Origin: Planctomycetota bacterium
GTDB lineage: Bacteria; Planctomycetota; UBA1135
Direction of reading: 5' to 3'
Assembly (NCBI GenBank): GCA_040264055.1
Contig: JBDQJC010000009.1
Span: 2,315-66,314, forward strand
DNA length: 64,000 nucleotides
In this document: positions 1-64,000 of the stretch, one piece after another
How positions within the stretch are numbered: position 1 is the first letter of the stretch
Layout of the letters: each line of letters opens with the position of its first letter
The notes under the pieces: generated by a model
Database searches by the model: none
Seen by the model: the letters and a program-made list of their open reading frames with translations, nothing else
What the model was told of the DNA's origin: nothing
Translations under genes and position numbers: made by a program

Positions 1-550
1 CGCCGTAGATCGGCATGGCGCCTTCCTCGAACATGTCATTTTCGCCTTGGTGCCAAACGAATCCTTCGAGTCGATAGGGGATGCGCTTGCGATCCAGTTC
101 GGCCAAGGCCTCGCGCACCCAACTCAATGCGAGTGGATACATCTCAAAGCCGCGCGGTTCGTCCGGGTTCCAATCCCCAGCCAGGTGCGTGCCGCCGGCC
201 GCAACCTTGATGATCGCGATCGGTGCGTCGGTGTGGCGTTTCACTTCGCGCGCGAAGCTCAGTTCCGGCCCGACCATATTCCGCACCGGCCGCAGCTCTT
301 CCCAGCCATCCGACTTGGTTTTGTTCTCGCGGCCCAGGCAGTACGAGAACATCACATCCTTCTGCACCTCGCCCAGCCCAGAAAACGGCGGGAAGCGCTC
401 GATGTCCGCGACCTTCGAATCCGCGCCCTCCATATTGGACTGCCCGGCAAAGATGAATACGCGCAGCGTCTTGGTGTCCTCCTGCGCAGCGAGTGGTCCG
501 GCGGCAACGAAGAAGAGGGCGAGTTTGAGCAGGAAGGAAATGGGGCGCAT
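1..550 (-). CDS. Sialate O-acetylesterase (SASA/DUF303, SGNH-like) family protein, 3' end runs off the window
   Basis: Absent from the ORF track; manual translation from ATG at 550 gives signal peptide MRPISFLLKLALFFVAAGPLAAQ, then VFIFAGQSNM and later GFVWHQGEND, the SASA motifs. Confidence 0.85.
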   Translation of the reverse strand, partial: MRPISFLLKLALFFVAAGPLAAQEDTKTLRVFIFAGQSNMEGADSKVADIERFPPFSGLGEVQKDVMFSYCLGRENKTKSDGWEELRPVRNMVGPELSFAREVKRHTDAPIAIIKVAAGGTHLAGDWNPDEPRGFEMYPLALSWVREALAELDRKRIPYRLEGFVWHQGENDMFEEGAMPIYG

Positions 551-591
551 GGTGGGCAAGCGTGTACTTTGGGCTGACCCCGGAGGGACCG

Positions 592-981
592 ATGGCCAAA
601 GACTGGATCCAGATTACGAAAGAGCGCGTCGCGCGGCTCGATACTCAGATTCACGACGCAGAATTGCTCGGCTTTGCAATTCGGCAAAACCGTAGGCTGG
701 TCCGCATGGAGGTCCAGTTGGTCAACATGAATGGGCCCTGTGGTCGTCTGCAGCTTCAGTTTCTTGAAGTTCGGGTTCTCCGCTCTGGTCCCATGGGCAT
801 GCAGAATGTCTTTGGAGGTATCGGGTTGAGCACCGTCGCAGCGCTCCCGGAGAATGAACGACAAGAGCTGTTTTCATTTGGCAAGCCGGAAGATGGTCCG
901 GTCTTCACCCTGGAAACCTGCACCGAAATGTGGCTTCAGATTGCTTGCGAAACCGGCTGGACGCGCGAAATGACGCAATGA
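592..981 (+). CDS. Hypothetical protein, possibly Imm50-like immunity protein
   Basis: ORF 562..981, ATG at 592 preceded by GGAGG; HDAEL, QNV and C-terminal IACE motifs resemble Imm50-type proteins as I recall them. Confidence 0.45.
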   Translation: MAKDWIQITKERVARLDTQIHDAELLGFAIRQNRRLVRMEVQLVNMNGPCGRLQLQFLEVRVLRSGPMGMQNVFGGIGLSTVAALPENERQELFSFGKPEDGPVFTLETCTEMWLQIACETGWTREMTQ

Positions 982-1026
982 GGTCGGACTCCAAGCTGGT
1001 TTCCATGCAATTGATAGAGTGACTTC

Positions 1027-1719
1027 ATGGCATTGAGCCCGTCGCAACCGTCCCGGCTGAAGCCTCGCCTCGCAATTGCGATTTGTGCGGCTGTGTTCAT
1101 TGGTCTTGCGGTGCGTGACTCAAGTAAGGGTGGTATTCCATCGACAGCGCCGGTGACGAGCCCATCGACTTCGTTCGCTCAAAGCCAGTCGGATGCAACG
1201 CGACTCTTCGTTTGGGCGGGGTACTTGCTTGCCGATCCAGGCGAGTCTCTTCCTGCCATCGGAGTGCTCGAGATTCGTCCAGCGACGACGAACCATGACC
1301 CGTCCGCTCCTGAGTTGCTTCGTTTGTGGTCTTTTTGCGGCGTTCCCAGTGCGGATGGCGAGGGCGCTGTGCTTGCCGGCGATCGATGCGTCTTGTTCAA
1401 CGAGGGCAAACCCGATTCCTACTTCGAGTTCGATGGACTGAGGCTCGAAGCCATCGAGCCGCTTGGGTTTGCTTCGAGGATGAGCCGGCTTGAGTTTGCC
1501 GTCGCATTCGATGATGACCCGACGGATGATCTTGTCTTTGTTGGGCTCGGTTATTCGGTCGACTCAGAAATCTCGTTCTTTCGCGAACTTCTCGCGCGGC
1601 CGCCCGACGATCAAGTGCCGCCATTTGTACTTTCGCTTGAAGGGCTGAGCTTAGTGCCAACCTCCAGTTCGCCGAGTGCTTGGCTTCTGGAGATCGTTGC
1701 CGACATCCTCTTCATATAA
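1027..1719 (+). CDS. Hypothetical protein with N-terminal membrane anchor
   Basis: 230 aa ORF, hydrophobic segment LAIAICAAVFIGLAV, Ser/Pro/Thr linker; no family recognised. Confidence 0.5.
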   Translation: MALSPSQPSRLKPRLAIAICAAVFIGLAVRDSSKGGIPSTAPVTSPSTSFAQSQSDATRLFVWAGYLLADPGESLPAIGVLEIRPATTNHDPSAPELLRLWSFCGVPSADGEGAVLAGDRCVLFNEGKPDSYFEFDGLRLEAIEPLGFASRMSRLEFAVAFDDDPTDDLVFVGLGYSVDSEISFFRELLARPPDDQVPPFVLSLEGLSLVPTSSSPSAWLLEIVADILFI

Positions 1720-1739
1720 GACCATAGCCTAGAAAAAAT

Positions 1740-4505
1740 ATGCGTAGCTCAACTTCGATGCGTGCTCTCGTCCTCGTGATCTTCGCAGCAGCTACCGGAG
1801 CGGTCTGGTGGGCTTTGACTCCCGCTTCTGCATCGCTCGACGATCCCTCGCAAGGATTGGAATCGGAGACTCCTGAGCCGATCCCTGCAGGTGCCGAAGG
1901 CTTGGCGGGTCCTCCGGACTTAGAAATGACCGAGGGAGCGCCCGTCGCGACCCAAGATCGAGAACGTGACGAAGTCGTCCTCGGGCATCGCGTCCTAGTG
2001 CTCGATGTCGAAGGACGGCCAGCGCCAGACGTTCCCGTCACGTTCTATGTCGACACCGAAGACCCAAATGGCTTTGACAGACATGTAGCCCGCCTCTCTC
2101 CGGGTGAGTTTCCGGGCATGCAAGCGTCGCCCAAGGCGCCGAAATCCGGGCCCGAAGGCGTTGCCGCTCTTCCGACACGTGATCTTTGCTTTGCTTGGGC
2201 GACGATCGAAGGTGCCTCGGGTTACGTGCTCATTCCGGGCACTTCTGAGGAAGAACCGGAAGAACCGCACACCTTGCAGCTTCACCCCGCGCCGATGGTC
2301 GAGTTGATCGTTCTCGATAGCAGCGGCCAGCCGGTCGAAGGCCGCCTTCAATTCAATGCACACGCCGGAAGCGCCGCTGCGATCGACCTGCAGTCAAAGG
2401 ACATGAAGGCCGGAGATTTCGGGTCAGCCTGGGCGCACGCTCCGAACCAGGTGTGCATGCTTGCGGATGGTCGACGGATGTTCAGTTTGATCCCACCGAA
2501 GCACGCCCGGGATCACATCGGAAAAGACCCTGGCAAACTGCGCTTCAAGCTGATGTTCGCTTACAACGGGGTTCCGTTTCCACCGCGCGTATTCGAAGAC
2601 GATGTGCTGGGCCCAATCGTCTATCAGCTCCCGGAAAGCGGGGCGCTCACTCTGCATCTGGTCGGATTCCCTGAAGGCTCAGTGCCCGGGATCAAGGAAT
2701 TCGGAACGAATGGCGGCCTCCAACAAGGTCGCAAGGCTGAAAATTCAGACCAAGAGAGTTGGCATTTCGAGGACCTCCCGGTCGGCAAGAATTGGCAAGT
2801 GGAGTTTTGGTGTTTGACCGGCGAAGGGCGGCAACGCCATCTCAGTGGCACAAGCCTGCCGCCGCACGAGATCGTTGGCCCGAGCAGTGGAGGGGAGCAA
2901 GCCGAGGCAAGCCTCGAATTTTCTTGGCCGGCCGGGTTCCATGGTCGACTTGTCTACCCGGATGAAGCGGGCTTGCCTTTTGACCAGTTTCTTTCGGACG
3001 GAAACCGCGGCTACCTCGAAGCTGAATTGCGCTTCCGATCGGGAAACCAGCGCACGGATTGGGCGCGGGTCGGCGTCTTTCCTGACGGCCGTTTTTTCAT
3101 ACCGCTCGATCCAGAGCGCCGCTCGCACGAAAACACTTCTGCGGTCAGCGGCTTCGAACTAATCTTCAGGGCCGATGAGCCGCGTGAAGTGCAGGAGGGC
3201 TGGGTGCCGGATCGACTTTGGGCCTTTGTCGATGCAACTCTGCCCACGCCAAGAGCGAGCGTCGATGTCGGCGAGGTCACGCTTCAGCATCGCGAGCCGC
3301 TGTTCAAGGTGCTCGTTTCCGATTCAAATGGCGAAGCTGTTTCGGGTGCAGCGGTCAGCATCTCGTTTGCGTCAGATTGGGATCGACCCGAAATGAACCG
3401 TGACCGCTTCTATCGTGCAGGCCGCGGAACTTCGAGCGATGCGCGCGGTGAAGCCTGGCTGATTGCACGGGATTGGCAATCCTTGGGACCAAGCATTCGC
3501 GTGGAAGGCCGGATGGAGATTCCCCAACACAGTCCGCACACGTTACGTGTGAAGGTTCAACACCCGGATTTCTTGCCTGCCGAACTCGACATTTCCGGTG
3601 GTGAGCGCACTGCCCATGTGACTCTGGTTCCAGCAGCAACGGTCGCGGGCAGCGTGCTCGCGTTCCGATTCGGGACCGCGATCCATGCCGAGTTGCTGCC
3701 CGTCGGCGCTTACCTCGGGGAAGGCTTGAGATACACCACCCTGCATGGGGCTCGTCGCGGAGAGGAAACCATCGACTTCAAGCTCGAGGGAGTCCCGCCC
3801 GGATTCTGGGATGTCGCGTTCAAGCTGTCCTCCTTCGAGGATTACGAATTGCTGCGGGTTTCTTCCGTCGAGGTGTCCGGGAATGGAACTGTGCGTGACC
3901 CACGCCTTCAGGGCGTTGACCTGAGCGATGCACTGGGCGAAGTCCGGCTGCGGCTTTTTCGTGAGGGTGGGGGGCGCTTGACTCCTGCCGAGATCAGCGA
4001 GGGAAACTTCCGACTGCGCAAGTATCGCGCGGGCGGCGGCCATTCGACCGGCCCTGCAGATTGGGTCGGCGATGAGATCTTCGCTCTGATGCCAGCAGGT
4101 GCTGAATACAAGCTGGGGGTCGTAGGCGACGGATGGGCAGTCACGGATTTGGGTGGGCTGCGGCCCGGTACTCATGATGTGTACTTGAAGGAACTGGTGC
4201 AGAGTCAAGTACGCGTTACCAACTTCGCGCAGCTTCCCGAAGGCGTTGAACTTGATCTGATGGTGATGCCCAAGGGGACTGCTGGCATCGTTTTCTTGAT
4301 ACAAGGCAGGGTCGAGCAGGCGGAGGTGCCGCTGCATTGGCAAGCGGCCGGGCCACATTCCGTCACTTGGTATCTCAGGAAAAACTCCGCCGGTTGGAGC
4401 GAGCGGGTCAAGGTCGAAATCACTGTGACCGAAGAGCACGTGCGATCGGGCGGCATCCTCGAGTTGGCGATCCCCGAATCGCTCCTCGCTGCCATTCCAG
4501 ATTGA
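1740..4505 (+). CDS. Large membrane-anchored protein with repeated carboxypeptidase-regulatory-like (beta-sandwich) modules
   Basis: 921 aa, N-terminal TM segment, recurring motifs VLDVEGRPAPDVPV / VLDSSGQPVEG / VSDSNGEAVSGAAV. Confidence 0.65.
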   Translation: MRSSTSMRALVLVIFAAATGAVWWALTPASASLDDPSQGLESETPEPIPAGAEGLAGPPDLEMTEGAPVATQDRERDEVVLGHRVLVLDVEGRPAPDVPVTFYVDTEDPNGFDRHVARLSPGEFPGMQASPKAPKSGPEGVAALPTRDLCFAWATIEGASGYVLIPGTSEEEPEEPHTLQLHPAPMVELIVLDSSGQPVEGRLQFNAHAGSAAAIDLQSKDMKAGDFGSAWAHAPNQVCMLADGRRMFSLIPPKHARDHIGKDPGKLRFKLMFAYNGVPFPPRVFEDDVLGPIVYQLPESGALTLHLVGFPEGSVPGIKEFGTNGGLQQGRKAENSDQESWHFEDLPVGKNWQVEFWCLTGEGRQRHLSGTSLPPHEIVGPSSGGEQAEASLEFSWPAGFHGRLVYPDEAGLPFDQFLSDGNRGYLEAELRFRSGNQRTDWARVGVFPDGRFFIPLDPERRSHENTSAVSGFELIFRADEPREVQEGWVPDRLWAFVDATLPTPRASVDVGEVTLQHREPLFKVLVSDSNGEAVSGAAVSISFASDWDRPEMNRDRFYRAGRGTSSDARGEAWLIARDWQSLGPSIRVEGRMEIPQHSPHTLRVKVQHPDFLPAELDISGGERTAHVTLVPAATVAGSVLAFRFGTAIHAELLPVGAYLGEGLRYTTLHGARRGEETIDFKLEGVPPGFWDVAFKLSSFEDYELLRVSSVEVSGNGTVRDPRLQGVDLSDALGEVRLRLFREGGGRLTPAEISEGNFRLRKYRAGGGHSTGPADWVGDEIFALMPAGAEYKLGVVGDGWAVTDLGGLRPGTHDVYLKELVQSQVRVTNFAQLPEGVELDLMVMPKGTAGIVFLIQGRVEQAEVPLHWQAAGPHSVTWYLRKNSAGWSERVKVEITVTEEHVRSGGILELAIPESLLAAIPD

Positions 4506-4592
4506 TCGGCAGTATGTGAGCGGCCTTCGCGGTTCCGCCCCGCGCGACTACCCTTCTGATCGGGCAGGGGGCAACCCCCGCGCCCAGTAAGC

Positions 4593-6854
4593 ATGAGCGC
4601 CGACCGCGTCACGATCGTCGAGGAGAACCTCGATCGCCTGTTAGCCGAGCTGCCTGCAAGCGCTCGGCCGCTTGGAGCGCAAGAATCGCTGCGGCCGGGC
4701 AGTAGTCTGACCGCGGCCCGCGCGCGCGATTTGTTTGAGGACATGGTGCTGTCGCGCAGCCTCGATACCGCGGCGCGCGCACTCAAAGCGCGCGGCCAAG
4801 GTTTCTACACCATCTCGAGCGCCGGCCACGAAGCGAATGCCACGCTCGGCGCGCTACTGCGGCCGACCGATCCTTGCCTGCTTCACTACCGCTCGGGCGC
4901 GCTGTTCTCTTCGCGACTGCGGCAAGTACCGGGCAGCACGCCAGCCTGGGATGTTTTGCTTTCGCTGACGGCCTCGGCCGAAGATCCGGCCAGCGGCGGG
5001 CGCCACAAAGTCTGGGGCAGTCGCGCCGCGTGGATTCCGCCCCAGACATCGACGATCGCGAGCCATGTGCCCAAGGCCGTCGGCATGGCTTTCGCACTGG
5101 GCCGCGCACGCCGTCTGGCGATGGAAGCCGGCTTGCCGCCGCACAGCGATCTGCCGCAGGATTCGGTGGTCATGTGCAGCTTCGGCGATGCTTCGTCGAA
5201 CCACGCCACTGCGCTGGCTGGTATCAACGCTGCACGCTACGCCAAGCGCAAGGGAAACCCGGTGCCGATCCTGTTCGTGTGCGAAGACAACCAGCGCGGC
5301 ATCAGCGTCGAGACGCCGTCCCATTGGGTGCAAGACACCTGGGATGGTCGCCGCTACCTAAACTTCTTCGACGCCGTCGGCGAGATTGATCAGGTTTGGG
5401 ATACCGTTGAACTGGCGATCCGCACTTGTCGGCAGCAGCGCAGCCCGGTGTTCCTGCGGCTGGAAACGATTCGCTTGTGGGGGCACGCCGGCAGCGATGT
5501 CGAAACGGCTTATCGCACGCTCGACGACATCGAGAAGAGTGAAGCGCGCGACCCGATTCAGTCTGCGGCGCGCCGGCTGGTCGAGATGGGCGCAGCCAGC
5601 CCGGAACAGTTGCGCCGCATCCTTACGACGACGCGCACGCGGGTGCGCGCGGCGATGGAGCATGCGGTCGGTCGCCCTAAGGTGGTCGAGGCAACCGAAG
5701 TCATGCGTCCGCTGGCGCCGGTCGAACCGGAGGCTTGGCGCGCCGCGGCGACGCGCGCACTTCCGGCCGCAGCCCGCAAAGCCGTGTTCGGCCGCCGTCT
5801 ACCCGAAGCCGAGACTTCGAGTACCCGGCGCACGCTCGCCGCGCGCATCAACCAAGCGCTGCACGATGAGATGCTGCGCCACCCAGAGATGATCGTCTTC
5901 GGCGAAGACGTCGGCCGCAAGGGTGGGGTGTATGGGCTGACGCAACGCCTGCAAGAACGCTTCGGTCAGGCGCGCTGTTTCGATACGCTGCTCGACGAGA
6001 CGACGATCTTGGGCGTTGCGCAAGGTGCGGCGCAGGTTGGCTTGCTGCCCGTGCCGGAGATCCAATACCTGGCTTACCTGCACAACGCGATTGACCAGTT
6101 GCGCGGCGAAGCCTGTTCGATGGCTTACTTTTCGAACGGCGCCTTCACCAACCCGATGGTGGTGCGCATTGCTGGGTTGGCTTACCAAAAAGGTTTTGGC
6201 GGGCATTTTCATAACGACAACTCGATTGGCGCGCTGCGCGAAATCCCGGGCTTGGCGATCGCTTGTCCGGCGCGCGGCGACGATGCGGTGCGCATGTTCC
6301 GTGGCGCGATGGCCATGGCCGCCGAGAGCGGGCGGGTCGTCGCCTTCTTGGAGCCGATTGCGCTGTACCACGAACGCGATCTTTACGAGGCTGGCGATGA
6401 AGCTTGGCTTAGTGATTACCCGGCGCCAGATGGCAGCGAGGATGCTGCTCTGTTGCCTGGCGAAGTCGGCGTGCACAACGCCGATGCTGCCGACTTGCTG
6501 ATCATTTCGTATGCGAACGGGCTGCGCATGTCGCTGCGCGCCGCACGCCGCCTCGAAGCCGAAACGGGCAAATGCGCTCGCGTTGTTGACCTGCGTTGGC
6601 TGAATCCGCTGCCGGTCGAAGCTTTCCGTGTGCACGCGGCGGAATGCAAGCGCGTGCTCGTCGTCGATGAATGCCGTGCAACCGGCGCCGGCATCGCCGA
6701 TGCGGTCATCGCGGACCTGGCCGAACACGGCTTCCAAGGCCGCATCAAATCGGTGCGAGGCCTCGATAGTTACATTCCTCTCGCCGACGCCGCCAACCTG
6801 GTGCTGGTTGACGAAGAGCAGATCCTCGAAGCCGCTCGCGAGGTGTCCGCATGA
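4593..6854 (+). CDS. Fused alpha/beta ThDP-dependent 2-oxoacid dehydrogenase E1 component
   Basis: SAGHE, GDASSNH ThDP-binding variant, LWGHAGSD, FGEDVG, DTLLDE, PEIQYLAY, VVDLRWL. Confidence 0.9.
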   Translation: MSADRVTIVEENLDRLLAELPASARPLGAQESLRPGSSLTAARARDLFEDMVLSRSLDTAARALKARGQGFYTISSAGHEANATLGALLRPTDPCLLHYRSGALFSSRLRQVPGSTPAWDVLLSLTASAEDPASGGRHKVWGSRAAWIPPQTSTIASHVPKAVGMAFALGRARRLAMEAGLPPHSDLPQDSVVMCSFGDASSNHATALAGINAARYAKRKGNPVPILFVCEDNQRGISVETPSHWVQDTWDGRRYLNFFDAVGEIDQVWDTVELAIRTCRQQRSPVFLRLETIRLWGHAGSDVETAYRTLDDIEKSEARDPIQSAARRLVEMGAASPEQLRRILTTTRTRVRAAMEHAVGRPKVVEATEVMRPLAPVEPEAWRAAATRALPAAARKAVFGRRLPEAETSSTRRTLAARINQALHDEMLRHPEMIVFGEDVGRKGGVYGLTQRLQERFGQARCFDTLLDETTILGVAQGAAQVGLLPVPEIQYLAYLHNAIDQLRGEACSMAYFSNGAFTNPMVVRIAGLAYQKGFGGHFHNDNSIGALREIPGLAIACPARGDDAVRMFRGAMAMAAESGRVVAFLEPIALYHERDLYEAGDEAWLSDYPAPDGSEDAALLPGEVGVHNADAADLLIISYANGLRMSLRAARRLEAETGKCARVVDLRWLNPLPVEAFRVHAAECKRVLVVDECRATGAGIADAVIADLAEHGFQGRIKSVRGLDSYIPLADAANLVLVDEEQILEAAREVSA

Positions 6855-7846
6855 GTCGCGTGGTGCTCGTGCTCCCTGGCCGCGGCTCGTACACCGAGCG
6901 CAGCATGGGCCAGCTCGACGCGGCCCACCCTTGGGTGCGCGCTGCCGAGGCGATGCGCGCTGAACTCGGCTTGGATTCGCTGCTCGAACTCGACCGTGCC
7001 GAACGCTTCAGCCCGGCGCGCCACTTGCGTCCGGCGCATGTTTCGCCCTTGATCTATTTGCGCACGATGCTGGATGTCGAGCGGGTGCGTGATCGCCACG
7101 AAATCCTCGCCATCATCGGCAACTCGATGGGTTGGTACACCGGCCTGGCTGCCGGCGGAGCGCTCAGCTTCGAAGATGGCTTGCGTTTGGTGCAGCGCAT
7201 GTCGATGTTGCAGGAAGAACACGGTGCCGACGGCGGGCAACTTGTTTACCCCGTGGTGGGGGAGGACTGGCGCTTGATCCCCGAGCGTCGTACTGCGGTC
7301 GATGCAGTCGTCGCGAGTCAGCCGGGTGAGCTTTTTCATTCGATTCACCTGGGTGGGCAGGCGGTGCTCGCAGGTTCGCGTGCGGGTTTGAAAGCTGCGC
7401 TTGAATCGCTCGAGCCGATTCAGCAGGGTCGCATCACTTACCCCTTGCGCCTGGCGCAACACGGGCCGTATCACACGCCGCTGGTGACGGACACTGCCCA
7501 AGCCGCACGCGGTTTCGCCGAAGACCTAGCCTTTACGCAACCCGAAGTCGAACTGATCGACGGCCTGGGTCGCCGCCATACGCCTTGGGGTGCCGACATC
7601 GAGCGCATGCGCGATTACACCTTTGGCGCGCAGATTACCGGCACCTATGACTTCACGCGCTCACTGCAAGTGGCGCTGTGCGAGCACGCTCCCGATCAAC
7701 TGATTGCGACCGGGCCGGGCAATACCCTCGGTGGCATCTGCGGCCAAATCCTGGTCGGCCTAGCGTGGCGCGACATTGATTCGAAGGACGCTTTCCTTGC
7801 GATCCAAGAAGGAAAGTCGCCGATTCTCGAGTCGCTCGATCGCTAG
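6851..7846 (+). CDS. FabD-like (ACP S-malonyltransferase fold) acyltransferase
   Basis: PGRGS, nucleophile elbow GNSMG, GPYHTP, GPG; ATGA overlap with E1 stop. Confidence 0.8.
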   Translation: MSRVVLVLPGRGSYTERSMGQLDAAHPWVRAAEAMRAELGLDSLLELDRAERFSPARHLRPAHVSPLIYLRTMLDVERVRDRHEILAIIGNSMGWYTGLAAGGALSFEDGLRLVQRMSMLQEEHGADGGQLVYPVVGEDWRLIPERRTAVDAVVASQPGELFHSIHLGGQAVLAGSRAGLKAALESLEPIQQGRITYPLRLAQHGPYHTPLVTDTAQAARGFAEDLAFTQPEVELIDGLGRRHTPWGADIERMRDYTFGAQITGTYDFTRSLQVALCEHAPDQLIATGPGNTLGGICGQILVGLAWRDIDSKDAFLAIQEGKSPILESLDR

Positions 7847-7911
7847 ATCCTGCACTGCGATCATGCGCAGCACACACGAGGGCCGACGGCGAATCGGTAT
7901 GCTCGCGTGAC

Positions 7912-8652
7912 ATGAGTCAGCTTCAAGCTGCCGCGGTGCAGCCCGTTGCTTTGCGTGTTGGCCGCGCGTTTGCGCGAGTGGTCATCGCCGGGCCGCTTGC
8001 TGTTCTGGGGCTGGAGCTGTTTTATAGCAGTCAGACTCTCAGCCTTCATTTTCAAGGCGGGCCCTCGATCGTATTCGGAATCCTTGCTGGAGTGATGGCG
8101 ATTGCCTTGGGTGGCTCACGCGGCCGCCTGGGCAAGCTGCGCCTCTTTCGCTGGGCTCTGATCGCGTGTTTATTGACTTCGATTTCCACGCGCAGCCATC
8201 TTGTCTTTGGAAACGAAGGCGGAGCGATGGGGCCGGTTGCTTGGTTGAGCTCAAGCCTTGGCCTTTGTTTGTTGGCCGCCGGAGTTGCATGCAGCTGGGT
8301 GCGCGTTCCATTCGGCGCAGCGGATCCCGCCAAATCGAAGGGCGAGAACTCCCAGTCGAAGGCATTGCAACGCCTCAGCAAGTTGCTGTGGATCACGGTC
8401 TTGTGTTCCTACGCCGTTTCGATCGCGCCTTATGTCTTCCTCCAGGATGCCGACGCCCGCTTCATGCTGGGATTATCGATGTACTTCGTACTGCATCTCG
8501 GCCTGATCTTCCTTGCGACTTGGATTGCATTGGTGCAAGACGCGCCGATGCCCGGCGGCTCCGCCAGAATCGCCGCGATCTTGCTTTACCCGATCATTGC
8601 CCTTGCTTTCGCACTCGCCTTCCCTCTCGCCATCTGGAGGCATTGGCTGTGA
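7912..8652 (+). CDS. Hypothetical integral membrane protein
   Basis: 246 aa with about 7 hydrophobic segments. Confidence 0.55.
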   Translation: MSQLQAAAVQPVALRVGRAFARVVIAGPLAVLGLELFYSSQTLSLHFQGGPSIVFGILAGVMAIALGGSRGRLGKLRLFRWALIACLLTSISTRSHLVFGNEGGAMGPVAWLSSSLGLCLLAAGVACSWVRVPFGAADPAKSKGENSQSKALQRLSKLLWITVLCSYAVSIAPYVFLQDADARFMLGLSMYFVLHLGLIFLATWIALVQDAPMPGGSARIAAILLYPIIALAFALAFPLAIWRHWL

Positions 8653-8667
8653 TCGTGGCTGTTTGGT

Positions 8668-11373
8668 CTACTTGACCGCTTTCTTCAGCGGTGTCCATCG
8701 CTCGGCCGACTGATTGGCGCGTAAGAAGCACACCCGGTCAAGATTCATGAGCCCGCCGCCACCATTGGGGTTCTGAAAGACGATGTAAAGATCGTGCGTG
8801 TGGCCCGGATCAGTGACGGGGATGGTGATTTCGTACCAATCTTCCCAAGCGCCGTTTGGCTCGACCTTGGTCTGCGCGAGAAGCGGGCCGTCAAGGGAAT
8901 CGGCGCGCAGTTCGATCGAGCCGCCCGATCCAGCCGAGGAAACGCGTAGCGAGACGCGGTCGATTCCATCCAGCCTGATGTCGTCATAGCGCAGGTGACT
9001 ACCGGCGTTGATCGCACCGACGAAGGCGCCGCCCGTCGCAGTATCCGACTGGAGTACCGAATTGCCAGCATTGGCGTGGAAGAACTCGGCCTCCATCGCG
9101 GGGTGACGCAGGTGCAGTTGCGTGCGTGCGGTGAGCGGGCCGATGGCTTCCGTTCCGGCATCGGTGTAGCTCGCCGTGAGCAAGAGCGAGCCGGTGTGCT
9201 CGCCGAGTTGAATCACGCCGGTTAGGCCACGCTGCACCTGCATCGTGGGACCACTTGCATCCAGCCCAAGCACCCACGAGACCATCTGCCGCGCCTCGCT
9301 TTCATCGTGCTGCGGATGCGGAAGCATCGGGATTTGACCCCAAACTCCGGTCGAACCTTCACGGACACGCTGCGCGAGCAAGTCCATGGCATCGTGCTCG
9401 CCGCGATACTTATTGGCGATCTCCATCAGCGAAGGGCCCACCACGCGATGGTCAACCGCATGGCAGTGGAAGCAATCGCTGCGTTTCATCGCGTCGCGGC
9501 CGGGTGTTGACGCAAGCTCGGCGGTGACCAGCCCGGGGAAGGCGCCTGGATACCAAGCCGCTTCGAGCGTGACTCTTGCTTGCATGGCTGTTTGACTGGC
9601 TGCGTCGCCGTCTTCGGCATCGTGTACCTGGAGCGCCCAAGGGATGGAGTCGCCAGCCGGAAGGAAGCCGCCGGCGGCGGGGGACGCGAAGGCAATCTCG
9701 GGCTGGCTGTTTCCGACCAAAACCGGCATGACAGTACGCGCGCTGGCGCCGGATGGGTCGGTTAGGGTCAGCTCAAGGTTGTAGCTGCCTTCGTAGACGA
9801 AGTTGAGTTCCGGGTTTGCCTCGGTGGATAGCACGCGGTCCAAGGGCGGCACGCGCCAGCTGTACTTCAGCGCATCACCGTCGGGGTCGTAGCTACCCTC
9901 GGTCGAAGCCTGAACTCGCAGCGGGGCCGGACCAATGTTCCCGCTCAGAGAAACCTGCGGGCGCGGACTGCGATTGCCCGCGAAGTAGTCGATGCGGACT
10001 AGCGCCGAGTCTTCGTTGGTGCCCCAAGTGGAGCCGTACTCAAGCATGTACAGCGAACCATCCGGGCCAAACTCCAGATCGACCGGGCGCTTGAAGCTAC
10101 GCTCGGGCAGGAAGCGTTCGAGTCGCTCGATGTTCGAGTCTGCATCGAGGTGCACCGCGGTGATCCAGTGCCGCGACCATTCAAAGGCGAACAGGCAACG
10201 ATCGTAATGCGCGGGAAACTTGGTGTCGGACTCCAGCGTCGCATCAAAGTCATAAACCGGGCCGGCGCAAGCAGTGCGGCCACCCGGCGCGTTGAGTTCC
10301 GGGAACTTGTCCGAATCCCCGTAGGGGTAATAAATCCAAGCCGGTTGCGCGGGCGGCAGAATGCGCGCGCCGGTGTTGTTCGGCGAAGTGTTGACCGGCT
10401 TGGCAGGGTCGTAGGCTGGGCCAATCTCGTTCGTCTCAAAATTGACATCACGATAGGGCTGATTGTCGGCGATGAAATAAGGCCAACCAAAGTTTCCCGC
10501 CGCGCGCGCTTGATTGATCTCGTCGTAACCGCGCGGGCCGCGTTCGCCATCGCCACCCGCGTCAGGTCCGACTTCGCCCCAGTAGACGAAGCCCGTTTTC
10601 TGATCGACGCCGATGCGCCAAGGATTGCGACAACCCATGACGTAGATCTCGGGGCGGCCTTCGCTGAGGTCGGTGAATAGATTGCCTTCCGGGATTTCGT
10701 AGCCGGTTCTGGTCAATCGAATGCGCAAGATCTTGCCACTCAAGCTCTGGGTATTCGACGGGCCCTTCTGTGCGTCGAAGGGGGCGCGGTCGTGACGCTC
10801 GTCAATCGGCGCGAAGCCTTGCGCGTCGCCGCCGGGGTGGGTGTTGTCACCGGTCGCGATGAACAACAAGCCGTCCGGCCCAAACTCCAAAGCGCCGGCG
10901 TGATGGCAGCACTCGCGGCGCTGCTCTTCGAAGGTCAGCAAGACCTGCTCGGAACTGCGGTCGAGCGTATTGCCATCCAAGCGGAAACGGCTCAAGCGCT
11001 GGCCCGAGAAGTCGGGCGGTGAATACAGCAGATACAGCTCTTGGTTGTTGGCAAAATCTGGATCGAGCGCCAAGCCGATCAAGCCGTTCTCTTGTTCGGC
11101 GAAGACCTCAAGTTCACCGGCTTCGAGAACCTGCCCGCTTGACGGATCGTAAATGCGCAACTTGCCGCCGAGTTCAATCCATAACACGCGGCCGTCCGGT
11201 GTGACCGTGAGCTCCATCGGTCGATCCAGCGCGCTCACGAGCGTGGTGGTTTCAAAACGAGTGGGATCGGGGTCGTTCCCCGCGAGTGCGGTCGGCTTCG
11301 ATTCCTGCGCGCCGAGCACCGGGGCGGCAACAAGTCCGAGACTAGTGAGCCAAAGAGAGTGAAAGAGTTTCAT
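8668..11373 (-). CDS. PQQ-dependent sugar dehydrogenase (GSDH) + PKD + cytochrome c + CBM6 multidomain protein
   Basis: Signal peptide; CCHHAG, GDNT, LSGKILRI, GCRNPWR, GNFGWP; PKD SYDPDGDALKYSW; heme motif CFHCH with distal PMLPH; C-terminal CBM6-like SAGSGGSIELRADS..G.HDLYIVF. Confidence 0.85.
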   Translation of the reverse strand: MKLFHSLWLTSLGLVAAPVLGAQESKPTALAGNDPDPTRFETTTLVSALDRPMELTVTPDGRVLWIELGGKLRIYDPSSGQVLEAGELEVFAEQENGLIGLALDPDFANNQELYLLYSPPDFSGQRLSRFRLDGNTLDRSSEQVLLTFEEQRRECCHHAGALEFGPDGLLFIATGDNTHPGGDAQGFAPIDERHDRAPFDAQKGPSNTQSLSGKILRIRLTRTGYEIPEGNLFTDLSEGRPEIYVMGCRNPWRIGVDQKTGFVYWGEVGPDAGGDGERGPRGYDEINQARAAGNFGWPYFIADNQPYRDVNFETNEIGPAYDPAKPVNTSPNNTGARILPPAQPAWIYYPYGDSDKFPELNAPGGRTACAGPVYDFDATLESDTKFPAHYDRCLFAFEWSRHWITAVHLDADSNIERLERFLPERSFKRPVDLEFGPDGSLYMLEYGSTWGTNEDSALVRIDYFAGNRSPRPQVSLSGNIGPAPLRVQASTEGSYDPDGDALKYSWRVPPLDRVLSTEANPELNFVYEGSYNLELTLTDPSGASARTVMPVLVGNSQPEIAFASPAAGGFLPAGDSIPWALQVHDAEDGDAASQTAMQARVTLEAAWYPGAFPGLVTAELASTPGRDAMKRSDCFHCHAVDHRVVGPSLMEIANKYRGEHDAMDLLAQRVREGSTGVWGQIPMLPHPQHDESEARQMVSWVLGLDASGPTMQVQRGLTGVIQLGEHTGSLLLTASYTDAGTEAIGPLTARTQLHLRHPAMEAEFFHANAGNSVLQSDTATGGAFVGAINAGSHLRYDDIRLDGIDRVSLRVSSAGSGGSIELRADSLDGPLLAQTKVEPNGAWEDWYEITIPVTDPGHTHDLYIVFQNPNGGGGLMNLDRVCFLRANQSAERWTPLKKAVK

Positions 11374-12884
11374 CGAATGGGCTCACGGTTGCGGACTTGT
11401 TCCAGTCGTGCGCTCAAGCGCGCAACAATCTCGGGTTGCTCGGCGTAACGGTTCTCTTGTTCGCCCGGATCGGCAAGCAGGTCAAAAAGCTGGCCAGCAG
11501 GGGCGTCGGCAGAGGGTTGATACCTGGTGAAGCCGCCCGAGCTCTTGCCCAAGATCAGTTTCCAATTGCCTTCGCGAATCGCAAAGACACCATTGCCGGA
11601 ATGATGAATCAGCGTGGTGCGTGCCGGGGGCGCATCGGCTTCACCTATCCAAGCGGCACGCTGCGAAAGACTGTCCTCCGCTTGCCCAACGGGGATTGGC
11701 AGTGCAAGGAAGTCTGCCAGTGTGGAATACAGATCGACATGGATCCACGGCTGATCTTGTACGAGCCCGGCTGGCACGACGGAAGGCCAGCGGATCACGA
11801 AAGGCACACGATGTCCGCCTTCCCAAATGTCCGACTTCAATCCGCGCCAAGGGGCGGAGGGGTCGTGTCCGAATCGTTGTTTGACTGCGCCAACCGGACC
11901 AGACATATTTGTGCCATCGCGCTGAGGCGAACCATTATCCGAAGTAAATACGACGAGGGTGTTCTTCGTCAGATCATTGCGCTCAAGCGCGGACAGGATT
12001 TCTCCAAGTACGCCATCGACCTGGGCAACAAAGTCGCCATAGTCTCCAGCTTCGGACTTCCCGCGCCAGTCTGGGCTCGGTGCGATCGGTGTGTGCGGGG
12101 CAGTCAGCGAAAGGTAAAGGAAGAAAGGCGGCGCATCGACTTGAGCGGCCTGAGCATCAATCCAGCTTGCCGCGCGCTGGCTCAGCGTGGGGAGCACGCT
12201 GCCCAAATCCCAGCCCGGTGCGGCCGGTCCTGCGGCGCCAAACATCGCGCGCGGTTTTCCGATTGTCGGCTTGGTGACGACACGATCGTTTTTGATCCAG
12301 GTATAGGGCGGAAAGTTTGGCACGTCGTCGCCGAAGTAATGATCGAAGCCGTGTTCGATCGGGCCGTTCGCAATCGGCCGCGACCAGTTGACGCGCCGGC
12401 CGACCGCAGCGGCCTGATTCCGAGGCCATTGCAGCCCTTCGATCTCGGCGCAGACCGAAGAACCCTCGTCGAGTGGCCAATCCCAACCTAAGTGCCATTT
12501 TCCGATGCACGCGGTGTCGTAACCCGCAGCCTGCAGTAGTTCGGGCAGCGTCGTGCGCTCGTGCTTCAAAAGCGGAGGGTCCCAAGGCCAAAGCACCATG
12601 CGTTTCAGCTCGGTGCGCCAAGCGTAGCGACCGGTTAAGAGGCCATAGCGCGTCGGGGTGCAGACGCTGGAGGGGCTATGCGCATCGGTAAAGCGCATGC
12701 CTTCGGCGGCCAAGCGATCGATCGCCGGCGTCGGAATCTTGGAATCCGGGTTGTAGCAACGGGGGTCGCCATACCCGAGGTCGTCTGCCAGCACGACGAT
12801 GATGTTCGGGCGTGGTGGCGCGGATGCCTCGGCCGCTTGCGAAACAAACGGCAAGGCGTAGACCAGCGAGGCGAGCAGGCTCAT
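11370..12884 (-). CDS. Arylsulfatase A-like sulfatase (S1)
   Basis: PNIIVVLADDLG, CTPTRYGLLTG, GKWHLG, SDNG, EGGHRVP. Confidence 0.92.
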   Translation of the reverse strand: MSLLASLVYALPFVSQAAEASAPPRPNIIVVLADDLGYGDPRCYNPDSKIPTPAIDRLAAEGMRFTDAHSPSSVCTPTRYGLLTGRYAWRTELKRMVLWPWDPPLLKHERTTLPELLQAAGYDTACIGKWHLGWDWPLDEGSSVCAEIEGLQWPRNQAAAVGRRVNWSRPIANGPIEHGFDHYFGDDVPNFPPYTWIKNDRVVTKPTIGKPRAMFGAAGPAAPGWDLGSVLPTLSQRAASWIDAQAAQVDAPPFFLYLSLTAPHTPIAPSPDWRGKSEAGDYGDFVAQVDGVLGEILSALERNDLTKNTLVVFTSDNGSPQRDGTNMSGPVGAVKQRFGHDPSAPWRGLKSDIWEGGHRVPFVIRWPSVVPAGLVQDQPWIHVDLYSTLADFLALPIPVGQAEDSLSQRAAWIGEADAPPARTTLIHHSGNGVFAIREGNWKLILGKSSGGFTRYQPSADAPAGQLFDLLADPGEQENRYAEQPEIVARLSARLEQVRNREPIR

Positions 12885-12905
12885 GACGAGATAGCCGATT
12901 TGCAG

Positions 12906-13883
12906 CTACTTCGCTTGCCGCAGCCTGAGCAGCTCCAGCATGCCCTCGCCCATGCCGGCGCCGATCAAGTAGTAAGTCTCGGCGTTGTTGTTCCAGTGGT
13001 AAGCCTGGCCCGAAGGCGACTCTTCCTTCGGGCGGTAGAAGTCGCGCGTGCCAACAAAGGCAACATTGCTGTGGAACTCTTCGCGCTGCGCCACGGCGAG
13101 CTGCGCGGCCATCAGCGAAAGTGCCCGCGGGTGGGTTTCTTCACGCCCGCTCATGCCGGTTTCGGCAATGACGAAAGGCAAATCGGGGATGCCGAGTTCC
13201 TTGCGCGCGTCACGGATGAAGCAGGACAGGTTTTCCTCGTAAGCATCGTTGAACGCTTGGTTGACGCGATCGTTCCAGCCTTGGTGCCAGCCGATGCCGA
13301 GCAATTCATATCCATCGTGCTCGATTTCGGGGAAGCGTTCCTCGATGCTTCCGAGCACCGCGTGAATCTGCCTAAACAGATCGGTGTACGACGGGCCCAC
13401 TTCCCCGCCAGCGCTGGGGGGGCGGAAGTCAGCGCCAATGCTTTTGCCGCCCCAAGCGACTTTGATCAAGAACACGGGCTCTTCCAAGGCATCTCCGACG
13501 ATCTGGCCGAAGCCAAGTTCTGGTCCGATCGTGCCTTCATTCGAGCCGTAACCGACTGACAGGGGGCCCTCGCGTTCGAAGTACGAGATCCAGACATCCT
13601 CGCGTGGCTTCCAGTTGCCTTCGGCGTCGACCAAATGCGCGTAAGAACTCGCAGTGGCTGGAGACTTGACCAGGGATTCAAGCGTGCCCTTGCCTTCATT
13701 GCGGTTTGGATCCATCGCAACGATGCCCGCGCCGACCATGTTGGACTGGCCGGCAAGGATGAAGACCTGAAGCGGCGGCGGGCCAGCTTCGGCCGCTGTT
13801 TCGACCGTAGAGGGACCCGAGGAACACGCGCCGAGAGCGAGGGCGAGTGCAGGAGCGAAGCAGGCGAGGGGGAGGGAACGCAT
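12906..13883 (-). CDS. Sialate O-acetylesterase (SASA) family lipoprotein
   Basis: Lipobox LGAC, FILAGQSNM, GPELGFG, KVAWGGKS, WHQGWND. Confidence 0.85.
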   Translation of the reverse strand: MRSLPLACFAPALALALGACSSGPSTVETAAEAGPPPLQVFILAGQSNMVGAGIVAMDPNRNEGKGTLESLVKSPATASSYAHLVDAEGNWKPREDVWISYFEREGPLSVGYGSNEGTIGPELGFGQIVGDALEEPVFLIKVAWGGKSIGADFRPPSAGGEVGPSYTDLFRQIHAVLGSIEERFPEIEHDGYELLGIGWHQGWNDRVNQAFNDAYEENLSCFIRDARKELGIPDLPFVIAETGMSGREETHPRALSLMAAQLAVAQREEFHSNVAFVGTRDFYRPKEESPSGQAYHWNNNAETYYLIGAGMGEGMLELLRLRQAK

Positions 13884-13937
13884 GGTGGAATCAAATGGAT
13901 CCTTTCCTAGGCTAGCGCCCCGCCCCTAGGCTGGGGC

Positions 13938-15221
13938 ATGAAGCGATTCGCCTTGCTGCTCCTTTTCGCGCCAAGTTGCTCGGAGCCGGAAGCCTCGACG
14001 GCGCTTGAAGCGCAGTCTGGACCGAGAACTCCGCCGAATGTCCTGCTGATCATTTCCGACGATCAACATTGGTCGGACTTCGGTTTCATGGGCAGCGAGG
14101 AAGTGCGTACGCCGGCTTTGGATGATTTAGCAGCGAATGGTGTGGTTTTTCCGCGCGGTTATCTCGCCGCGCCACTTTGTCGGCCCAGCTTGGCGACACT
14201 TGCGACTGGACTCCACGCACATCAGCACAAGATCACCGGCAATGATCCGCCCAAGGGGACCGATCGTGCCCAGATGTTGAAGCATATGCAGGCACTCGAG
14301 ACGCTGCCCGATCTGCTGGTGCAAGCGGGCTATCGCACCATGCAAACAGGCAAGTGGTGGGAAGGCGCGCCGTCGCTCGGTGGTTTCACCGAAGGCATGA
14401 CGCATGGCGACACGACGCGTGGTGGCCGGCATGGCGATGTGGGTTTGAAGATCGGGCGCGAAGGCTTGGGCGCGGCGACCGAGTTCATCGATGACTGCAC
14501 CGATGCGGGCACGCCGTGGTTTCTGTGGTACGCGCCCTTCCTGCCGCATACCCCGCACAATCCGCCGTCGGAGTGGCTGGAGCAATACCAAAAGGAAGGG
14601 GTACCGCTGCCGATTGCCAAGTACCGCGCGATGTGTGCTTGGTTTGATCAGACATGCGCGGACTTGTTGGGGCACCTGAACGAGCGCGGTTTGCACGAGG
14701 ACACCTTGGTGGTGTTTGTCACGGACAACGGTTGGATTCAACGGCCGAATGCCAATGGCTATGCGCCGCGCAGCAAGCGCACCGCTTACGAAGGGGGCGT
14801 GCGCACGCCGGTCATCCTGCGCTGGCCGGGACAGCTCGCGCCCGCGTGGCGCGAGACGCCGATCAGTAGTGTCGACATCCCGGCGACGATTCTGGCGAGC
14901 TGTGGCATCGATGTGCCAGCACATTGGCCAGGCCGGGATCTGCGCGGCGTTGAATCGGTCGGGGCAGAGCCGCGTGGTCCGGTCTTTGGTTCCGCAGGAA
15001 CGCACGATCTGGTCTCGATCGACGATCCAAGCCAGAACTGGGTCACGCGCTGGGTATTGCGCGATCCCTACAAGCTGATGGTGCATCGCGATTCGGCGCT
15101 CGCGACTGAGTTGTATGACGTGCGTACGGATCCAGCCGAATTGCAACCGCTTGACGACCCCGAGCGACAAGCCGAGTTGCGCGCGATGCTCGACGCGTGG
15201 TGGTCGGGTGAGGCCGAATAG
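13938..15221 (+). CDS. Sulfatase family lipoprotein
   Basis: Lipobox-like APSC, PNVLLIISDD, CRPSLATLATG, GKWW, TDNG, YEGGVRTP. Confidence 0.88.
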   Translation: MKRFALLLLFAPSCSEPEASTALEAQSGPRTPPNVLLIISDDQHWSDFGFMGSEEVRTPALDDLAANGVVFPRGYLAAPLCRPSLATLATGLHAHQHKITGNDPPKGTDRAQMLKHMQALETLPDLLVQAGYRTMQTGKWWEGAPSLGGFTEGMTHGDTTRGGRHGDVGLKIGREGLGAATEFIDDCTDAGTPWFLWYAPFLPHTPHNPPSEWLEQYQKEGVPLPIAKYRAMCAWFDQTCADLLGHLNERGLHEDTLVVFVTDNGWIQRPNANGYAPRSKRTAYEGGVRTPVILRWPGQLAPAWRETPISSVDIPATILASCGIDVPAHWPGRDLRGVESVGAEPRGPVFGSAGTHDLVSIDDPSQNWVTRWVLRDPYKLMVHRDSALATELYDVRTDPAELQPLDDPERQAELRAMLDAWWSGEAE

Positions 15222-15223
15222 GC

Positions 15224-16708
15224 CTAGTTGTTCTTCGGCGCTGGCAGTGAGCCATCAATCGGTGCGCCAAATCGGTCGACGAACTGCTTGGTCACGATCC
15301 GCATTTCAGCCAAGGCCTCGGCGTAATTCGGATTCTTGGCAAGATTGACCAGTTCATCCGGATCGTTCTGAAGGTCGTGTAGAAACTCGGCATCCTCAGC
15401 TTGATCAAAATAGCGCGCGTACTTGTAGCGTTGGTTGCGCGCGCCTTCCCAGGACAGCAGCGGCCGCACCGCCACGTGTTCGAAGAACATATCGCTGCGC
15501 CAAATATGCGAGCCCTCGCCACGCACGGTTGCGGCCAGGTCCATGCCGTCGTAATCGCGTGGTATCTCGACGCCAGCCCAACTCAAGAAGGTCATCGGCA
15601 GGTCGATGTTCATGGCAAATCGTTCTTCGACGTGGCCTCGTGTCTTGTCAGCGCTGGCGCGTGGATCCATGACGATCAACGGAACCCGGAGCGACTGCTC
15701 GTAGTGCGACCACTTGCCGGCGAAGCCGCGGTCACCCATGTAGTAACCATTGTCGGCGGAGTAGATGACGATCGTATTGTCGGCGAAGCCCTCCTCTTCC
15801 AGCGTCTTCAACACGCGAGCCATCGCTTGATCGATGCCCGAGATCATGCGGAAGTAGGCACGCATATTGATCTGGTACTTCTCGGGAGTGTCCCAGCGCC
15901 AGAACCAACGCTTGCGGTTGATCGAATTCTTGAGGAAGGCTGGCTGACTCTCAAAAATGGCGGGATCGCCTAAGCGCGGCGCCGGAATCTCGACATCCTC
16001 GTACATGCCGTCGACTGCTTTCGGCCAAGGGAAGTGGCCGATGCCAGGGCGATGGTCGCCGTCTTCGGCGTGGCCAGCGTTGAACCAAAGGTTGAGCGCA
16101 AAAGGCTGTTCTTTCGGCTGCGATTTCAAGAAAGCGACGCCGCGATCGGCAATGACTTCGGTTTCATGCCGCAAGCTGCCGTCGGGCTGCTTCTTGAAGT
16201 AGGGATTCAAGTGGATGATTTCGATCTCGTCATACAGTTCTTTGGGATTCGTGCCGCGCGGCAAGCGCGTATGAAACTTGCCATAGTGCGCGGTGCGATA
16301 GCCGGCTTCATGCAACAGGCGCGGATAGAAGCCTGCCATCGAGGGTTGGGTGACACGGTCCGGTTCTTCGGGCGTGCCAAAGGATCGTGCAGTCTGCCCG
16401 GTCAAGATCGAAGCGCGGCTCACCCAGCAAATTGAATGGCTGACGAACATGTTTTCGAAACGCACCCCGCGCGCCGCCAGGCTGTCGATGGTTGGCGTCT
16501 TGATGATTTCATGCCCCGCGCAGCCCAGCGTGTCGTTGCGCTGATCGTCGGTCAGAAAGAACAGGAAGTTAGGGCGGGGGTTCGCGGTTTCGGTCGCGGG
16601 CAACTCTTGAGCGTGCGCTGGAGCTTGCAGCGGAGAAATCGCAGCAGCGCAGAGAATCGTTGCGAGTCGCCAGGTCGCCTGCAGGCGGGCCAATCGAGGG
16701 AAGACCAT
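15224..16708 (-). CDS. Sulfatase (N-acetylglucosamine-6-sulfatase/mucin-desulfating-like)
   Basis: PNFLFFLTDDQR, CWVSRASILTG, GKFH, ADNG, GKWSHYEQSLRVP. Confidence 0.88.
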   Translation of the reverse strand: MVFPRLARLQATWRLATILCAAAISPLQAPAHAQELPATETANPRPNFLFFLTDDQRNDTLGCAGHEIIKTPTIDSLAARGVRFENMFVSHSICWVSRASILTGQTARSFGTPEEPDRVTQPSMAGFYPRLLHEAGYRTAHYGKFHTRLPRGTNPKELYDEIEIIHLNPYFKKQPDGSLRHETEVIADRGVAFLKSQPKEQPFALNLWFNAGHAEDGDHRPGIGHFPWPKAVDGMYEDVEIPAPRLGDPAIFESQPAFLKNSINRKRWFWRWDTPEKYQINMRAYFRMISGIDQAMARVLKTLEEEGFADNTIVIYSADNGYYMGDRGFAGKWSHYEQSLRVPLIVMDPRASADKTRGHVEERFAMNIDLPMTFLSWAGVEIPRDYDGMDLAATVRGEGSHIWRSDMFFEHVAVRPLLSWEGARNQRYKYARYFDQAEDAEFLHDLQNDPDELVNLAKNPNYAEALAEMRIVTKQFVDRFGAPIDGSLPAPKNN

Positions 16709-16779
16709 GGCAATAGGATGGCATTTGCCTCGGTGCAGCGCGAAAGAATCGGAGTCGGGTGCCCAAGTAGGATGCAGGC

Positions 16780-17493
16780 ATGATTCCCGTTTTCGTCCTG
16801 TCCGTCGCCGCCGTCATGATTCTCATCGAGGTCATGCGGGGCGGGCGCCGATGGCCGCAAGTGCGCGGCTGGTGGGGACGAGCCTTTCTTTTGAACGGGG
16901 TGCAGTTCCTGGTCGCCTATATTGCCGTGCTGGCTTGGGATCCTTGGATGGCTCAGTATCGACTGTTCTCGGCCGACTCACTGGGAACGACGGGCGGCGC
17001 GATCGTCGGCTACATCGCGATTACCTTTGTCTTCTATTGGTGGCATCGCGCGCGCCATCAAGTGCCGTTCTTGTGGCGGTGGTTTCACCAGGTGCACCAC
17101 AGCCCGCGGCGCATCGAGATCATTACCTCGTTCTACAAGCACCCCTTCGAGATCTTCGTCAACAGTCTGATCTCGACGGCGATCGTTTACTTCCTGGTGG
17201 GGCTGGGGCCGCTGGCGGCTGCGTACGCTCTACTTCTCACTGGCTTGGCCGAGTTGTTCTACCACTGGAATGTCAAGACTCCGTATTGGATCGGCCCTTT
17301 CTTTCAACGGCCAGAAATGCACTGCGTGCATCATCAGACTAGATTGCACCACTACAACTACGCCGATTTGCCAATCTGGGACATCTTGTTTGGCACTTAC
17401 CGCAACCCACGCCATTGGGAGGCGCAGTGCGGCTTCGACGAAGAAGCCGAATTGAAGTTAGCGCCGATGTTGCGTGGCGAGGTCGTCGAGTGA
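16780..17493 (+). CDS. Sterol desaturase / fatty acid hydroxylase family protein
   Basis: His boxes HRARH, HQVHH, YHWN, HCVHH; NYADLPIWDILFGT. Confidence 0.9.
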   Translation: MIPVFVLSVAAVMILIEVMRGGRRWPQVRGWWGRAFLLNGVQFLVAYIAVLAWDPWMAQYRLFSADSLGTTGGAIVGYIAITFVFYWWHRARHQVPFLWRWFHQVHHSPRRIEIITSFYKHPFEIFVNSLISTAIVYFLVGLGPLAAAYALLLTGLAELFYHWNVKTPYWIGPFFQRPEMHCVHHQTRLHHYNYADLPIWDILFGTYRNPRHWEAQCGFDEEAELKLAPMLRGEVVE

Positions 17494-18041
17494 GCGATGC
17501 CTTACGCCAGGATGCTGCTGAAGTTGCGCCTAGCCGCTTGAAACGCATGCGCGTGCAGCTCGCTGCGGTCGTGATCCTGCTACTCGGCGTCTTGCAGATG
17601 GTTGGCGATTTGTTCGGTGTGACCGAGCTCAAGGGGGTCGGCGCGGCGTCGATGGCATCACCTGCGCCCAAAGTGTTTTCTTCGGTCCAGGGCCTCGAGA
17701 CCTTTTCGACGCGCATCTATTTGGAATGGACGGGCATCGACGGCGAGGATCATTCGCTTGAGTTTGATCGCGACAGTTACGCCAAGCTGCAGGGCCCGTA
17801 CAACCGCCGCAACATTTACGGCGCGGCCTTGGCGTATGGTCCGGTGCTCGCGCAATATGAGCGGGCCCGGCCGATGTTGAAGTCGGTCTTGGCCTACGCC
17901 TTGACGGGCGAGGCACCCTTATTGCATGAACTCGGCATCGACCCGCGCACCGTGCGCATGCCGATGAACTTGCGATACGAAGCGTTGCCCGGTACCGATC
18001 TTGGCGAACTTCCGACCACGCTGCAGGTGCCGCTGCGATGA
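17490..18041 (+). CDS. Hypothetical single-TM protein (HTTM partner)
   Basis: GTG at 17490 overlaps desaturase stop; TM segment then ASPAPKVF, GPYNRRNIYGAALAYGP. Confidence 0.7.
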   Translation: MSDALRQDAAEVAPSRLKRMRVQLAAVVILLLGVLQMVGDLFGVTELKGVGAASMASPAPKVFSSVQGLETFSTRIYLEWTGIDGEDHSLEFDRDSYAKLQGPYNRRNIYGAALAYGPVLAQYERARPMLKSVLAYALTGEAPLLHELGIDPRTVRMPMNLRYEALPGTDLGELPTTLQVPLR

Positions 18042-18889
18042 ACAACGGCTGGACACTGCGCGGCTACAGCGTTTTCCGCTTCGCCTTTGGTGTGTACTTG
18101 CTGGTGCACTTTGTCCAGCTGATGCCCTGGGCGGAAGAGATGTTTTCGAACGCGGGGGTATTGCCCGACGCGAGTAGCAGCCCCTTGCTACCTGCCTTCC
18201 CAAACCTATTCGCCTATGTCGACTCGCCGCTCGTCGCGACGATGGTTCTCGTTGGCGCAGTCGGCTTGAGTGCCATGCTGGCGCTTGGCCGCAAGGATCG
18301 CATTGCTGCGGTGTTGCTTTGGTATTTGATGGCTTGTTTGTTCGGCCGCAATCCGCTGATTTCGAATCCGAGCCTACCTTATGTGGGCATGCTGCTGCTC
18401 TTGCATGCGGCCAAGCCGAGTGATTGGGCGATGCCACCGGCCTTGCATCGGGTGGCGTGGGCGCTGATGTCCTTGGGCTACAGCTATAGCGGCTACACCA
18501 AGTTGATCAGTCCGTCCTGGCAAGACGGCACCGCCATGCGGCGTGTGCTCGACAATCCCCTGGCGAGGCCCGGGGTCATCCACGAGTTCACCGCAGCCTT
18601 GCCGGAATGGTTGCTGCAAGTCAGCAGCTGGGGCGCGCTCGGCCTCGAACTCTTGTTCGCCCCGTTGGCCCTGCTGGCCCGGGCACGACTGTGGATCTGG
18701 GCTGCGATGCTGGCCTTGCATTTGGGCCTGATCGTGCTGATCGACTTCGCTGATCTCAGCCTGGGCATGGTCATGCTGCACCTGTTCACCTACGACCCAC
18801 GTTGGTTGCAAAGAAAGTCGCGGCAGATGGAGCCGATTCCTACGATCGATCCCGAACCGATTCTGGATCGATCCCCGGAGCAAGCATGA
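18038..18889 (+). CDS. HTTM-domain (vitamin K-dependent carboxylase-like) membrane protein
   Basis: Multi-TM; RFAFG, RNPLISN, YSYSGYTKL..PSW.DGTA, LELLF, LHLG. Confidence 0.8.
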   Translation: MNNGWTLRGYSVFRFAFGVYLLVHFVQLMPWAEEMFSNAGVLPDASSSPLLPAFPNLFAYVDSPLVATMVLVGAVGLSAMLALGRKDRIAAVLLWYLMACLFGRNPLISNPSLPYVGMLLLLHAAKPSDWAMPPALHRVAWALMSLGYSYSGYTKLISPSWQDGTAMRRVLDNPLARPGVIHEFTAALPEWLLQVSSWGALGLELLFAPLALLARARLWIWAAMLALHLGLIVLIDFADLSLGMVMLHLFTYDPRWLQRKSRQMEPIPTIDPEPILDRSPEQA

Positions 18890-19242
18890 CCGACGCCATC
18901 ATCCACCGCTGGGCCGAGTTGCCAGCCGACTTCCCGATGGAGAAACTCGAACGCCGCCGCGTCATCGGCACTCAAGCGATGATCTCGCAGGTGGTGCTGG
19001 AAGCCGGTTGCGATGTCCCGAGCCACCATCACCCAAACGAACAATTCGCTCATGTGGTCAGCGGCCACGTGCGTTTTGGCTTGGGCGCGCCGGACACCCC
19101 GGCTTATCACGAAGTTGAACTCGGCCCAGGTGAAGTGCTGCAACTGCCTGGCGGCGTGCCACATTCGGCCTACGCCATCGAACGCTGCGAGATCCTCGAT
19201 ATCTTCTCCCCGCCAAGTGAAACGACGGGGATTGATGAGTAG
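18886..19242 (+). CDS. Cupin domain protein
   Basis: HHHPNEQ and PGGVPHS cupin motifs, DIFSPP; ATGA overlap with HTTM stop. Confidence 0.85.
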   Translation: MTDAIIHRWAELPADFPMEKLERRRVIGTQAMISQVVLEAGCDVPSHHHPNEQFAHVVSGHVRFGLGAPDTPAYHEVELGPGEVLQLPGGVPHSAYAIERCEILDIFSPPSETTGIDE

Positions 19243-19557
19243 GTCAATGGGCTCGCGGTGATCGTGCCAATGTGCACGTGGCATTGGGCCTATTCGTGAG
19301 TACCTGCCAACCGTCTCTCAGGATACGGATTCGCTCTGGATCGAGTCAGTCGAGTGCCAGGACTGCTTGGCGATTCAGGTTCGGAGTTCAAACGAGTTGA
19401 CTGCAGACCCTGCCATCGGCGCGTCGCCTGATTCCGCGAGGCAACACCCATGAAAGATCTTGTCAGGGCACGACGGATCAGTTCTATTCGAATCTAGCGA
19501 CATTCCCATTCTCTGTCGCCTCCGCAGCCAACTGGCGAACGATCACCGAAATGAAAC

Positions 19558-21297
19558 ATGATTCGATCATCTTCGATTTCAGCCCTCATGCGTCAACTTC
19601 TCGTATATGCGATCTCTATTTGGGTCCTCTCTTCATCGGTATTTGCTTCGCAATTGGGGCGTGGTCGCGAGGGTGAGACGCTTGCATCTGGAGGACTCAA
19701 TCAGGGGGCATGGATGCTGGGTCGGGTCGCCGGAGACGGCCCGACGCGCGTCGCGAGTTGGGTCGTTCATGATTCGTTCTCTTCGTCCGAACATACATAC
19801 CTCTACGTAGGTGTCTCACAAGATGCAGGATTGAGTTGGACGAGAACGCTGCTGAGAGATGAGGTCGTTTTCAATTACGGGAGTGTCTGGATTCAAGACC
19901 TTGAGTACTCGGACGACCGTGGGCTATTGGTTTACCAAATGCCGAACTCGAATATGTCGGTCCTTGCGCAATCAAGCCCGTTTGCCGAAACGTGGCGGCC
20001 TTCGGTGGCGAGTTTCGACGGGTTTCTTGAACTGGCCGCCCGCGGAAAAGATGCGCTCGTCGTCGAAGAGTCTCTGGGAGAGGTCAGGATTCGCCAGAGT
20101 TCCAATTCCGGAAGTTCGTGGTCGCAGACGGGATCATTGACTGTTCCGGGATTAGCAGAGATTTATTCTGCTTCAGCAGCCCTTTCGGGAAGTGGCGCGT
20201 GTGTGGTTTTTGCGGCTGAGACTTTCAATGACCCGGACATTGGCTTGTATTTTTCGGCGCGTCGGACGAATGGAAATTGGTCAAGCCCTCTGCGCCTTGA
20301 CGCAGACCCACATGGCACGAGTTCCTTGGTCAAGTACGACAATGTCAAGGTGTTTGCTGAGAACGGTCGAATCATCGTGAACTACCGACAGACGGGTCGA
20401 GCTGGCGCGGGTGCACTAGAGAAGGAGTGCTACCTATTGATCTCAGAGGATGCTGGTCAGAGTTGGAACGAAACGATGGTCTCTGTTCCTGGAGAAGAGA
20501 CGACTGACTACATCGTTGCGACTGAGGGAGACACGATCGTTGCCGCGTGGGTTGGCGATTCCGCACATCCTAGAACACGAGTCTTGGTTTCGAACGATGG
20601 CGGAGACAGCTTCATGCCCGTGCATTCGATTGAGCGTCTACCGGGCGAGCCGGCTGTCCCGCAGGCCCGCCTTCAGGTGTTTCTCGATGGAGCGAGGCTG
20701 TTTCTTGGGTACATGAGCGGGTCATGGACGGGGAAACAGCATCACTATTCTCCTGGGTATGTCTACTCGGTCGACTCAGGTCAATGCTGGAGCGATCCGG
20801 TCTGGTTGCGACCAGGGGAAGAGGCCATCTTCAGCCGTTCGGAATGGCATTACTCCGAGGGGGGCCTGTTAGCCTTCTATCACACCTACAATTCTCGATG
20901 GGATTTCACAGAGCTGCGCTGGACGGGCGTGCGATTTCCGTTGATCCAGGCGGTGCATCGCGGACCAGGAGAAGTGGCCCTTTACTTGACAGGTGCAGAC
21001 CCTTCCCAGCCAAAGTCGTTTGCACGTTGGGTTGCATCGACACGCATGGGCAAGGTGCCGCACCCCGAGAATCCTGCGTACCAGCTGGGACTTGGCCCAA
21101 GTCGAGCTCTCGTTTTCACGCACGCTCATCATGTGAAGTACGGGTCACGAGTACATTCCGATGGGAGTGCGCTGGCGGTGGTTACGGTGCCCGCAAGCTT
21201 GAGCGGTACGTACTACTTCCAAGCATGGGTGAACATTGGCGGCATCCTCGGAACCGGTGGAACTCCGACCTCTGATGTCTTCGAGTTGACGTTTTAA
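19558..21297 (+). CDS. Secreted BNR/Asp-box (sialidase-like propeller) protein with shared C-terminal domain
   Basis: Signal peptide; Asp boxes SQDAGLSW, SSNSGSSW, SEDAGQSW, SNDGGDSF, SVDSGQCW; C-terminus YYFQAWV..SDVFELTF. Confidence 0.75.
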   Translation: MIRSSSISALMRQLLVYAISIWVLSSSVFASQLGRGREGETLASGGLNQGAWMLGRVAGDGPTRVASWVVHDSFSSSEHTYLYVGVSQDAGLSWTRTLLRDEVVFNYGSVWIQDLEYSDDRGLLVYQMPNSNMSVLAQSSPFAETWRPSVASFDGFLELAARGKDALVVEESLGEVRIRQSSNSGSSWSQTGSLTVPGLAEIYSASAALSGSGACVVFAAETFNDPDIGLYFSARRTNGNWSSPLRLDADPHGTSSLVKYDNVKVFAENGRIIVNYRQTGRAGAGALEKECYLLISEDAGQSWNETMVSVPGEETTDYIVATEGDTIVAAWVGDSAHPRTRVLVSNDGGDSFMPVHSIERLPGEPAVPQARLQVFLDGARLFLGYMSGSWTGKQHHYSPGYVYSVDSGQCWSDPVWLRPGEEAIFSRSEWHYSEGGLLAFYHTYNSRWDFTELRWTGVRFPLIQAVHRGPGEVALYLTGADPSQPKSFARWVASTRMGKVPHPENPAYQLGLGPSRALVFTHAHHVKYGSRVHSDGSALAVVTVPASLSGTYYFQAWVNIGGILGTGGTPTSDVFELTF

Positions 21298-21500
21298 CCT
21301 TGGTTTGGTTCTAGCACATCGGAGCTAGGGGAGCTTTTCCAAGCAGGGGCGTGCTTGCCTAGCAGTCGATGACTGCTCGCGCCGCGGAGACTTGTCTCCG
21401 CGATCTCACGCGCCCTCGCTATGATGCTGCGCGCTCGCCACGACGCCCTGATTTGCGAATGTGTGGCGAAGGCGCTCGACATTTCTTTCGCGCATTCGCC

Positions 21501-22748
21501 ATGACCGCCATCCTGTTAAGACTGGCCACGCTGCTGCTAGCGGTTGCAATCCTGCTTTGTGGTCACGGCTTGCAGCTGACACTCTTGCCGATTCGGGCCG
21601 AGGGCCTGGGCTGGAGCAACGGCGCGATTGGTGTTACCGCTTCGGCGTATTTCGGTGGCTTCCTGCTCAGTTGCATCGTGACGCCGGGCATCGTCGCGCG
21701 GGTCGGCCACATCCGCGGCTTCATGGTCTTGAGTGCCGTGGCGACCCTGGCTTTGCTGGGGGCCGGCCTCCTGGATTTCTTCGCTGCTTGGCTGGTGCTG
21801 CGCTTCGCGACCGGTTTCGCCTTCTCGGGCCTGTACATGGTCATCGAAAGCTGGCTCAGCGAGGCATCCACGCGCGACAACCGCGGCACGGTGCTGGCGG
21901 TATACACGGCGATCAGTTTGTTTGGCATGGCACTCGGCCAAGGCCTCTTGGGGCTGGCCGACCCGAACACGCTTGATCTCTTCGTGATTGGCGCCGCGCT
22001 GTTATGCCTCGCCATCATTCCGATCGGCCTGACGCGCATGGCGGCGCCGCACCCCTTGCCGGTGGCGCGCTTCGAGCTGCGCGAGTTGATGCGTGCCTCA
22101 CCGGTCGCCTTTGTTTGTGCACTCTGCGCTGGGCTGGCCACCGGTTCGGTGTGGGCGGTGGGCCCATTGGTCGGGCGCAGCTTTGGTCTGGAAGATGGCG
22201 CGATCGGTGGACTGATGAGCGTTGCGATTATCGGCGGCGCGGTGAGCCAACTGCCGATCGGCCGATTGTCCGATCGCGTCGATCGCCGCTATGTACTGGC
22301 CGGGCTGGCGGCGGTCGGCGTCGCGATTTCGATCGGCGGTTGGTACCTTGCTGCCGGATCGAGCTACGCGCTATTCGGCGCAATGTTCCTGGTCGGCGCC
22401 TGCAGCATGCCGTTTTACGCGCTGTGCATCGCAACGGCGATCGATCACACCGATCTGCAAATGATTCAGATCGGCAGTGGCATCTTGTTCGTCAACAGCA
22501 TGGGTTCCATCATTGGACCGCTGATCGTCGCGCCACTGATGACCCAACAAGGTGGCGGAAGTTTCTTTCTGTACCTGGCCGTGTGCTTCGGTTTGGCGAT
22601 GTTGTGGACGGTCTATCGCATCGTGCGCGTGGACCGACCCCAAACCCACGAATACAAGTTTGAGTCGGTGCCGAAAACCACGGCGGTGGTTCTTGAGCTT
22701 TCCGAAGAGACGCCGCTCGAAGACGGCGTCGAAGCGTCGGGTCTGTAG
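21501..22748 (+). CDS. MFS transporter (YcaD-like)
   Basis: About 12 TM; RVGHIR, VIESWL, GRLSDRVDRR; ATG at 21501 chosen over the longer ORF start. Confidence 0.88.
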   Translation: MTAILLRLATLLLAVAILLCGHGLQLTLLPIRAEGLGWSNGAIGVTASAYFGGFLLSCIVTPGIVARVGHIRGFMVLSAVATLALLGAGLLDFFAAWLVLRFATGFAFSGLYMVIESWLSEASTRDNRGTVLAVYTAISLFGMALGQGLLGLADPNTLDLFVIGAALLCLAIIPIGLTRMAAPHPLPVARFELRELMRASPVAFVCALCAGLATGSVWAVGPLVGRSFGLEDGAIGGLMSVAIIGGAVSQLPIGRLSDRVDRRYVLAGLAAVGVAISIGGWYLAAGSSYALFGAMFLVGACSMPFYALCIATAIDHTDLQMIQIGSGILFVNSMGSIIGPLIVAPLMTQQGGGSFFLYLAVCFGLAMLWTVYRIVRVDRPQTHEYKFESVPKTTAVVLELSEETPLEDGVEASGL

Positions 22749-22823
22749 GCCGCGCGGCTGGTTTGCGAATCGAGCGACGAGCAGATCGACCGACCAGCCG
22801 ATCCGCTACCAGCCCAGCAAAAC

Positions 22824-24944
22824 CTAGTTCCCCAAGTGGAAGTCCGGCGCTTCAGTACCGACTTTCATATCCGTCACGATGACTGTCATGCGCCCCAGCA
22901 TGTTGTTGGCGAACTGAATGCGCACGCGGTAAGGCAGCAGCATGCCTTCCACCTCGCGGAAGTCGTCGGCGCGGAGCTTTTGGCCGAGGAGGCCGAGGCC
23001 GGGGAGGTTGGAGAAGCCGTCTTCGCCGAGCACGCGGCCGGTTTCGACTTCTACGTAAAGCGTGCGAGCGGGGGCGGAGCAGTCACCGGTGCGCACCAGG
23101 TACATCTCGCGCTCGCCAAGCATGACCTTTTGCACGACATCCATGTTGGTGTGCCAATCGGTCCAGAGGCCGAAGCGCGCGAAGTGGTTGTCGCGGCTTA
23201 GTTGGTCGGCGCGGGCTGCGTCGGTCATGGGGCCGGCGGGTTCCAGGACAGACTCGTAGGTCACTTGCTCACCGTCGTAGGCGAAGTTCTCGAACTGGTT
23301 GCCCATTTCGGAATCCAAACGGAATTTGCGCGGCCAGGCATAGGTGCTGGTCATGGTGCCCTCCATGCCAACCTTCGGCATGCTCAAGGTGCTTTCGATG
23401 CGCAAGGGGCCGAGCGTTTCTAGCCGCTGCATGCCGTGTACTTCCGCCGGACGCTTAGCCAACTCTTCGACTGAAGGGAGGTCAGCCGCGGGCTCAAAGC
23501 GGAACTCTTCGTGATCGCCGATGCGATAGCCAGTGACTTCGCCAGCTTCATCGCGCTGAAACTTCACAACCTTTGTGGGGTCGATTGCGAATCTCCAGCG
23601 ATCGTCACCGAGGTACTCCAGGTCGACCACTGCTTGCCCTAGAATCTCAAGCGCGAGAACGTCGCCATGTTGAATGATCGAACGGTAGCGATCGTTGCCG
23701 CCTTCAAAGTAGTAGCCCAGGTAATCGCTGAACGGCGGGGATTCGGGCGCTTCCTCGACCGCCACGCCAAAGAACAGCTCGCCGAGCAACTCTTCGAATT
23801 TGACGCCGGTCATCGTGCCGCGCGACTGCGTGAAGTACAGCGCGACCGCATCTTGCTCGGGGAAAACCCAGCAGTGCGTACCGTCCGAACCGGTGTGGCC
23901 AAAGGCCAGGTTATTGCGCCCGCCTTCCTCGCTCGCGTCATCCGTCGGCACGGTCCACAGCTGCATCAGCTTGCCGTATTCGGTGCGCGCCCCGGGCAGG
24001 CCGGTCGGCCCGTTCATCGGAAAAGGCCCTGGGCTCAGAATCGCATCGATCGAGGCTTGGCTCAACAGAGTCTGCTCGCCGACCTTGCCGCCGTGCAAGA
24101 ACAGCTGCGCAAAGCGCGCGTAATCAGGCAGCGTCGAATACATCGACTGCGAACCCAGAAAAATCGGAAAGATCGAAGCGTCTTCGGCCTTCCAATAGCG
24201 TGACCAGCTGCCCGGCCCGCCGATGTATTTGCTGGCGGCGCGCGCATGCAGCGGGTGCCCATCGGGAAGGAAGCCGATCGAATCTTGCATACCCAACGGT
24301 TCAAGCAAGCGAGTGCGCACGAAGTCTTCGGCGGGCATCCCGCTTACGGCTTCCAGCAATGCAGTCAGAGTGTCGGTGCCGTGATCGCTGTAACGAAACT
24401 TGATGCCGGGCGGGAAGATCAAATCGTTCTGCACACCCAAGGCAGCGACCTCTTGAATGCTCTTGATCGCCTTCAGGTCGTTGCTTTGAATCAGCGACAT
24501 CGGAAAGCCAGCCAAGTGGTGCAGCAAATGCCGCACCGTGATCATGCGATACGGGTCGGCATCGAGCACCGGGAGGTAGTTGTAGGCCGGCGCGTCGAGC
24601 TCAATCTTGCCTTCTTCCACCAGCATCATGATCGACGCACCAATGAAAGGCTTGGTCATCGAGCGCACGCAGAACACGCTGTCGCGTTCCATTGGCCGTT
24701 TGTCTTCGAGGTCGCGCCAACCATAGACATCGTGCAGCAGCGTCTTGCCGCCCTGAATAATCAGCACTTCGGCGCCGACGATCTGCTCGGTGTCGACGAG
24801 GTTTTGCACGATGCTGTCAATCTTGACCAGCGCCGTCGGGGAAGCCAGTTCTTGCGCGGGCGGGGGCGTGAACGCCGAGGCAGACACCGGCGCAACGAGC
24901 GCCAGCGTGAGACAAAGAAGGAACGAAGAGAGTCGAGTAAACAC
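22824..24944 (-). CDS. Serine hydrolase (beta-lactamase-like/AmpC family) with C-terminal extension
   Basis: Signal peptide; SMTK, FRYSD, FGHTGS. Confidence 0.85.
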   Translation of the reverse strand: MFTRLSSFLLCLTLALVAPVSASAFTPPPAQELASPTALVKIDSIVQNLVDTEQIVGAEVLIIQGGKTLLHDVYGWRDLEDKRPMERDSVFCVRSMTKPFIGASIMMLVEEGKIELDAPAYNYLPVLDADPYRMITVRHLLHHLAGFPMSLIQSNDLKAIKSIQEVAALGVQNDLIFPPGIKFRYSDHGTDTLTALLEAVSGMPAEDFVRTRLLEPLGMQDSIGFLPDGHPLHARAASKYIGGPGSWSRYWKAEDASIFPIFLGSQSMYSTLPDYARFAQLFLHGGKVGEQTLLSQASIDAILSPGPFPMNGPTGLPGARTEYGKLMQLWTVPTDDASEEGGRNNLAFGHTGSDGTHCWVFPEQDAVALYFTQSRGTMTGVKFEELLGELFFGVAVEEAPESPPFSDYLGYYFEGGNDRYRSIIQHGDVLALEILGQAVVDLEYLGDDRWRFAIDPTKVVKFQRDEAGEVTGYRIGDHEEFRFEPAADLPSVEELAKRPAEVHGMQRLETLGPLRIESTLSMPKVGMEGTMTSTYAWPRKFRLDSEMGNQFENFAYDGEQVTYESVLEPAGPMTDAARADQLSRDNHFARFGLWTDWHTNMDVVQKVMLGEREMYLVRTGDCSAPARTLYVEVETGRVLGEDGFSNLPGLGLLGQKLRADDFREVEGMLLPYRVRIQFANNMLGRMTVIVTDMKVGTEAPDFHLGN

Positions 24945-24946
24945 GT

Positions 24947-25537
24947 TTATGCGCGCAGGCTTTGCAGGGTGGATCGCACGATGGAACGCTGCATCGTGGC
25001 GGTGTCTTGAATGCGGCCCAGCAAAGCCATGCCTTGAGTCAAGGCGACGAGTTGGGGTGCGGCGTCTTGCGGCCGCACGTGAGGGGTGATCGCGCCATCC
25101 GCTTGGGCAGCGCGCAGAGTCTTGGCAAAAGCGGCTTCAAGCCGTTTGAGGTAGCCGAGCAAGAGCTCGTGCAGCTCGGTGTCCTCAGACCCGGTCTGTG
25201 CCATCGCGACCCCTAGCAAACAGCCCAAACTGTCGGGCGATCCATGGTGGGCCTGCAGCCGGTCCAACACGCGCTCGAGGTTTTCGATGGGGGAGTTGCG
25301 GGAGTCGGCAAGTCCGCGGCAAATGCGCGCGATGACCGAGTCGGTGTATTGCTCGATCGAGCGCAAATACAGAGCTCGCTTGCTGCCAAAGGTGTCGTAC
25401 AGGCTCTTGCGACCGACCTTGAGTTCGGCTTCGAGTTCGCTGATCGACGTGCCGTCGTAGCCATGCCTCCAGAACAGATTGCGCGCGCGGGCAACTGCCT
25501 GCTCGGGATCAAAGCTCTTTGCGGGACCGGGGGTCAT
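24947..25537 (-). CDS. TetR/AcrR family regulator (NemR/ComR-like)
   Basis: FWRHGYDGTSISEL..SLYDTFGSKRALY HTH; GCLL in C-terminal domain. Confidence 0.92.
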   Translation of the reverse strand: MTPGPAKSFDPEQAVARARNLFWRHGYDGTSISELEAELKVGRKSLYDTFGSKRALYLRSIEQYTDSVIARICRGLADSRNSPIENLERVLDRLQAHHGSPDSLGCLLGVAMAQTGSEDTELHELLLGYLKRLEAAFAKTLRAAQADGAITPHVRPQDAAPQLVALTQGMALLGRIQDTATMQRSIVRSTLQSLRA

Positions 25538-25552
25538 TGCCTCAGCCTGCGC

Positions 25553-25576
25553 AACTTACACCGAGCGTTATAGGTT
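25553..25576. promoter_or_regulatory. Imperfect palindrome, probable TetR autoregulatory operator overlapping a -10-like TATAAC on the minus strand
   Basis: AACTTACACCGAGCGTTATAGGTT, 8 of 11 arm positions complementary, 16-39 bp upstream of the tetR ATG. Confidence 0.4.
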
Positions 25577-25639
25577 ATTTCTGGGGTGGAATCGGAGATG
25601 GCGATCCCCAGGCTCGCGCTTGTTCTCTAACATTTTGAG

Positions 25640-27808
25640 ATGCCCCTGCGATTTCTCCCCAGTCTTTTGTGCCTGGCGCTGTGTACCGCGCCGTTGATTG
25701 CCCAACAATCCGAGCCCAGCGAGGATGCCAAGCCCTGGGGGCACTCCAACCACGGCTCGGCCTATGACGTCGGCCCGCGCCAGAAGCCTTGGCTGATGGA
25801 GGGGATCGGCTCGACGCCTTTCCCGATTACTTCGTCCAACCCCGAGGTTCAACAGTGGTTCGACCAGGGCATCACCTTGCTGCACGGCTTCTGGTGGTTC
25901 GAAGCTGAGCGCACGATGCGCTGGTGCATCAAGCTCGACCCAGAATGCGCGATGGCCTACTGGGGGCTCGCGCTTGCGAACAAGGAAGACCCGGAGCGCA
26001 GCGCCGAGTTTCTGAAGGAAGCAGTCAAGCGCAAGGACAGCGTGACACCGCGTGAGCGGGCTTTCATCGAGACGGCCGAGCTGTTCGCTGCGATTCGCAA
26101 CGCCAAGGGCGACGATCGCCGCGATGCCGAAGAGGCCGCGCTGGTCGCGATCGACCGCCTACTGATGGACTACCCGAACGATGTCGAAGCCAAGGCGATG
26201 TACTGGCTGATGAGCGGCAGCACCTCCGGCAACCAGGGCTCGAAACGCTACGGCCTGGAAGCGGTGTTGGATGACATCCTCGAACTCGACCCCGATCACG
26301 TCGGCGCGCTGCACTACCGCGTGCACAACTGGGACGGAAAAGAAGGTCACTACGTCATCGATAGCTGCATGCAGCTTCCCGAGATCGCGCCGAACTGCGG
26401 CCACTTGCTGCACATGCCCGGCCACGTGCTTTCCGGCATCGGCCTTTGGCATGAAGCCGCCATTGCGATGGATAGCGCGACGCGCTGCGAGAAGACCTAC
26501 ATGAACGAGCGCCTGATCCTTCCGGAACAGAACTGGGACTATGTGCACAACCTCGACTACCTCTGCTACATCCAGGAACAGCTCGGCATGGTCGAGCAAG
26601 CGTTGATTGGCGCCGAGCAGTTGTCGAAGACGCCCGCCTTTGTCGAGATGCCGTTTTTCACGACGATGTCGAAGTTTCCGATGATCCGCGCGCTCGAGAA
26701 GTTTGAGCGTTGGGAAGACATCCTCGACGGCGGTCGGCTGCATTGGGATATGGACAACCCGATGGAGAAGAGCATTGCCGGACAGTCGCGCGTGCGTGCT
26801 TTAATTGGCCTGAGCCGGCTCGATGAAGCCAAAGCGGCGATGGATGAAATCCGCGACGGCGAGATGGGCCCGCAAGCGAAGGATGGATTTGAGCAGCTCG
26901 AAGCGCTTTACACCTTGGCCGACGGCGACTACTTGAAAGGGCTTTCCCTGCTCACGGCTGCGGCCGAGAAGCAAGAGAAGAACTGGCACAACGACCCACC
27001 GCACGAGTCGGCCTTCCTCTTCAACCTCTTGGGCGATACTTATCTTGAATTAGGCGCTCCGAAGTTGGCGGCCGAATGTTACGAGCGCACCTTGGAAACC
27101 GTTTTCCACGACGGTTTCGCGCTGTCTGGGCTGGTCGTGTCCTACGCTCAGCTCGGCGAAACGGCAAAGGCGGAAGAGGCGATGTCGAAGCTAATGGTTG
27201 CTTGGTCCGACGCCGACCGCCCCAACCGCTGGCTCGATGCTGCCGAGGCGACCGGGATCACCGCCGAGCCTTTCAACGACCCGCGAATCAAGCAGCGCAA
27301 CTACAAGACTGAAGTGCTCGATGTACACGGCCCCAGCATTTGGGTGCCCGGCGATCTGCCCCAACTCAGTGTGACAAACGCGGAAGGCAAAACGGTGACG
27401 CTGGCGGATTACGAGGGCAAGAATGTCATGCTAATCTTCTACTTGGGTGAAGAATGCGTGCACTGCATTGAACAGCTGAAGATGGCCGACGATCGCTTGG
27501 AAGAGATTCAGAGCCTGGACACGGTGGTCCTTGCGGTGAGTCAGGATGAGCTGGAAGAGATCGCCGCGCAGCAGCCGGACATGGGCGTCACGCTGCTGTC
27601 CGACAACAATTTCGCCAACGCGCATCGCTTCAACTCCTTTGATGATTTTGAAGAGATTGAGTTGCACTCGACTTTCTTGATCAATCGCGACGGCACGCTG
27701 CATTGGTCACGCATCGGGGGTGAGCCATTCACCGACTTTGATTTCTTGATCAAGGAGCTCAAGCGCATGAATCGCGTCATGCCGCCGAAAGTCGCCAGCG
27801 CACGGTAG
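25640..27808 (+). CDS. Exported TPR-repeat protein fused to C-terminal AhpC/TSA redoxin domain
   Basis: Signal peptide; QWFDQG..LHGFWWFEA, CAMAYWG, HMPGH; C-terminal IFYLGEECVHCIEQL, LLSD, HSTFLI. Confidence 0.85.
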   Translation: MPLRFLPSLLCLALCTAPLIAQQSEPSEDAKPWGHSNHGSAYDVGPRQKPWLMEGIGSTPFPITSSNPEVQQWFDQGITLLHGFWWFEAERTMRWCIKLDPECAMAYWGLALANKEDPERSAEFLKEAVKRKDSVTPRERAFIETAELFAAIRNAKGDDRRDAEEAALVAIDRLLMDYPNDVEAKAMYWLMSGSTSGNQGSKRYGLEAVLDDILELDPDHVGALHYRVHNWDGKEGHYVIDSCMQLPEIAPNCGHLLHMPGHVLSGIGLWHEAAIAMDSATRCEKTYMNERLILPEQNWDYVHNLDYLCYIQEQLGMVEQALIGAEQLSKTPAFVEMPFFTTMSKFPMIRALEKFERWEDILDGGRLHWDMDNPMEKSIAGQSRVRALIGLSRLDEAKAAMDEIRDGEMGPQAKDGFEQLEALYTLADGDYLKGLSLLTAAAEKQEKNWHNDPPHESAFLFNLLGDTYLELGAPKLAAECYERTLETVFHDGFALSGLVVSYAQLGETAKAEEAMSKLMVAWSDADRPNRWLDAAEATGITAEPFNDPRIKQRNYKTEVLDVHGPSIWVPGDLPQLSVTNAEGKTVTLADYEGKNVMLIFYLGEECVHCIEQLKMADDRLEEIQSLDTVVLAVSQDELEEIAAQQPDMGVTLLSDNNFANAHRFNSFDDFEEIELHSTFLINRDGTLHWSRIGGEPFTDFDFLIKELKRMNRVMPPKVASAR

Positions 27809-27817
27809 ATTGTGGTC

Positions 27818-28231
27818 ATGCTCGCACGAAGCCTTCTGATCGCCTTCCTTTCTCTTGCTGCATCCTGCGGTGACGCCGAGGAGAAAATTGAGCGCGTGCA
27901 AGACGAGCTGCGTAAGACCGGGCAAGCTGCCGTCGAAGCGATGCAAGAGCGCATGGCGGTCTGGCGCGATGACCTTGCCGAACTCGACGCCGAGCTGGCT
28001 GACTGGAAACAGAAAGCTCGCGAGCAAGCCGAGACAGCAGGCGCCGAAGCAAAGCAGAAGCTGCAGTCGACGATCGATGAACTGGAAGCGAAGCGCCAGC
28101 AGCTTTCTGAAAAACTGCTGGCGGCGGGCGAAGCTTCTGGGGCTGCCTGGGACGAGATCGCGTCCGGCTTTGAAAGCGGCTGGGCCGAACTCAAAGCGGG
28201 CTTGCAGGACGCCAAAGAGTCGATTGAGTAA
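27818..28231 (+). CDS. Coiled-coil lipoprotein, hypothetical
   Basis: Lipobox AASC, helical E/K/A/Q-rich body, AWDEIASGFESGWAEL. Confidence 0.7.
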   Translation: MLARSLLIAFLSLAASCGDAEEKIERVQDELRKTGQAAVEAMQERMAVWRDDLAELDAELADWKQKAREQAETAGAEAKQKLQSTIDELEAKRQQLSEKLLAAGEASGAAWDEIASGFESGWAELKAGLQDAKESIE

Positions 28232-28267
28232 AGGCCGGCTCGGCTGCTGAAGCAGAAAACTCGCGGC

Positions 28268-28642
28268 CTAAGCTTCGACGATCTCGGCCTTTTTACTTTC
28301 GATGAAGCCAAGTACATCGTTGCGTTCGGCTTCCGGAAGCTCAAACGCATCGAAAGTCGCGTTCAGATGACCGACAAAGTTGCTCCAATCCGCTTCGTTG
28401 ATCTGCATGCCTTCGTGGGACACCTTCATTTCGCGGCCGGTATAGACCATCGGGCCACCGGACTCGGCGCAGAGGTAGTCGATCAATAATTGCTTTTCGC
28501 GACGAATGCTGTCATGACTTCGATGAGCCCAGAAGCGCCCAAGCAGATCGTCTTTCATCAAGCGCGGAATCAGGTTTTCAGCGACGGCGGAGATCGCGTC
28601 ATATCCGCCGAGTCGCGTGTAAAGAGTGGGGGAGTCGGTCAT
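28268..28642 (-). CDS. glbN: Group 1 truncated hemoglobin
   Basis: LYTRLGG, GGPMVYTGREM..SH, F..HL; ATG at 28642 avoids overlap with upstream gene. Confidence 0.88.
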   Translation of the reverse strand: MTDSPTLYTRLGGYDAISAVAENLIPRLMKDDLLGRFWAHRSHDSIRREKQLLIDYLCAESGGPMVYTGREMKVSHEGMQINEADWSNFVGHLNATFDAFELPEAERNDVLGFIESKKAEIVEA

Positions 28643-28692
28643 GGGTATTGGCAAGGAATTGGAATCGTCCGTCGCCAACAGCATAGAGGGTT

Positions 28693-31125
28693 CTATCTGT
28701 TCCGCCACGCCGCAAGCGCGAAGTCAATGATGGGTTGTGGGTCGGGCAGAGAATGCGGGTGGTGATCCAGGCCCGGCTTGCGCACGACCACGATGTTGCC
28801 GCCGAGTTCACGGATGCGCGCTTCAACGATGTCGCTGTTTTCTGCAACTGGCACGACGGAGTCGGCTTCGCCGATCACGTGCAGAATAGGGATCTTCGCC
28901 TGCACGATGCGTTCCAAATCGCGTATGGCAAATCCTGCGAGAGCGGAAGCATCGCCGTCAGCGAAACCATAGGCGGCGAGGCATTGAGCCCATTCGGCAT
29001 CGCGGCGTTGACTGGCACCCGCGCCGCCCGGCCACGAATGCGGATCACAAACGGGGTTGTCGCCGTAAAGCGCGAGCACTCGATCCGGGTGCTGCTTGGC
29101 CCATTGATAGATCGCCAAACCACCACGGCTCATGCCTTCCATAAATGGCTTCTTGTGCAGCCCTGACTGCGTCAGCAAGGAATACAAACCCTCCCAACGG
29201 CGCATGGCTTCGGTGTTCCCGAACAGGCCGCCAACATCGCAATACACCACATGCCAACCACGCTCGAGCATGGAGCGATCGAACTGCGGCTCGTGCCCCC
29301 AGAAGCGCGCGCGCCAAACCCAAGGCTGGCCCTGCGCGGCGACCTTCGGGAAGACCACACGACACGCGGCGCCGCCCCAGTTAAACCGTGACTCGCGGAA
29401 TCCATGGAATTCGCCAGAGTCGATCCGCGTGCTTTGGCCGCGCAAGGCTTGTTCCAGGCTGAACGATTTCGGCGCCGCTTCTTGCCGTGTCACGATCGGC
29501 ACATAGCCGACCTCGAGGCCGTTTGGAGCTTGCACGAACAGAGCCGGGTCAAGCTTGAGGAGCTCGCCGGTGCTGGGCGGTGGCATGTAGTCGCGGTCGA
29601 TCGGCCATGCGCGATGAATCTTCTCGACGAAGGCTTGCAGCTTGTCGCGCTTTTCTTGCGACCAGTTGTATTGCTGAAACGAGGGCTGATCGACAAAGCG
29701 ATACCAGGAGTAAGTCACCAAAGAGCCGTCGCCGAGCACCACTTGAAATGGGCCCTGCTTCGGGCCGGGCTCAGCCCAGGCGCCGCGTGCCGGCGAGGTA
29801 AATGGTTGCCCCGGCTTCGCTAGGCGGAAGCCCGCCTCGTGCAGTCTTGTTTCCTGCGGGACATCCTCGGCGGCTACGGCAATGCGCTTCTCACCCTCGT
29901 GGCGGTAGTACTGCGGGAAGCTGCCCTGCTTGGCAGCACCGCCTTGTTTCCAGCTCAGTCCCCAGGTCGTATCCGTGAAGACTTTGGTGTCGAAGGTGTT
30001 TGCGACGCCTTCGATCGGCAAGCCATCCTGATCGAATCCGGGGGTGCGCGTGCTTAGCTTGGCGACGTAGCGCCCCTCTGCCTTGAATGCTCCGGTCGGG
30101 GCAGGGCCGCCGTCACGCCAAGCCTTGAAGTCGTCGTAGAGCGCCTGCTTTGAATAGTAGCTGACGTCCTGCACCAGCACGGCGTTGCCGTACTTGTCGA
30201 CCGGAAACTTGAGTTCTGGGATCTTCGACCAGGTCCGGCCTTGGCGATCTTGCGCAGTCAGTTGCGGCACGGTGTTGATCTCCATCGCGCCGCCGCCCAT
30301 CCTTCCGGCGCGTGCATCGAGGCCGCGGCCATAGATGAATTCGTAGTCGAACAGATCGCCGATCTTGCTCCAAGTCTCGGGGATGTAGTACGCGATCGGC
30401 CCTTTGAAGTTCTCCGTGCTCAAGAAACAGGTCCAGGCCTGATCACCGATCGGCGCCTTGCCATCGAGGCTGGGCACCGGATCGGTGAAAGGCAGCGCCA
30501 TATAGCTGTAGCCGAGAAACTTGCCTTCCGGTGTGCCTTCAAATGGCAACGCATCGGGCGGGATCAGCAAGCGATTGCTCAGTTGCGCGATACCGAGTCG
30601 CGCATCGGGCAGTGCTTCGGTGTCGTAGAAGAACGACCAGCCCGGCGAGCCGACTTCATAGTCGTAACACTGAGGCGTCGCATTCATGCTGAACTTGGGC
30701 GGTCCGTAGCGAAAGCGATTGCCGGCCCAGTAGCCCAGACCGCCTTCGACGGTCTGGAAGACGCTGCCCCAAGTCGGCCCGCGCTCCGGCCAGTTATCGC
30801 GCGCGCGCGTCCCGATTGGCGCCAAGGGTTGGTCGGGGTTGTCTGAGTTATCGGGCGAGATCCAGCCACTCGCCAAGCCGATCTGAAAATGGGCAAGCGG
30901 TTGATCCACCAAGGTCCAAGCTGCCGAATAGAAACCCATGCCGGCCCCATATTCGGCGCGGTTCTCGGGCTGGCTTGCGGTGTAGCCGATGTATCCATGC
31001 AAGCCTCGTCCGCCTTGCTTGACCTCGCCCTCTTGCGTTTCCTGGGCTTCCAAGCGGGGAAGCAGAAAAAAGAAGCTCGCGAGGAGGCTCAAGAATGCGG
31101 ATCGTAGAGCTTGTGCGCGCGACAT
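28693..31125 (-). CDS. Exported fusion: uncharacterised N-terminal domain + alpha/beta hydrolase
   Basis: Signal peptide from ATG 31125; C-terminal WRARFWGHEP, GMSRGG, DSVVP, HHPH. Confidence 0.75.
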   Translation of the reverse strand: MSRAQALRSAFLSLLASFFFLLPRLEAQETQEGEVKQGGRGLHGYIGYTASQPENRAEYGAGMGFYSAAWTLVDQPLAHFQIGLASGWISPDNSDNPDQPLAPIGTRARDNWPERGPTWGSVFQTVEGGLGYWAGNRFRYGPPKFSMNATPQCYDYEVGSPGWSFFYDTEALPDARLGIAQLSNRLLIPPDALPFEGTPEGKFLGYSYMALPFTDPVPSLDGKAPIGDQAWTCFLSTENFKGPIAYYIPETWSKIGDLFDYEFIYGRGLDARAGRMGGGAMEINTVPQLTAQDRQGRTWSKIPELKFPVDKYGNAVLVQDVSYYSKQALYDDFKAWRDGGPAPTGAFKAEGRYVAKLSTRTPGFDQDGLPIEGVANTFDTKVFTDTTWGLSWKQGGAAKQGSFPQYYRHEGEKRIAVAAEDVPQETRLHEAGFRLAKPGQPFTSPARGAWAEPGPKQGPFQVVLGDGSLVTYSWYRFVDQPSFQQYNWSQEKRDKLQAFVEKIHRAWPIDRDYMPPPSTGELLKLDPALFVQAPNGLEVGYVPIVTRQEAAPKSFSLEQALRGQSTRIDSGEFHGFRESRFNWGGAACRVVFPKVAAQGQPWVWRARFWGHEPQFDRSMLERGWHVVYCDVGGLFGNTEAMRRWEGLYSLLTQSGLHKKPFMEGMSRGGLAIYQWAKQHPDRVLALYGDNPVCDPHSWPGGAGASQRRDAEWAQCLAAYGFADGDASALAGFAIRDLERIVQAKIPILHVIGEADSVVPVAENSDIVEARIRELGGNIVVVRKPGLDHHPHSLPDPQPIIDFALAAWRNR

Positions 31126-31220
31126 GCTCTTATTGGAACGACCGCGCCGCACCGCTCGCCTGGAAATTAGAGCGATTTCCCTCGCGCCGCGTCGGCTCGC
31201 TGCTTCGCTAGGATGGATCG

Positions 31221-33011
31221 ATGTCATTCCTGCGCATTGTCTTCTTGCTTGTTGCGATTGCCCTAGGCACTTTCGCATCTGCTCAGCAACGCGTGCCGGG
31301 TGAGACCTGGCAGATCTACTCGGATGTCAGCGAGGCGGGATTCGACCCGGACTTGCTTGAAGCAGCTCGACAAGCATGGGAGAAGCTGCCGTCTTCGGCC
31401 TTCCTGGTCATTGCCGATGGAGCGATCGTTGCTTCCTGGGGCGAGGTGGAGCGGCGCTTTATGTGCCATTCGGTGCGCAAGAGTTTTCTTTCGGCGCTGT
31501 ACGGCATCTACTGGGATCGCGGCGAGATCGAACTGAACAAGACGATGGCGGAGCTCGGCATCGACGACGAACCGAGCCCCTTGCTCGAAGTGGAAAAGCA
31601 GGCGCGGATTCTCGATCTTCTCAAGGCGCGTTCGGCGGTCTATCACCCCGCGGCTTATGCGGGCCGCACCGACTCGGCGCCGCGCGGAAGCATCAGCCCT
31701 GGTCAAGCATTTGGCTACAACAACTGGGATTTCAATACGCTCGCAACCATCTTGATGCAACTGACGGGTGACGACATTTTTGAAGCCTTCGATGAGCATT
31801 TTGCGCAGCCGCTTGGCATGCAAGATTGGCGCTTGAGCGATGGCTACTACCACTACGAGTTGGATAAGTCGAAGTATCCAGCGTATCCCTTTCGCTTGTC
31901 GGCCCGCGATGCAGCGCGATTTGGTCTGTTGTTTGCGCGCCAAGGGATGTGGGGCGAGCAGCGCATCTTGTCACACCATTGGGTGAACCGTTCCACTGCG
32001 CTCTACTCGATCGATAGCCCATTGATGGGCTATGGATTCATGTGGTGGGTACTGCGCAAGCCGAGCCTGGAAGAGCACGGCATGGTGGCTGCCCTGGGAG
32101 TCGGAAATCAGATGATCGCCGCCTTGCCGAAGAGCGACATCGTGATCGTGAATCGTGCGAATACCTACGAGAACGAGTACACGCCTACCGAGGGCATGAT
32201 CGCTTTGATTGACCAAGTCTTGGCTGCGCGCACCGGGATGCCCAGTGCCGAACCCCATCTTGTGGCCGCGGCCGATGCGGCTACCCCGCATGATCAAACC
32301 GACAGGGCCAAGCCGGATCTGACGGGGTTGGCGGGCGGCTATCAGTTTCCCCCCGAGTCACTTGGGTTGGAGCCGTTCTCAACGTTGACGCTGACAGAGG
32401 GGCCGGGCTATCTCTTGGGCGATACCGCATTCGCGGGCAAGTTTCGCTTCTATCTGCAGAACGATGGTTCTTTGATACGAGAGGACGCTGGCGATCGATT
32501 CTTTGTCGTACGCAAACCGGATAGCTTGAACGTGGACGGAATCATCGGCATCGACGGGCTATTCGATGGCGCGATTCGAGCTCTCGCTCACGGCCAGGTT
32601 GAACGCACGGAAGCGCTCCTCTCGGGCGCGAAGGAAAGCGAACCGATCTGGGCGATGGTCGGCTTGGCCATGGCACGGGCGACGCAAGAGGGCGGGCCTC
32701 CACTTGAGCCCTTTCTGCGTGCCTTGCGCGATGACGACGCCGACGACGACGGTAGGGCTTTGCTCGAGAGCGTGATCCTGCGCGCGGGGTACAACCTCAG
32801 TGTCGCAGGACAAGTGGCGCAGGCCGCGGACTTGTACGCCAGCAATGTCCGTCTCTTTCCAGAGTCGGCGAACGCTTGGGAAGCGCTCGGTGAGACCCAA
32901 GCAAAACTCGGACAATTGGAAGCGGCGGAGCAGAGTTACCAACGTTCGCTCAAGTTGAATCCAGACAACCCTGGCGTACGCGAAGCAATCCGTGCGCTGC
33001 GTCGCAATTGA
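31221..33011 (+). CDS. Serine hydrolase (beta-lactamase-like, NylB-like) with C-terminal TPR
   Basis: Signal peptide; SVRKS, YNNWDFN, ARFGLL, YGFMWW; TPR FPESANAWEALGE. Confidence 0.85.
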   Translation: MSFLRIVFLLVAIALGTFASAQQRVPGETWQIYSDVSEAGFDPDLLEAARQAWEKLPSSAFLVIADGAIVASWGEVERRFMCHSVRKSFLSALYGIYWDRGEIELNKTMAELGIDDEPSPLLEVEKQARILDLLKARSAVYHPAAYAGRTDSAPRGSISPGQAFGYNNWDFNTLATILMQLTGDDIFEAFDEHFAQPLGMQDWRLSDGYYHYELDKSKYPAYPFRLSARDAARFGLLFARQGMWGEQRILSHHWVNRSTALYSIDSPLMGYGFMWWVLRKPSLEEHGMVAALGVGNQMIAALPKSDIVIVNRANTYENEYTPTEGMIALIDQVLAARTGMPSAEPHLVAAADAATPHDQTDRAKPDLTGLAGGYQFPPESLGLEPFSTLTLTEGPGYLLGDTAFAGKFRFYLQNDGSLIREDAGDRFFVVRKPDSLNVDGIIGIDGLFDGAIRALAHGQVERTEALLSGAKESEPIWAMVGLAMARATQEGGPPLEPFLRALRDDDADDDGRALLESVILRAGYNLSVAGQVAQAADLYASNVRLFPESANAWEALGETQAKLGQLEAAEQSYQRSLKLNPDNPGVREAIRALRRN

Positions 33012-33289
33012 CGCGGCTCCTTGCCTTCTGCGTCGGGCTGGTTCTCTTTCTTGTCGGGCTCGCATCGCTGCCGTTTCCAATTCCGGGTGGTCTGTTCGCG
33101 ACTGCCTTAGGTTTGGTACTGCTGATCTATTCGAGCCCCGGAGTGGAAGCGGGGGTGCGGGCGGCCCGTGCGCGTTACGCATGGTTTCACCGAGCTGTCT
33201 CGTGGCTCGAGGTGCGGGTTGGCAAGCGAGTCGGAGGGGTGCTGCAAACGACGCGCCCGCCCGGTCGGCCAAACGACGGCGGCGCGTAG
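33008..33289 (+). CDS. Small PGPGW-like membrane protein
   Basis: TTG overlapping upstream stop; two TM helices around PFPIPGG. Confidence 0.55.
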   Translation: MTRLLAFCVGLVLFLVGLASLPFPIPGGLFATALGLVLLIYSSPGVEAGVRAARARYAWFHRAVSWLEVRVGKRVGGVLQTTRPPGRPNDGGA

Positions 33290-33325
33290 GCGTGACCGCC
33301 TGCTAAACTACGCCGGAAATTCGCC

Positions 33326-34237
33326 ATGGCTGAATTCCTTGTCGCTGCGCTGTACCGCTTCGTCGACTTTCCTGATTTCGAGGAATGGCGCGAGCCACTG
33401 CTTGAGGCCTGTCGAGCGGGCGAGGTGAAGGGAACCTTGTTGCTTGCTCAAGAGGGCATCAATGGAACCATCGCCGGCCCCGAAAAGGGCGTGAACAGTG
33501 TCCTAGATTTACTGCGCGCCGACCTACGCTTTGCCGACCTGCAGCCGAAATTGTCGCGGGCTAGCGAGCCGCCGTTTCATCGCATGAAGGTGAGGCGCAA
33601 GAAAGAAATCGTCACGATGGGGGTCGAGGGAATCGACCCTAATCAGATCGTCGGGACCTATGTTGAGCCGCAAGACTGGAATGCTCTGATTCAAGATCCA
33701 GAGGTCACGCTAATCGATACGCGTAACGAATACGAAGTGGCGATAGGCACTTTCGAGGGCGCGCGCGATCCGAAGTTGGGCAGCTTTCGTGAGTTTCCAG
33801 CCTGGCTGAAAACCGAGGTCGAAGATGGGCAAAAGGTGGCGATGTTCTGCACCGGCGGCATTCGATGCGAAAAGTCGACCGCCTATCTGAAACAACTCGG
33901 CGTGCGCGAAGTCTTCCATCTACAGGGGGGCATCTTGAAGTACCTGGAAACGGTGCCGGAAGAGCAAAGCCTCTGGAAGGGCGAGTGTTTCGTCTTTGAC
34001 GAACGAGTCGCCGTGGGGCACGGCCTTTCCGAAGGTAGCTATGGGCTTTGCCGCGCCTGTCGCTTTCCGATTGACGCGCAAGATCGCCAGCGCGAACAGT
34101 TTGAGGAAGGCGTCAGCTGCCATCACTGTTTTGCGAAGACCAGCGAGGCGCAAAAGGCGAGCTATCGCGAGCGCCGCAAGCAAATTGAGCTTGCCGAAGC
34201 GCGCGGTGAGCAACACTTGGGCGACTTAGATTCTTGA
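33326..34237 (+). CDS. trhO: tRNA uridine(34) hydroxylase (UPF0176 rhodanese)
   Basis: [47 protein letters not shown]. Confidence 0.95.
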
Positions 34238-34890
34238 GCGAAACCCTTCCGGTCCTGTTCAGTTTCCGACGCTGTCCCTATGCGATGCGCGCGCGTCTCG
34301 CGCTGGCGGCAAGTGGGCAATCGCTTGAGCTACGCGAGATCGAGTTGCGCAATCGGCCGGACGAGATCTACGCGGCCTCGGCCAAGGGGACGGTTCCGGT
34401 TCTCGTGCTACCCGACGGGACGGTGATCGATGAAAGCCTGGATGTGATGCGTTGGGCCTTGGTTCAGGACGACCCTGAGGATTGGCTTCCTGCCAGCGCT
34501 GCACTGCAGGCCGAAACCGATCGTTTGATCGCGCGCAATGACGGCGAGTTCAAGCATCACTTGGATCGCTACAAGTATGCGACGCGGTACGAAGACGTCG
34601 ATGAGTTGGAGCACCGCGATGCGGCATCGGTGATACTTCGCGCGCTCGATGCTCGCTTGCAACAGCACTCCTTTCTGATTGACGCAGAGTTTCGACTCGC
34701 AGATGCGGCGATTGCACCATTCGTGCGCCAATTTGCGATCGCCGATCGCGCCTGGTTCGATGCGCAAGACTGGACTGCACTCCGCATTTGGCTTGACCGC
34801 TTCATCGCGTCACAGCGCTTTCAGTCCATCATGCAAAAGTATCCGGTGTGGCGTGCGGGGCAGGCTCCGCTCTGCGTGAGTTGGAGATAG
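34234..34890 (+). CDS. Glutathione S-transferase family protein
   Basis: [45 protein letters not shown]. Confidence 0.92.
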
Positions 34891-34891
34891 G

Positions 34892-34921
34892 AAAAGGCCG
34901 CAAGGAAGCATCCTTGCGGCC
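34892..34921 (-). terminator. Rho-independent terminator of the S8 peptidase gene (between convergent genes)
   Basis: Perfect 11-bp stem GGCCGCAAGGA/TCCTTGCGGCC, 4-nt loop, followed by a U4 tract on the minus strand. Confidence 0.75.
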
Positions 34922-34955
34922 CGAAAACAGGCCTTTGCCTGTTCGATCCCGTGAA

Positions 34956-37058
34956 CTAGTTCACCGAGATATTCGCCGAAGGCTGGTAACGCACCCCTGC
35001 ACGGTCACGAATGTTCGCTTTGAAACTCCAGCTCGTCGCCGAGCTTGGTAGCCCTGACAAATTGAAGCTCGCGGTAAAGCTGCCATCGCCGTTGTTGGTG
35101 AAGTTCTGGCGCACCGAGTCCTTGCGCTTCTTCAGTTGCCACCAGTTCTGGCGCATATTGCTCGAGTTGACCTGATCCGACCAAACCAACATGTAGATCG
35201 TGTCGCTGCGCGAGAAGCTGCGATCATCCGTCGAGAAGTCGGAATTCTTGGACAAGATGAAGCCCTGGCCGGTGAATCCACCTGGTTCCGTCACCGTGAT
35301 GTAATCGGTGCGCACCATGGTGTCATTGCCGTTGGCATTGGTCGCTGTCATGGTCACCGTGTAGACGCCCGCTGCGGTGTATGTATGAGATGGATCTTGC
35401 GCCGAGGAGCTGCCACCGTCACCGAAATCCCAGCTCCATGAAGTCGGGCCATCAGTACTCGCGTCGATGAAGTTCACTTCAAGTGGTGCCGTTCCGCTCA
35501 GCGGAGTGCCGTTGAAGTTCGCGGTTGGCGGCGCCGGAGCATCGACCACGATGTAGCCGACCTTGGTCTCGCCGTCGGATCCGTTGGCATTGCTGGCCGT
35601 CAAACTGACGGTGTAGGTGCCCGGAGTCGTGTAGGTGTGGCTCGGATTCTGGCTGCTGGAGTTGCCGCCATCACCGAAGGTCCAAGACCAACCATCGGGA
35701 CTGCCAGAGGACAGATCCGAGAAGCTTACGACCAAAGGAGCCGTGCCCGAAGTCGGCGTGCCACTGAAGTTCGCAACCGGCGGGTTGCCGCCGCCGCCAA
35801 TCAAGGAAAGCGAGCCGTAGATGTTCACGCGGCCGTAGCCGTAGGTGTTGTCTACGCCTGCCGAGCCCAAGTCGTCGACGCCATTCTTCAGAATGTCCTC
35901 CACTTCATTGGGCGTCAGAGATGGATCCGCCGACCAAATCAATGCGCACAAGCCAGCCGTGATCGGACAAGCGAAACTGGTGCCACTGACGTAGGCATAG
36001 TCGGAATCACTGCCGCTATCGGTGGTCAATACGCTTTGGCCAGGGGCCGTCACATCGACGTACTGCCCGTAAGCCGAGAAGCTCGCTTTGCTATCGCTCG
36101 AGTTGGTTGCGCCAGCGATGATGATGTCATCATTATCACGGTTGCCAAAGGTCAGATTGCGGTTGTCGTTTCCGGCTGCCCAAACCAACAAGCCTCCAAT
36201 CGACTTGATGTAGGTCGCAGTCGTCAAGTTCGAGCTCGAATCCGGTCCCGAGTAACTGACGCTCGCGACACGGTCGCCGGCTTCAATCGCCGTACGAGCC
36301 GCGTGCTGCAGATTGCTCAAGCTGGCACCCCCGCCGCTTGAGTTGGAAACGCGCATCATGCGGTGGCTCAGGTCCCAGCCCATGCCGGAAACGCCAACGC
36401 CGTTATTGCCATTGGCTGCGCCACATCCAGTGACCATCGTGCCGTGCGGGTGCACCGCACCAATGTTTCCGCCGTTACTTTCCCAAACACGATCGACTGC
36501 GTTGTAGGCCTCGAGGCGATGTTGCTGGAAGTCTTCGTGCGTGGTGCGAATGCCGGTGTCGCAGAAGGCGACGCCAACCGTCGGGTTGCCGGTATGGATA
36601 TCCCAGCCGTCGGCAGACTGCATGCGGTTGGCATTGTGTTGCCACTGGCTGCCGAACAAAGGGTCGTTGGGGGCACCGATGGGGTAGACGGTCCAATCCG
36701 GCTCGACGTACTGGAAGGCACCGGTCGACATCAGTTCGCGCGCGACCAAGTTCTCGGAAGAACTCGCCGGCACGGCAAAGATGTATTCATCGGTAGCAGG
36801 CACGAACTCATGAACCTGGAAGCCGTTCATCATCATGTGCCCGGCAAGGTGGAGCGTCTGGCTTTGCTCGTGGCTGACGCCACGCTGTTCCAAGTCGGCG
36901 ACCTGCATCGGTCGCGCGATCATCCAGCCAGAAAATTCGCGCTGGCCGGCGACTTCTTCAAACTGAGCGAGGGGAGCTTGCGCGGATACTTGCGCAGCAG
37001 AGGGTTGCACGAAGCCCGCAAAGAGTGCGAGCCCCAGGAAAGTAGACCTGGTGTTCAT
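34956..37058 (-). CDS. Secreted subtilisin-like S8 peptidase with two PKD domains
   Basis: Signal peptide; triad CDTG, HGT, GTSFACP; AAGND; PKD WSWTFGDG and WSWDFGDG. Confidence 0.92.
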   Translation of the reverse strand: MNTRSTFLGLALFAGFVQPSAAQVSAQAPLAQFEEVAGQREFSGWMIARPMQVADLEQRGVSHEQSQTLHLAGHMMMNGFQVHEFVPATDEYIFAVPASSSENLVARELMSTGAFQYVEPDWTVYPIGAPNDPLFGSQWQHNANRMQSADGWDIHTGNPTVGVAFCDTGIRTTHEDFQQHRLEAYNAVDRVWESNGGNIGAVHPHGTMVTGCGAANGNNGVGVSGMGWDLSHRMMRVSNSSGGGASLSNLQHAARTAIEAGDRVASVSYSGPDSSSNLTTATYIKSIGGLLVWAAGNDNRNLTFGNRDNDDIIIAGATNSSDSKASFSAYGQYVDVTAPGQSVLTTDSGSDSDYAYVSGTSFACPITAGLCALIWSADPSLTPNEVEDILKNGVDDLGSAGVDNTYGYGRVNIYGSLSLIGGGGNPPVANFSGTPTSGTAPLVVSFSDLSSGSPDGWSWTFGDGGNSSSQNPSHTYTTPGTYTVSLTASNANGSDGETKVGYIVVDAPAPPTANFNGTPLSGTAPLEVNFIDASTDGPTSWSWDFGDGGSSSAQDPSHTYTAAGVYTVTMTATNANGNDTMVRTDYITVTEPGGFTGQGFILSKNSDFSTDDRSFSRSDTIYMLVWSDQVNSSNMRQNWWQLKKRKDSVRQNFTNNGDGSFTASFNLSGLPSSATSWSFKANIRDRAGVRYQPSANISVN

Positions 37059-37349
37059 GGAGGGGAGATTAAGTTGTGAGGGAATGGCCGAAGGTCGGCC
37101 AGGGGAGGAGCGGCGGGGAAACCGTTCTCACGAACCTAACAGAGCATTTGAGTTGGCAGGCCGAGCAATCTTGCTGGATTGGGCAACTTTGCAGCGCATT
37201 CTTGACCATCGCGGCGGCCCTCACGCTAGGCAAAACGCAAGAGCTCCGGCCTGTAGGAGCGAGGAAGGGCCGCCGTTGAGCGATTTTTGCTACGCAGATG
37301 GGGGGTTGCCCAGTACTCTCAATCTGTCCGCGTTGCGGGCGCCCTCGGA

Positions 37350-37763
37350 ATGATTCGCGCTTTCCTCGTTTTCGCATTACTGGTGCTGCATATGGTGCAG
37401 CCACTGGTAGCGAAGCCGTTGTGCATGCTTTCCGAGTCCGAAGCAAGTGCATGCTGTTGCTGCGCGCCGATGGAAGCGGGCCCGATGCAGGGCTGTTGCT
37501 CGTCGGATGCTTCAGACGAAAGCCCGCTGCAGATTCAGCTGCAAGATTGCGGCTGCTCCGTCGCACCTCATGTGCCGGCACCACCTGCTCCGGTAGAGTC
37601 GATTGAGCTCGGCTTTGTCTCCTTTGTCGGCAATTGGCCGCAAGTCGAGTCGGATGAGCCAGATCTCGCTGGGGCGCTTGCGGCCTCACTTCGGCGTCGA
37701 ATTGTGTGTCCAAACGCGGGCGGTCCGCCGCTCCGTTTGTTGACCCAAGTCTTCCGCTTATAG
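37350..37763 (+). CDS. Small Cys-rich exported protein at the head of the copper efflux cluster
   Basis: Signal-like N-terminus, ACCCCA, GCC, CGC, C-terminal GPP..L..VFRL. Confidence 0.6.
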   Translation: MIRAFLVFALLVLHMVQPLVAKPLCMLSESEASACCCCAPMEAGPMQGCCSSDASDESPLQIQLQDCGCSVAPHVPAPPAPVESIELGFVSFVGNWPQVESDEPDLAGALAASLRRRIVCPNAGGPPLRLLTQVFRL

Positions 37764-37951
37764 GGCGCCGCCGGTGCGCACTTTTGGTGCGCTGTTCGAT
37801 TCCGTGCTTTGCAGCACGTTGGAGAGCCATATCGCATGGCTGAGTCAAGGCTTCACGTATCCAGTTCCTTTCGGGAATCGTGTTGAGCCTTGCCGTTCGA
37901 ACACCAGGACGTTTTTCGTTCAGGCTAATTCCCGCTTGCGAGGCAAGCACC

Positions 37952-39292
37952 ATGAGCCCTCAAACTCCCATCCTGCGGTTGATTGCCGCATGCATCCTTG
38001 TCGCGCCGAGCTGCGCGAGCTCAATCGAACGCGAATCTTGGCCTGCTCCGCAGTTGCCAAGCCGTTCTCTGCTTGAGCCTTCGACGGCACAAGCGTTCGT
38101 TGTGGGGCAGACCCGTGCGGACTATGTTCGCTTCGCACTCGAGAACAGCTTTGAACTCAAAGCGGCGTTTGCGAGTTGGAGCGCGCAGCAGGAAGCGGTC
38201 GAGATCAGTTCGACGCTGCCGGCGCCGCGCTTGATGTTCGCCGAGTTTCTTGAAGAGGTGCAGACTCGAACGGGGCCGCAGGAGCGCAAGATTGGGGTCA
38301 GCCAGGCCTTCCCGTGGCCGGGGCAGTTGGATGCGAAGGCAGAGGTTGCTGAGCACCGCGCCCACGCCGCCTGGCAGCAACTCGAGTCGGAGCGACTGCG
38401 GATCCGCGCGGAAGTCGAAGTTGCCTACGACAACTACGCCTTTTTGCAACGCGAAGAGCGCGTGATGGTGCAGTTGGTGGAGATCCTGCACGGTTTTGAT
38501 TCGGTCGTGCAAGCGCGCATCCGAGGGGGCGGGAGTCAACAGGATCTGCTGCGTCTGCAGGTGGAAATCGGTCGAGCAGAAGACCAGCTGGCACGGGTGC
38601 GTGCCCGGCGCAGCGCGAGTTTTGCGCGCCTCGCAGATCGAATTGGATTGCGTCAGCTCCCGGAGAAGTTGCCTGAGATTCAGCTGGAGGTAGCTCCTGC
38701 GTTCTCTCTCGAAGCCGCAGACCTGCATGAACTTGCGCTCCAGCGCAGCCCTGAACTGCACTCCTTAGGAGCGCTCTATGACGCCGCGCGCGGTGAAGAA
38801 GGTCTTGCCGAGTTCGCGCGTCGTCCCAGTTTCGTTGTTGGAGTGGAAACCGTGGTCACCGGGGACGCGTCGATGCCGGGCGTGCCGGGCAGCGGCGATG
38901 ATCCGTGGGTGATCAGCGTCGGCATGGACCTGCCGATTTGGGGGCCAAGCTATGACGCGGTCGAGCGCCGGGCGCGCCAAGAGCTGGTCGCAGCGCGCGC
39001 GCGTTGGGACGGCAAGGCGCTGAGCCTGCGCGCAGCGATCGAGAACGAAGTCTATATCGCGGCAGACGCGCAACGCCGGGCCGACCTCTACCAAGACATC
39101 CTGCTTCCGCGTGCGTCCGAGGCTTTGGAGCTAAGCCTCGCCGCCTATCGCACGGGAACCGCGACCGCTCTGGACTTGATTGACTCGGAGCGGACTCTGC
39201 TTGAGTTCGAACTCGCCTATTGGCGCGCCAATCTGGACCAATGGCAAGCGGTTTCACGCTTGCGCTTCCTCGTCGGAGGAGAATTCTCATGA
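37952..39292 (+). CDS. cusC: TolC-family outer membrane efflux lipoprotein
   Basis: Lipobox APSC, QAFPWPG, DLPIW, YRTG..LDLIDSER; directly upstream of cusB/cusA. Confidence 0.85.
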   Translation: MSPQTPILRLIAACILVAPSCASSIERESWPAPQLPSRSLLEPSTAQAFVVGQTRADYVRFALENSFELKAAFASWSAQQEAVEISSTLPAPRLMFAEFLEEVQTRTGPQERKIGVSQAFPWPGQLDAKAEVAEHRAHAAWQQLESERLRIRAEVEVAYDNYAFLQREERVMVQLVEILHGFDSVVQARIRGGGSQQDLLRLQVEIGRAEDQLARVRARRSASFARLADRIGLRQLPEKLPEIQLEVAPAFSLEAADLHELALQRSPELHSLGALYDAARGEEGLAEFARRPSFVVGVETVVTGDASMPGVPGSGDDPWVISVGMDLPIWGPSYDAVERRARQELVAARARWDGKALSLRAAIENEVYIAADAQRRADLYQDILLPRASEALELSLAAYRTGTATALDLIDSERTLLEFELAYWRANLDQWQAVSRLRFLVGGEFS

Positions 39293-41646
39293 AGACGAAA
39301 CACAAGATCTACATTCTCGTCCTGACCGGTCTCGGACTGTTCTTGGCCGGGCGATGGACTTCGCCGAGCGACGATGGCGACGCGGTTCCGCATGCGTCCG
39401 ACGGGCACCAGCACGTGGCCAGTGCCGATGGCAAGACGAGCCCCGAAGGCGAGATGGCGATAGAGGAAGAGGTTGCCGAGATCTGGACCTGCCCGATGCA
39501 TCCGCAAATCAAGTTGCCCGACCCGGGGGACTGCCCGATCTGCGGTATGGACTTGGTTCTGCTAGACGGCTCGGGCGACGCAGACCCTCGGCGCCTTGCA
39601 ATGTCGCCGGCTGCTCGTGAGCTCGCACAGATTCAAACCGTGCCGGTTATGCGGCGCGAGCTGACGGCCCCGGTTCGCATGGTGGGGAAGGTTGCGATCG
39701 ATGAAACGCGCATGCGCACCGTCTCGGCGTGGGTAGGCGGGCGCTTGGATCGCCTGTTTGTCGACTACACCGGGATTCGGGTCAAGCAGGGCGACCACCT
39801 GGTGCAGCTCTACAGCCCCGACTTGCTGACTGCGCAAGAGGAGCTGCTCGCAGCGCGCCAGCGCCTCGATCGGGACACCGCGAGTGCGAGCACCTTTCTG
39901 AGTGCGAGCAATCAACGGGCTTATCAAGCGACCCGCGAGAAACTTCTGCTTTGGGGTTTGACCGAGAATCAGCTTGATGCGCTCGAGCAAAGTGGCGAAG
40001 TGCAAGACACGGTCATGATTCCGGCGCCGAGCGCGGGGATCGTCATGGAACGCTTGGTCGAAGAAGGCAGTTACGTGGAAACCGGCACGCCGATCTATCG
40101 GCTCGCGGATTTGAGCAAGCTTTGGGTGCAGTTGGATGCCTTTGAACAGGACTTGGCCTGGCTGCGCTACGGACAAGAGGTAGCGCTGACCGTGGAAGCC
40201 CTGCCCGGCGATCCCTTCTCGGGTCGGATTTCCTTCATTGCACCGGTGATCGACCCGCATCGCCGCACCGCGAAGGTGCGCGTGACCGTCGACAATGCTG
40301 ACGGACGCTTGAAGCCCGGCATGTTCGCGCGGGCGGTCGTGCAAGCGCGCGTCGGCGTGCATGGCCTCGCTTTGGACCGCAGTCTGGCTGGTAAGTGGAT
40401 CAGCCCGATGCATCCGGAAATCGTCAAGGATGAAGCGGGCGTGTGTGATGTTTGCGGCATCGAATTGGTTCCGGCTGAGAGTCTCGGGCTGGTTGCCGAG
40501 CAAGGCGCTGATCCGCGACTGCCCTTGGTGGTTCCGGTCAGTGCGGTCTTGGTGACAGGCAAACGTGCGGTCGCGTATGTCGAGATTCCGGGCGCGGAGA
40601 GGCCAACCTTTGAAGGCCGCGAAGTCGTGCTCGGCCCACGCGCCGGTGACTACTACCTGGTGCGGGATGGACTCGCGGAGAATGAACGTGTCGTTTCGCG
40701 CGGAGCCTTCCGCATTGACAGCGCCATGCAGATTCAGGCCAAGCCGAGCATGATGTCGATGCCAGCCGAGCAGGCCAGCGTTTCCGAGACCGAGATCGCT
40801 CCGTACCGCGAGAGTTTGGCCGGGCTCTACCGCGCGTACTTAGAGGCGCAAGCAGCTCTCGCCCAGGATGATTTCACTGCTGCGCAAGCAGCTCTGTCGC
40901 GTGTGGCCACGAGCCTGAACGATGCCAGAACAGAAGGGCTCCGAGCAGGCTTGCGTCGCGAGGCTGAAGCGCAACAGACGCGCATTCAATCTGCGTTGGA
41001 GCATATCGCACATATGCAGAGCATTGCTGAGTTGCGCGTCGCCTTCGAGCAGCCTTCCCTTGCTGCGATCGCCTTGGCGCGTACTTTCGGTCAGCCGGGG
41101 CAAGCTGTGCTTTACGAAGCTTATTGCCCGATGGCATTCGACGACGCCGGTGCGAGTTGGTTGCAGCTCGGCGAGACCATCAACAACCCTTATTTCGGTT
41201 CGGAGATGCTGCGCTGCGGCGAGCTTCGCGGTGAATTTGCAGGACAAGGTTCCGCCCCCGTGTCGGAAGAGGTCCAGCTCGTCACGGACTACCTGCACAT
41301 GCAAGCCGCGCTCGCTGCGGACGACCTTTTCGCCGCGCGGGCTGCGCTTCCGGCCCTCGCCGACGGCATGCGCGCAATCGGCACGGACAGCTTCGCCGAC
41401 GCGCCCAGCTCCGTAGACCTGGAATGGCTACGCGTGCGCTTTGACTTGGCATCGACGCGCTTGATCGCGTGGATCGCGGAGTCGGGCAACCCGCTCGGGA
41501 TCCCCCTGTATCTCGCGCATTGCCCGATGGCCTTCGACGACATTGGCGCGGATTGGCTGCAGACAGATACGACCATCGCGAACCCGTACTTCGGCGCAGA
41601 AATGTTGCGCTGTGGTTCGATCACGAAAACCGAGCAGCCTCGTTAA
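39289..41646 (+). CDS. cusB: CusB-type RND periplasmic adaptor with heavy-metal-binding motifs and two C-terminal DUF3347-like repeats
   Basis: WTCPMHP..CPICGMDL, YSPDL, LKPGMF, SPMHP..CDVCG, two CPMAF..W..NPYFG.EMLRCG repeats. Confidence 0.88.
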   Translation: MKTKHKIYILVLTGLGLFLAGRWTSPSDDGDAVPHASDGHQHVASADGKTSPEGEMAIEEEVAEIWTCPMHPQIKLPDPGDCPICGMDLVLLDGSGDADPRRLAMSPAARELAQIQTVPVMRRELTAPVRMVGKVAIDETRMRTVSAWVGGRLDRLFVDYTGIRVKQGDHLVQLYSPDLLTAQEELLAARQRLDRDTASASTFLSASNQRAYQATREKLLLWGLTENQLDALEQSGEVQDTVMIPAPSAGIVMERLVEEGSYVETGTPIYRLADLSKLWVQLDAFEQDLAWLRYGQEVALTVEALPGDPFSGRISFIAPVIDPHRRTAKVRVTVDNADGRLKPGMFARAVVQARVGVHGLALDRSLAGKWISPMHPEIVKDEAGVCDVCGIELVPAESLGLVAEQGADPRLPLVVPVSAVLVTGKRAVAYVEIPGAERPTFEGREVVLGPRAGDYYLVRDGLAENERVVSRGAFRIDSAMQIQAKPSMMSMPAEQASVSETEIAPYRESLAGLYRAYLEAQAALAQDDFTAAQAALSRVATSLNDARTEGLRAGLRREAEAQQTRIQSALEHIAHMQSIAELRVAFEQPSLAAIALARTFGQPGQAVLYEAYCPMAFDDAGASWLQLGETINNPYFGSEMLRCGELRGEFAGQGSAPVSEEVQLVTDYLHMQAALAADDLFAARAALPALADGMRAIGTDSFADAPSSVDLEWLRVRFDLASTRLIAWIAESGNPLGIPLYLAHCPMAFDDIGADWLQTDTTIANPYFGAEMLRCGSITKTEQPR

Positions 41647-41655
41647 GCCAGCGCT

Positions 41656-44600
41656 ATGAACGATCCCTACGATCCGCTGCGCGCAACGCTGCTTGACCGA
41701 GTGATTCGCTACTTCCTGGAGAACAAACTCCTGGTTGGCTTGCTGGTGGTTTTCACTCTGGGGTGGGGGGTGCTGGTTGCGCCCTTTGATTGGAAGGTGC
41801 CGGGATTCCCGCGTGACCCCGTACCGGTCGATGCGATCCCCGATACCGGCGAAAACCAACAGATTATTTTCACGGCGTGGCCGGGGCGCTCGCCGCAAGA
41901 TGTCGAAGATCAGATCTCGTACCCGCTGACGGTCTCGTTGCTCGGCGTTCCCGGGGTCAAGAGCATTCGCAGCAACTCGATGTTTGGGTTCTCATCGATC
42001 TTTGTGATCTTCGAGGAGGACATCGAGTTCTATTGGTCGCGTAGCCGATTGCTTGAAAAGCTGAACTCGCTTCCAGCCGGCACCCTACCGAGTGAAGTGC
42101 AGCCGGCTTTAGGTCCAGATGCGACCCCGCTAGGGCAGGTTTATTGGTACACGCTCGAAGGGCGAGACGAGCAAGGCAATGCCGCTGGTGGCTGGGGACT
42201 TGAGGAGCTGCGCACCACCCAGGATTGGCTCGTGCGCTATGCGCTTTCGAGCGTGGAAGGCGTCGCCGAAGTCGCTTCGATTGGCGGTTATGTACAGGAG
42301 TATCAAATCGACGTTGACCCGGATGCGATGCTTGCGCATGGGGTTTCCCTGACCGATGTCTTTCGCGCGGTCGCGAACTCGAATGTCGATGTTGGCGCGC
42401 GCACCATCGAGATCAATCGTGCGGAATACGTCGTTCGCGGGCTCGGTTTCCTGGAATCGATTGAGGACATCGAAGCCACCGTGGTGCGCACCGTCGAAGA
42501 AGTGCCGATCACGATTGCTCAGATCGGGACAGTCGTGCGCGGCCCGGCCTTGCGGCGTGGCGCGCTTGATAAGGGTGGCACCGAAGCCGTCGGCGGGGTG
42601 GTGGTCGCCCGCTACGGTGCGAATCCGCTTGAGGTGATTCAAAAGGTCAAAGCCAAGATCGCGGAGATCGCGCCCGGCTTGCCGAGCATCAAGTTGGATG
42701 ATGGGCGCGTCTCACAAGTCACGATCGTGCCGTTCTACGATCGCTCGGGTTTGATTCAAGAGACTCTCGCGACCTTGAACGACGCGCTGCGGGATGAGAT
42801 TCTCGCGACGATTGTCGTGATCTTGCTCTTGGTCGGGCATTTCCGCAGCGCGATTCTGGTTTCAAGCCTGCTGCCCCTGGCGGTGTTGATGTGCTTTATT
42901 GCGATGAAGCAGTTTGGCGTCGACGCCAATGTCGTCGCGCTCTCGGGAATCGCGATCGCCATCGGCACGATGGTCGATGTCGGCATTGTGTTGACCGAGA
43001 ATATTCTGAAGAGATCCGAAGGAGCGACGAGCGCTCGGGAACGATTCGAGGCAGTCTTCCAAGGAGCTTCGGAAGTCGGCTCGGCAGTCCTGACTGCTGT
43101 GTTGACCACGGTGGTCAGTTTCCTGCCGGTGTTCACGATGGAGGGCGCAGAAGGCAAGCTGTTCCGGCCATTGGCCTTCACCAAGACCTTTGCGCTGATC
43201 GCTTCGGTGATAGTGGCGCTGGTCATCATTCCTCCCACCGCGCATCTGTTGCTGGGAATGAAGAAGAAGCGCAAGGCTCGTGCCGAGGGTCGCAAGGAGC
43301 AGGCTCGCGCCTCTTCTTGGTACCTCGCCGCCGGCATCATCCTGTCCGTGACGCTGCGCTGGTGGGTCGGTTTGCCGTTACTCCTTCTCGCGGCCTGGCG
43401 AATGTTCGGGCATGTCTTCAGCCCGCGTGTTCGCGCGACAGCGATGCGTAGCGCGCACATTCTGGCGGCGATCTGGATCGCTTGGTTCCTGTCGAGAACC
43501 TGGGAGCCACTCGGGCCGAATGCGGAGGTTCGCAACTTCGTCTTTACGGTTGGCTTGATGGGGGGCTTGCTGCTGTTCTTCCAGATCATCATTTGGCAGT
43601 ACGCGCCGATGTTGCGCTGGTGCCTGCGTCACAAGTTGCTCTTCCTCAGCCTGCCGGGCTTGCTGGTGATCGGCGGGTTGGTAGTTTGGCTCGGGTTCAG
43701 CAAGGTCTTTGGCAATTGGGTACCGGAGGGCCTGCGCAAGAGCGATCGCTATGTCGCGATGGCGCACGCTTTTCCCGGACTCGGAAAGGAATTCATGCCG
43801 CCGCTGGATGAAGGCTCGTTCTTGCTTATGCCGGTCACGATGGCGCATGCTTCGATCGGCGAAGCCTTCGAACTTCTGCAACAGCAGGACATGCTGATTC
43901 GGTCGATTCCGGAAGTGGAAAGCGTGGTCGGCAAGATTGGTCGAGCAGAAAGCGCGCTCGACCCCGCGCCGGTGTCGATGGTCGAGACCATCATCAGCTA
44001 CAAACCGGAGTACATCGTCGATGCGCGGGGGCACCGCTTGCGCTTCGCCTATGACGAGGAAGCCGAGGAGTATGAGCTTGATGAACGACACGAGCTGATC
44101 CCCGATCCCGAGGGACGCCCATTCCGCAATTGGCGTGAGCAGATTCGATCCACGATGGACATCTGGGACGAGATCGCGTCCGCGGCGACCATTCCAGGCA
44201 TGACCACCGCCTCGATGCTGCAACCCATCGAAACGCGTCGCATCATGCTGCAGACAGGCATGCGGGCGACCATGGGGGTCAAGGTCTATGGCCCAGACCT
44301 CGAAACGATTGAACAGGTTGCTCTGGATCTGGAACAACTGTTGCGCGATGTTCCCTCGGTTCGTCCCGAAACAGTGTTGGCTGACCGTGTGATTGGCAAA
44401 CCCTACTTGGAGATCGATCTCGATCGCCCGGCGCTTGCTCGCTATGGCTTGTCGGTGCGGGCGGTGCAAGATGTGATCGAAGTCGCGATCGGTGGAAAGC
44501 GCTTGACCACGACCGTCGAGGGTCGAGAGCGCTACCCCGTGCGTGTGCGTTATCCGCGCGAGCGGCGTGATCAGATCGAGGACCTCGGTCGCATTCTGGT

Positions 44601-45492
44601 TCCGGCGGGGCACGATCGCATGATCCCGCTCGGGCAGCTCGCCGAGATTCGCTACACACCGGGGCCGCAAGTGATCAAGAGTGAAGACACATTCTTGACC
44701 GCATTCGTCCTGTTCGACAAGCAGCCAGGCGTTGCCGAAGTGGACGTCGTCGAAGATGCGCAGGCCTACTTGGCCAGTCTGATCGACTCAGGCGAATACA
44801 GCTTGCCGGCTGGAGTGTCTTACCGCTTCGCGGGGAACTACGAGAACCAACAGCGTGCCGCTCAGAAACTGCGTCTGGTGCTTCCGCTGGCGCTGTTCGT
44901 CATCTTCCTGATTCTCTATTTACAGTTCCGTTCGACGCTGACTGCGGGCATCGTGTTTTCCGCGGTGTTTGTGGCCTGGTCCGGCGGTTTCCTGATGCTC
45001 TGGTTCTACGGTCAGGATTGGTTCCTGAACTTCTCGGTGTTCGGTACCGAGATGCGCGAGCTCTTCCAGGTGCACTCCTTGAATCTGAGCGTCGCGGTCT
45101 GGGTCGGCTTCCTCGCCTTGTTCGGGATCGCAACCGATGACGGTGTGGTGATGGCCACCTACTTACGACAGTCCTTTGAGAAGCAGAAGCCGAAGTCGCG
45201 CGGCGAGGTGCGCGAAGCGGTTGTAACTGCGGGCCTGCGAAGGGTGCGTCCCTGCATGATGACCACCGCGACGACGACTCTGGCTCTGATCCCGGTGCTG
45301 ACTTCGAATGGCCGTGGCGCGGATGTCATGGTGCCGATGGCCATTCCTTCGATCGGCGGAATGATGGTGGCAATCGTCACGATCTTCGTCGTTCCAACTC
45401 TTTACTGCCTCGTGCACGAGCTGCGGCTTCCGCGCGAGTCCCGACCTCAGCCTTCGGCTCAGGTAGCTACGACGAACAAATCAAAATCATGA
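41656..45492 (+). CDS. cusA: CusA/CzcA heavy-metal RND efflux permease (long form)
   Basis: DAIPD, GPDATPLG, GIAIAIGTMVD, GKEFMPPLDEG, RVRPCMMT. Confidence 0.93.
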   Translation: MNDPYDPLRATLLDRVIRYFLENKLLVGLLVVFTLGWGVLVAPFDWKVPGFPRDPVPVDAIPDTGENQQIIFTAWPGRSPQDVEDQISYPLTVSLLGVPGVKSIRSNSMFGFSSIFVIFEEDIEFYWSRSRLLEKLNSLPAGTLPSEVQPALGPDATPLGQVYWYTLEGRDEQGNAAGGWGLEELRTTQDWLVRYALSSVEGVAEVASIGGYVQEYQIDVDPDAMLAHGVSLTDVFRAVANSNVDVGARTIEINRAEYVVRGLGFLESIEDIEATVVRTVEEVPITIAQIGTVVRGPALRRGALDKGGTEAVGGVVVARYGANPLEVIQKVKAKIAEIAPGLPSIKLDDGRVSQVTIVPFYDRSGLIQETLATLNDALRDEILATIVVILLLVGHFRSAILVSSLLPLAVLMCFIAMKQFGVDANVVALSGIAIAIGTMVDVGIVLTENILKRSEGATSARERFEAVFQGASEVGSAVLTAVLTTVVSFLPVFTMEGAEGKLFRPLAFTKTFALIASVIVALVIIPPTAHLLLGMKKKRKARAEGRKEQARASSWYLAAGIILSVTLRWWVGLPLLLLAAWRMFGHVFSPRVRATAMRSAHILAAIWIAWFLSRTWEPLGPNAEVRNFVFTVGLMGGLLLFFQIIIWQYAPMLRWCLRHKLLFLSLPGLLVIGGLVVWLGFSKVFGNWVPEGLRKSDRYVAMAHAFPGLGKEFMPPLDEGSFLLMPVTMAHASIGEAFELLQQQDMLIRSIPEVESVVGKIGRAESALDPAPVSMVETIISYKPEYIVDARGHRLRFAYDEEAEEYELDERHELIPDPEGRPFRNWREQIRSTMDIWDEIASAATIPGMTTASMLQPIETRRIMLQTGMRATMGVKVYGPDLETIEQVALDLEQLLRDVPSVRPETVLADRVIGKPYLEIDLDRPALARYGLSVRAVQDVIEVAIGGKRLTTTVEGRERYPVRVRYPRERRDQIEDLGRILVPAGHDRMIPLGQLAEIRYTPGPQVIKSEDTFLTAFVLFDKQPGVAEVDVVEDAQAYLASLIDSGEYSLPAGVSYRFAGNYENQQRAAQKLRLVLPLALFVIFLILYLQFRSTLTAGIVFSAVFVAWSGGFLMLWFYGQDWFLNFSVFGTEMRELFQVHSLNLSVAVWVGFLALFGIATDDGVVMATYLRQSFEKQKPKSRGEVREAVVTAGLRRVRPCMMTTATTTLALIPVLTSNGRGADVMVPMAIPSIGGMMVAIVTIFVVPTLYCLVHELRLPRESRPQPSAQVATTNKSKS

Positions 45493-46403
45493 ACTCCATT
45501 CTCACTCTCTTCGCTCTCCTGCTGGGAGCGACAGCGCCGTCCTCGGATGGCGAACCCATCAACAAGAACTGCCCGGTCGGCAAACAAGCCATCGACCAAG
45601 AAACCTTCGTTGAGTACGGCGGTCATACGATCGGCTTCTGCTGCGGCGGTTGCGACACCAAGTTTCTTGCCTGGGATGCAGTCAAGAAAGACGCCTTTGT
45701 GCAGGCCTCGCTAGCGGCGCAGAAGCAGGAACCCAAGGGTCACGACCATGCCAAAGTTGCAAAAGACGTGAAGCCAAAACCATTCGCTGGCGACCCCTAC
45801 CTGCTGCATGCCTGCCCCGTCTCGGGCAAGAAGCTCGGCTCGATGGGCGCCCCGATCGTTCTGGAAGTCGAAGGACGCGAAGTGCGCCTCTGCTGCAAGG
45901 GTTGCATCAAAAAGGTCAAAGCTGAGCCAGCGAAGTACGCAAAAGCAGTGGATGACCAGATCATTGCGGCTCAGAAGCCTCTCTACCCGAGCACGGTTTG
46001 CATCGTTTCGGGCGAGTCCTTGCTGGAAGATGGCAAGGATGTCGGTACGGATACCGTTGTCAAGAATCGCTTGTTCCGCACCTGCTGCAAGAAGTGTGCA
46101 GCCAAGGTCAAGGCCGACCCAGCAAAGTACTTCGCCAAGCTAGATAAAGCCGTGGTCAAGGCTCAGTTGGCTCATTACCCGCTGAAGACCTGCATCGTGC
46201 GCGAGAAAAGTGCGCTCGGCTCGATGGGCGAGCCCGTCAATTTGGTCGTGGGCATGCAGATGGTGCGCTTCTGCTGCGATAGCTGCATCCCGAAGTTCGA
46301 GAAGGACCCAGCGAAGTTCCTCGCGCGACTCAAGCCGGCGAAGAAGGTCGAGGCTGCACACAGTCACGATGCCGATGGGCATGAGCACAAGCCAGGTGAG
46401 TAA
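45489..46403 (+). CDS. Exported protein with four YHS/TRASH-like Cys repeats and His-rich tail
   Basis: Signal peptide; four C-[PI]-V ... CCxxC units; tail [10 protein letters not shown]. Confidence 0.8.
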
Positions 46404-46404
46404 G

Positions 46405-48732
46405 ATGTTGAAAGATCCCGTCTGCGGCATGTCCGTAGAGGAGTCGAAGGCTGCCGCCGTGCGCAAGCACGGCGAGCAGCGCTTCGGATTCTGTTCTACG
46501 CACTGCGTCGATCAGTTCGACGCGAATCCCGAGCAGTATCTCGAGGCACAGGCAGCCAGTTGCTGCCATGGATCAGACGACGCACCGCAGGTCAAATATG
46601 AAGCGGGCGATCAACGCATCTTCACCTGCCCGATGCATCCGGAAGTGCGGCAAGCGAGCCCCGGCAGCTGCCCGATCTGCGGTATGGCGCTGGAACCCGA
46701 GGCGCCGTCCCTCGAAGAAGATACGACCGAACTGCGTGCAATGTCCAAGCGCTTCCGCGTGGCCGCGCTCTTGAGCTTGCCGATTCTGGTGATCGCGATG
46801 GGGGACATGATTCTTCCCGGCGAACCCGTTCATTCCATACTTGGGCAACTCTGGTCGAACTGGATCGAGTTGCTGCTCGCGACCGGAGTGATTTTCTATG
46901 CGGGCTGGCCCTTGCTCACGCGTGGCGTGGCTTCGGTTAAGCAGCGCAGCCCGAACATGTTCACCTTGATTGCGCTGGGCGTAGGCGTCGCCTACTTCGT
47001 CAGCGTCGTTGCGGTCTTGGCTCCCGGTTGGTTCCCTGAAACGGTTCGCAACGAGCATGGTGGAGTGCCGCTCTATTTTGAAGCCGCGGCGGTGATTGTC
47101 GCGCTCGCTCTGTTGGGTCAGGTGCTTGAGGCACGCGCGCGCAGCCAGGCTGGTGGTGCAATTCGCGCTTTGCTCGAACTTGCCCCGGCAACTGCCCTGC
47201 GCGTGGAGGGTGAACGCGAAATCGAAGTCCCACTTGCAGACGTGATGACCGGCGATGTGCTGCGCGTTCGACCCGGTGAAAAGATCCCACTCGATGGAGT
47301 GGTGTTGGAAGGCAGTAGCTCAGTCGATGAGTCGATGCTGACCGGCGAGCCCATCCCGGTTGCGAAGACGGAAGGCGATGAGTTGGTGGGGGGCACCGTG
47401 AACGGAACCGGTAGCTTGCTCTTGAAGGCGACGAGCGTGGGCGATGAGACTTTGCTCGCGCGCATCATTGGCATGGTCGCGCAGGCGCAACGCAGTCGAG
47501 CGCCGGTGCAAGCATTGGTCGATCGCGTGTCCGCGTGGTTCGTTCCGATCGTGCTCCTGATTGCGGTACTCGCTTTTGGCGTGTGGATGCTGGTCGGTCC
47601 AGAGCCAAGAATGAGCTTTGCCATTCTTGCGGCGGTCTCGGTATTGATCATTGCTTGCCCATGTGCGCTCGGTCTGGCGACTCCAATGTCAATCATGGTC
47701 GGTACTGGCCGTGGGGCGGGGGCGGGGGTGCTGTTTCGGAATGCCGAGGCCATGCAATCCTTGCGCCTGGTCGACACGCTCGTGCTCGATAAGACCGGCA
47801 CCTTGACTGAAGGTGCTTCGAGCTTGACCCAGATTCACGCTGCGCCCGGATTTACACGGGATCAAGTGTTGCGTCTCGCAGCCGGCCTCGAGAAGGGCAG
47901 CGAACATCCGCTTGCCGCCGCAATCCTGCGCGCCGCGCAGCGCGACGAACTCGAGCTACCCAAGATCGAGGGTTTCGATTCGGTGACCGGGAAAGGCGTG
48001 ATCGGGCGTTGCAGCGAGGGTGAACTCGCGCTGGGCAACTTGGGGTTACTCATGGCTCAGGGGGTGGCGACCCCGCAGCTTCCAGACGAAGTCGAAGCTT
48101 GGCGCGATGAGGGCGCGACCTTGATTTTCCTTGCGGTGGGTGGTCAGTTCGCCGGCGCGCTCGGCGTCGCCGACCCGATCAAGGCCAGCACAGCCGAAGC
48201 GCTTGCCGACCTGCATCGCTTTGGCCTGCGCTTGGTCATGTTGACCGGCGACAACGAGCGCACCGCGCGGGCGGTTGCGGCCAAACTGAAGATCGACGAG
48301 GTTATCGCCGATGCCCTCCCCGAGGACAAGGTCGCGGTAGTTGAACGGCTGCAATCCGAAGGGCGGCTGGTCGCGATGGCCGGAGACGGGATCAACGATT
48401 CGCCGGCCCTCGCGCGCGCCGACGTCGGCATCGCGATGGGCAGCGGCACCGATGTCGCGATGGAAACAGCGGATGTCACGCTGTTGGGCGGCGATCTGCG
48501 CGGCATCGCACGGGCCCGGAAGCTCAGCGTCGCGACCATGCAGAACATTCGTGCCAATCTGTTCTTCGCCTTCGCCTACAACGCGGCTGGAGTACCGATC
48601 GCAGCGGGAGTGCTCTACCCGTGGACGGGTGCGCTGCTCAGCCCGATGATCGCAGCCGCGGCGATGAGCTTGAGCTCCGTCTCGGTCATCCTGAACGCAC
48701 TGCGCCTGCGCCGTGTTTCTCTCGAGGCTTGA
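46405..48732 (+). CDS. copA: Cu(I)-translocating P1B-type ATPase
   Basis: N-terminal YHS (KDPVCGM..FCS..C) and CPMHP domains, TGE, CPC, DKTGT, HP, GDGIND, YN and MSLSS TM motifs; alternative GTG start at 46396. Confidence 0.93.
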
Positions 48733-48750
48733 GCTTCCTACGATAGAGCC

Positions 48751-49254
48751 GTGCATCGCATCATCTTCGCCCTCGTCTTTGTCCTCATGATGGTCACGGC
48801 GGGCTGGTATGCCTTTCAATTCAAGCAGGACGACCCGGCAGGCCGGGCCATGCTCGAAAGTTGGGCGGCGGGAGTCAGCGCGGCGACCAGCAGTGAGGTC
48901 GCCGGTTACAGCTGCGAGTTGAGTGCTGTGGTCGAAGGTGGCCAAGACTGGGTCCTGACCCTGAGCGTGGAAACCCGGTCTTCGGTATTCCCGATCCCCG
49001 AAAAGGAGCCGATGCGCTTCTTAGTCGAGGTGAATGATCACTCGAGCTCTGTCGGTGCAGGGCCGGACGGCGACTTTGTGATCCGAGTGCCGCTGCATGC
49101 CTTTCGGCTGAATCAGCGCGCCAACGATGTGACGATGTTGGTCGTCTCGCAGGACGGCACCGACTTTGGCGGCTGGGCCTTCGGCAACATCACCTTTGAA
49201 GAAGGTGGCGTGGGCCTCGCCGAACCGAGTTGGTTCGACGAGCTTCTCGATTAG
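48751..49254 (+). CDS. Hypothetical protein with N-terminal TM anchor
   Basis: 167 aa ORF, GTG start, hydrophobic N-terminus. Confidence 0.55.
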   Translation: MHRIIFALVFVLMMVTAGWYAFQFKQDDPAGRAMLESWAAGVSAATSSEVAGYSCELSAVVEGGQDWVLTLSVETRSSVFPIPEKEPMRFLVEVNDHSSSVGAGPDGDFVIRVPLHAFRLNQRANDVTMLVVSQDGTDFGGWAFGNITFEEGGVGLAEPSWFDELLD

Positions 49255-50762
49255 GGAACAAACTGAATCCGTCGCGGCAGCGAGGTATGGAGACCAATAG
49301 GCACGCTGCCCCATTCCTCGTACAGCACCACGGCCATCCAAAGTTCGCGACCGATCAGCAAGTGAGATCTTGGTCCAGGAGTGAGCGTCGCGAGCGCATC
49401 GCCGTCCGCATCGAGCGTGCCCCAGAATCCTGTGCTGCCCCGAATCTTGGTTCCGGCCAAGGTTCGGCCAAGGAAGGGACTCCAACCCAATGGCAGTGGG
49501 AAGTCGTTGATCCATGTCCTCTCGCCGAATGTACATTCGCTAGCGAGCACAACATAGCGCGTGCCGGCGCGGACGGAAGAAAAGTCGATCGTCGCGTAGC
49601 ACGTGTCTTGCGTGCTCGCGGAGATCGTGCCCGGATCGAGGGCTAGACCAGGAAGCAAAGAGATAACTTCTACGCCGCTGGATCCGCTTTGCATGAGCAG
49701 GTCGGTTACGCCGTCGCCGTTGTCATCCGGATAGCTTCCGATGAGACCGGTGAAGCCAAACACAGAGGAGAAGCGTTGTCCTGTGACGTACGAGTAGAAG
49801 TCGGTCCGACTCCGGTTCCACGATTCGCCGATGAGGTCATCGACCCCGTCGCCATCGATGTCGGGAAACGGAGTGAGCACTCCAGATGATGCGCCACCCA
49901 AGTTCGGCCCACTGAAAATGACCTGGCCAGTCGCGCCATCAAGGATCTGAAGGATTGAATTGAGAAAGCAGATATCGGGTGTGCCATTCCCGTTCTGATC
50001 CGGGACTGCCCCGGCGCCGGCGACGTTTTGCCACCATGGGTACTCCCAATGCTCTTGCCCCGTGGCTGCTGTCACGACACGGTAGGTTATGCCGAATACA
50101 TCTTGTGCGACAATGACTTCGGCTTGGCCGTCATGGTCAACATCGCCGAGCGGACTGCAGTAGTCGGCACCCGTGATCGCTCCGATCCGCTTGTTGCGAG
50201 CGAACGAGTAGAAGATCAGGCCAAGGTAAAAATCCGGACGAAAGCTGATCCCGATGTCCTCGAAGCCGTCTCCATCAAGATCTCCGACCTGGGAAAGACT
50301 GGAGGCGAAGCGAGGCACTCCACCAGGGTTGTCGAAACGTTGCATGAGGCTTCCGTCGATTCCCGAGTAGAGAAAGACCGCACCCTCGCCTGCGTTCGCG
50401 GTTTGCGTTGCGACGACGAACTCGTCAATGGCATCGCCATTCAAGTCACCGATCAGGAGAAGCGAGTCTCCGAGTCGATCTCCGGTGTCGCCGTCTACCC
50501 GGAATAGCGCGGAACCATCCGCCCCAGAGATCACGCGTAGGCTGCCCGCGTCGAGGCCAGCGGTTGAGTCGCTCGGATCTCCAATGAGAACATCGGCGAA
50601 CCCGTCGCCGTCGAAGTCATGAATGCGAACAAAGCGCGGCTGCCCAGGGAAGTCGCCAATCTGGCGTGACCATTCAAAGTCTCCTTGGGCGGGAGCGATC
50701 GCTACTGCAGCAATCGTGCTGACACCGGTCAGGAGGGATGAGAATTTTGTGCGAAGAATCAT
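49251..50762 (-). CDS. Secreted FG-GAP (integrin alpha-like) repeat protein with shared C-terminal domain
   Basis: ATG 50762 overlapping upstream stop; repeats DFDGDGFAD, DLNGDAID, DLDGDGFED, DVDHDG, DIDGDGVDD. Confidence 0.82.
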   Translation of the reverse strand: MILRTKFSSLLTGVSTIAAVAIAPAQGDFEWSRQIGDFPGQPRFVRIHDFDGDGFADVLIGDPSDSTAGLDAGSLRVISGADGSALFRVDGDTGDRLGDSLLLIGDLNGDAIDEFVVATQTANAGEGAVFLYSGIDGSLMQRFDNPGGVPRFASSLSQVGDLDGDGFEDIGISFRPDFYLGLIFYSFARNKRIGAITGADYCSPLGDVDHDGQAEVIVAQDVFGITYRVVTAATGQEHWEYPWWQNVAGAGAVPDQNGNGTPDICFLNSILQILDGATGQVIFSGPNLGGASSGVLTPFPDIDGDGVDDLIGESWNRSRTDFYSYVTGQRFSSVFGFTGLIGSYPDDNGDGVTDLLMQSGSSGVEVISLLPGLALDPGTISASTQDTCYATIDFSSVRAGTRYVVLASECTFGERTWINDFPLPLGWSPFLGRTLAGTKIRGSTGFWGTLDADGDALATLTPGPRSHLLIGRELWMAVVLYEEWGSVPIGLHTSLPRRIQFVP

Positions 50763-52375
50763 GGGGCAATCTCCAGAGTGAGGGGGAAGGAACACTTCGT
50801 ACCAATTCGGACTGAGCCGATAGCATCGAATAGAACTGCAGCGAGGTGAAACTCGGCGCCTACCCATGCGGACATGCCGGGGCCCGCCTGAAGGCTCGCA
50901 TACGCTCGACCGTCTGCCCCGAGTCGACCTATGAAGCCAGTCGAGTGCGGTGGAGTCATTCCCGCCATTCCAGCATCAAAGAGTTCATCCTGGCTTAAGG
51001 GGATTCTGAATCCATTGACTGAGGTAGGGCCATAACCTGTGTACGAAGCGAGAATGCGGTAGCTTGAGCCGGCGTCAGTTCGGGGGAATGTCAGGAATAG
51101 ACGCAGCGGCTCCGATGCACTGAGAGAAAGTTCGGTCGTATCTGCAATCAAGAGTCGGTTGTAGCCCGTCACGCGGACACTTCCTTCGTTTCCGTCGAAC
51201 GGAGCACCGATAAGCAGCTCAACTTGATCGTCTTGGTCGACGTCACCGAGTGTGTCGAGGCGGTAGCCGAACGAACTCTTCCTGGGACCTTGGATGCGTG
51301 TAAGAAGCCGGTGATCTGCGCTTGAATAAACGCTTACATATCCGCCCATATAGGGGCGGTCCAGCCGCTTCTGTTTCGCGCTGATTGCGTAGTCGTCAAT
51401 TCCATCGCCGTTGAAATCGCCAAGTCCGACGACTCGGGTCCCGAATCGATCATTGGGGCGCGTTCCGGAATGCTCGTGCAAAGTGATTCCGGTGCGGCCA
51501 TCCAAGATTGAGGCGCTGCCGGTCTGGCTATCGGTGAGTGGGGCGCCAACAAGCACCTCAGGGACACCGTCGTCATTGATGTCGGGCGCACGGCCGACCG
51601 CGCTTCCGAAACTGCTGCCGGCTAGACCTGACGCTCTCCAGATCGTGCGGCCGGTTGCCCCGGAAACCGCAATCACGGCACCTGTTGAGGAGCCCGCCGC
51701 AGAGTACCCAGGGATACCGATGACAAAGTCATCATGAAGGTCGCCGTTGAGGTCCGCGACAGGGGCAAAGGGGCCAGCGGGCAATCGATACATTAGGTCA
51801 CCGCTTGCGCCGGAGTGCACAAAGACGCCGCCTCCGGTGTAGGCGAAGTCGTCGAAGCCATCCGCATCAAGGTCGCCGACGCCACCGACCTTCCTGCCGA
51901 TGCTTTGCCGAGCGACTTGAGCGTCGATCACCCAGAGATCCGAACCATCTGCCCCCGAGCGCACATAGACACGTCCGCCCAAACCGCCGCTCGGTTCGCC
52001 AATCATGTAGTCGCCGATTCCATCCGCATCTACGTCCCCGGCATCGCCCACGCCATATCCGAACTCGCCAAATTGCTCGATGGCATCCTCGCGACGGACA
52101 AGCGCTCCGTTCGCGCCGGACAAGAAAACGACAGCCGGAGCTTTGTCGCCAACCCGGCTCAGCGGCTTGCCGATGAGGACATCACGGACGCCATCACCGT
52201 CCTGATCAGACACCGCGCACACGCCTGACTCCTTGGTATAGACGAAGTGGTCGCTCCAGGTCCAGCGATCGGAAACTCCGGGGTCTTGAGCGCCGCTAAA
52301 CGGTGCGAGAACCTGAAATGCGGCGCAGCCGAGTACCGCGTAACGCGCCCAGGTAACGAAGGTCGAAGTGTTCAT
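50759..52375 (-). CDS. Secreted FG-GAP (integrin alpha-like) repeat protein with shared C-terminal domain
   Basis: ATG 52375; FG..V..GDVDADG, VLVGAP, LLIGAP, SGA.G repeats. Confidence 0.85.
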   Translation of the reverse strand: MNTSTFVTWARYAVLGCAAFQVLAPFSGAQDPGVSDRWTWSDHFVYTKESGVCAVSDQDGDGVRDVLIGKPLSRVGDKAPAVVFLSGANGALVRREDAIEQFGEFGYGVGDAGDVDADGIGDYMIGEPSGGLGGRVYVRSGADGSDLWVIDAQVARQSIGRKVGGVGDLDADGFDDFAYTGGGVFVHSGASGDLMYRLPAGPFAPVADLNGDLHDDFVIGIPGYSAAGSSTGAVIAVSGATGRTIWRASGLAGSSFGSAVGRAPDINDDGVPEVLVGAPLTDSQTGSASILDGRTGITLHEHSGTRPNDRFGTRVVGLGDFNGDGIDDYAISAKQKRLDRPYMGGYVSVYSSADHRLLTRIQGPRKSSFGYRLDTLGDVDQDDQVELLIGAPFDGNEGSVRVTGYNRLLIADTTELSLSASEPLRLFLTFPRTDAGSSYRILASYTGYGPTSVNGFRIPLSQDELFDAGMAGMTPPHSTGFIGRLGADGRAYASLQAGPGMSAWVGAEFHLAAVLFDAIGSVRIGTKCSFPLTLEIAP

Positions 52376-52746
52376 TGGAATGTGATCTCTTTGGTAGAGG
52401 TTGCGACCGACGCCTTTCTGCCGACCGGTTCGTAGATCGAGGCGGAATCGCACTCGGTGTCGAATGTGATTCCGATTGGAAGGGAGCGAGCCGACTGAAT
52501 CCAGGTTGCAGAAACGTCAGAATCACTCGCATTCACTCCCACTCAATCCGGGTTTTCGCCGGTGTGAACGGGCAATGAGCACTCTTCCAAGCTTTGCGGT
52601 GCAACCGCAATCGAAGCTGCGAAGCCAGCCAGGAGTAAGAGTTCCCCCAGCTCTATTGTCCGATAACTCCCGACGCGACTCCTGCCAAGGTCATTCTTCA
52701 GCGCGCCGCTGTGGAGTCGATTTCTCTATGGCAGCTGTTTCATCAG

Positions 52747-54267
52747 CTACTGGATGACATAGCGGATTGGTTGGCTTGAGGCAGTGATCGGTCCGTTCGC
52801 GGGAAAATGCACTGCGACACCGTAGATCGGGATTCCGTGGGGAAGCCCCCAAGGAAGGTACGGATGTGCACGCGAGAATTCGCCGTTCTCGTCGAGTCTG
52901 CCGCGGAAGATTCCTGACTTGCTATGGAACTTCCATTGCAGTTCTCGCTGAGGAATAAACAGTCCATGGAAGTTGCCGCTACCGAGCCCCAGTTCATTAC
53001 GCGGATCCTGCGTGCTGACGAAGAAGAAGCGCTCGAAGGGGGCGCCGCCATCCAGGCTGATACGTAGCGTCTGATCGCCACCCGGTTGATCGACGGTCAT
53101 CTTGAATGCAGGAGCGCTGGGGACATTCTCTAGCCAGCCGATCTTGCGCCCGCTCCAAACAACGAGGTCGAGATCGTGATCACCGTCAAGATCAACCGCG
53201 GGAGCAATGCGATCGTATTGGCCGTTCGGGTCGCCGGCTGTCCGGAAGTACAGTTGGAATGAACTCTGCCCGACGTTGTCAAAGACAAGGACTTCGGCGT
53301 CATTTCGCGAGTAAGCAAACTCGATGTCTCCGTCTCCATCGAAGTCGGCGCTTGCCCCTCGCGCGTAGCCATCTGTGAAATTCGGCCAACCGTGCATAAG
53401 GTGAATACTCTCAAACGAGTAGCTTGGCCCTCCTTGTGACCAATACCCCTTGAGTGAGTGGGAAAAGTCGGTGCGCCAGTAAGTAGTCAAGACCTCCGCG
53501 AAACCATCTCGGTTGAGGTCGACAGCATCGACTAGATGAGAGTTTGAACGTTCATCGATTTCGTGTTCGACGAAGAGTGCATCTCCATCGTTTTCCCACC
53601 AGCTAATGATGCCGTCGAGAAAAATACCGTTGCCAATCGTGACCGTCACAATGTCGGGGATCTGGTCCGAGTTGAAGTCTCGGACAACGAGGTAGCCGAT
53701 CGATCCCCAGGTGCGACTCGTTCCAATGTTGTGATAAGAGAAGTTGAGTTGCCCGTCGTTCCTGAGCATGGCAAGGTGGTTGCGCTCATCTCGCACGATG
53801 AGGTCAAGGTCGCCGTCGAGATCGAGGTCTGCCGGGAATTCGAATGCGAGGAGTCCACTGGAAGACGGGAAGTCGAAAATCACGGTCCAGTCAAATTGAG
53901 CGTGGCCGAGGTTTTCGCCGATCGCGAGTTGCAGGTTCGATGCAGTGAGATATCCACAAGCGATGATGTCGAGGTCGCCATCGCCGTCCACGTCTCCTGC
54001 GCCGAGCTGCGGGATATTGCCGACTTGCCAGCCTCTAGAAGAAGAAAAACCCCCTGCGCCATCGTTCTCATGGAAACGGACCTCAGAGGCACCGGAGGCC
54101 ATCAAGTCAGCATCTCCGTCTTGATCAAAGTCACCGGCAACGACCCCGGCCCACTGGGCACCGCCTACTCCTGGAATTTCGTGATCGACCCAGTCAGATT
54201 GAGCGTGTAGCGATGGAATCGCCGCGATCCACACGGCGAGTGCGAGAATTTGAGGTGCATGTTTCAT
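52747..54267 (-). CDS. Secreted VCBS/FG-GAP repeat protein with shared C-terminal domain
   Basis: Signal peptide; DFDQDGDAD, DVDGDGDLD, DLDLDGDLD, WWENDG, WLEN. Confidence 0.82.
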   Translation of the reverse strand: MKHAPQILALAVWIAAIPSLHAQSDWVDHEIPGVGGAQWAGVVAGDFDQDGDADLMASGASEVRFHENDGAGGFSSSRGWQVGNIPQLGAGDVDGDGDLDIIACGYLTASNLQLAIGENLGHAQFDWTVIFDFPSSSGLLAFEFPADLDLDGDLDLIVRDERNHLAMLRNDGQLNFSYHNIGTSRTWGSIGYLVVRDFNSDQIPDIVTVTIGNGIFLDGIISWWENDGDALFVEHEIDERSNSHLVDAVDLNRDGFAEVLTTYWRTDFSHSLKGYWSQGGPSYSFESIHLMHGWPNFTDGYARGASADFDGDGDIEFAYSRNDAEVLVFDNVGQSSFQLYFRTAGDPNGQYDRIAPAVDLDGDHDLDLVVWSGRKIGWLENVPSAPAFKMTVDQPGGDQTLRISLDGGAPFERFFFVSTQDPRNELGLGSGNFHGLFIPQRELQWKFHSKSGIFRGRLDENGEFSRAHPYLPWGLPHGIPIYGVAVHFPANGPITASSQPIRYVIQ

Positions 54268-54374
54268 TTGGAATGACCTTTCGGCACTGTTCCTCTACAC
54301 CGCAGAAAGCCTCTCGACAAGGGGGTGAGTTCGAGAATCGCTCCTCGATCGAGCCGGTTCGAAACAGGGGCGAA

Positions 54375-55046
54375 CTAGTCGACCCGGAACATCGGGTATG
54401 GCGTTGGAAACAAGGCGCCAAGCTCGGGAACCTCGCTCGGTTGCACGTAGCCCTGCAGCATGCGCAGTTCATCCATCGCGCGTTCGGTCAAGATTTGCAA
54501 ATGCGTGTGACTGAACCAGTGGCCGGTATCGGCGCCTTCGCCGGTGATGGCGAATGAGGTGCCCGCAGTCAGGGCTTGCCCGACTTCCACCTGGAAAGCT
54601 GAGTTCAGGTGACCATAGAAGCTGAAGAAGCGCACGGCTTCAAGTTCATGGCGCAGCACCACATAACCGCCGTAGTTGCCGAGCCCAGCATCGACCCCGG
54701 TCGCGTGCACCGTCGCGTCGAGCGGGGCGTGCAAGGCTTCGCCCGCTTGCACGATGATGTCCAGGCCGGCGTGGATGACTCGTCCTTCTTCGATCATCTG
54801 CGGGAAGCGATGCAAGAGCGCAGTTCGGTCTTCCAAGTAGTTGCCAAGCCCCCAGCTCTTTCCGCTCGTTCCAAGATCGGCGAAGATCTGCGCCTGGAAG
54901 GTCTCGTAGTCGTCCGTCACATACTCGGCGACCCGCGGGTTGGCTGCGGTGAAGTCGAAGATGTACGGGTCTCCTTGCAGCAGCTCCCCAAACAAAGGGA
55001 AAGGCCGAAACGAGACTGCACGCGTTAGTTTCAGATAGCGGCTCAT
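54375..55046 (-). CDS. M23 family metallopeptidase-like protein, no signal peptide
   Basis: HAGLD (HxxxD), YGGYVVLRH, YGHL, HTHLQ (HxH). Confidence 0.82.
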   Translation of the reverse strand: MSRYLKLTRAVSFRPFPLFGELLQGDPYIFDFTAANPRVAEYVTDDYETFQAQIFADLGTSGKSWGLGNYLEDRTALLHRFPQMIEEGRVIHAGLDIIVQAGEALHAPLDATVHATGVDAGLGNYGGYVVLRHELEAVRFFSFYGHLNSAFQVEVGQALTAGTSFAITGEGADTGHWFSHTHLQILTERAMDELRMLQGYVQPSEVPELGALFPTPYPMFRVD

Positions 55047-55068
55047 GCCCAGGGCGAAGCTGCTGTGG

Positions 55069-56295
55069 CTAGGCCAAGAAAGGCTCGTCGATCGAGCGCG
55101 AAGGCTGCGTGAACCAACGCGGCCCGGTCTCGGTCATGTAGAAGTGATCTTCGAGGCGAACGCCAAATTCACCCGGGGCACAGATCATTGGTTCGTTGCT
55201 AAAGCACATGCCCGGGGCAAGTGGGGTGCGGTCGCTCGCCACCAGGTAAGGGCCTTCGTGAATGTCGAGGCCAATGCCATGGCCGGTGCGGTGCGGCAAT
55301 CCAGGCAAGGAATAGTGGGGGCCGAAGCCATGCGATTCAATGCAGCGGCGCGCGGCAGCATCGACCTCGCCGCAGGGCACGCCAATCTGCGCGGCATCGA
55401 AGGCCGCGGCCTGGGCTTCCTTCTCGGCGTTCCAAATCTGACGGTGCCGTTCAGTCGGTTCGCCAAAGACATAACTACGCGTGATGTCCGATTGATACCC
55501 GTGCAAAGTGCAGCCGGTATCGATGAGCACCATGTCTCCATCTTGCAGAGTTTGTGGGTGGGGCACGCCGTGCGGGTAGGCCGTGGCTTCGCCAAACAGC
55601 ACGATGACGAAACTGTTGCCGCCCGGTGCGCCCAAGGCTTGATGGGCCTGGTTCAAGAAAGCCTCGACCTCGGTGGTCACGATGCCTGGCCGCAAGATGG
55701 CCGCCGCGGCTTCATGCGCTTCCAAGGTCATATCCTTGGCGCGCTGCAGCAAGGCGAGTTCGGCGGCCGATTTGCAACCGCGGCAGGTCTGCACCAATGG
55801 GCCGGCATCGATCAACTCGCAATCCGGCGCGGCTGCGCGAATGCCCTCGGTAATGAAGAAAGGCGCGCTTGAATCGATCGCGATTCGCAGAGTCTTGCCG
55901 TCGGACTTGCCCAAGCCAAGCGCAGACAAAGTCTGGCGCAACAGGGTGTACGGGCTTTCGTGCTCGTGCCACAGCGCGACCGGCCCGCCGATCACCATGC
56001 GCTGCTCGAGCGTGCCGAGTTCAAAGTGCGGCGCGAGGTAGTGCAGCTTTCCATCGGCGGTCAACAGCGCGCCGACCAAGCGTTCGCTCGGGTACCAACT
56101 CGTGCCCGTGAAGTAGAGAAGGTTCGAACCGGCGTGCAGATACAGCGCGTCGATCTTGTCAGCGCGCATCTGGGCCTGCACTGCGGCAATGCGCGCCTGA
56201 TGTTCCTCGGCGCCAATCGGGGCGACACCGCCGGTCCGATCGCCAAGTAGAGCCAGTTGTTCCTGGGGAGTGCTGCCGCCGATTCCTTTTGTCAT
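55069..56295 (-). CDS. Xaa-Pro dipeptidase (M24B)
   Basis: DTG, YQSDITR, HRTGHGIGLDIHE, SNEP, GVRLEDH; ATG 56295 with GGAG upstream. Confidence 0.92.
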   Translation of the reverse strand: MTKGIGGSTPQEQLALLGDRTGGVAPIGAEEHQARIAAVQAQMRADKIDALYLHAGSNLLYFTGTSWYPSERLVGALLTADGKLHYLAPHFELGTLEQRMVIGGPVALWHEHESPYTLLRQTLSALGLGKSDGKTLRIAIDSSAPFFITEGIRAAAPDCELIDAGPLVQTCRGCKSAAELALLQRAKDMTLEAHEAAAAILRPGIVTTEVEAFLNQAHQALGAPGGNSFVIVLFGEATAYPHGVPHPQTLQDGDMVLIDTGCTLHGYQSDITRSYVFGEPTERHRQIWNAEKEAQAAAFDAAQIGVPCGEVDAAARRCIESHGFGPHYSLPGLPHRTGHGIGLDIHEGPYLVASDRTPLAPGMCFSNEPMICAPGEFGVRLEDHFYMTETGPRWFTQPSRSIDEPFLA

Positions 56296-56386
56296 CTGTT
56301 TCTCCAATGAGGCTTCTGAGGCTAGGTCGTCGCCCGCTGTCGCGCCACGAGAATCCAGCCCTCGCGACCCTTGTTAGCATGATGAA

Positions 56387-58174
56387 ATGCTGCTTTCCCT
56401 CATTTTGGCATTTTCCGCGGCCGCCCAAGAGCCGGTCTTTCCGGAAGGAGCAGAGATTCCGCGCTCGTTAACGCCTGCTGAAGCGGCGTGGCTGATCGAC
56501 CACCCCTTGTTGCCACCGGCCGGCGCGATTGCACCCCCGACCGATGTCTGGTGCCCACCCGAGTACGCGCCGATGGACGGCATTTTGATCGCTTGGGAAG
56601 GCTCGGGCAGTTGGACCACGATCCTGGCCAAGATGGCGAAAGAGATCACCACCGTCGGCGACGCCGAGGTGCACGTGATGGTGGATTCGACGAGTGAGCG
56701 CAGCTCAGCTCGCAGTAAGCTGCAAAGCAACGGCGCCGACATGAATCGCGTGGTCTTCCACGTCGTGTCGACCGACACGATTTGGATCCGCGATTACGGC
56801 CCTCGTTACATCTATCAAGGCCAGGTTCGCAGCGTGGTTGATCATGTTTACAACCGCCCGCGGCCGCGCGATGACGACCAACCGATCTACTTCGCCCAGG
56901 CGCTGGGCCACGCCCGCTACGACATTCCGCTGATTCATGGTGGGGGCAACTTCCATTTGGATGGCCTCGATGGCGGCTACGCCACGCGTTTGATCAACAA
57001 CGAAAACTCGGGCAAGACCGAGCAACAGATCGCCGACCTTTGGCGCGATTACCAGGGTCTCGAGATGGAGTTCTTTGACCCTTACTCGAGCAGTATTGAC
57101 TCGACGCAGCATCTAGATATGTGGATGCAAGTGATCGCCGACGATGTGGTCGTGATCAGCGATTGGGTCAACAATCCGGGTTCGGCGCAGGACCAAATTT
57201 GCGAAGCCGCGGTCGTCGAAATGCAGGCACGCGGGTTTACGGTGCACCGTACCCCGGCGCGCCGCAGTGGGGGCACGCACTACACCTACACCAACGTGGT
57301 GATGTGTAACGACTTGGTGCTCATCCCGAGCTACACGAACGGAACGATTACCCAATACAACGCGCAAGCGCTGGCGATCTGGCAGCAGGCTTGCCCGGGC
57401 AAGGCGATCGTGCAGATCAATGCGCAAGACATCGTCACTTCGGCGGGGGTCCTGCATTGCATCGTCATGCACCTCCCTGCGCACTTGGGTGGGGTCAACC
57501 CGACCGCACGCTTGACCACCCAGCCCGGTGGCGTTGCCTATGACGGCGGCGAGCAAGTTTTGGTCGAGTGGCTTTCCGACGACGACGTGCAAGCGACCGC
57601 AGCTGAGTTATGGCTCACTTGGAATGGCGGCGCGAATACTAACCTGGTCGCAAGTGGTCTGACTGCATCCGGCAGCACGATTTGGACGGTGCCCAGCGTG
57701 GATCTGAGCGGCGCTCAACTGGAGCTGCGCGTGTTCGACGCCGACGGTAACACTGGGTCGAATGCTTCCACCGAGTTTTCAATTGGCGATGCCGCGGCAA
57801 GCCTGATTTACGGCGACGGCAAGGCCGGAAGCCAGGGCGTACCGCAACTCGTCTCGAGCGCCTTGCCGGTGCTCGGCGCAAGTCTGGACCTACAGCTTTC
57901 CTCTGCACTACCAAGCGGCCGCGCCTACCTGATCCGAGGCTTCGCAAGTGACAACGCGAGTTTCGACGGGGCCACTATTTGGGTCGATTACGACCAAGTT
58001 TACCCTCTGCAACTCGACGCATCGGGCGCGGCGATTCTTGCCGCAAACGTGCCGAGCGGCGCGCATCTCGCTGGCTACTCGGTCTACTTCCAAGCATGGG
58101 TACCGAATGACCCGCAGGCGGCAGGCGCTGGCTGGGCAAGTTCCGCGGGCCTTGAACTGCGGCTTGGTTACTGA
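56387..58174 (+). CDS. Secreted agmatine/peptidylarginine deiminase family protein with Ig-like and shared C-terminal domains
   Basis: Signal peptide; PPEY, WIRDYGP, GGN, HLD, YTN, GVLHC; C-terminus VYFQAWV..SAGLELRLGY. Confidence 0.88.
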   Translation: MLLSLILAFSAAAQEPVFPEGAEIPRSLTPAEAAWLIDHPLLPPAGAIAPPTDVWCPPEYAPMDGILIAWEGSGSWTTILAKMAKEITTVGDAEVHVMVDSTSERSSARSKLQSNGADMNRVVFHVVSTDTIWIRDYGPRYIYQGQVRSVVDHVYNRPRPRDDDQPIYFAQALGHARYDIPLIHGGGNFHLDGLDGGYATRLINNENSGKTEQQIADLWRDYQGLEMEFFDPYSSSIDSTQHLDMWMQVIADDVVVISDWVNNPGSAQDQICEAAVVEMQARGFTVHRTPARRSGGTHYTYTNVVMCNDLVLIPSYTNGTITQYNAQALAIWQQACPGKAIVQINAQDIVTSAGVLHCIVMHLPAHLGGVNPTARLTTQPGGVAYDGGEQVLVEWLSDDDVQATAAELWLTWNGGANTNLVASGLTASGSTIWTVPSVDLSGAQLELRVFDADGNTGSNASTEFSIGDAAASLIYGDGKAGSQGVPQLVSSALPVLGASLDLQLSSALPSGRAYLIRGFASDNASFDGATIWVDYDQVYPLQLDASGAAILAANVPSGAHLAGYSVYFQAWVPNDPQAAGAGWASSAGLELRLGY

Positions 58175-58211
58175 TCGAAACAACTCATCATTTGATCAGC
58201 CTCGATTCACG

Positions 58212-58763
58212 CTATTCCTGTTTCGGCGGGAATTGCGCCAGGATTGCTTCGACGGTTTCGCGTACTCGCAGAGCTCGTTCCTGCGGCGTATCGGCGCCAA
58301 AACTATTCAGCTCGCCGATGCCGCGCCAAAGGAGGCGTTCTCCGTCCGGAGCGAGAAAGTCCAATACCAGGATGGACTCGGGATAAATCGCAAAGGTCGT
58401 GTCCGTGTAGATCGGCAGGCCGTTCCACCAAGGGTGGCCCGATGTCGAACCGTAGCTGCTCGTCCAGGCTTCAACCCGTTCGCGGGTGACGACCTGTTGA
58501 TGGACGAGAAAGTCGACCGTCGGTTCCGTGGTCAATGCGTACCCGTTCTGCTCGAGCCAAGGGTCCACTGCAGCGCGCACGCGCAATACCAAGAAGTTGC
58601 CCTGCACCAGTTCTGCGGTTTGCGGGGGTACCCCGTCGATCCAGGCGTAGCTGTGCAGGGCAGAAAAATCGACTTCGGGGTCGTAGTCGGAATCAACAGC
58701 GATGCCGGAGCATGCCGTGAGCAAGGCCAGAAGCAAACTTGCGGAACAGAGTCGAAGGTTCAT
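58212..58763 (-). CDS. DUF4136 family lipoprotein
   Basis: Lipobox LTAC, DYDPEVDF..SYAW, LVLDF..LLWRG, ILAQFPP. Confidence 0.82.
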   Translation of the reverse strand: MNLRLCSASLLLALLTACSGIAVDSDYDPEVDFSALHSYAWIDGVPPQTAELVQGNFLVLRVRAAVDPWLEQNGYALTTEPTVDFLVHQQVVTRERVEAWTSSYGSTSGHPWWNGLPIYTDTTFAIYPESILVLDFLAPDGERLLWRGIGELNSFGADTPQERALRVRETVEAILAQFPPKQE

Positions 58764-58813
58764 GGTTCATGCACTCCTTTGAATCAAGATAACGGGCTTC
58801 GATGAGTCGAGGT

Positions 58814-58850
58814 AAAGAAGAACGGGCGCCGCCAAGAGCGACGCCCGTTC
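58814..58850 (-). terminator. Rho-independent terminator after S8 peptidase
   Basis: Minus strand GAACGGGCGTCGC-TCTTG-GCGGCGCCCGTTC stem (one G-U pair) followed by TTCTTT. Confidence 0.7.
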
Positions 58851-58888
58851 TCACAGAGGCTGCACGAAATGCAGACCTGCCGGTGAGC

Positions 58889-61285
58889 CTACAGGTCGAT
58901 GTAGTTACTGACCGTGCAGCTTTGCACGTCCAAGCATTGCACACGAATGTTTCCACATGCGCCGGCTGGCACATTGACGGTGACCGAAGTTGCAGTTCCA
59001 ATCGAAGCGACTTTCGGGTTGGTAATGTCGAAGCTTGCACCTGGGCAAACTGGACCACCGTGCACGTAGTTGCCAGGTGAACCGTAGGTCCAGACAACCA
59101 CGCCACCAGCCGTTTCACCACTGACCTCGAAGGTCATTTGGCCGCCACAGCTGCCCGATTCAATCCCAACTTGGAAGCCCGCCGATCCACCGGTCGTGCC
59201 GCGAACCGCCAAGGCGTAGTCAGCGTCGACTGCACCCGTCTCCGGGTGGGTGTCTTGGTTGACTTCATCGGCGATCACTTCCACGGTCCAGTTACCCGCG
59301 ATCGGGTTTTCCAGAATGACGTGTTCGATCGGATCCTTGGTGTTCGAAGCGCCGCCTGACTGACTGAAGTTGTAGACCGTGCCATTCAAACCACGGTTGC
59401 CCCAGTAGAAGGTGCCGTTCGGATCGGTGACGCGCAGCGACAAGTCGTTGATGCGGTGCAGCGAAGAACTCGTGGTGCCGGCGCGGTCCATGTAGACCAA
59501 GGTAGCTTGGAACTCAGGGGTGCCGGGCGCGACCGTCAGTGTGTAGCTGGTCGATTCGGTTTCCTGCAGTACGTCAGTCTCGTCGACCCAGAACATGCTG
59601 GAAGCGTTGTCGTACATCTTGCGCAGGTCAGGTCGGCCCCAACCTTGATGAATGCGCTTGATGTCAGTCTGGGTGTCCGGGTACTGCCAAGCGGTGTTCA
59701 TCATGATCGCACGCGCCAAAGTCGAGTGCGGGCGGCTATCAAAGACCGAAGCCCCAGTCGTGTTGTTGAAGTAGCCGTTGTGCCACATCTCGTAGAACAG
59801 CGCGAAGTGACCCGAAACAATCGGCGTTGCACCCGAGGTGCCGCCGAAGCTGCTGGTGTTGACGCAATCAATCGAGTCGTAGAAAGCATTCATGTCCGGC
59901 TTGATGCGTCCATCTGCTGCCGGTCCAATCGATGCGCCACTGTTCCAGTTGTCGTTGGCGTTGTTGAAGTCGTTGTAGTGACGAATACCGCCAACCGAAA
60001 CAATGTTCTTGGACCAAGCCTGCGGGCGAGAATCCTGGTTGCCAGCGTTCGACTGCGACTGCGTGATGACGATGTCATTGATGTAAATGATGTCGTCCAT
60101 CTGCTGCGAGACCGAGGTGTACGAGCGGGTGCGCGCGTCACCCCAACTGTTGGTCTGGTAGACAGCCTTGTAGATCTTGCCCGGATCGACCAAGTCGGCG
60201 GTGTGCGCGTAGCGGTTGCCGCCGTAGCTGCCGTAGTCGGCCATGATGCCTTGGGCATCGGGAGCAAGACCACGGTCGGTACCGTTGGTGTCAGCAAAGT
60301 TAATGCTGAAAGTCGAGGTGCCGTGCGCGCTGAAGTTGTAGCCGCCGTGGCTGATCGGGGTGTGGCGCCAAGCGCTGTTACCACCATCGAATCCGGAGTC
60401 GAAGACCTCGGCGCGTACGCCAGTGCCATCAAAGCCGGTCAATCCTTCGACATAGTCAGCGCCCATCAAGTTGCGGACACGATCCATGTCATTCTCTGGA
60501 GCACTCCAGCGATCAATCGCGAGCACTTCGGTTTGCTGGATGACCTGGATCATTTGCTGGGGGGTCAGCGAGGCTTCCAGGATCCAACCTTCATCGATCA
60601 TGGTTTCGACTTCACCGCCAATCGCGCGCACATAGTCGGCGATGACAGCTTTCTGCACCGGGCCCCAAGCGCCCACCACGATGCGGTAGCGATCATTGAC
60701 CACGCGGCCTTGGAAGTAATCGGCGAGCAGATCGTTCTCGATCTTGTAGGCCGGGTGGAACTCTCCGACCCAGCGCACGAAAGGCAGCTTGGCAACTTTC
60801 TCGGCGGTCGCGGCATCCATTTCCCAGACGTTCGCGTGCCAGGCCAAAAAGCGATGATCGACCGCGCCGAGCGAGCGGATCTCTTCGCGCCAAGGCTCCA
60901 GGCCCTGAGTTGCGTACTGCACGATGTACAGTTCGTGGCCTTCCGGCGCTCGCAATTCATCCGGCATGGCCGGTTCGGCTTGCGAGAGCGGGTCGAACTC
61001 AAGGTAGTTCAGCTTGAGGTCATAGGAAGTCTGACGGTCGCGGCCATAGCTTTGGCCACCATCCAAAGAAACGCGATACCAGGGTGTCAGCGTGCCTTCT
61101 TCGTTTGGCGCGGTCCAAGTGATGGCCATGGTGTTGCCATGGCGAATGACCTGTGCATCGTCAGACTGGGCGGGCGCGGGAACCGCTGCCGCCAGAATTA
61201 GGGTAGAGAGGGAGAGGAGCACGGAACCTAAAGAGAAACCGCGCACAAGCGCGGCGAATCTCCAGCCTAGCATTCCAAGCTCCAT
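58889..61285 (-). CDS. Secreted S8 serine peptidase with C-terminal beta domains
   Basis: Triad FDSG, HGT, GTSGATP; GRIKPD; QGWGR; INDLSLRV; exact start uncertain. Confidence 0.88.
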   Translation of the reverse strand: MELGMLGWRFAALVRGFSLGSVLLSLSTLILAAAVPAPAQSDDAQVIRHGNTMAITWTAPNEEGTLTPWYRVSLDGGQSYGRDRQTSYDLKLNYLEFDPLSQAEPAMPDELRAPEGHELYIVQYATQGLEPWREEIRSLGAVDHRFLAWHANVWEMDAATAEKVAKLPFVRWVGEFHPAYKIENDLLADYFQGRVVNDRYRIVVGAWGPVQKAVIADYVRAIGGEVETMIDEGWILEASLTPQQMIQVIQQTEVLAIDRWSAPENDMDRVRNLMGADYVEGLTGFDGTGVRAEVFDSGFDGGNSAWRHTPISHGGYNFSAHGTSTFSINFADTNGTDRGLAPDAQGIMADYGSYGGNRYAHTADLVDPGKIYKAVYQTNSWGDARTRSYTSVSQQMDDIIYINDIVITQSQSNAGNQDSRPQAWSKNIVSVGGIRHYNDFNNANDNWNSGASIGPAADGRIKPDMNAFYDSIDCVNTSSFGGTSGATPIVSGHFALFYEMWHNGYFNNTTGASVFDSRPHSTLARAIMMNTAWQYPDTQTDIKRIHQGWGRPDLRKMYDNASSMFWVDETDVLQETESTSYTLTVAPGTPEFQATLVYMDRAGTTSSSLHRINDLSLRVTDPNGTFYWGNRGLNGTVYNFSQSGGASNTKDPIEHVILENPIAGNWTVEVIADEVNQDTHPETGAVDADYALAVRGTTGGSAGFQVGIESGSCGGQMTFEVSGETAGGVVVWTYGSPGNYVHGGPVCPGASFDITNPKVASIGTATSVTVNVPAGACGNIRVQCLDVQSCTVSNYIDL

Positions 61286-61295
61286 TGTGGCGCTG

Positions 61296-64000
61296 CTACT
61301 GCCCCAAAGCGTCGGCGCGTTTGCCGTAGTCGCGCGCGAGTTCGACTAACCCATAGCTCGCGAAGGCCTTGGCCAAGAAGCGCCAATTGCGATGGCGCTT
61401 CATCAGGCGTTCGCCAAAGAACAGCGGATGGGCAGAACTGTCTTGCGGATGGAGGGTTGCGACAATGGAAGCATCACGCAACAACTCGCCCATGGTGATC
61501 TTGCCCTGATAGACCACACACAACTGGCCTTGTGCGTCAAGCAAGAGGCTCGTCGGTAGGGGGGATCCAGGCGCCGCGCCGAGTACTTCGTAAAGGATTG
61601 CTTCGAGCGCCGAAAGCATGCGTTCGTCGGCATAGCCCGCGTGCTCGCTGAGTCCGAATCGATCGAGCAGCTCAAGCGCGCGTGCGCGTGACTCGATCGG
61701 ATCCGTGTTCAAAGTGACGATGCGCAGGCCGCGTGCAGCGAGCTGATCCGAACGCCGTTGGAATGCGCCAAACTCTTTCAAACAGTTGGCGCAGTTCACT
61801 CCCCAGAGGTTGATCAGGATTGGCCCCGGTCCGAGGCTGGCAACGTTGCGACTTGGGTCGAGGAAGGACGGGATCGGAAGCGCGTGAAGCGGGATCCTCT
61901 CGATCAATGGAATCCGTACGACCGGGTTGCCGACTCGAGGCACAGCGAGACTCGGCGCCGCAGCAAGCGTGGTTGCAGCAGAGGCTCGCGCAGTGCTTTG
62001 CGCTTCGCCCTCGATCAGGCGGTAGCTCTGGTTCACGAGCAGATCCTTCCAGGTCTCAACTTCGCCGCTCGGCCAATGCACACGCAGCTCTTCCACGCGC
62101 TTGGCCGTACCAAGTCCAAAATGCAGAGTCTTGCTGGACTGCGCCAAGAAGCTGTCGCCGGCTTGCAGGGTGCGACGGAACTCCTGGCCGCCGGCCTTCA
62201 CGAACACGCGTGCGCCGATCGCATCGCGATTGCTTTTCCGTCCCTCAAGCTGAACCGCCAAATAGCTCCCGGCATCGGCTTGATTCAGCATCAATCGAAA
62301 CCTTGGTGCCGTGCGCGAGCGTAGCAACAAGTCAAGACGGCCATCGCCATCCCAATCGGTGCTGATGACGGCGCGCCCGTCGTCAGCAAAATCCGTATGC
62401 GAGACAGCGCTGACATCTGAAAACGAGCCGTCTCCGGCATTCAAGAATAGGTGGTTCTGCTCGCCGCCACTCCAGGACACGCCCTGCGTGCGGGTGAGTT
62501 CTTGAATGCTCGACCAAGCTTGTTCGTATTCTTCGGTTGCTTCTTCATCGGTGGGGGATTGCGACGTCACGCGTCGCCAGAAGAAACTTCACAAGTCATC
62601 CTTGATCGGCCCGGTCAGAAATCCGTTGGGCGCGTAAATGTCCGGAAGCCCATCGTTATTGAAGTCGACAAACTGCGAGCCCCAACTCCAACCCGCAATC
62701 GCGATGCCGGCGGTTTCGGTAACGTCGTGGAAGTTGCCCTTACCGTCATTAGCGAGCAGCGTATTGCCGCGCGCATGGCGCACATACTCCTGCGCGACCT
62801 CTCCGTGGTTCTCGCCTTGGAACTGCTGTTGCGGCGCGATCCTGAGCCCGGCCGAGCTGAACATATTGGTGACCAATAAGTCCATGTCGCCATCGCGATC
62901 GAAGTCGGCGGTGGAAAGGCCCATGCCTGCTGCCCGGTCTTCGGCGCCGCGCTCGGTCGCGACATCGCGGAACTTACCCCCTTCGTTGAGGTAAAGGTTG
63001 TTGTCGCCAAAATCATTGGCGACATAGAGGTCCATATCGCCATCATCGTCGAAGTCTTCCCAGATTGACGCCAAGCTGAACTTGCGGTTGTTGTGGTCGA
63101 GGCCGACCTCCACCGTGGCATGGGTGAACTTGCCAGGGCCGTCGTTGCGCCAATAGAAGTTGGACGCACCATTGTTCGCGTTGTGATAAGGCGTGGGAAC
63201 GCCGCCCATGATCCCGTTCGCGACATAACGCACCGCGTACAAGTCGAGGTCGCCGTCTTGATCCGCGTCGGCGGCTGACAACGAATACACGTCTTCGGCC
63301 CCGGTTCCATTCAGCGGTGTGAAGTCACCGAAACGACCCGAGCCATCGTTGTAGGCGACCAGCAAATTGGGCCCGAGCGAAGCAACGAAATCTTGGTCTC
63401 CATCGTTATCCAGGTCGAGGAAAAGCGCCGAGCGGGTCGACTCCAAGAATCCCAGGCGACTGGCCTCAGTCGCGTCGCGCAGGCTACCGTCCGCGGTATG
63501 CATCATCAGACGGTTGGGGACGCCGCCATGATTGCAGAGGTACAAGTCGTCGCGTCCATCGCCGTTGACATCGCCCAGGCTCATGCCTTGTGAGCCGATA
63601 AAGGCTTGGCTCATCAGTCGATCAGACTTTTGGTGATAGTCATCGACACCGGTCAGGACTTCGCGTTCCCAGAAGGCAAGGTCTGCGGCGACATGCGAAG
63701 TGATCTCGCGGAACAAGGGCCGCGAGGTATGGACTTCTTCGTATTCCAGAACCGCGATCCCGCGCAAGCTCGGCTTGTCCTCGGCGTCGACCGACCAATC
63801 GGTCATCCAGACCGCATTGATTTGCACCTGCGATCCGTCTGGCTTCGAGACCGACCAATGCACCAGCAGCTTGCCGCGGAAGGAGTCCGGCTCGATTTGA
63901 AGGTCGATGAACTTCAGAAAAGGGTGGGGGTGCGCGCCGCTTAGCGTCGCCCGAATCGGTGCCGTGAGTTCGGCCAGCGGGTGTGGCTCGGTCAGGGCCG
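61296..64000 (-). CDS. CRTAC1-like FG-GAP + ASPIC/UnbV + thioredoxin-like protein, 5' end outside window; single in-frame TGA at 62589-62591 (candidate selenocysteine; otherwise two ORFs 62589..>64000 and 61296..62570)
   Basis: Frame open from the window edge; FG-GAP repeats on both sides of ..IKDDL*SFFWRRVTSQSP..; SNRDAIGARV, LHFGLG, VHWPSG (ASPIC/UnbV); NLWGVNCANC (TlpA-like CxxC). Confidence 0.8.
62561..62577 (-). promoter_or_regulatory. Candidate bacterial SECIS element
   Basis: Stem GCGACG/CGTCGC, loop CGTGA, starting 11 nt after the in-frame TGA. Confidence 0.6.

Follow-up and report, generated by a model that had tools for sequence, protein, structure and literature searches.

Six secreted proteins encoded in a stretch of planctomycete DNA end in domains of one superfamily, Ig-like beta-sandwiches of 105-130 residues. 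The domain appears to be unnamed as far as sequence searches of Pfam, NCBIfam and the PDB can tell. Orthologous PAD_porph-family deiminases (PAD), GSDH and M14 cargo in Phycisphaerae-type lineages bear dockerin-type tails instead, a finding that this analysis adds. On balance, the domain seems best explained as an interchangeable C-terminal module for surface docking or sorting, the logic of which would be more dockerin-like than T9SS-like.

One superfamily at the ends of six proteins

The window analysed here is a stretch of 64,000 nucleotides from a Planctomycetota bacterium, and all coordinates refer to it unless stated otherwise. The six open reading frames (ORFs) carry N-terminal regions of the FG-GAP, FG-GAP/VCBS, PAD_porph, Peptidase_S8 and BNR families, while no Pfam or NCBIfam family covers the last ~110-130 residues of any of them. 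Two reverse-strand FG-GAP proteins bear subfamily B domains. That of FG-GAP protein 1 (49254..49646) matches the family B HMM over residues 408-538 of 538 (E 1.8e-38); as the longest ORF its gene spans 49251-50867, the true start being likely the ATG at 50762-50760, to judge from an ATGA overlap with the upstream gene. That of FG-GAP protein 2 (50762..51151; gene 50759-52453) matches over residues 435-564 of 564 (E 2.1e-42). The reverse-strand FG-GAP/VCBS protein (gene 52747-54267) ends in a VCBS-type domain at 52750..53112, which matches the family A HMM over residues 386-501 of 506 with a domain E of 1.2e-4 in a search of the six proteins. On the forward strand, the PAD (gene 56387-58174) carries a subfamily A domain at 57818..58171 (family A HMM, residues 478-589 of 595, E 3.9e-16). 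The S8 subtilase (gene 58889-61285, reverse strand) ends in a Cys-containing variant of the same subfamily at 58892..59197 (family A HMM, residues 697-797 of 798, E 2.3e-18), which falls into a group with five further members that contain Cys in the family alignment; the initial annotation had taken this tail for a divergent outlier, a view overturned by its sharing of subfamily A with the PAD tail. The BNR/sialidase-like protein (gene 19558-21297, forward strand), which has a paralog at G000:C39:2182-3957 of the same genome, carries a BNR-type domain at 20905..21294 that is linked to family A by a profile-profile match. This domain lies beyond the 49251..59175 span to which the shared tails had been assigned, yet it is one of the six named.

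The relationship had been drawn from an alignment by eye, which cannot be verified pairwise: when the terminal 150 residues are compared by BLASTP, the two FG-GAP tails form the one significant pair of 15 (E 2e-19, with 35% identity across 131 aa). The BNR-PAD pair is marginal, at E 0.007 against a database of six sequences, and each of the remaining 13 gives E >= 0.8. Profiles carry the homology beyond this point. Iterative HMM searches of the six-frame ORFs of the genome, seeded with individual tails, gathered 77 ORFs from the PAD seed and 71 from the S8 seed, each list including the other seed (family A), and 14-16 ORFs from the FG-GAP seeds (family B). Families A and B align by hhalign with 96.7% probability (E 3.7e-10, 99 columns). 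In profile-profile comparison, the BNR-tail profile (9 sequences) matches A at 95.0% (E 3.8e-8, 91 columns), and the VCBS-tail profile (4 sequences) matches A at 91.2% (E 1e-6) and B at 95.4% (E 1.7e-8); direct links are missing between BNR and B (40.7%) and between BNR and VCBS (1.0%). Reversed-alignment controls (n=5) reach at most 1.2%. The tails thus form four subfamilies: A (PAD and S8), B (the two FG-GAP proteins), BNR and VCBS. All nine BNR-profile relatives end 0-1 aa before the stop, and all four VCBS-profile relatives 0-3 aa before it.

The family consensus, ..YS..G.GPT..G..LDL..P......DA.G.A.....VP....G..V..QA......SN.....[VI]x-stop, reproduces the motif first picked out by eye (D-x-x-G-x-A, P, G, a hydrophobic strand, S(N) and a final strand at the stop). 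It is matched directly by the PAD and S8 tails, and by profile-profile comparison, at 91-97%, by the FG-GAP 1, FG-GAP 2, BNR and VCBS tails. The PAD tail averages 51% identity in the 17 orthologs that keep the domain, less than the catalytic domain (65%) but more than the Ig-like domain next to it (43%), a level that indicates a tail under purifying selection.

A common fold for subfamilies A and B, one of the checks proposed at the outset, is borne out by AF2 models of the PAD domain (md4afa1ccf063, pLDDT 85) and the FG-GAP 2 domain (me0c76e1a7b14, pLDDT 92.4), both predicted to be Ig-like beta-sandwiches with common PDB neighbours. The best of these are PECAM Ig and complement MG domains (Z ~10), and glycosidase accessory domains and adhesin repeats are also among them; so generic a predicted fold would carry no information on function. 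Nor does any previously defined family match: among 74 isolated domains compared with Pfam and NCBIfam at E <= 1, no family is matched by more than one, and the best PDB sequence match has an E of 0.02 and points to no naming family.

A terminal module on diverse cargo

The phenomenon far exceeds six proteins. In this genome, a 69%-complete Planctomycetota assembly with 2766 crude gene calls, 96 ORFs carry the domain, ~3.5% of the calls, a count that takes in near-duplicate contigs and one marginal match (C108:4988-5407, E 2e-4). As anticipated, nearly all are C-terminal: the domain ends <=10 residues from the stop in 93 of the 96, with the three exceptions comprising two ORFs in which it directly follows the signal peptide and one in which it is internal. 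Each of the 96 has a single copy. The chain stops one residue past the last strand, and 61 of the 93 terminal tails have V or I at position -2. Signal peptides, likewise expected of carriers, are enriched (65/87 versus 831/2573 other genes, odds ratio 6.2) by a crude heuristic with a 32% background rate.

The cargo is strikingly varied. The 77 family A ORFs include peptidases (S8 x6, M12B x2, and M10, M28 and M14 x1 each), GSDH, CotH+LTD, FG-GAP, DM13, C-type lectin, di-haem peroxidase, PETase-like, Kelch, BNR and PAD proteins; 38 of the 77 are without any Pfam family. Two ORFs consist of a signal peptide and the domain alone. No recurrent gene adjoins the carriers, which fits the suggestion that any machinery is encoded elsewhere, and no scaffoldin-like repeat protein was found in this incomplete (69%) genome.

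The same picture emerges from metagenomes, where relatives number 8521 cluster representatives. Among the best 150 of these, the last copy lies <=10 aa from the end in 145, of which 124 have V or I at position -2, and 20 have 2-3 tandem copies. One metagenomic relative of 5162 aa has 15 internal copies. By lineage, the domain appears restricted to Planctomycetota. Each of the 12 genomes sampled from this bacterium's own family has 28-134 copies. Across the phylum 48 of 251 sampled genomes are positive, with families tending to be all-positive or all-negative, and five genomes drawn from Armatimonadota, Acidobacteriota and Tepidisphaera yielded no positive.

Dockerin-type tails on orthologous cargo

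Among 80 PAD orthologs, 17 retain the beta-sandwich tail, with a match to about residue 595. A strict Ca-loop pattern occurs in the last 80 aa of 37 of 60 other complete orthologs, and most of the remaining 23 are dockerin-like by eye. When 12 such tails were tested, four matched the NCBIfam model NF041540 (dockerin_GC), one of them above the cut-off, and one matched Pfam Dockerin_1 (PF00404) above the cut-off. A literature search returned no paper on GC-type dockerins. In five dockerin-rich genomes, judged by eye, dockerin-like tails are also found on GSDH homologs (6/7 ORFs) and on M14 homologs (10/10 distinct complete ORFs).

The two tail types keep apart. No family-A-positive genome is found among the 22 in which Dockerin_1 matches number >= 10, nor among the seven with more than one dockerin_GC match; in 16 of the 48 positives, Dockerin_1 matches number only 1-3. 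In no sampled genome does a dockerin expansion accompany the beta-sandwich domain, a non-overlap drawn from the best ~18-24 scored candidates per genome and, as the genomes are related, not to be read as a statistical test. Searches of the present genome with NF041540 and PF00404 gave 0 matches each, and no dockerin model matches the six proteins or the 74 isolated domains.

Docking, secretion or accessory function

The favoured reading, a docking or sorting module, would work as follows. About 96 proteins, presumably exported through an N-terminal Sec signal peptide, carry the domain at their very C-terminus with no linker before it. The domain would then act as their common localisation module at the cell surface, docking without a covalent bond to one receptor or envelope polymer that serves them all; less likely, the last step could instead hand the cargo to an outer-membrane route. 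The logic would be equivalent to that of the dockerin-type tails on orthologous cargo in Phycisphaerae-type planctomycetes. A domain of this kind would have a partner, and may be either kept on the mature protein or cleaved. Dockerin tails on the same cargo in other lineages, together with tandem, internal and N-terminal copies and domain-only proteins, favour a module that docks or binds over a cleaved, single-copy, T9SS-like signal.

A true secretion signal of the T9SS kind, with a candidate outer-membrane translocon, sortase-like removal and perhaps covalent attachment to a surface glycolipid, appears quite unlikely. It would account for a terminal domain that ends exactly one residue past its last strand, for the one copy in each of 96/96 ORFs of the genome, for the diverse cargo with signal peptides and for the beta-sandwich fold, on which the mirolase T9SS CTD (8qb1_A) aligns with Z 8.0 (rmsd 2.3, 77 residues, rank 43). 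Neither TIGR04183 nor PF18962, however, matches any of the six proteins (E <= 0.1) or more than one of the 74 isolated domains (E <= 1); a search of the genome with TIGR04183 gave 0 matches, though the control genomes were equally silent. SprA_N (PF14349) was found neither in this 69%-complete genome nor in any of 21 relatives of the lineage, seven of them at least 90% complete, in a search in which no positive control gave a signal either. The tandem, internal, N-terminal and domain-only forms are unexpected for a translocation signal, and the module swapped in elsewhere is a dockerin, which serves docking, not secretion. The original proposal, a lineage-specific targeting domain analogous to T9SS CTDs, survives in part. 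The checks it suggested all turned out as expected of a targeting or anchoring tag (copy number, position, signal peptides, shared fold, no previously defined family and no recurrent neighbour). The machinery was not found, and the tandem, internal, N-terminal and domain-only copies and the dockerin swap speak against a cleaved, single-copy signal of the T9SS kind.

It is also doubtful that the domain is an ordinary Ig-like or CBM-like accessory module (a substrate binder, spacer or stabiliser) that spread by domain shuffling and stands last by chance. Its generic Ig-like/MG-like fold with glycosidase accessory domains and adhesin repeats as neighbours, its tandem and internal copies, including the adhesin-like giant with 15, and the failure to find machinery would all suit such a module. 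Yet terminality in 93/96 and 145/150 is not expected of accessory domains, a fixed end residue is atypical, and di-haem peroxidases, GSDH, the deiminase, lectins and many peptidases have no common substrate; dockerin replacement on three cargo families and the non-overlapping expansions point to a common localisation role. Highly improbable is a PPC-like pre-peptidase or pro-domain, cleaved and discarded after aiding folding or maintaining latency during export: the domain is C-terminal on many secreted peptidases and a beta-sandwich of like size, but no PPC or P_proprotein model matches over it, one carrier has a separate P_proprotein upstream of it, most carriers are non-peptidases and domain-only proteins exist.

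A broader extension of the docking reading, which can be offered only tentatively, is that Planctomycetota possess their own way of localising proteins, distinct in origin from the T9SS, sortase and exosortase systems. A folded Ig-like C-terminal label on ~3% of the proteome might be read by a putative surface receptor or outer-membrane machine and exchanged wholesale between lineages for dockerin-type labels. If so, interchangeable, lineage-specific 'surface docking codes' would organise the exoenzyme coat of polysaccharide-degrading planctomycetes.

Comparison with known systems

PEP-CTERM tags, the other analogy in the initial annotation, differ from these tails, which end in a beta-strand and lack a hydrophobic helix and Arg cluster. 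The PEP-CTERM/exosortase analogy was rejected, since the tails have neither a transmembrane segment nor a basic end and since neither TIGR02595 nor PF09721 (exosortase) has a match in the 69%-complete genome; controls were silent for TIGR02595 and gave one match for PF09721. PPC domains (Pfam PF04151) and SLH-like modules resemble the planctomycete domain as beta-rich or repeated C-terminal modules of secreted hydrolases, some in tandem for avidity; SLH repeats are non-covalent surface-anchoring modules. PPC differs in that its HMM finds no match over the domain and in that the planctomycete cargo is far wider than peptidases.

The T9SS CTDs (type A, TIGR04183/PF18962 Por_Secre_tail; type B, TIGR04131) resemble the domain in other ways. 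They too are terminal beta-sandwiches of roughly 80-120 aa on unrelated signal-peptide cargo, present in tens to >100 copies per genome in restricted lineages, and carried by S8 peptidases and a PAD_porph-family enzyme, in the T9SS case PPAD of Porphyromonas. The T9SS-type trait of extreme C-terminal, single-copy placement on diverse signal-peptide cargo is found in this genome. They belong to another phylum, Bacteroidota, in which PorU cleaves the domain off and the cargo is attached to A-LPS. The planctomycete domain also occurs in tandem, N-terminally and alone.

Dockerins (PF00404 Dockerin_1 and the GC-type NF041540) are unrelated in fold and sequence, being duplicated Ca-loop modules of 50-70 aa as opposed to an Ig-like all-beta sandwich of 105-130 aa. 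Clostridial dockerins bind a cohesin-type partner, a counterpart of which was not found here for the beta-sandwich domain. The likeness is one of functional logic, not of membership: both cap a wide range of secreted enzymes at the C-terminus, both occur in very many copies per genome, and the two are interchangeable on PAD, GSDH and M14 cargo.

One superfamily of C-terminal domains

The initial annotation had proposed that six secreted proteins of the window share a C-terminal domain, a candidate sorting or surface-anchoring signal. The six ORFs that it named were confirmed together with their N-terminal families, which in Pfam are FG-GAP (two proteins), FG-GAP_3/VCBS, PAD_porph, Peptidase_S8 and BNR_2, and in all six the last 110-130 residues are uncovered by any Pfam or NCBIfam model. 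Pairwise BLASTP among the six tails yields one clearly significant pair, the two FG-GAP proteins (35% identity, 131 aa, E 2e-19), and a marginal one between the BNR protein and the PAD-family deiminase; the other 13 of the 15 pairs are without signal. With so few significant pairs, profile methods were adopted. Iterative HMM searches of all 30,877 six-frame genome ORFs of at least 60 aa recovered 77 ORFs from the PAD tail and 71 from the S8 tail, each list including the other seed (family A). The S8 tail, earlier taken for a divergent outlier, in fact groups with the PAD tail. The FG-GAP tails define family B, with 14-16 ORFs; the genome holds one paralog of the BNR tail and none of the VCBS tail.

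Profile-profile comparison ties these subfamilies together. Family A matches B with 96.7% probability (E 3.7e-10, 99 columns), the BNR type, represented by nine sequences from relatives, with 95.0% (E 3.8e-8, 91 columns) and the VCBS type, with four sequences, with 91.2% (E 1e-6, 94 columns), and the VCBS type matches B with 95.4% (E 1.7e-8, 73 columns). Direct links are missing for BNR with B (40.7%, E 2.9e-4, 85 columns) and for BNR with VCBS (1.0%, E 0.056, 77 columns); five reversed-alignment controls reached at most 1.2%, with E of at least 0.043. Judged from these profiles, the four subfamilies of the window are one superfamily, an addition of the present analysis. The proposed relatedness of the six C-termini is thus borne out by profiles and not by pairwise BLASTP, and the motif first drawn by eye is the family consensus.

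Two oddities of gene structure lie in the window. FG-GAP proteins 1 and 2 are tandem paralogs, probably translationally coupled; the TGA of protein 2 and the likely ATG of protein 1 overlap (ATGA at window 50759-50762, minus strand), and the longest-ORF start of protein 1, at 50867, is probably wrong. At 61299-63863 (minus strand), two adjacent 424-aa ORFs in one frame are split by a single in-frame TGA at 62589-62591 (...KDDL*SFFWRRV...). The upstream ORF carries four FG-GAP_3 repeats and the downstream one FG-GAP_3 and UnbV_ASPIC; since jointly they have the usual ASPIC/CRTAC1-like architecture, they represent an interrupted gene, a sequencing error or a recoded stop.

Placement and cargo in the genome

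The genome assembly, in which the window is G000:C9:2315-66314, comprises 3.25 Mb in 154 contigs and is 69% complete with 1.7% contamination. Together the four HMMs match 96 ORFs (78 A, 15 B, 2 BNR-type and 1 VCBS-type), a count slightly inflated by near-duplicate contigs and including one marginal match. As the initial annotation had anticipated of a genome scan, matches are many and nearly all C-terminal: in 93 of the 96, no more than 10 residues separate the domain end from the stop, and no ORF of the 96 has two copies. The typical chain end is S-N-x-[LV]-x-[LV]-[TVI]-[VI]-[QLPN]-stop, one residue past the last strand, with V or I at position -2 in 61 of 93 tails, and no Pro/Thr-type linker was seen before the domain in the carriers of this genome. 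The three exceptions to terminal position are G000:C20:25605-27263, G000:C2:69242-70912 and G000:C38:7658-9457 (G000, this genome; C, contig; all minus strand). Two have the domain right behind the signal peptide, before Kelch or FG-GAP repeats, and one has an internal family B copy at residues 294-424 of 600.

The cargo is very diverse. Pfam families were found on 39 of 77 family A ORFs and none on the remaining 38, and the tail itself was never assigned a Pfam family among the 77. Peptidases include S8, reprolysin-like M12B, M10, M28 and M14; other enzymes include GSDH, CotH with LTD, di-haem cytochrome c peroxidase, a PETase-like hydrolase and PAD; and repeat or binding modules include FG-GAP, DM13, C-type lectin, Kelch, BNR/sortilin, LVIVD and PD40. 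The expected enrichment in signal peptides is likewise present by a crude heuristic, which is positive for 65 of 87 carriers untruncated by contig ends, compared with 831 among the 2573 other crude genes (odds ratio 6.2), and carrier N-termini resemble typical ...A-x-A-Q signal peptides.

Two ORFs of about 140 aa, G000:C17:5117-5539 and G000:C74:906-1337, apparently consist of signal peptide and domain only and lack cargo; the metagenomic representatives include many relatives 100-170 aa long, some of which may be fragments. Near-identical carrier genes lie on near-duplicate contigs or regions (C134/C135, C1:22772-23824 and C117:3984-5036, C85 and C50), which could reflect heterogeneity among strains or a recent duplication. 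Tagging does not extend to all exported enzymes of the organism, as two secreted multidomain proteins of the window, GSDH-PKD-CBM6 at 8671-11373 and S8-PKD-PKD at 34959-37058 (both minus strand), are without the domain.

Standing in databases and distribution

The initial annotation had left room for a match to an already defined family. In single scans of 74 isolated domains (E <= 1), none of the Pfam or NCBIfam families matched more than one of them, and profile searches of PDB sequences gave a best E of 0.02. The nearest ESM Atlas clusters are nameless 'hypothetical protein' clusters in which Planctomycetota is the commonest phylum, and in their source records relatives are called 'hypothetical protein' or 'calcium-binding protein [Planctomycetes bacterium]'. 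Full-text literature searches, judged from titles and abstract openings, returned no paper describing the domain or GC-type dockerins. The domain is a real feature and is undescribed in Pfam, NCBIfam, PDB and, as far as titles and abstract openings tell, the searched literature. Precomputed Pfam labels on 556-aa carriers (P0171-P0197) include PF26549.1 beside PD40; this family, only seen with PD40 cargo, is probably not the tail. Rfam has no matches in the window.

A profile from A1, one of the alignments defining the family, searched against 1.84 billion cluster representatives, matched 8521 proteins at E <= 1e-3, of which 2622 reach E <= 1e-10. Among the best 150 of the 8521, the last copy ends within 10 aa of the C-terminus in 145, of which 124 have I or V as penultimate residue; two or three tandem near-full copies occur in 20 of the 150, a list ranked on summed scores and thus biased toward multi-copy proteins. 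The 5162-aa metagenomic protein P0007 has 15 internal copies with a period of about 278 residues, an arrangement suggestive of an adhesin-like role for this fold, or of a candidate multivalent partner.

Within the same family, each of the 12 genomes sampled has between 28 and 134 matches. Of eight other families of the order, seven have 9-47, with none in one 91%-complete genome. An even sample across the phylum found the domain in 48 of 251 genomes, where about 18 candidates were scored per genome and match counts are minima. Positivity tracks families (for example 5/5, 6/6 and 4/4 as opposed to 0/12, 0/13, 0/11 and 0/9). The domain was not found in two Armatimonadota, two Acidobacteriota and one Tepidisphaera genome.

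Exchange with dockerin-like tails

The PAD-family deiminase provides a view of the same cargo with different tails. Its closest relatives (56-64% identity) are all from MAGs labelled Planctomycetota or Planctomycetales, which makes the organism an uncultured planctomycete, and the other genes of the window agree with this. Of 80 relatives, 17 keep the beta-sandwich tail, aligning through residue ~595, and all of these are from MAGs labelled Planctomycetota, Planctomycetales, Planctomycetaceae or Brocadiaceae; mean identity among them is 51% in the tail, 65% in the catalytic domain and 43% in the neighbouring Ig-like domain. In the remaining 63, for the most part labelled Phycisphaerae or Phycisphaerales, the match ends near residue 470 and is followed by tails of 35-100 residues with duplicated D-x-N-G-D-G-x-V-D-like loops, many finishing ...G-C. 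Three of the 63 are cut by a contig end; the strict loop pattern is present in 37 of the 60 complete tails, and most of the other 23 are dockerin-like by eye. Tails that differ from this type are those of orthologs L102, L129 and L156 and of L121, L122 and L127. The last three, from Phycisphaerales/Phycisphaeraceae MAGs, represent a third, Cys-rich kind that is neither dockerin-like nor beta-sandwich and ends ...GEWGCGASDTAGFTCP. A search for PAD orthologs in five same-order genomes, including two domain-negative ones, gave one weak match only.

Among 12 tested PAD orthologs from the group without the beta-sandwich tail, NF041540 ('GC-type dockerin domain-anchored protein'; cut-off 29 bits) matched four, with scores of 42.1, 28.7, 24.9 and 22.2 bits, and Pfam Dockerin_1 matched one above cut-off (31.7 bits). 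Across five dockerin-rich genomes, tails dockerin-like by eye terminate six of seven homologous GSDH ORFs, which are 42-45% identical across the whole catalytic part, and all 10 distinct complete ORFs homologous to the M14 carboxypeptidase. Some of the alternative tails on these three cargo families are thus dockerins, GC-type or type-I-like, which is new here.

NF041540 is hugely expanded in one family (~200 first-look candidates), and none is present in this genome. Dockerin_1 occurs in 85 of the 251 genomes, the beta-sandwich domain in none of the 22 with at least 10 Dockerin_1 matches, and 16 of the 48 domain-positive genomes have only 1-3 dockerin matches. The two tail kinds do not coexist in bulk genome-wide, which is a pattern and not a test, because related genomes are not independent. 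This phylum-level non-overlap of the two expansions is also new here.

Fold, machinery and possible role

AlphaFold2 models of family A (PAD tail with 74 sequences; pLDDT 85, pTM 0.76) and family B (FG-GAP protein 2 tail with 15 sequences; pLDDT 92.4, pTM 0.86) are in keeping with the proposed common fold: both are Ig-like beta-sandwiches with overlapping lists of PDB neighbours (6grq_A, 6zdx_B, 3p2t_A, 2vsd_A, 3vh8_G, 7op0_B and 5axg_A are common to both). Foldseek matches are nanobodies and Ig domains (E ~5e-4 to 2e-3, TM ~0.5), and a VIA fold search gives generic Ig-like or MG-like neighbours, with Z up to 10.3 for A and 8.3 for B.

The other genes of the window encode sulfatases, a sialate esterase, GSDH-PKD-CBM6, S8-PKD, RND efflux and a P-type ATPase, with no recognisable sorting machinery among them. 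Among the 268 genes flanking the 96 carriers (2766 crude genes in all), no family recurs beyond duplicated contigs. A scan for internal repeats, aimed at a scaffoldin-like partner, gave no candidate in this incomplete genome: what it returned were propellers, multihaem cytochromes, CPSase, PhoD, ribosomal protein S1 and an ABC ATPase. Searches for T9SS SprA, PEP-CTERM and exosortase gave no match in the incomplete genome, where positive controls were mostly silent. Two large multihaem cytochromes with cytochrome c7/c3 repeats and an MtrC/MtrF-like domain (G000:C21:25497-28016 and 29629-31212) suggest a capacity for extracellular electron transfer.

C-terminal sorting or anchoring modules are recognised by a set of hallmarks that this domain shares: it stands at the very end of proteins, on unrelated signal-peptide cargo, is numerous per genome and lineage-restricted, and is exchanged on orthologous cargo. 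The reading that we favour, with modest confidence, is a module for docking or retention, which would bind non-covalently to a putative surface receptor or envelope polymer common to the carriers and so hold their cargo in place. It is favoured because the module exchanged for the domain is a dockerin and because the domain also occurs in tandem, at other positions and on its own. The predicted fold does not discriminate between explanations, as its neighbours are generic, no cohesin is among them and no T9SS C-terminal domain ranked above 43.

The same hallmarks are those of sorting signals, and the domain could act as a T9SS-like cleaved secretion signal, which seems rather doubtful. An ordinary accessory Ig/CBM-like module with no localisation role would suit the generic Ig-like neighbours, is at odds with the near-exclusively terminal placement on unrelated cargo, and is unlikely. 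A PPC-like pro-domain, also a C-terminal appendage of secreted proteins, is very improbable.

Planctomycete cells are of the Gram-negative type, have unusual envelopes and secrete a large arsenal of hydrolases and sulfatases; the domain offers an entry point to how these enzymes are exported and retained at the surface. It marks about 3% of genes in entire families of marine Planctomycetota, which allows a candidate surface proteome to be drawn up from sequence. The isolated domain could serve as bait for a receptor or machinery, the mechanism is experimentally tractable, and a Pfam or NCBIfam model is merited because thousands of metagenomic proteins carry the unannotated tail. The domain belongs to the known class of C-terminal cargo-tag domains, and its exchange with planctomycete dockerin-type tails suggests that the two are alternative solutions to one task.

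Follow-up and report, generated by a model that had tools for sequence, protein, structure and literature searches.

Organization of the locus

The window, by which we mean the whole 64,000-nucleotide stretch that was analysed, ends within a gene on the minus strand. Two minus-strand ORFs, 62589..63998 (open at its 5' end) and 61296..62570, lie in the same frame and are separated only by a TGA at 62589-62591, where the minus strand reads GAT GAC TTG TGA AGT TTC TTC TGG CGA CGC GTG ACG TCG CAA. The original prediction took this TGA to be a selenocysteine (Sec) codon followed by a GC-rich hairpin. The letters, the single frame and the hairpin (a 6-bp stem, GCGACG/CGTCGC, beginning 11 nucleotides past the TGA and closing a CGUGA loop) are exactly as it described. 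Within the window, the read-through frame contains 900 residues and a single TGA, and it ends at a TAG stop codon (61296-61298). The start codon is probably a GTG outside the window, at coordinate ~64391. Because the gene starts beyond the window, the interval discussed here covers 900 of 1031 codons; the full protein, at 1031 residues, agrees with the expectation of more than 900 amino acids. The features are as follows, in plus-strand coordinates.

61296..64000, minus strand: putative selenoprotein gene, CRTAC1-like/TlpA-like and apparently exported; in-window part, 900 of 1031 codons
62592..63278 (approximate), minus strand: beta-propeller blades of FG-GAP type, 5' of the Sec codon (FG-GAP_3, 5 stretches)
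62589..62591, minus strand: in-frame TGA codon, predicted to be read as Sec (U470 in the window frame, U601 in the full protein)
62559..62594, minus strand: island conserved at the nucleotide level, comprising the Leu TTG before the UGA, the UGA itself and ten codons after it
62561..62577, minus strand: SECIS-type hairpin GCGACG-CGUGA-CGUCGC, with a 6-bp stem and a 5-nt loop, -8.2 kcal/mol
~62340-62459, minus strand: further propeller blade, after the predicted Sec-bearing helical insert (from the structural model and the CRTAC1 alignment)
62022..62222, minus strand: UnbV_ASPIC domain (PF07593, 74.4 bits versus a cut-off of 23.4)
61497..61859, minus strand: TlpA/ResA-like thioredoxin-fold domain (from Foldseek and profile comparison; weak NCBIfam matches)
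61782..61793, minus strand: C-A-N-C motif, with cysteines C867 and C870 in full-protein numbering, where helix 868-879 begins

Protein architecture and structural model

The full product of 1031 residues has a signal-peptide-like N-terminus, an N-terminal alpha/beta domain, a CRTAC1-type FG-GAP propeller, a UnbV_ASPIC domain and a TlpA/ResA-like CxxC domain. Judging from the N-terminal sequence, the protein is presumably exported. The propeller matches FG-GAP_3 with 153 bits (gathering score 26.9), and UnbV_ASPIC follows it in one chain. As the original prediction held, FG-GAP repeats continue across the TGA: a blade of this type (…STDWDGDGRLD…) lies downstream of the codon, in a stretch that aligns with the FG-GAP repeats of CRTAC1.

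An AF2 model of the read-through protein, based on an alignment of 8 Sec forms and 54 database proteins, has a pLDDT of 93.8 and a pTM of 0.92. In the model, Sec601 is the first residue of helix 601-611, immediately after strand 596-599, which would put it at the start of a helix, within an insert that lies between propeller blades.

Two known systems correspond to different parts of the protein. Murine CRTAC1 (9etn_A) is matched by Foldseek with E = 5.1e-24 and a TM-score of 0.71 normalised on the target, and the family profile matches CRTAC1 with E = 3.4e-41. Both proteins have an FG-GAP propeller followed by UnbV_ASPIC, but the bacterial protein adds the N-terminal domain and the thioredoxin-fold domain. 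Only the FG-GAP repeats were aligned to CRTAC1 by sequence, and the Sec-bearing helical segment found no counterpart in that alignment. The C-terminal domain resembles ResA (2f9s and 1st9) in Foldseek, with TM-scores of 0.70-0.73, and the family profile matches TlpA (1jfu) with E = 2.8e-17. Its scores are below the NCBIfam cut-offs for TlpA (30.5 versus 230 bits), ResA (27.6 versus 170) and DsbE (22.1 versus 123), and below the Pfam cut-off for AhpC-TSA (19 versus 26 bits). Like TlpA, ResA and CcmG, it combines a thioredoxin fold with a W-x-x-x-C-x-x-C motif where a helix begins, although here this fold is the C-terminal domain of a 1031-residue protein.

Conservation of the TGA codon

Homologues were found in 32 of 41 genomes sampled from the same order, and most matches have exactly one in-frame TGA. 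Codon-level mapping put the TGA at one shared aligned codon in 50 gene copies from this order, which are 31 to 99% identical to the query across the 140-residue piece of it that surrounds the site. A phylum-wide sample contributed TGA at the equivalent codon in 18 more copies from 17 loci. The TGA therefore occupies one column in 68 genes, and a contig from another study carries it as well, so it is not peculiar to this assembly. Forms with Cys (TGC) at this column exist and are rare. Genomes of the sampled order often have several copies of the gene.

The motif containing the TGA is also widespread beyond these samples, occurring at at least 120 loci in at least five phyla; among the matches listed, these are Planctomycetota (62 loci), Verrucomicrobiota (33), Acidobacteriota (22), Bacteroidota (2) and Latescibacterota (1). 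By our own arithmetic, about 2 such loci are expected by chance.

A SECIS-type hairpin within the coding sequence

That a SECIS hairpin can redirect UGA from stop to Sec is textbook biology. In the E. coli fdhF type, the SECIS element has a bulged U in the upper stem and GU in the loop. The present hairpin likewise lies within the ORF just 3' of the UGA and has GU in its loop, but its stem is perfect, with no bulge, and it resides in a different and apparently extracytoplasmic protein family. The stem begins 11 nucleotides, and the loop 17 nucleotides, after the UGA. The second position of the CGUGA loop is a G followed by a U, and these are nucleotides 22-23 counted from the U of the UGA.

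The consensus model of Zhang and Gladyshev for the bacterial SECIS (bSECIS), restated in the legend to Fig. 2 of PMC13188914, specifies a loop of 3-9 nt with a G in its first two positions, a stem of 4-16 bp, a distance from UGA to loop of 16-37 nt and a minimum free energy of at most -7.5 kcal/mol. The hairpin of this gene satisfies all of these published constraints, in line with the SECIS prediction proposed at the outset. All four constraints are satisfied by 58 of the 68 TGA forms versus 4 of 16 rows scored as non-TGA, and one of those four rows is in fact a TGA form misaligned by one codon. Under strict scoring of contiguous stems, the energy threshold of -7.5 kcal/mol is missed by 10 of the 68 TGA forms and by 38 of 121 cross-phylum copies among the matches listed.

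Folding of the single sequence is within chance (71-nt fold, z = -1.32, matched or bettered by 20 of 200 shuffles), as is synonymous recoding of this one gene (p = 0.14), and the significance of the hairpin therefore comes only from comparison of homologues. When synonymous recoding was applied across the family, the mean z was -1.32 in 49 TGA forms (48 of them below zero) versus 0.0 in 10 non-TGA homologues. The hairpin is present at an equal distance in 50 of 50 copies, and its stem sequences differ between subfamilies, which is the conservation that the original prediction had sought. Covariation was scored on an ungapped 45-column alignment in one fixed register: 75% of cells are paired, with a score of 0.195 versus 0.127 for shuffles, of which none in 500 reached the observed value. 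A partner strand displaced by -3 does as well, however (0.198), and a fixed register is uninformative here because the subfamilies differ in register and loop length.

Selection at the nucleotide level is also apparent in the codons themselves. Among 32 genes, synonymous variation is suppressed from codon -1 to codon +9 and is free on either side (-13 to -2, and +11 and +12), with nearly frozen codons for Leu (TTG in 31 of 32), Arg (CGC, 28 of 28), Thr (ACG, 26 of 26) and Ser (TCG, 31 of 31). Contigs of other organisms match positions 62557-62601 only. No Rfam family matched positions 62300-62800 at E-values up to 10.

Selenocysteine machinery

The genome that contains the gene encodes a tRNA-Sec (76.5 bits; ARAGORN anticodon tca), selA (432 bits), selB (267.6 bits) and selD (317.5 bits), all above curated cut-offs, and the absence of such machinery, which would have spoken against Sec, is thus not observed. 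Its selD is itself a Sec-containing gene, with U in the stretch SGUAAK. In the phylum sample, homologues occur in 43 of 151 genomes, and 37 of these 43 have matches with an in-frame TGA. A tRNA-Sec above the cut-off was found in 36 of these 37, and the remaining genome (G105) has selA, at 549 bits. Three genomes (G044, G177 and G130) lack selA and any tRNA-Sec above the cut-off, and they contain only non-TGA homologues; the one in G044 has TGC at the site.

Conservation of the TGA, the hairpin, the Sec machinery and the contig from another study all point to Sec decoding, as was originally predicted, and on this comparative evidence the interval is very probably one gene in which UGA is decoded as Sec. 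SelB and tRNA-Sec would recode the UGA at 62589-62591 under the direction of the hairpin, which, starting 11 nucleotides downstream inside the coding sequence, would act as a bacterial SECIS element. RNA run X16 yielded one 188-nt contig, at 62675-62862, which weakly suggests that the gene is expressed; it does not reach the TGA and has no bearing on read-through.

A possible Sec-CxxC redox relay

Redox-active Cys and Sec residues are typically found at helix N-termini, and in the AF2 model this is the position of both Sec601 and the first Cys of the CxxC motif. Sec601 could then be a redox-active nucleophile that, once oxidised, is reduced by the fused CxxC domain, which in turn might be kept reduced from the cytoplasm by a membrane protein of the DsbD/CcdA type. 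The genome has one DsbD_TM gene. An analogy is offered by PilB/MsrAB of Neisseria, periplasmic methionine sulfoxide reductase (Msr) fusions in which a TlpA-like domain, fed by DsbD, recycles the catalytic residue. In sequence or fold, the catalytic parts of PilB/MsrAB and of the present protein are not known to be related.

Phylogenetic and Cys-column analyses, for which a MAFFT alignment of read-through forms was used, link the two motifs. The CxxC motif occurs in 47 of the 49 Sec forms versus 2 of 65 non-Sec forms; P0002 and P0005 retain CxxC without Sec. Among the matches listed, 78 of the 81 long cross-phylum Sec forms that are complete have the motif too. The CxxC state is concordant in about four of four independent contrasts, a number too small for significance (sign test, median p = 0.125). 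These sequence patterns suggest that Sec and CxxC are retained or lost jointly in fused forms, and homologues that lack Sec, most of which now have a residue other than Cys, may have become non-redox proteins on also losing CxxC.

The original prediction that the CxxC domain could recycle Sec is therefore favored by joint retention and loss in fused forms, but it does not extend readily to the whole family: of 18 phylum-wide Sec forms, 8 extend only 190-220 residues past Sec and lack any thioredoxin-like domain, and three of those 8 have a U-x-C motif instead. We place the Sec-CxxC relay just short of an even chance.

A substantial share of the probability, if clearly under one half, goes to the possibility that Sec is inserted but does not act through the fused CxxC. 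It might instead bind a metal or other ligand, work with a partner in trans, or tie full-length synthesis to selenium supply, with a truncated propeller produced when selenium is scarce. The Sec forms without a thioredoxin-like domain favor this possibility, as do the three with U-x-C. Metals are also involved in many predicted Sec-ligand contacts, according to a 2026 review (PMC13188914). The residue at the site is another argument on this side. In 65 full-length non-TGA homologues it is variable (A, S, E, D, N, Q, T, M, H or R), with Cys in 6 of the 65 and A, S, D, E, N or Q in most. A site that is so variable and so rarely Cys would be atypical of a catalytic Sec and speaks against one. Sec/Cys pairs are nevertheless found, with TGC at two loci (L105 and L106), the second of which is in a genome without Sec machinery. 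Against a role independent of CxxC are the joint retention or loss of Sec and CxxC in fused subfamilies and the modelled placement of Sec and the first Cys, both at helix N-termini.

Gene neighborhoods identified no conserved operon partner, in that no neighbor recurs across subfamily A. The S8 subtilase found downstream is shared within the genus only, and a FabH-like gene that follows 11 subfamily-C copies is taken as plain synteny.

A broader evolutionary extension of the Sec-CxxC relay is speculative, and we consider it unlikely. Sec and the fused CxxC would be the ancestral active site of an extracytoplasmic selenoenzyme with a CRTAC1-type propeller. Sec would have been lost at least five times, nearly always to a residue other than Cys and together with CxxC, Cys being unable to replace it. 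Most bacterial proteins annotated as "CRTAC1 family" or "VCBS repeat", and perhaps the vertebrate CRTAC1 lineage, would then be catalytically dead descendants.

Other explanations for the in-frame TGA

Stem-loops 3' of stop codons can promote read-through, and a near-cognate or suppressor tRNA (for Trp, Cys or Arg) might decode the UGA with stimulation by the hairpin and no involvement of Sec machinery. This is very unlikely, since all 37 genomes in which TGA forms were found have Sec machinery, the three homologue-bearing genomes without it have non-TGA forms only, the hairpin fits the SECIS model in its spacing and loop G, and UGA is decoded in selD of the same genome.

Gene callers and the NCBI annotation treat the TGA as a true stop, with one protein comprising the propeller half and another, started at the GTG in the hairpin loop (62568-62570), comprising the UnbV_ASPIC/thioredoxin half. 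Databases contain N-terminal fragments that end in …DDL (P0044, P0052, P0066, P0071, P0078, P0081 and P0105); source-named fragments, both the NCBI-labelled P0066 and unnamed ones from other sources, stop at the TGA. A two-protein arrangement is nevertheless highly improbable. The GTG is inside the loop, as originally noted, and no purine-rich run resembling a Shine-Dalgarno sequence is present in the 20 nucleotides upstream of it (GAAGTTTCTTCTGGCGACGC); in the family motif WRxV it encodes the Val. Between the TGA and the GTG lie six codons whose amino acids are conserved although the nucleotides change synonymously: S-x-F/W-W-R is retained after the TGA even where serine codons switch from AGY to UCG. 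The frame is kept with zero spacing across the TGA in 68 genes, and full-length non-TGA homologues are single chains. Finally, the read-through protein gives one confident model (pTM 0.92) with a further blade past the stop.

The genome assembly is fragmented (154 contigs, 69% complete), but an error in sequencing or assembly, or a nonsense mutation that recently turned the gene into a pseudogene, has a negligible probability and is ruled out by conservation of the TGA in 68 homologous genes and at least 120 further loci; moreover, the contig from another study spans the site with no listed difference at the TGA, against 17 in other places. A reassigned genetic code (TGA as Trp or Gly) is excluded because each gene has a single TGA, invariably at this site, and second TGAs precede junk sequence.

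Relation to known selenoproteins and implications

Term searches of the main texts of PMC13188914, PMC12013277, PMC4807772, PMC5029168 and PMC9312934, among them the 2022 and 2026 selenoprotein reviews and the deep-Sep paper, found no selenoprotein family of the FG-GAP/ASPIC type. Listings from literature searches contained nothing relevant to the family. As far as these main texts go, the original impression that this family had not been described as selenoproteins holds. What appears to be new is the carrier of Sec, a large and apparently exported propeller protein that sequence comparison places in at least five phyla. The replacement of Sec by residues other than Cys is unusual and, if Sec decoding is correct, would make searches based on Sec/Cys pairs less sensitive to this family.

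If UGA is indeed decoded as Sec, each of the TGA-bearing loci analysed here is one gene and not two, and other such loci probably are likewise. Current selenoproteome counts would then be too low for Planctomycetota, Verrucomicrobiota and Acidobacteriota. To our knowledge, the CRTAC1/UnbV_ASPIC family has no known function, and we know of no report of CRTAC1 as a redox protein. Sec would thus provide the first chemical handle on this family, and its modelled position at the start of a helix, together with coupling to a TlpA-like CxxC domain, would point to redox chemistry outside the cytoplasm.

Reading frame and neighboring genes

The minus strand at 62550-62600 reads …GAT GAC TTG TGA AGT TTC TTC TGG CGA CGC GTG ACG TCG CAA…, exactly as the original prediction had it, and the two minus-strand ORFs in the ORF table (62589..63998, open at the window end, and 61296..62570) share one frame and are split only by the TGA at 62589-62591. 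When this TGA is translated as U, a frame of 900 residues results without interruption, in which the single TGA is U470. In the genome's contig the frame runs on past the window edge, likely to a GTG start at window coordinate ~64391 that gives 1031 residues (Sec601), which bears out the expected length of more than 900 amino acids. A TTG located 16 codons upstream of this GTG is an alternative start, and the gene's stop codon is TAG.

Gene callers can use a GTG as the start of the second ORF, and this codon lies inside the loop of the hairpin described below. The 20 nucleotides upstream of it lack a purine-rich ribosome-binding run, in agreement with the original note that a Shine-Dalgarno sequence is absent. 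An FG-GAP-type blade (…STDWDGDGRLD…) occurs downstream of the TGA and aligns to CRTAC1 FG-GAP repeats, so the repeats do resume beyond this codon. NCBI-labeled database fragments stop at the TGA, such as the 595-residue "VCBS repeat-containing protein" P0066, which shows 87% identity over its match to the query region. The UGA is very probably decoded as selenocysteine (Sec) within one gene, a reading supported by conservation of the TGA, translation downstream of it, an RNA element and Sec machinery.

The following genes neighbor the candidate selenoprotein gene:
58889-61285, minus strand, S8 subtilase, 10 nt downstream, adjoining the gene only within the genus
56387-58174, plus strand, Porphyromonas-type peptidyl-arginine deiminase family protein
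55069-56307, M24 peptidase
54375-55046, M23 peptidase
52747-54267 and 50759-52453, two FG-GAP proteins without UnbV_ASPIC

No operon partner conserved among the homologues was found.

Conservation of the in-frame TGA

Across 41 genomes belonging to the query's order, six-frame searching finds homologues in 32, with a single in-frame TGA in most matches. Codon-by-codon mapping of 68 loci places TGA at the identical aligned codon in 50 gene copies, which carry the motif D-[LV]-U-S-x-[FW]-W-R. These copies make up several paralogous subfamilies and are 31-99% identical to the query over a 140-residue piece around the site. After the TGA, S-F-F-W-R-R is kept as protein despite synonymous changes (AGT/AGC/TCG for Ser, TTT/TTC, CGA/CGG), and the motif is also present in single-chain homologues that lack the TGA. 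By these comparisons, the residues downstream of the TGA are translated.

Even sampling of the phylum (151 genomes) yields homologues in 43, and matches in 37 of these include an in-frame TGA. Of 20 places retrieved, all 17 TGA-flagged loci (18 copies) have the codon at this site, with the new motif variants DTUS[LVH][YFW]WR, PDGU[SAT]C[LV]W and DDLU[LP]S…VGRRS. Where such a frame contains a second TGA, this one is a true stop, with junk sequence beyond. The pattern GAYYTNTGAAGYTTYTTYTGGCG, scanned over one genome per species, is found at no fewer than 120 loci, where by our arithmetic ~2 chance matches are expected. The matches listed are from Planctomycetota (62), Verrucomicrobiota (33), Acidobacteriota (22), Bacteroidota (2) and Latescibacterota (1).

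An assembly error was also considered. Record 3 of run X2, a contig obtained in a different study, covers 62386-62690 with 17 differences, and because none of these falls in 62536-62621, the same TGA is retained there.

The organism's own genome contains a paralogue (C12:7055-9775) that is 47% identical and 1053 codons long from stop to stop, with CxxC (WGLTCANC) and a TGA (2978-2980) at the same site as in the query gene. A paralogue at G002:C60 has the conserved TGA and, upstream, an in-frame TAG that leaves only 76 codons ahead of the Sec codon; this copy is probably broken. Tandem pairs of subfamily-C Sec genes, with ~3 kb spacing, are present in three genomes (L069, L070 and L072, in G003, G005 and G024), and a FabH-like gene is next on the same strand in 11 subfamily-C loci.

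SECIS-type RNA element

The predicted hairpin, GCGACG-CGUGA-CGUCGC, is present at 62561-62577. Its single-sequence fold (z = -1.32; 20 of 200 shuffles equally good) is within chance, and the case is therefore built on comparison with homologues. All 50 copies have a hairpin that begins 11-14 nt past the UGA, and the stems vary by subfamily: GCGACG/CGUCGC, GCGACA/UGUCGC, GCGUGC/GUACGC, GCGCAC/GUGCGC, GCGUCAC/GUGACGC, GCGGCAU/AUGCCGC and CUCGGUC/GACCGAG. The expectation of conservation held in that the hairpin is kept with differing stems. Fixed-register covariation in an ungapped alignment scored no higher than with a pairing partner slid by -3. No Rfam match was detected in 62300-62800 at E up to 10.

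Published bacterial SECIS constraints, as set out in the Fig. 2 legend of PMC13188914 and scored for contiguous stems only, accommodate this gene in every respect (-8.2 kcal/mol, spacing 17, loop CGUGA, 6-bp stem). They also accommodate 58 of 68 TGA forms, versus 4 of 16 rows scored as non-TGA. One of these four (L068) is in truth a TGA form, shifted by one codon in the tblastn alignment; this locus, in G040, has C-U at the Sec site.

Subfamilies A and B (32 genes) show almost no synonymous variation from codon -1 to +9, and the expected level for codons -13 to -2 and for +11 and +12. Frozen codons include Arg CGC (28/28), Thr ACG (26/26), Ser TCG (31/31) and the Leu codon preceding the UGA (62592-62594), which is TTG in 31/32 where the expected codon entropy is 2.27 bits. 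Directly 3' of the UGA, 48 of the 50 copies have A. These features suggest that codon context near the Sec codon is under constraint beyond the hairpin itself. When codons were resampled synonymously from each gene's own usage, 49 TGA forms gave a mean z of -1.32 (48 below 0; p ≤ 0.05 individually in 10), and 10 non-TGA homologues a mean z of 0.0. Contigs of other organisms from three independent metagenome runs match the window only within 62557-62601 (39-41 nt, 2 differences), an island comprising the UGA and hairpin that is consistent with nucleotide-level constraint.

Sec machinery

All the sel genes sought are detected in the organism's own genome, an assembly that is 69% complete (3.25 Mb, 154 contigs). 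They are tRNA-Sec (76.5 bits; called SeC with anticodon tca by ARAGORN), selA (432 bits), selB (267.6 bits) and selD (317.5 bits). The selD gene has one in-frame TGA, in …ACSGUAAKLP…, at the known Sec/Cys site of SelD; it is an internal positive control for UGA decoding. Contig C72 carries selA (3244-4575), selD (7343-8269, U in SGUAAK) and tRNA-Sec (10970-11062) within less than 8 kb, and selB is located apart, on C104.

Within the order sample of 41 genomes, 40 have tRNA-Sec and 39 have selB at scores above the cut-off. In the phylum sample tRNA-Sec is found in 113 of 150 genomes, and in 36 of the 37 with TGA forms; in the remaining one, G105 (87% complete, 560 contigs), selA scores 549 bits. 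Six genomes contain only non-TGA homologues, and three of them (G044, G177 and G130) lack both an above-cut-off tRNA-Sec and selA. No genome contradicts Sec decoding, though these counts are not independent trials because the genomes are related.

The family appears to be a group of little-documented selenoproteins, absent from catalogues, whose UGA is recoded by the usual bacterial mechanism. Full-text literature searches with FG-GAP, ASPIC, UnbV, CRTAC1 or VCBS returned no relevant selenoprotein family among the records retrieved. The portions consulted of a 2026 review (PMC13188914) and of deep-Sep (PMC12013277) do not mention FG-GAP, ASPIC, CRTAC1 or propellers, nor do those of a 2022 review (PMC9312934) mention such a family under VCBS, integrin, cartilage or repeat. 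The portions consulted of a 2016 ISME Journal paper (PMC5029168) likewise name no such family under FG-GAP or repeat, and in Kim et al. 2016 (PMC4807772) neither ASPIC nor FG-GAP occurs in the main text.

Protein architecture

The N-terminus, MKIRIGTSRRSCVGLLSASLLLLLRANSPAQE, resembles a signal peptide, with basic residues (RR among them), a hydrophobic stretch and a site of small residues, from which we infer that the protein is exported. Pfam detects FG-GAP_3 (153 bits) and UnbV_ASPIC (74 bits), and the C-terminal part has sub-threshold matches to AhpC-TSA, TlpA, ResA and DsbE. Profile comparison relates the family to CRTAC1 (E = 3.4e-41) and TlpA (1jfu, E = 2.8e-17). An AlphaFold2 model from a 62-row alignment (pLDDT 93.8, pTM 0.92) has low confidence only at the N-terminus. 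Its top Foldseek match is murine CRTAC1 (9etn_A, E = 5e-24, TM 0.71 on target), and its C-terminal domain resembles ResA (TM 0.70-0.73). In the model, U601 opens helix 601-611, right behind strand 596-599, and C867-A-N-C870 lies at the beginning of helix 868-879.

Sec replacement and association with CxxC

Cys does alternate with TGA at the site, but rarely. Of 65 full-length homologues that have the x-S-F-F-W-R motif without TGA, six carry Cys (and G044 has TGC), and in the others A, S, E, D, N, Q, T, M, H or R aligns with Sec. In a 114-row alignment of 49 Sec and these 65 non-Sec forms, CxxC is present in 47 Sec forms, the remaining two being cut by a contig end or running into masked N, versus two non-Sec forms (P0002 and P0005). 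All six Cys forms lack CxxC.

With trait columns removed, FastTree gives at least seven changes of Sec state, five forced by well-supported branches, and IQ-TREE on 45 chosen rows gives six, five of them forced. An AU test (LG+G4, no mixture; group named post hoc) rejects a single Sec clade (ΔlnL 550.7, p = 0.0033). Because repeated gain of the same UGA and SECIS at one site is implausible, we infer, from an unrooted tree, that Sec has been lost repeatedly. CxxC follows Sec state in ~4 of 4 independent contrasts (median p = 0.125), and with only four contrasts significance is out of reach.

Among the cross-phylum matches listed, CxxC is present in 78 of 81 TGA forms whose long C-terminal part is complete. 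In the phylum sample, eight of 18 Sec forms terminate 190-220 residues past Sec without a thioredoxin-like domain, and these count against strict Sec-CxxC coupling. Three of the eight (L101, L103 and L104, in G150, G102 and G126) have U-x-C, as G-U-[SAT]-C, which may be an alternative route to resolving Sec.

Possible redox mechanism

The data establish a single gene with a conserved UGA, a SECIS-type element, Sec machinery and a defined domain architecture. The original prediction that CxxC recycles Sec is plausible: the two track each other in the alignment, but not in the domain-less forms. In the putatively exported protein, Sec601 at a helix N-terminus could act as nucleophile, Cys867 in the fused TlpA/ResA-like domain would resolve it once oxidized, and the resulting disulfide would be reduced via a DsbD/CcdA-type membrane protein; the genome has one DsbD_TM gene. 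We put this in-cis Sec601-Cys867 relay forward tentatively, as a possibility that falls just short of probable. Neisseria has periplasmic Msr fusions, and the Sec-CxxC scheme proposed for this family would be analogous to them.
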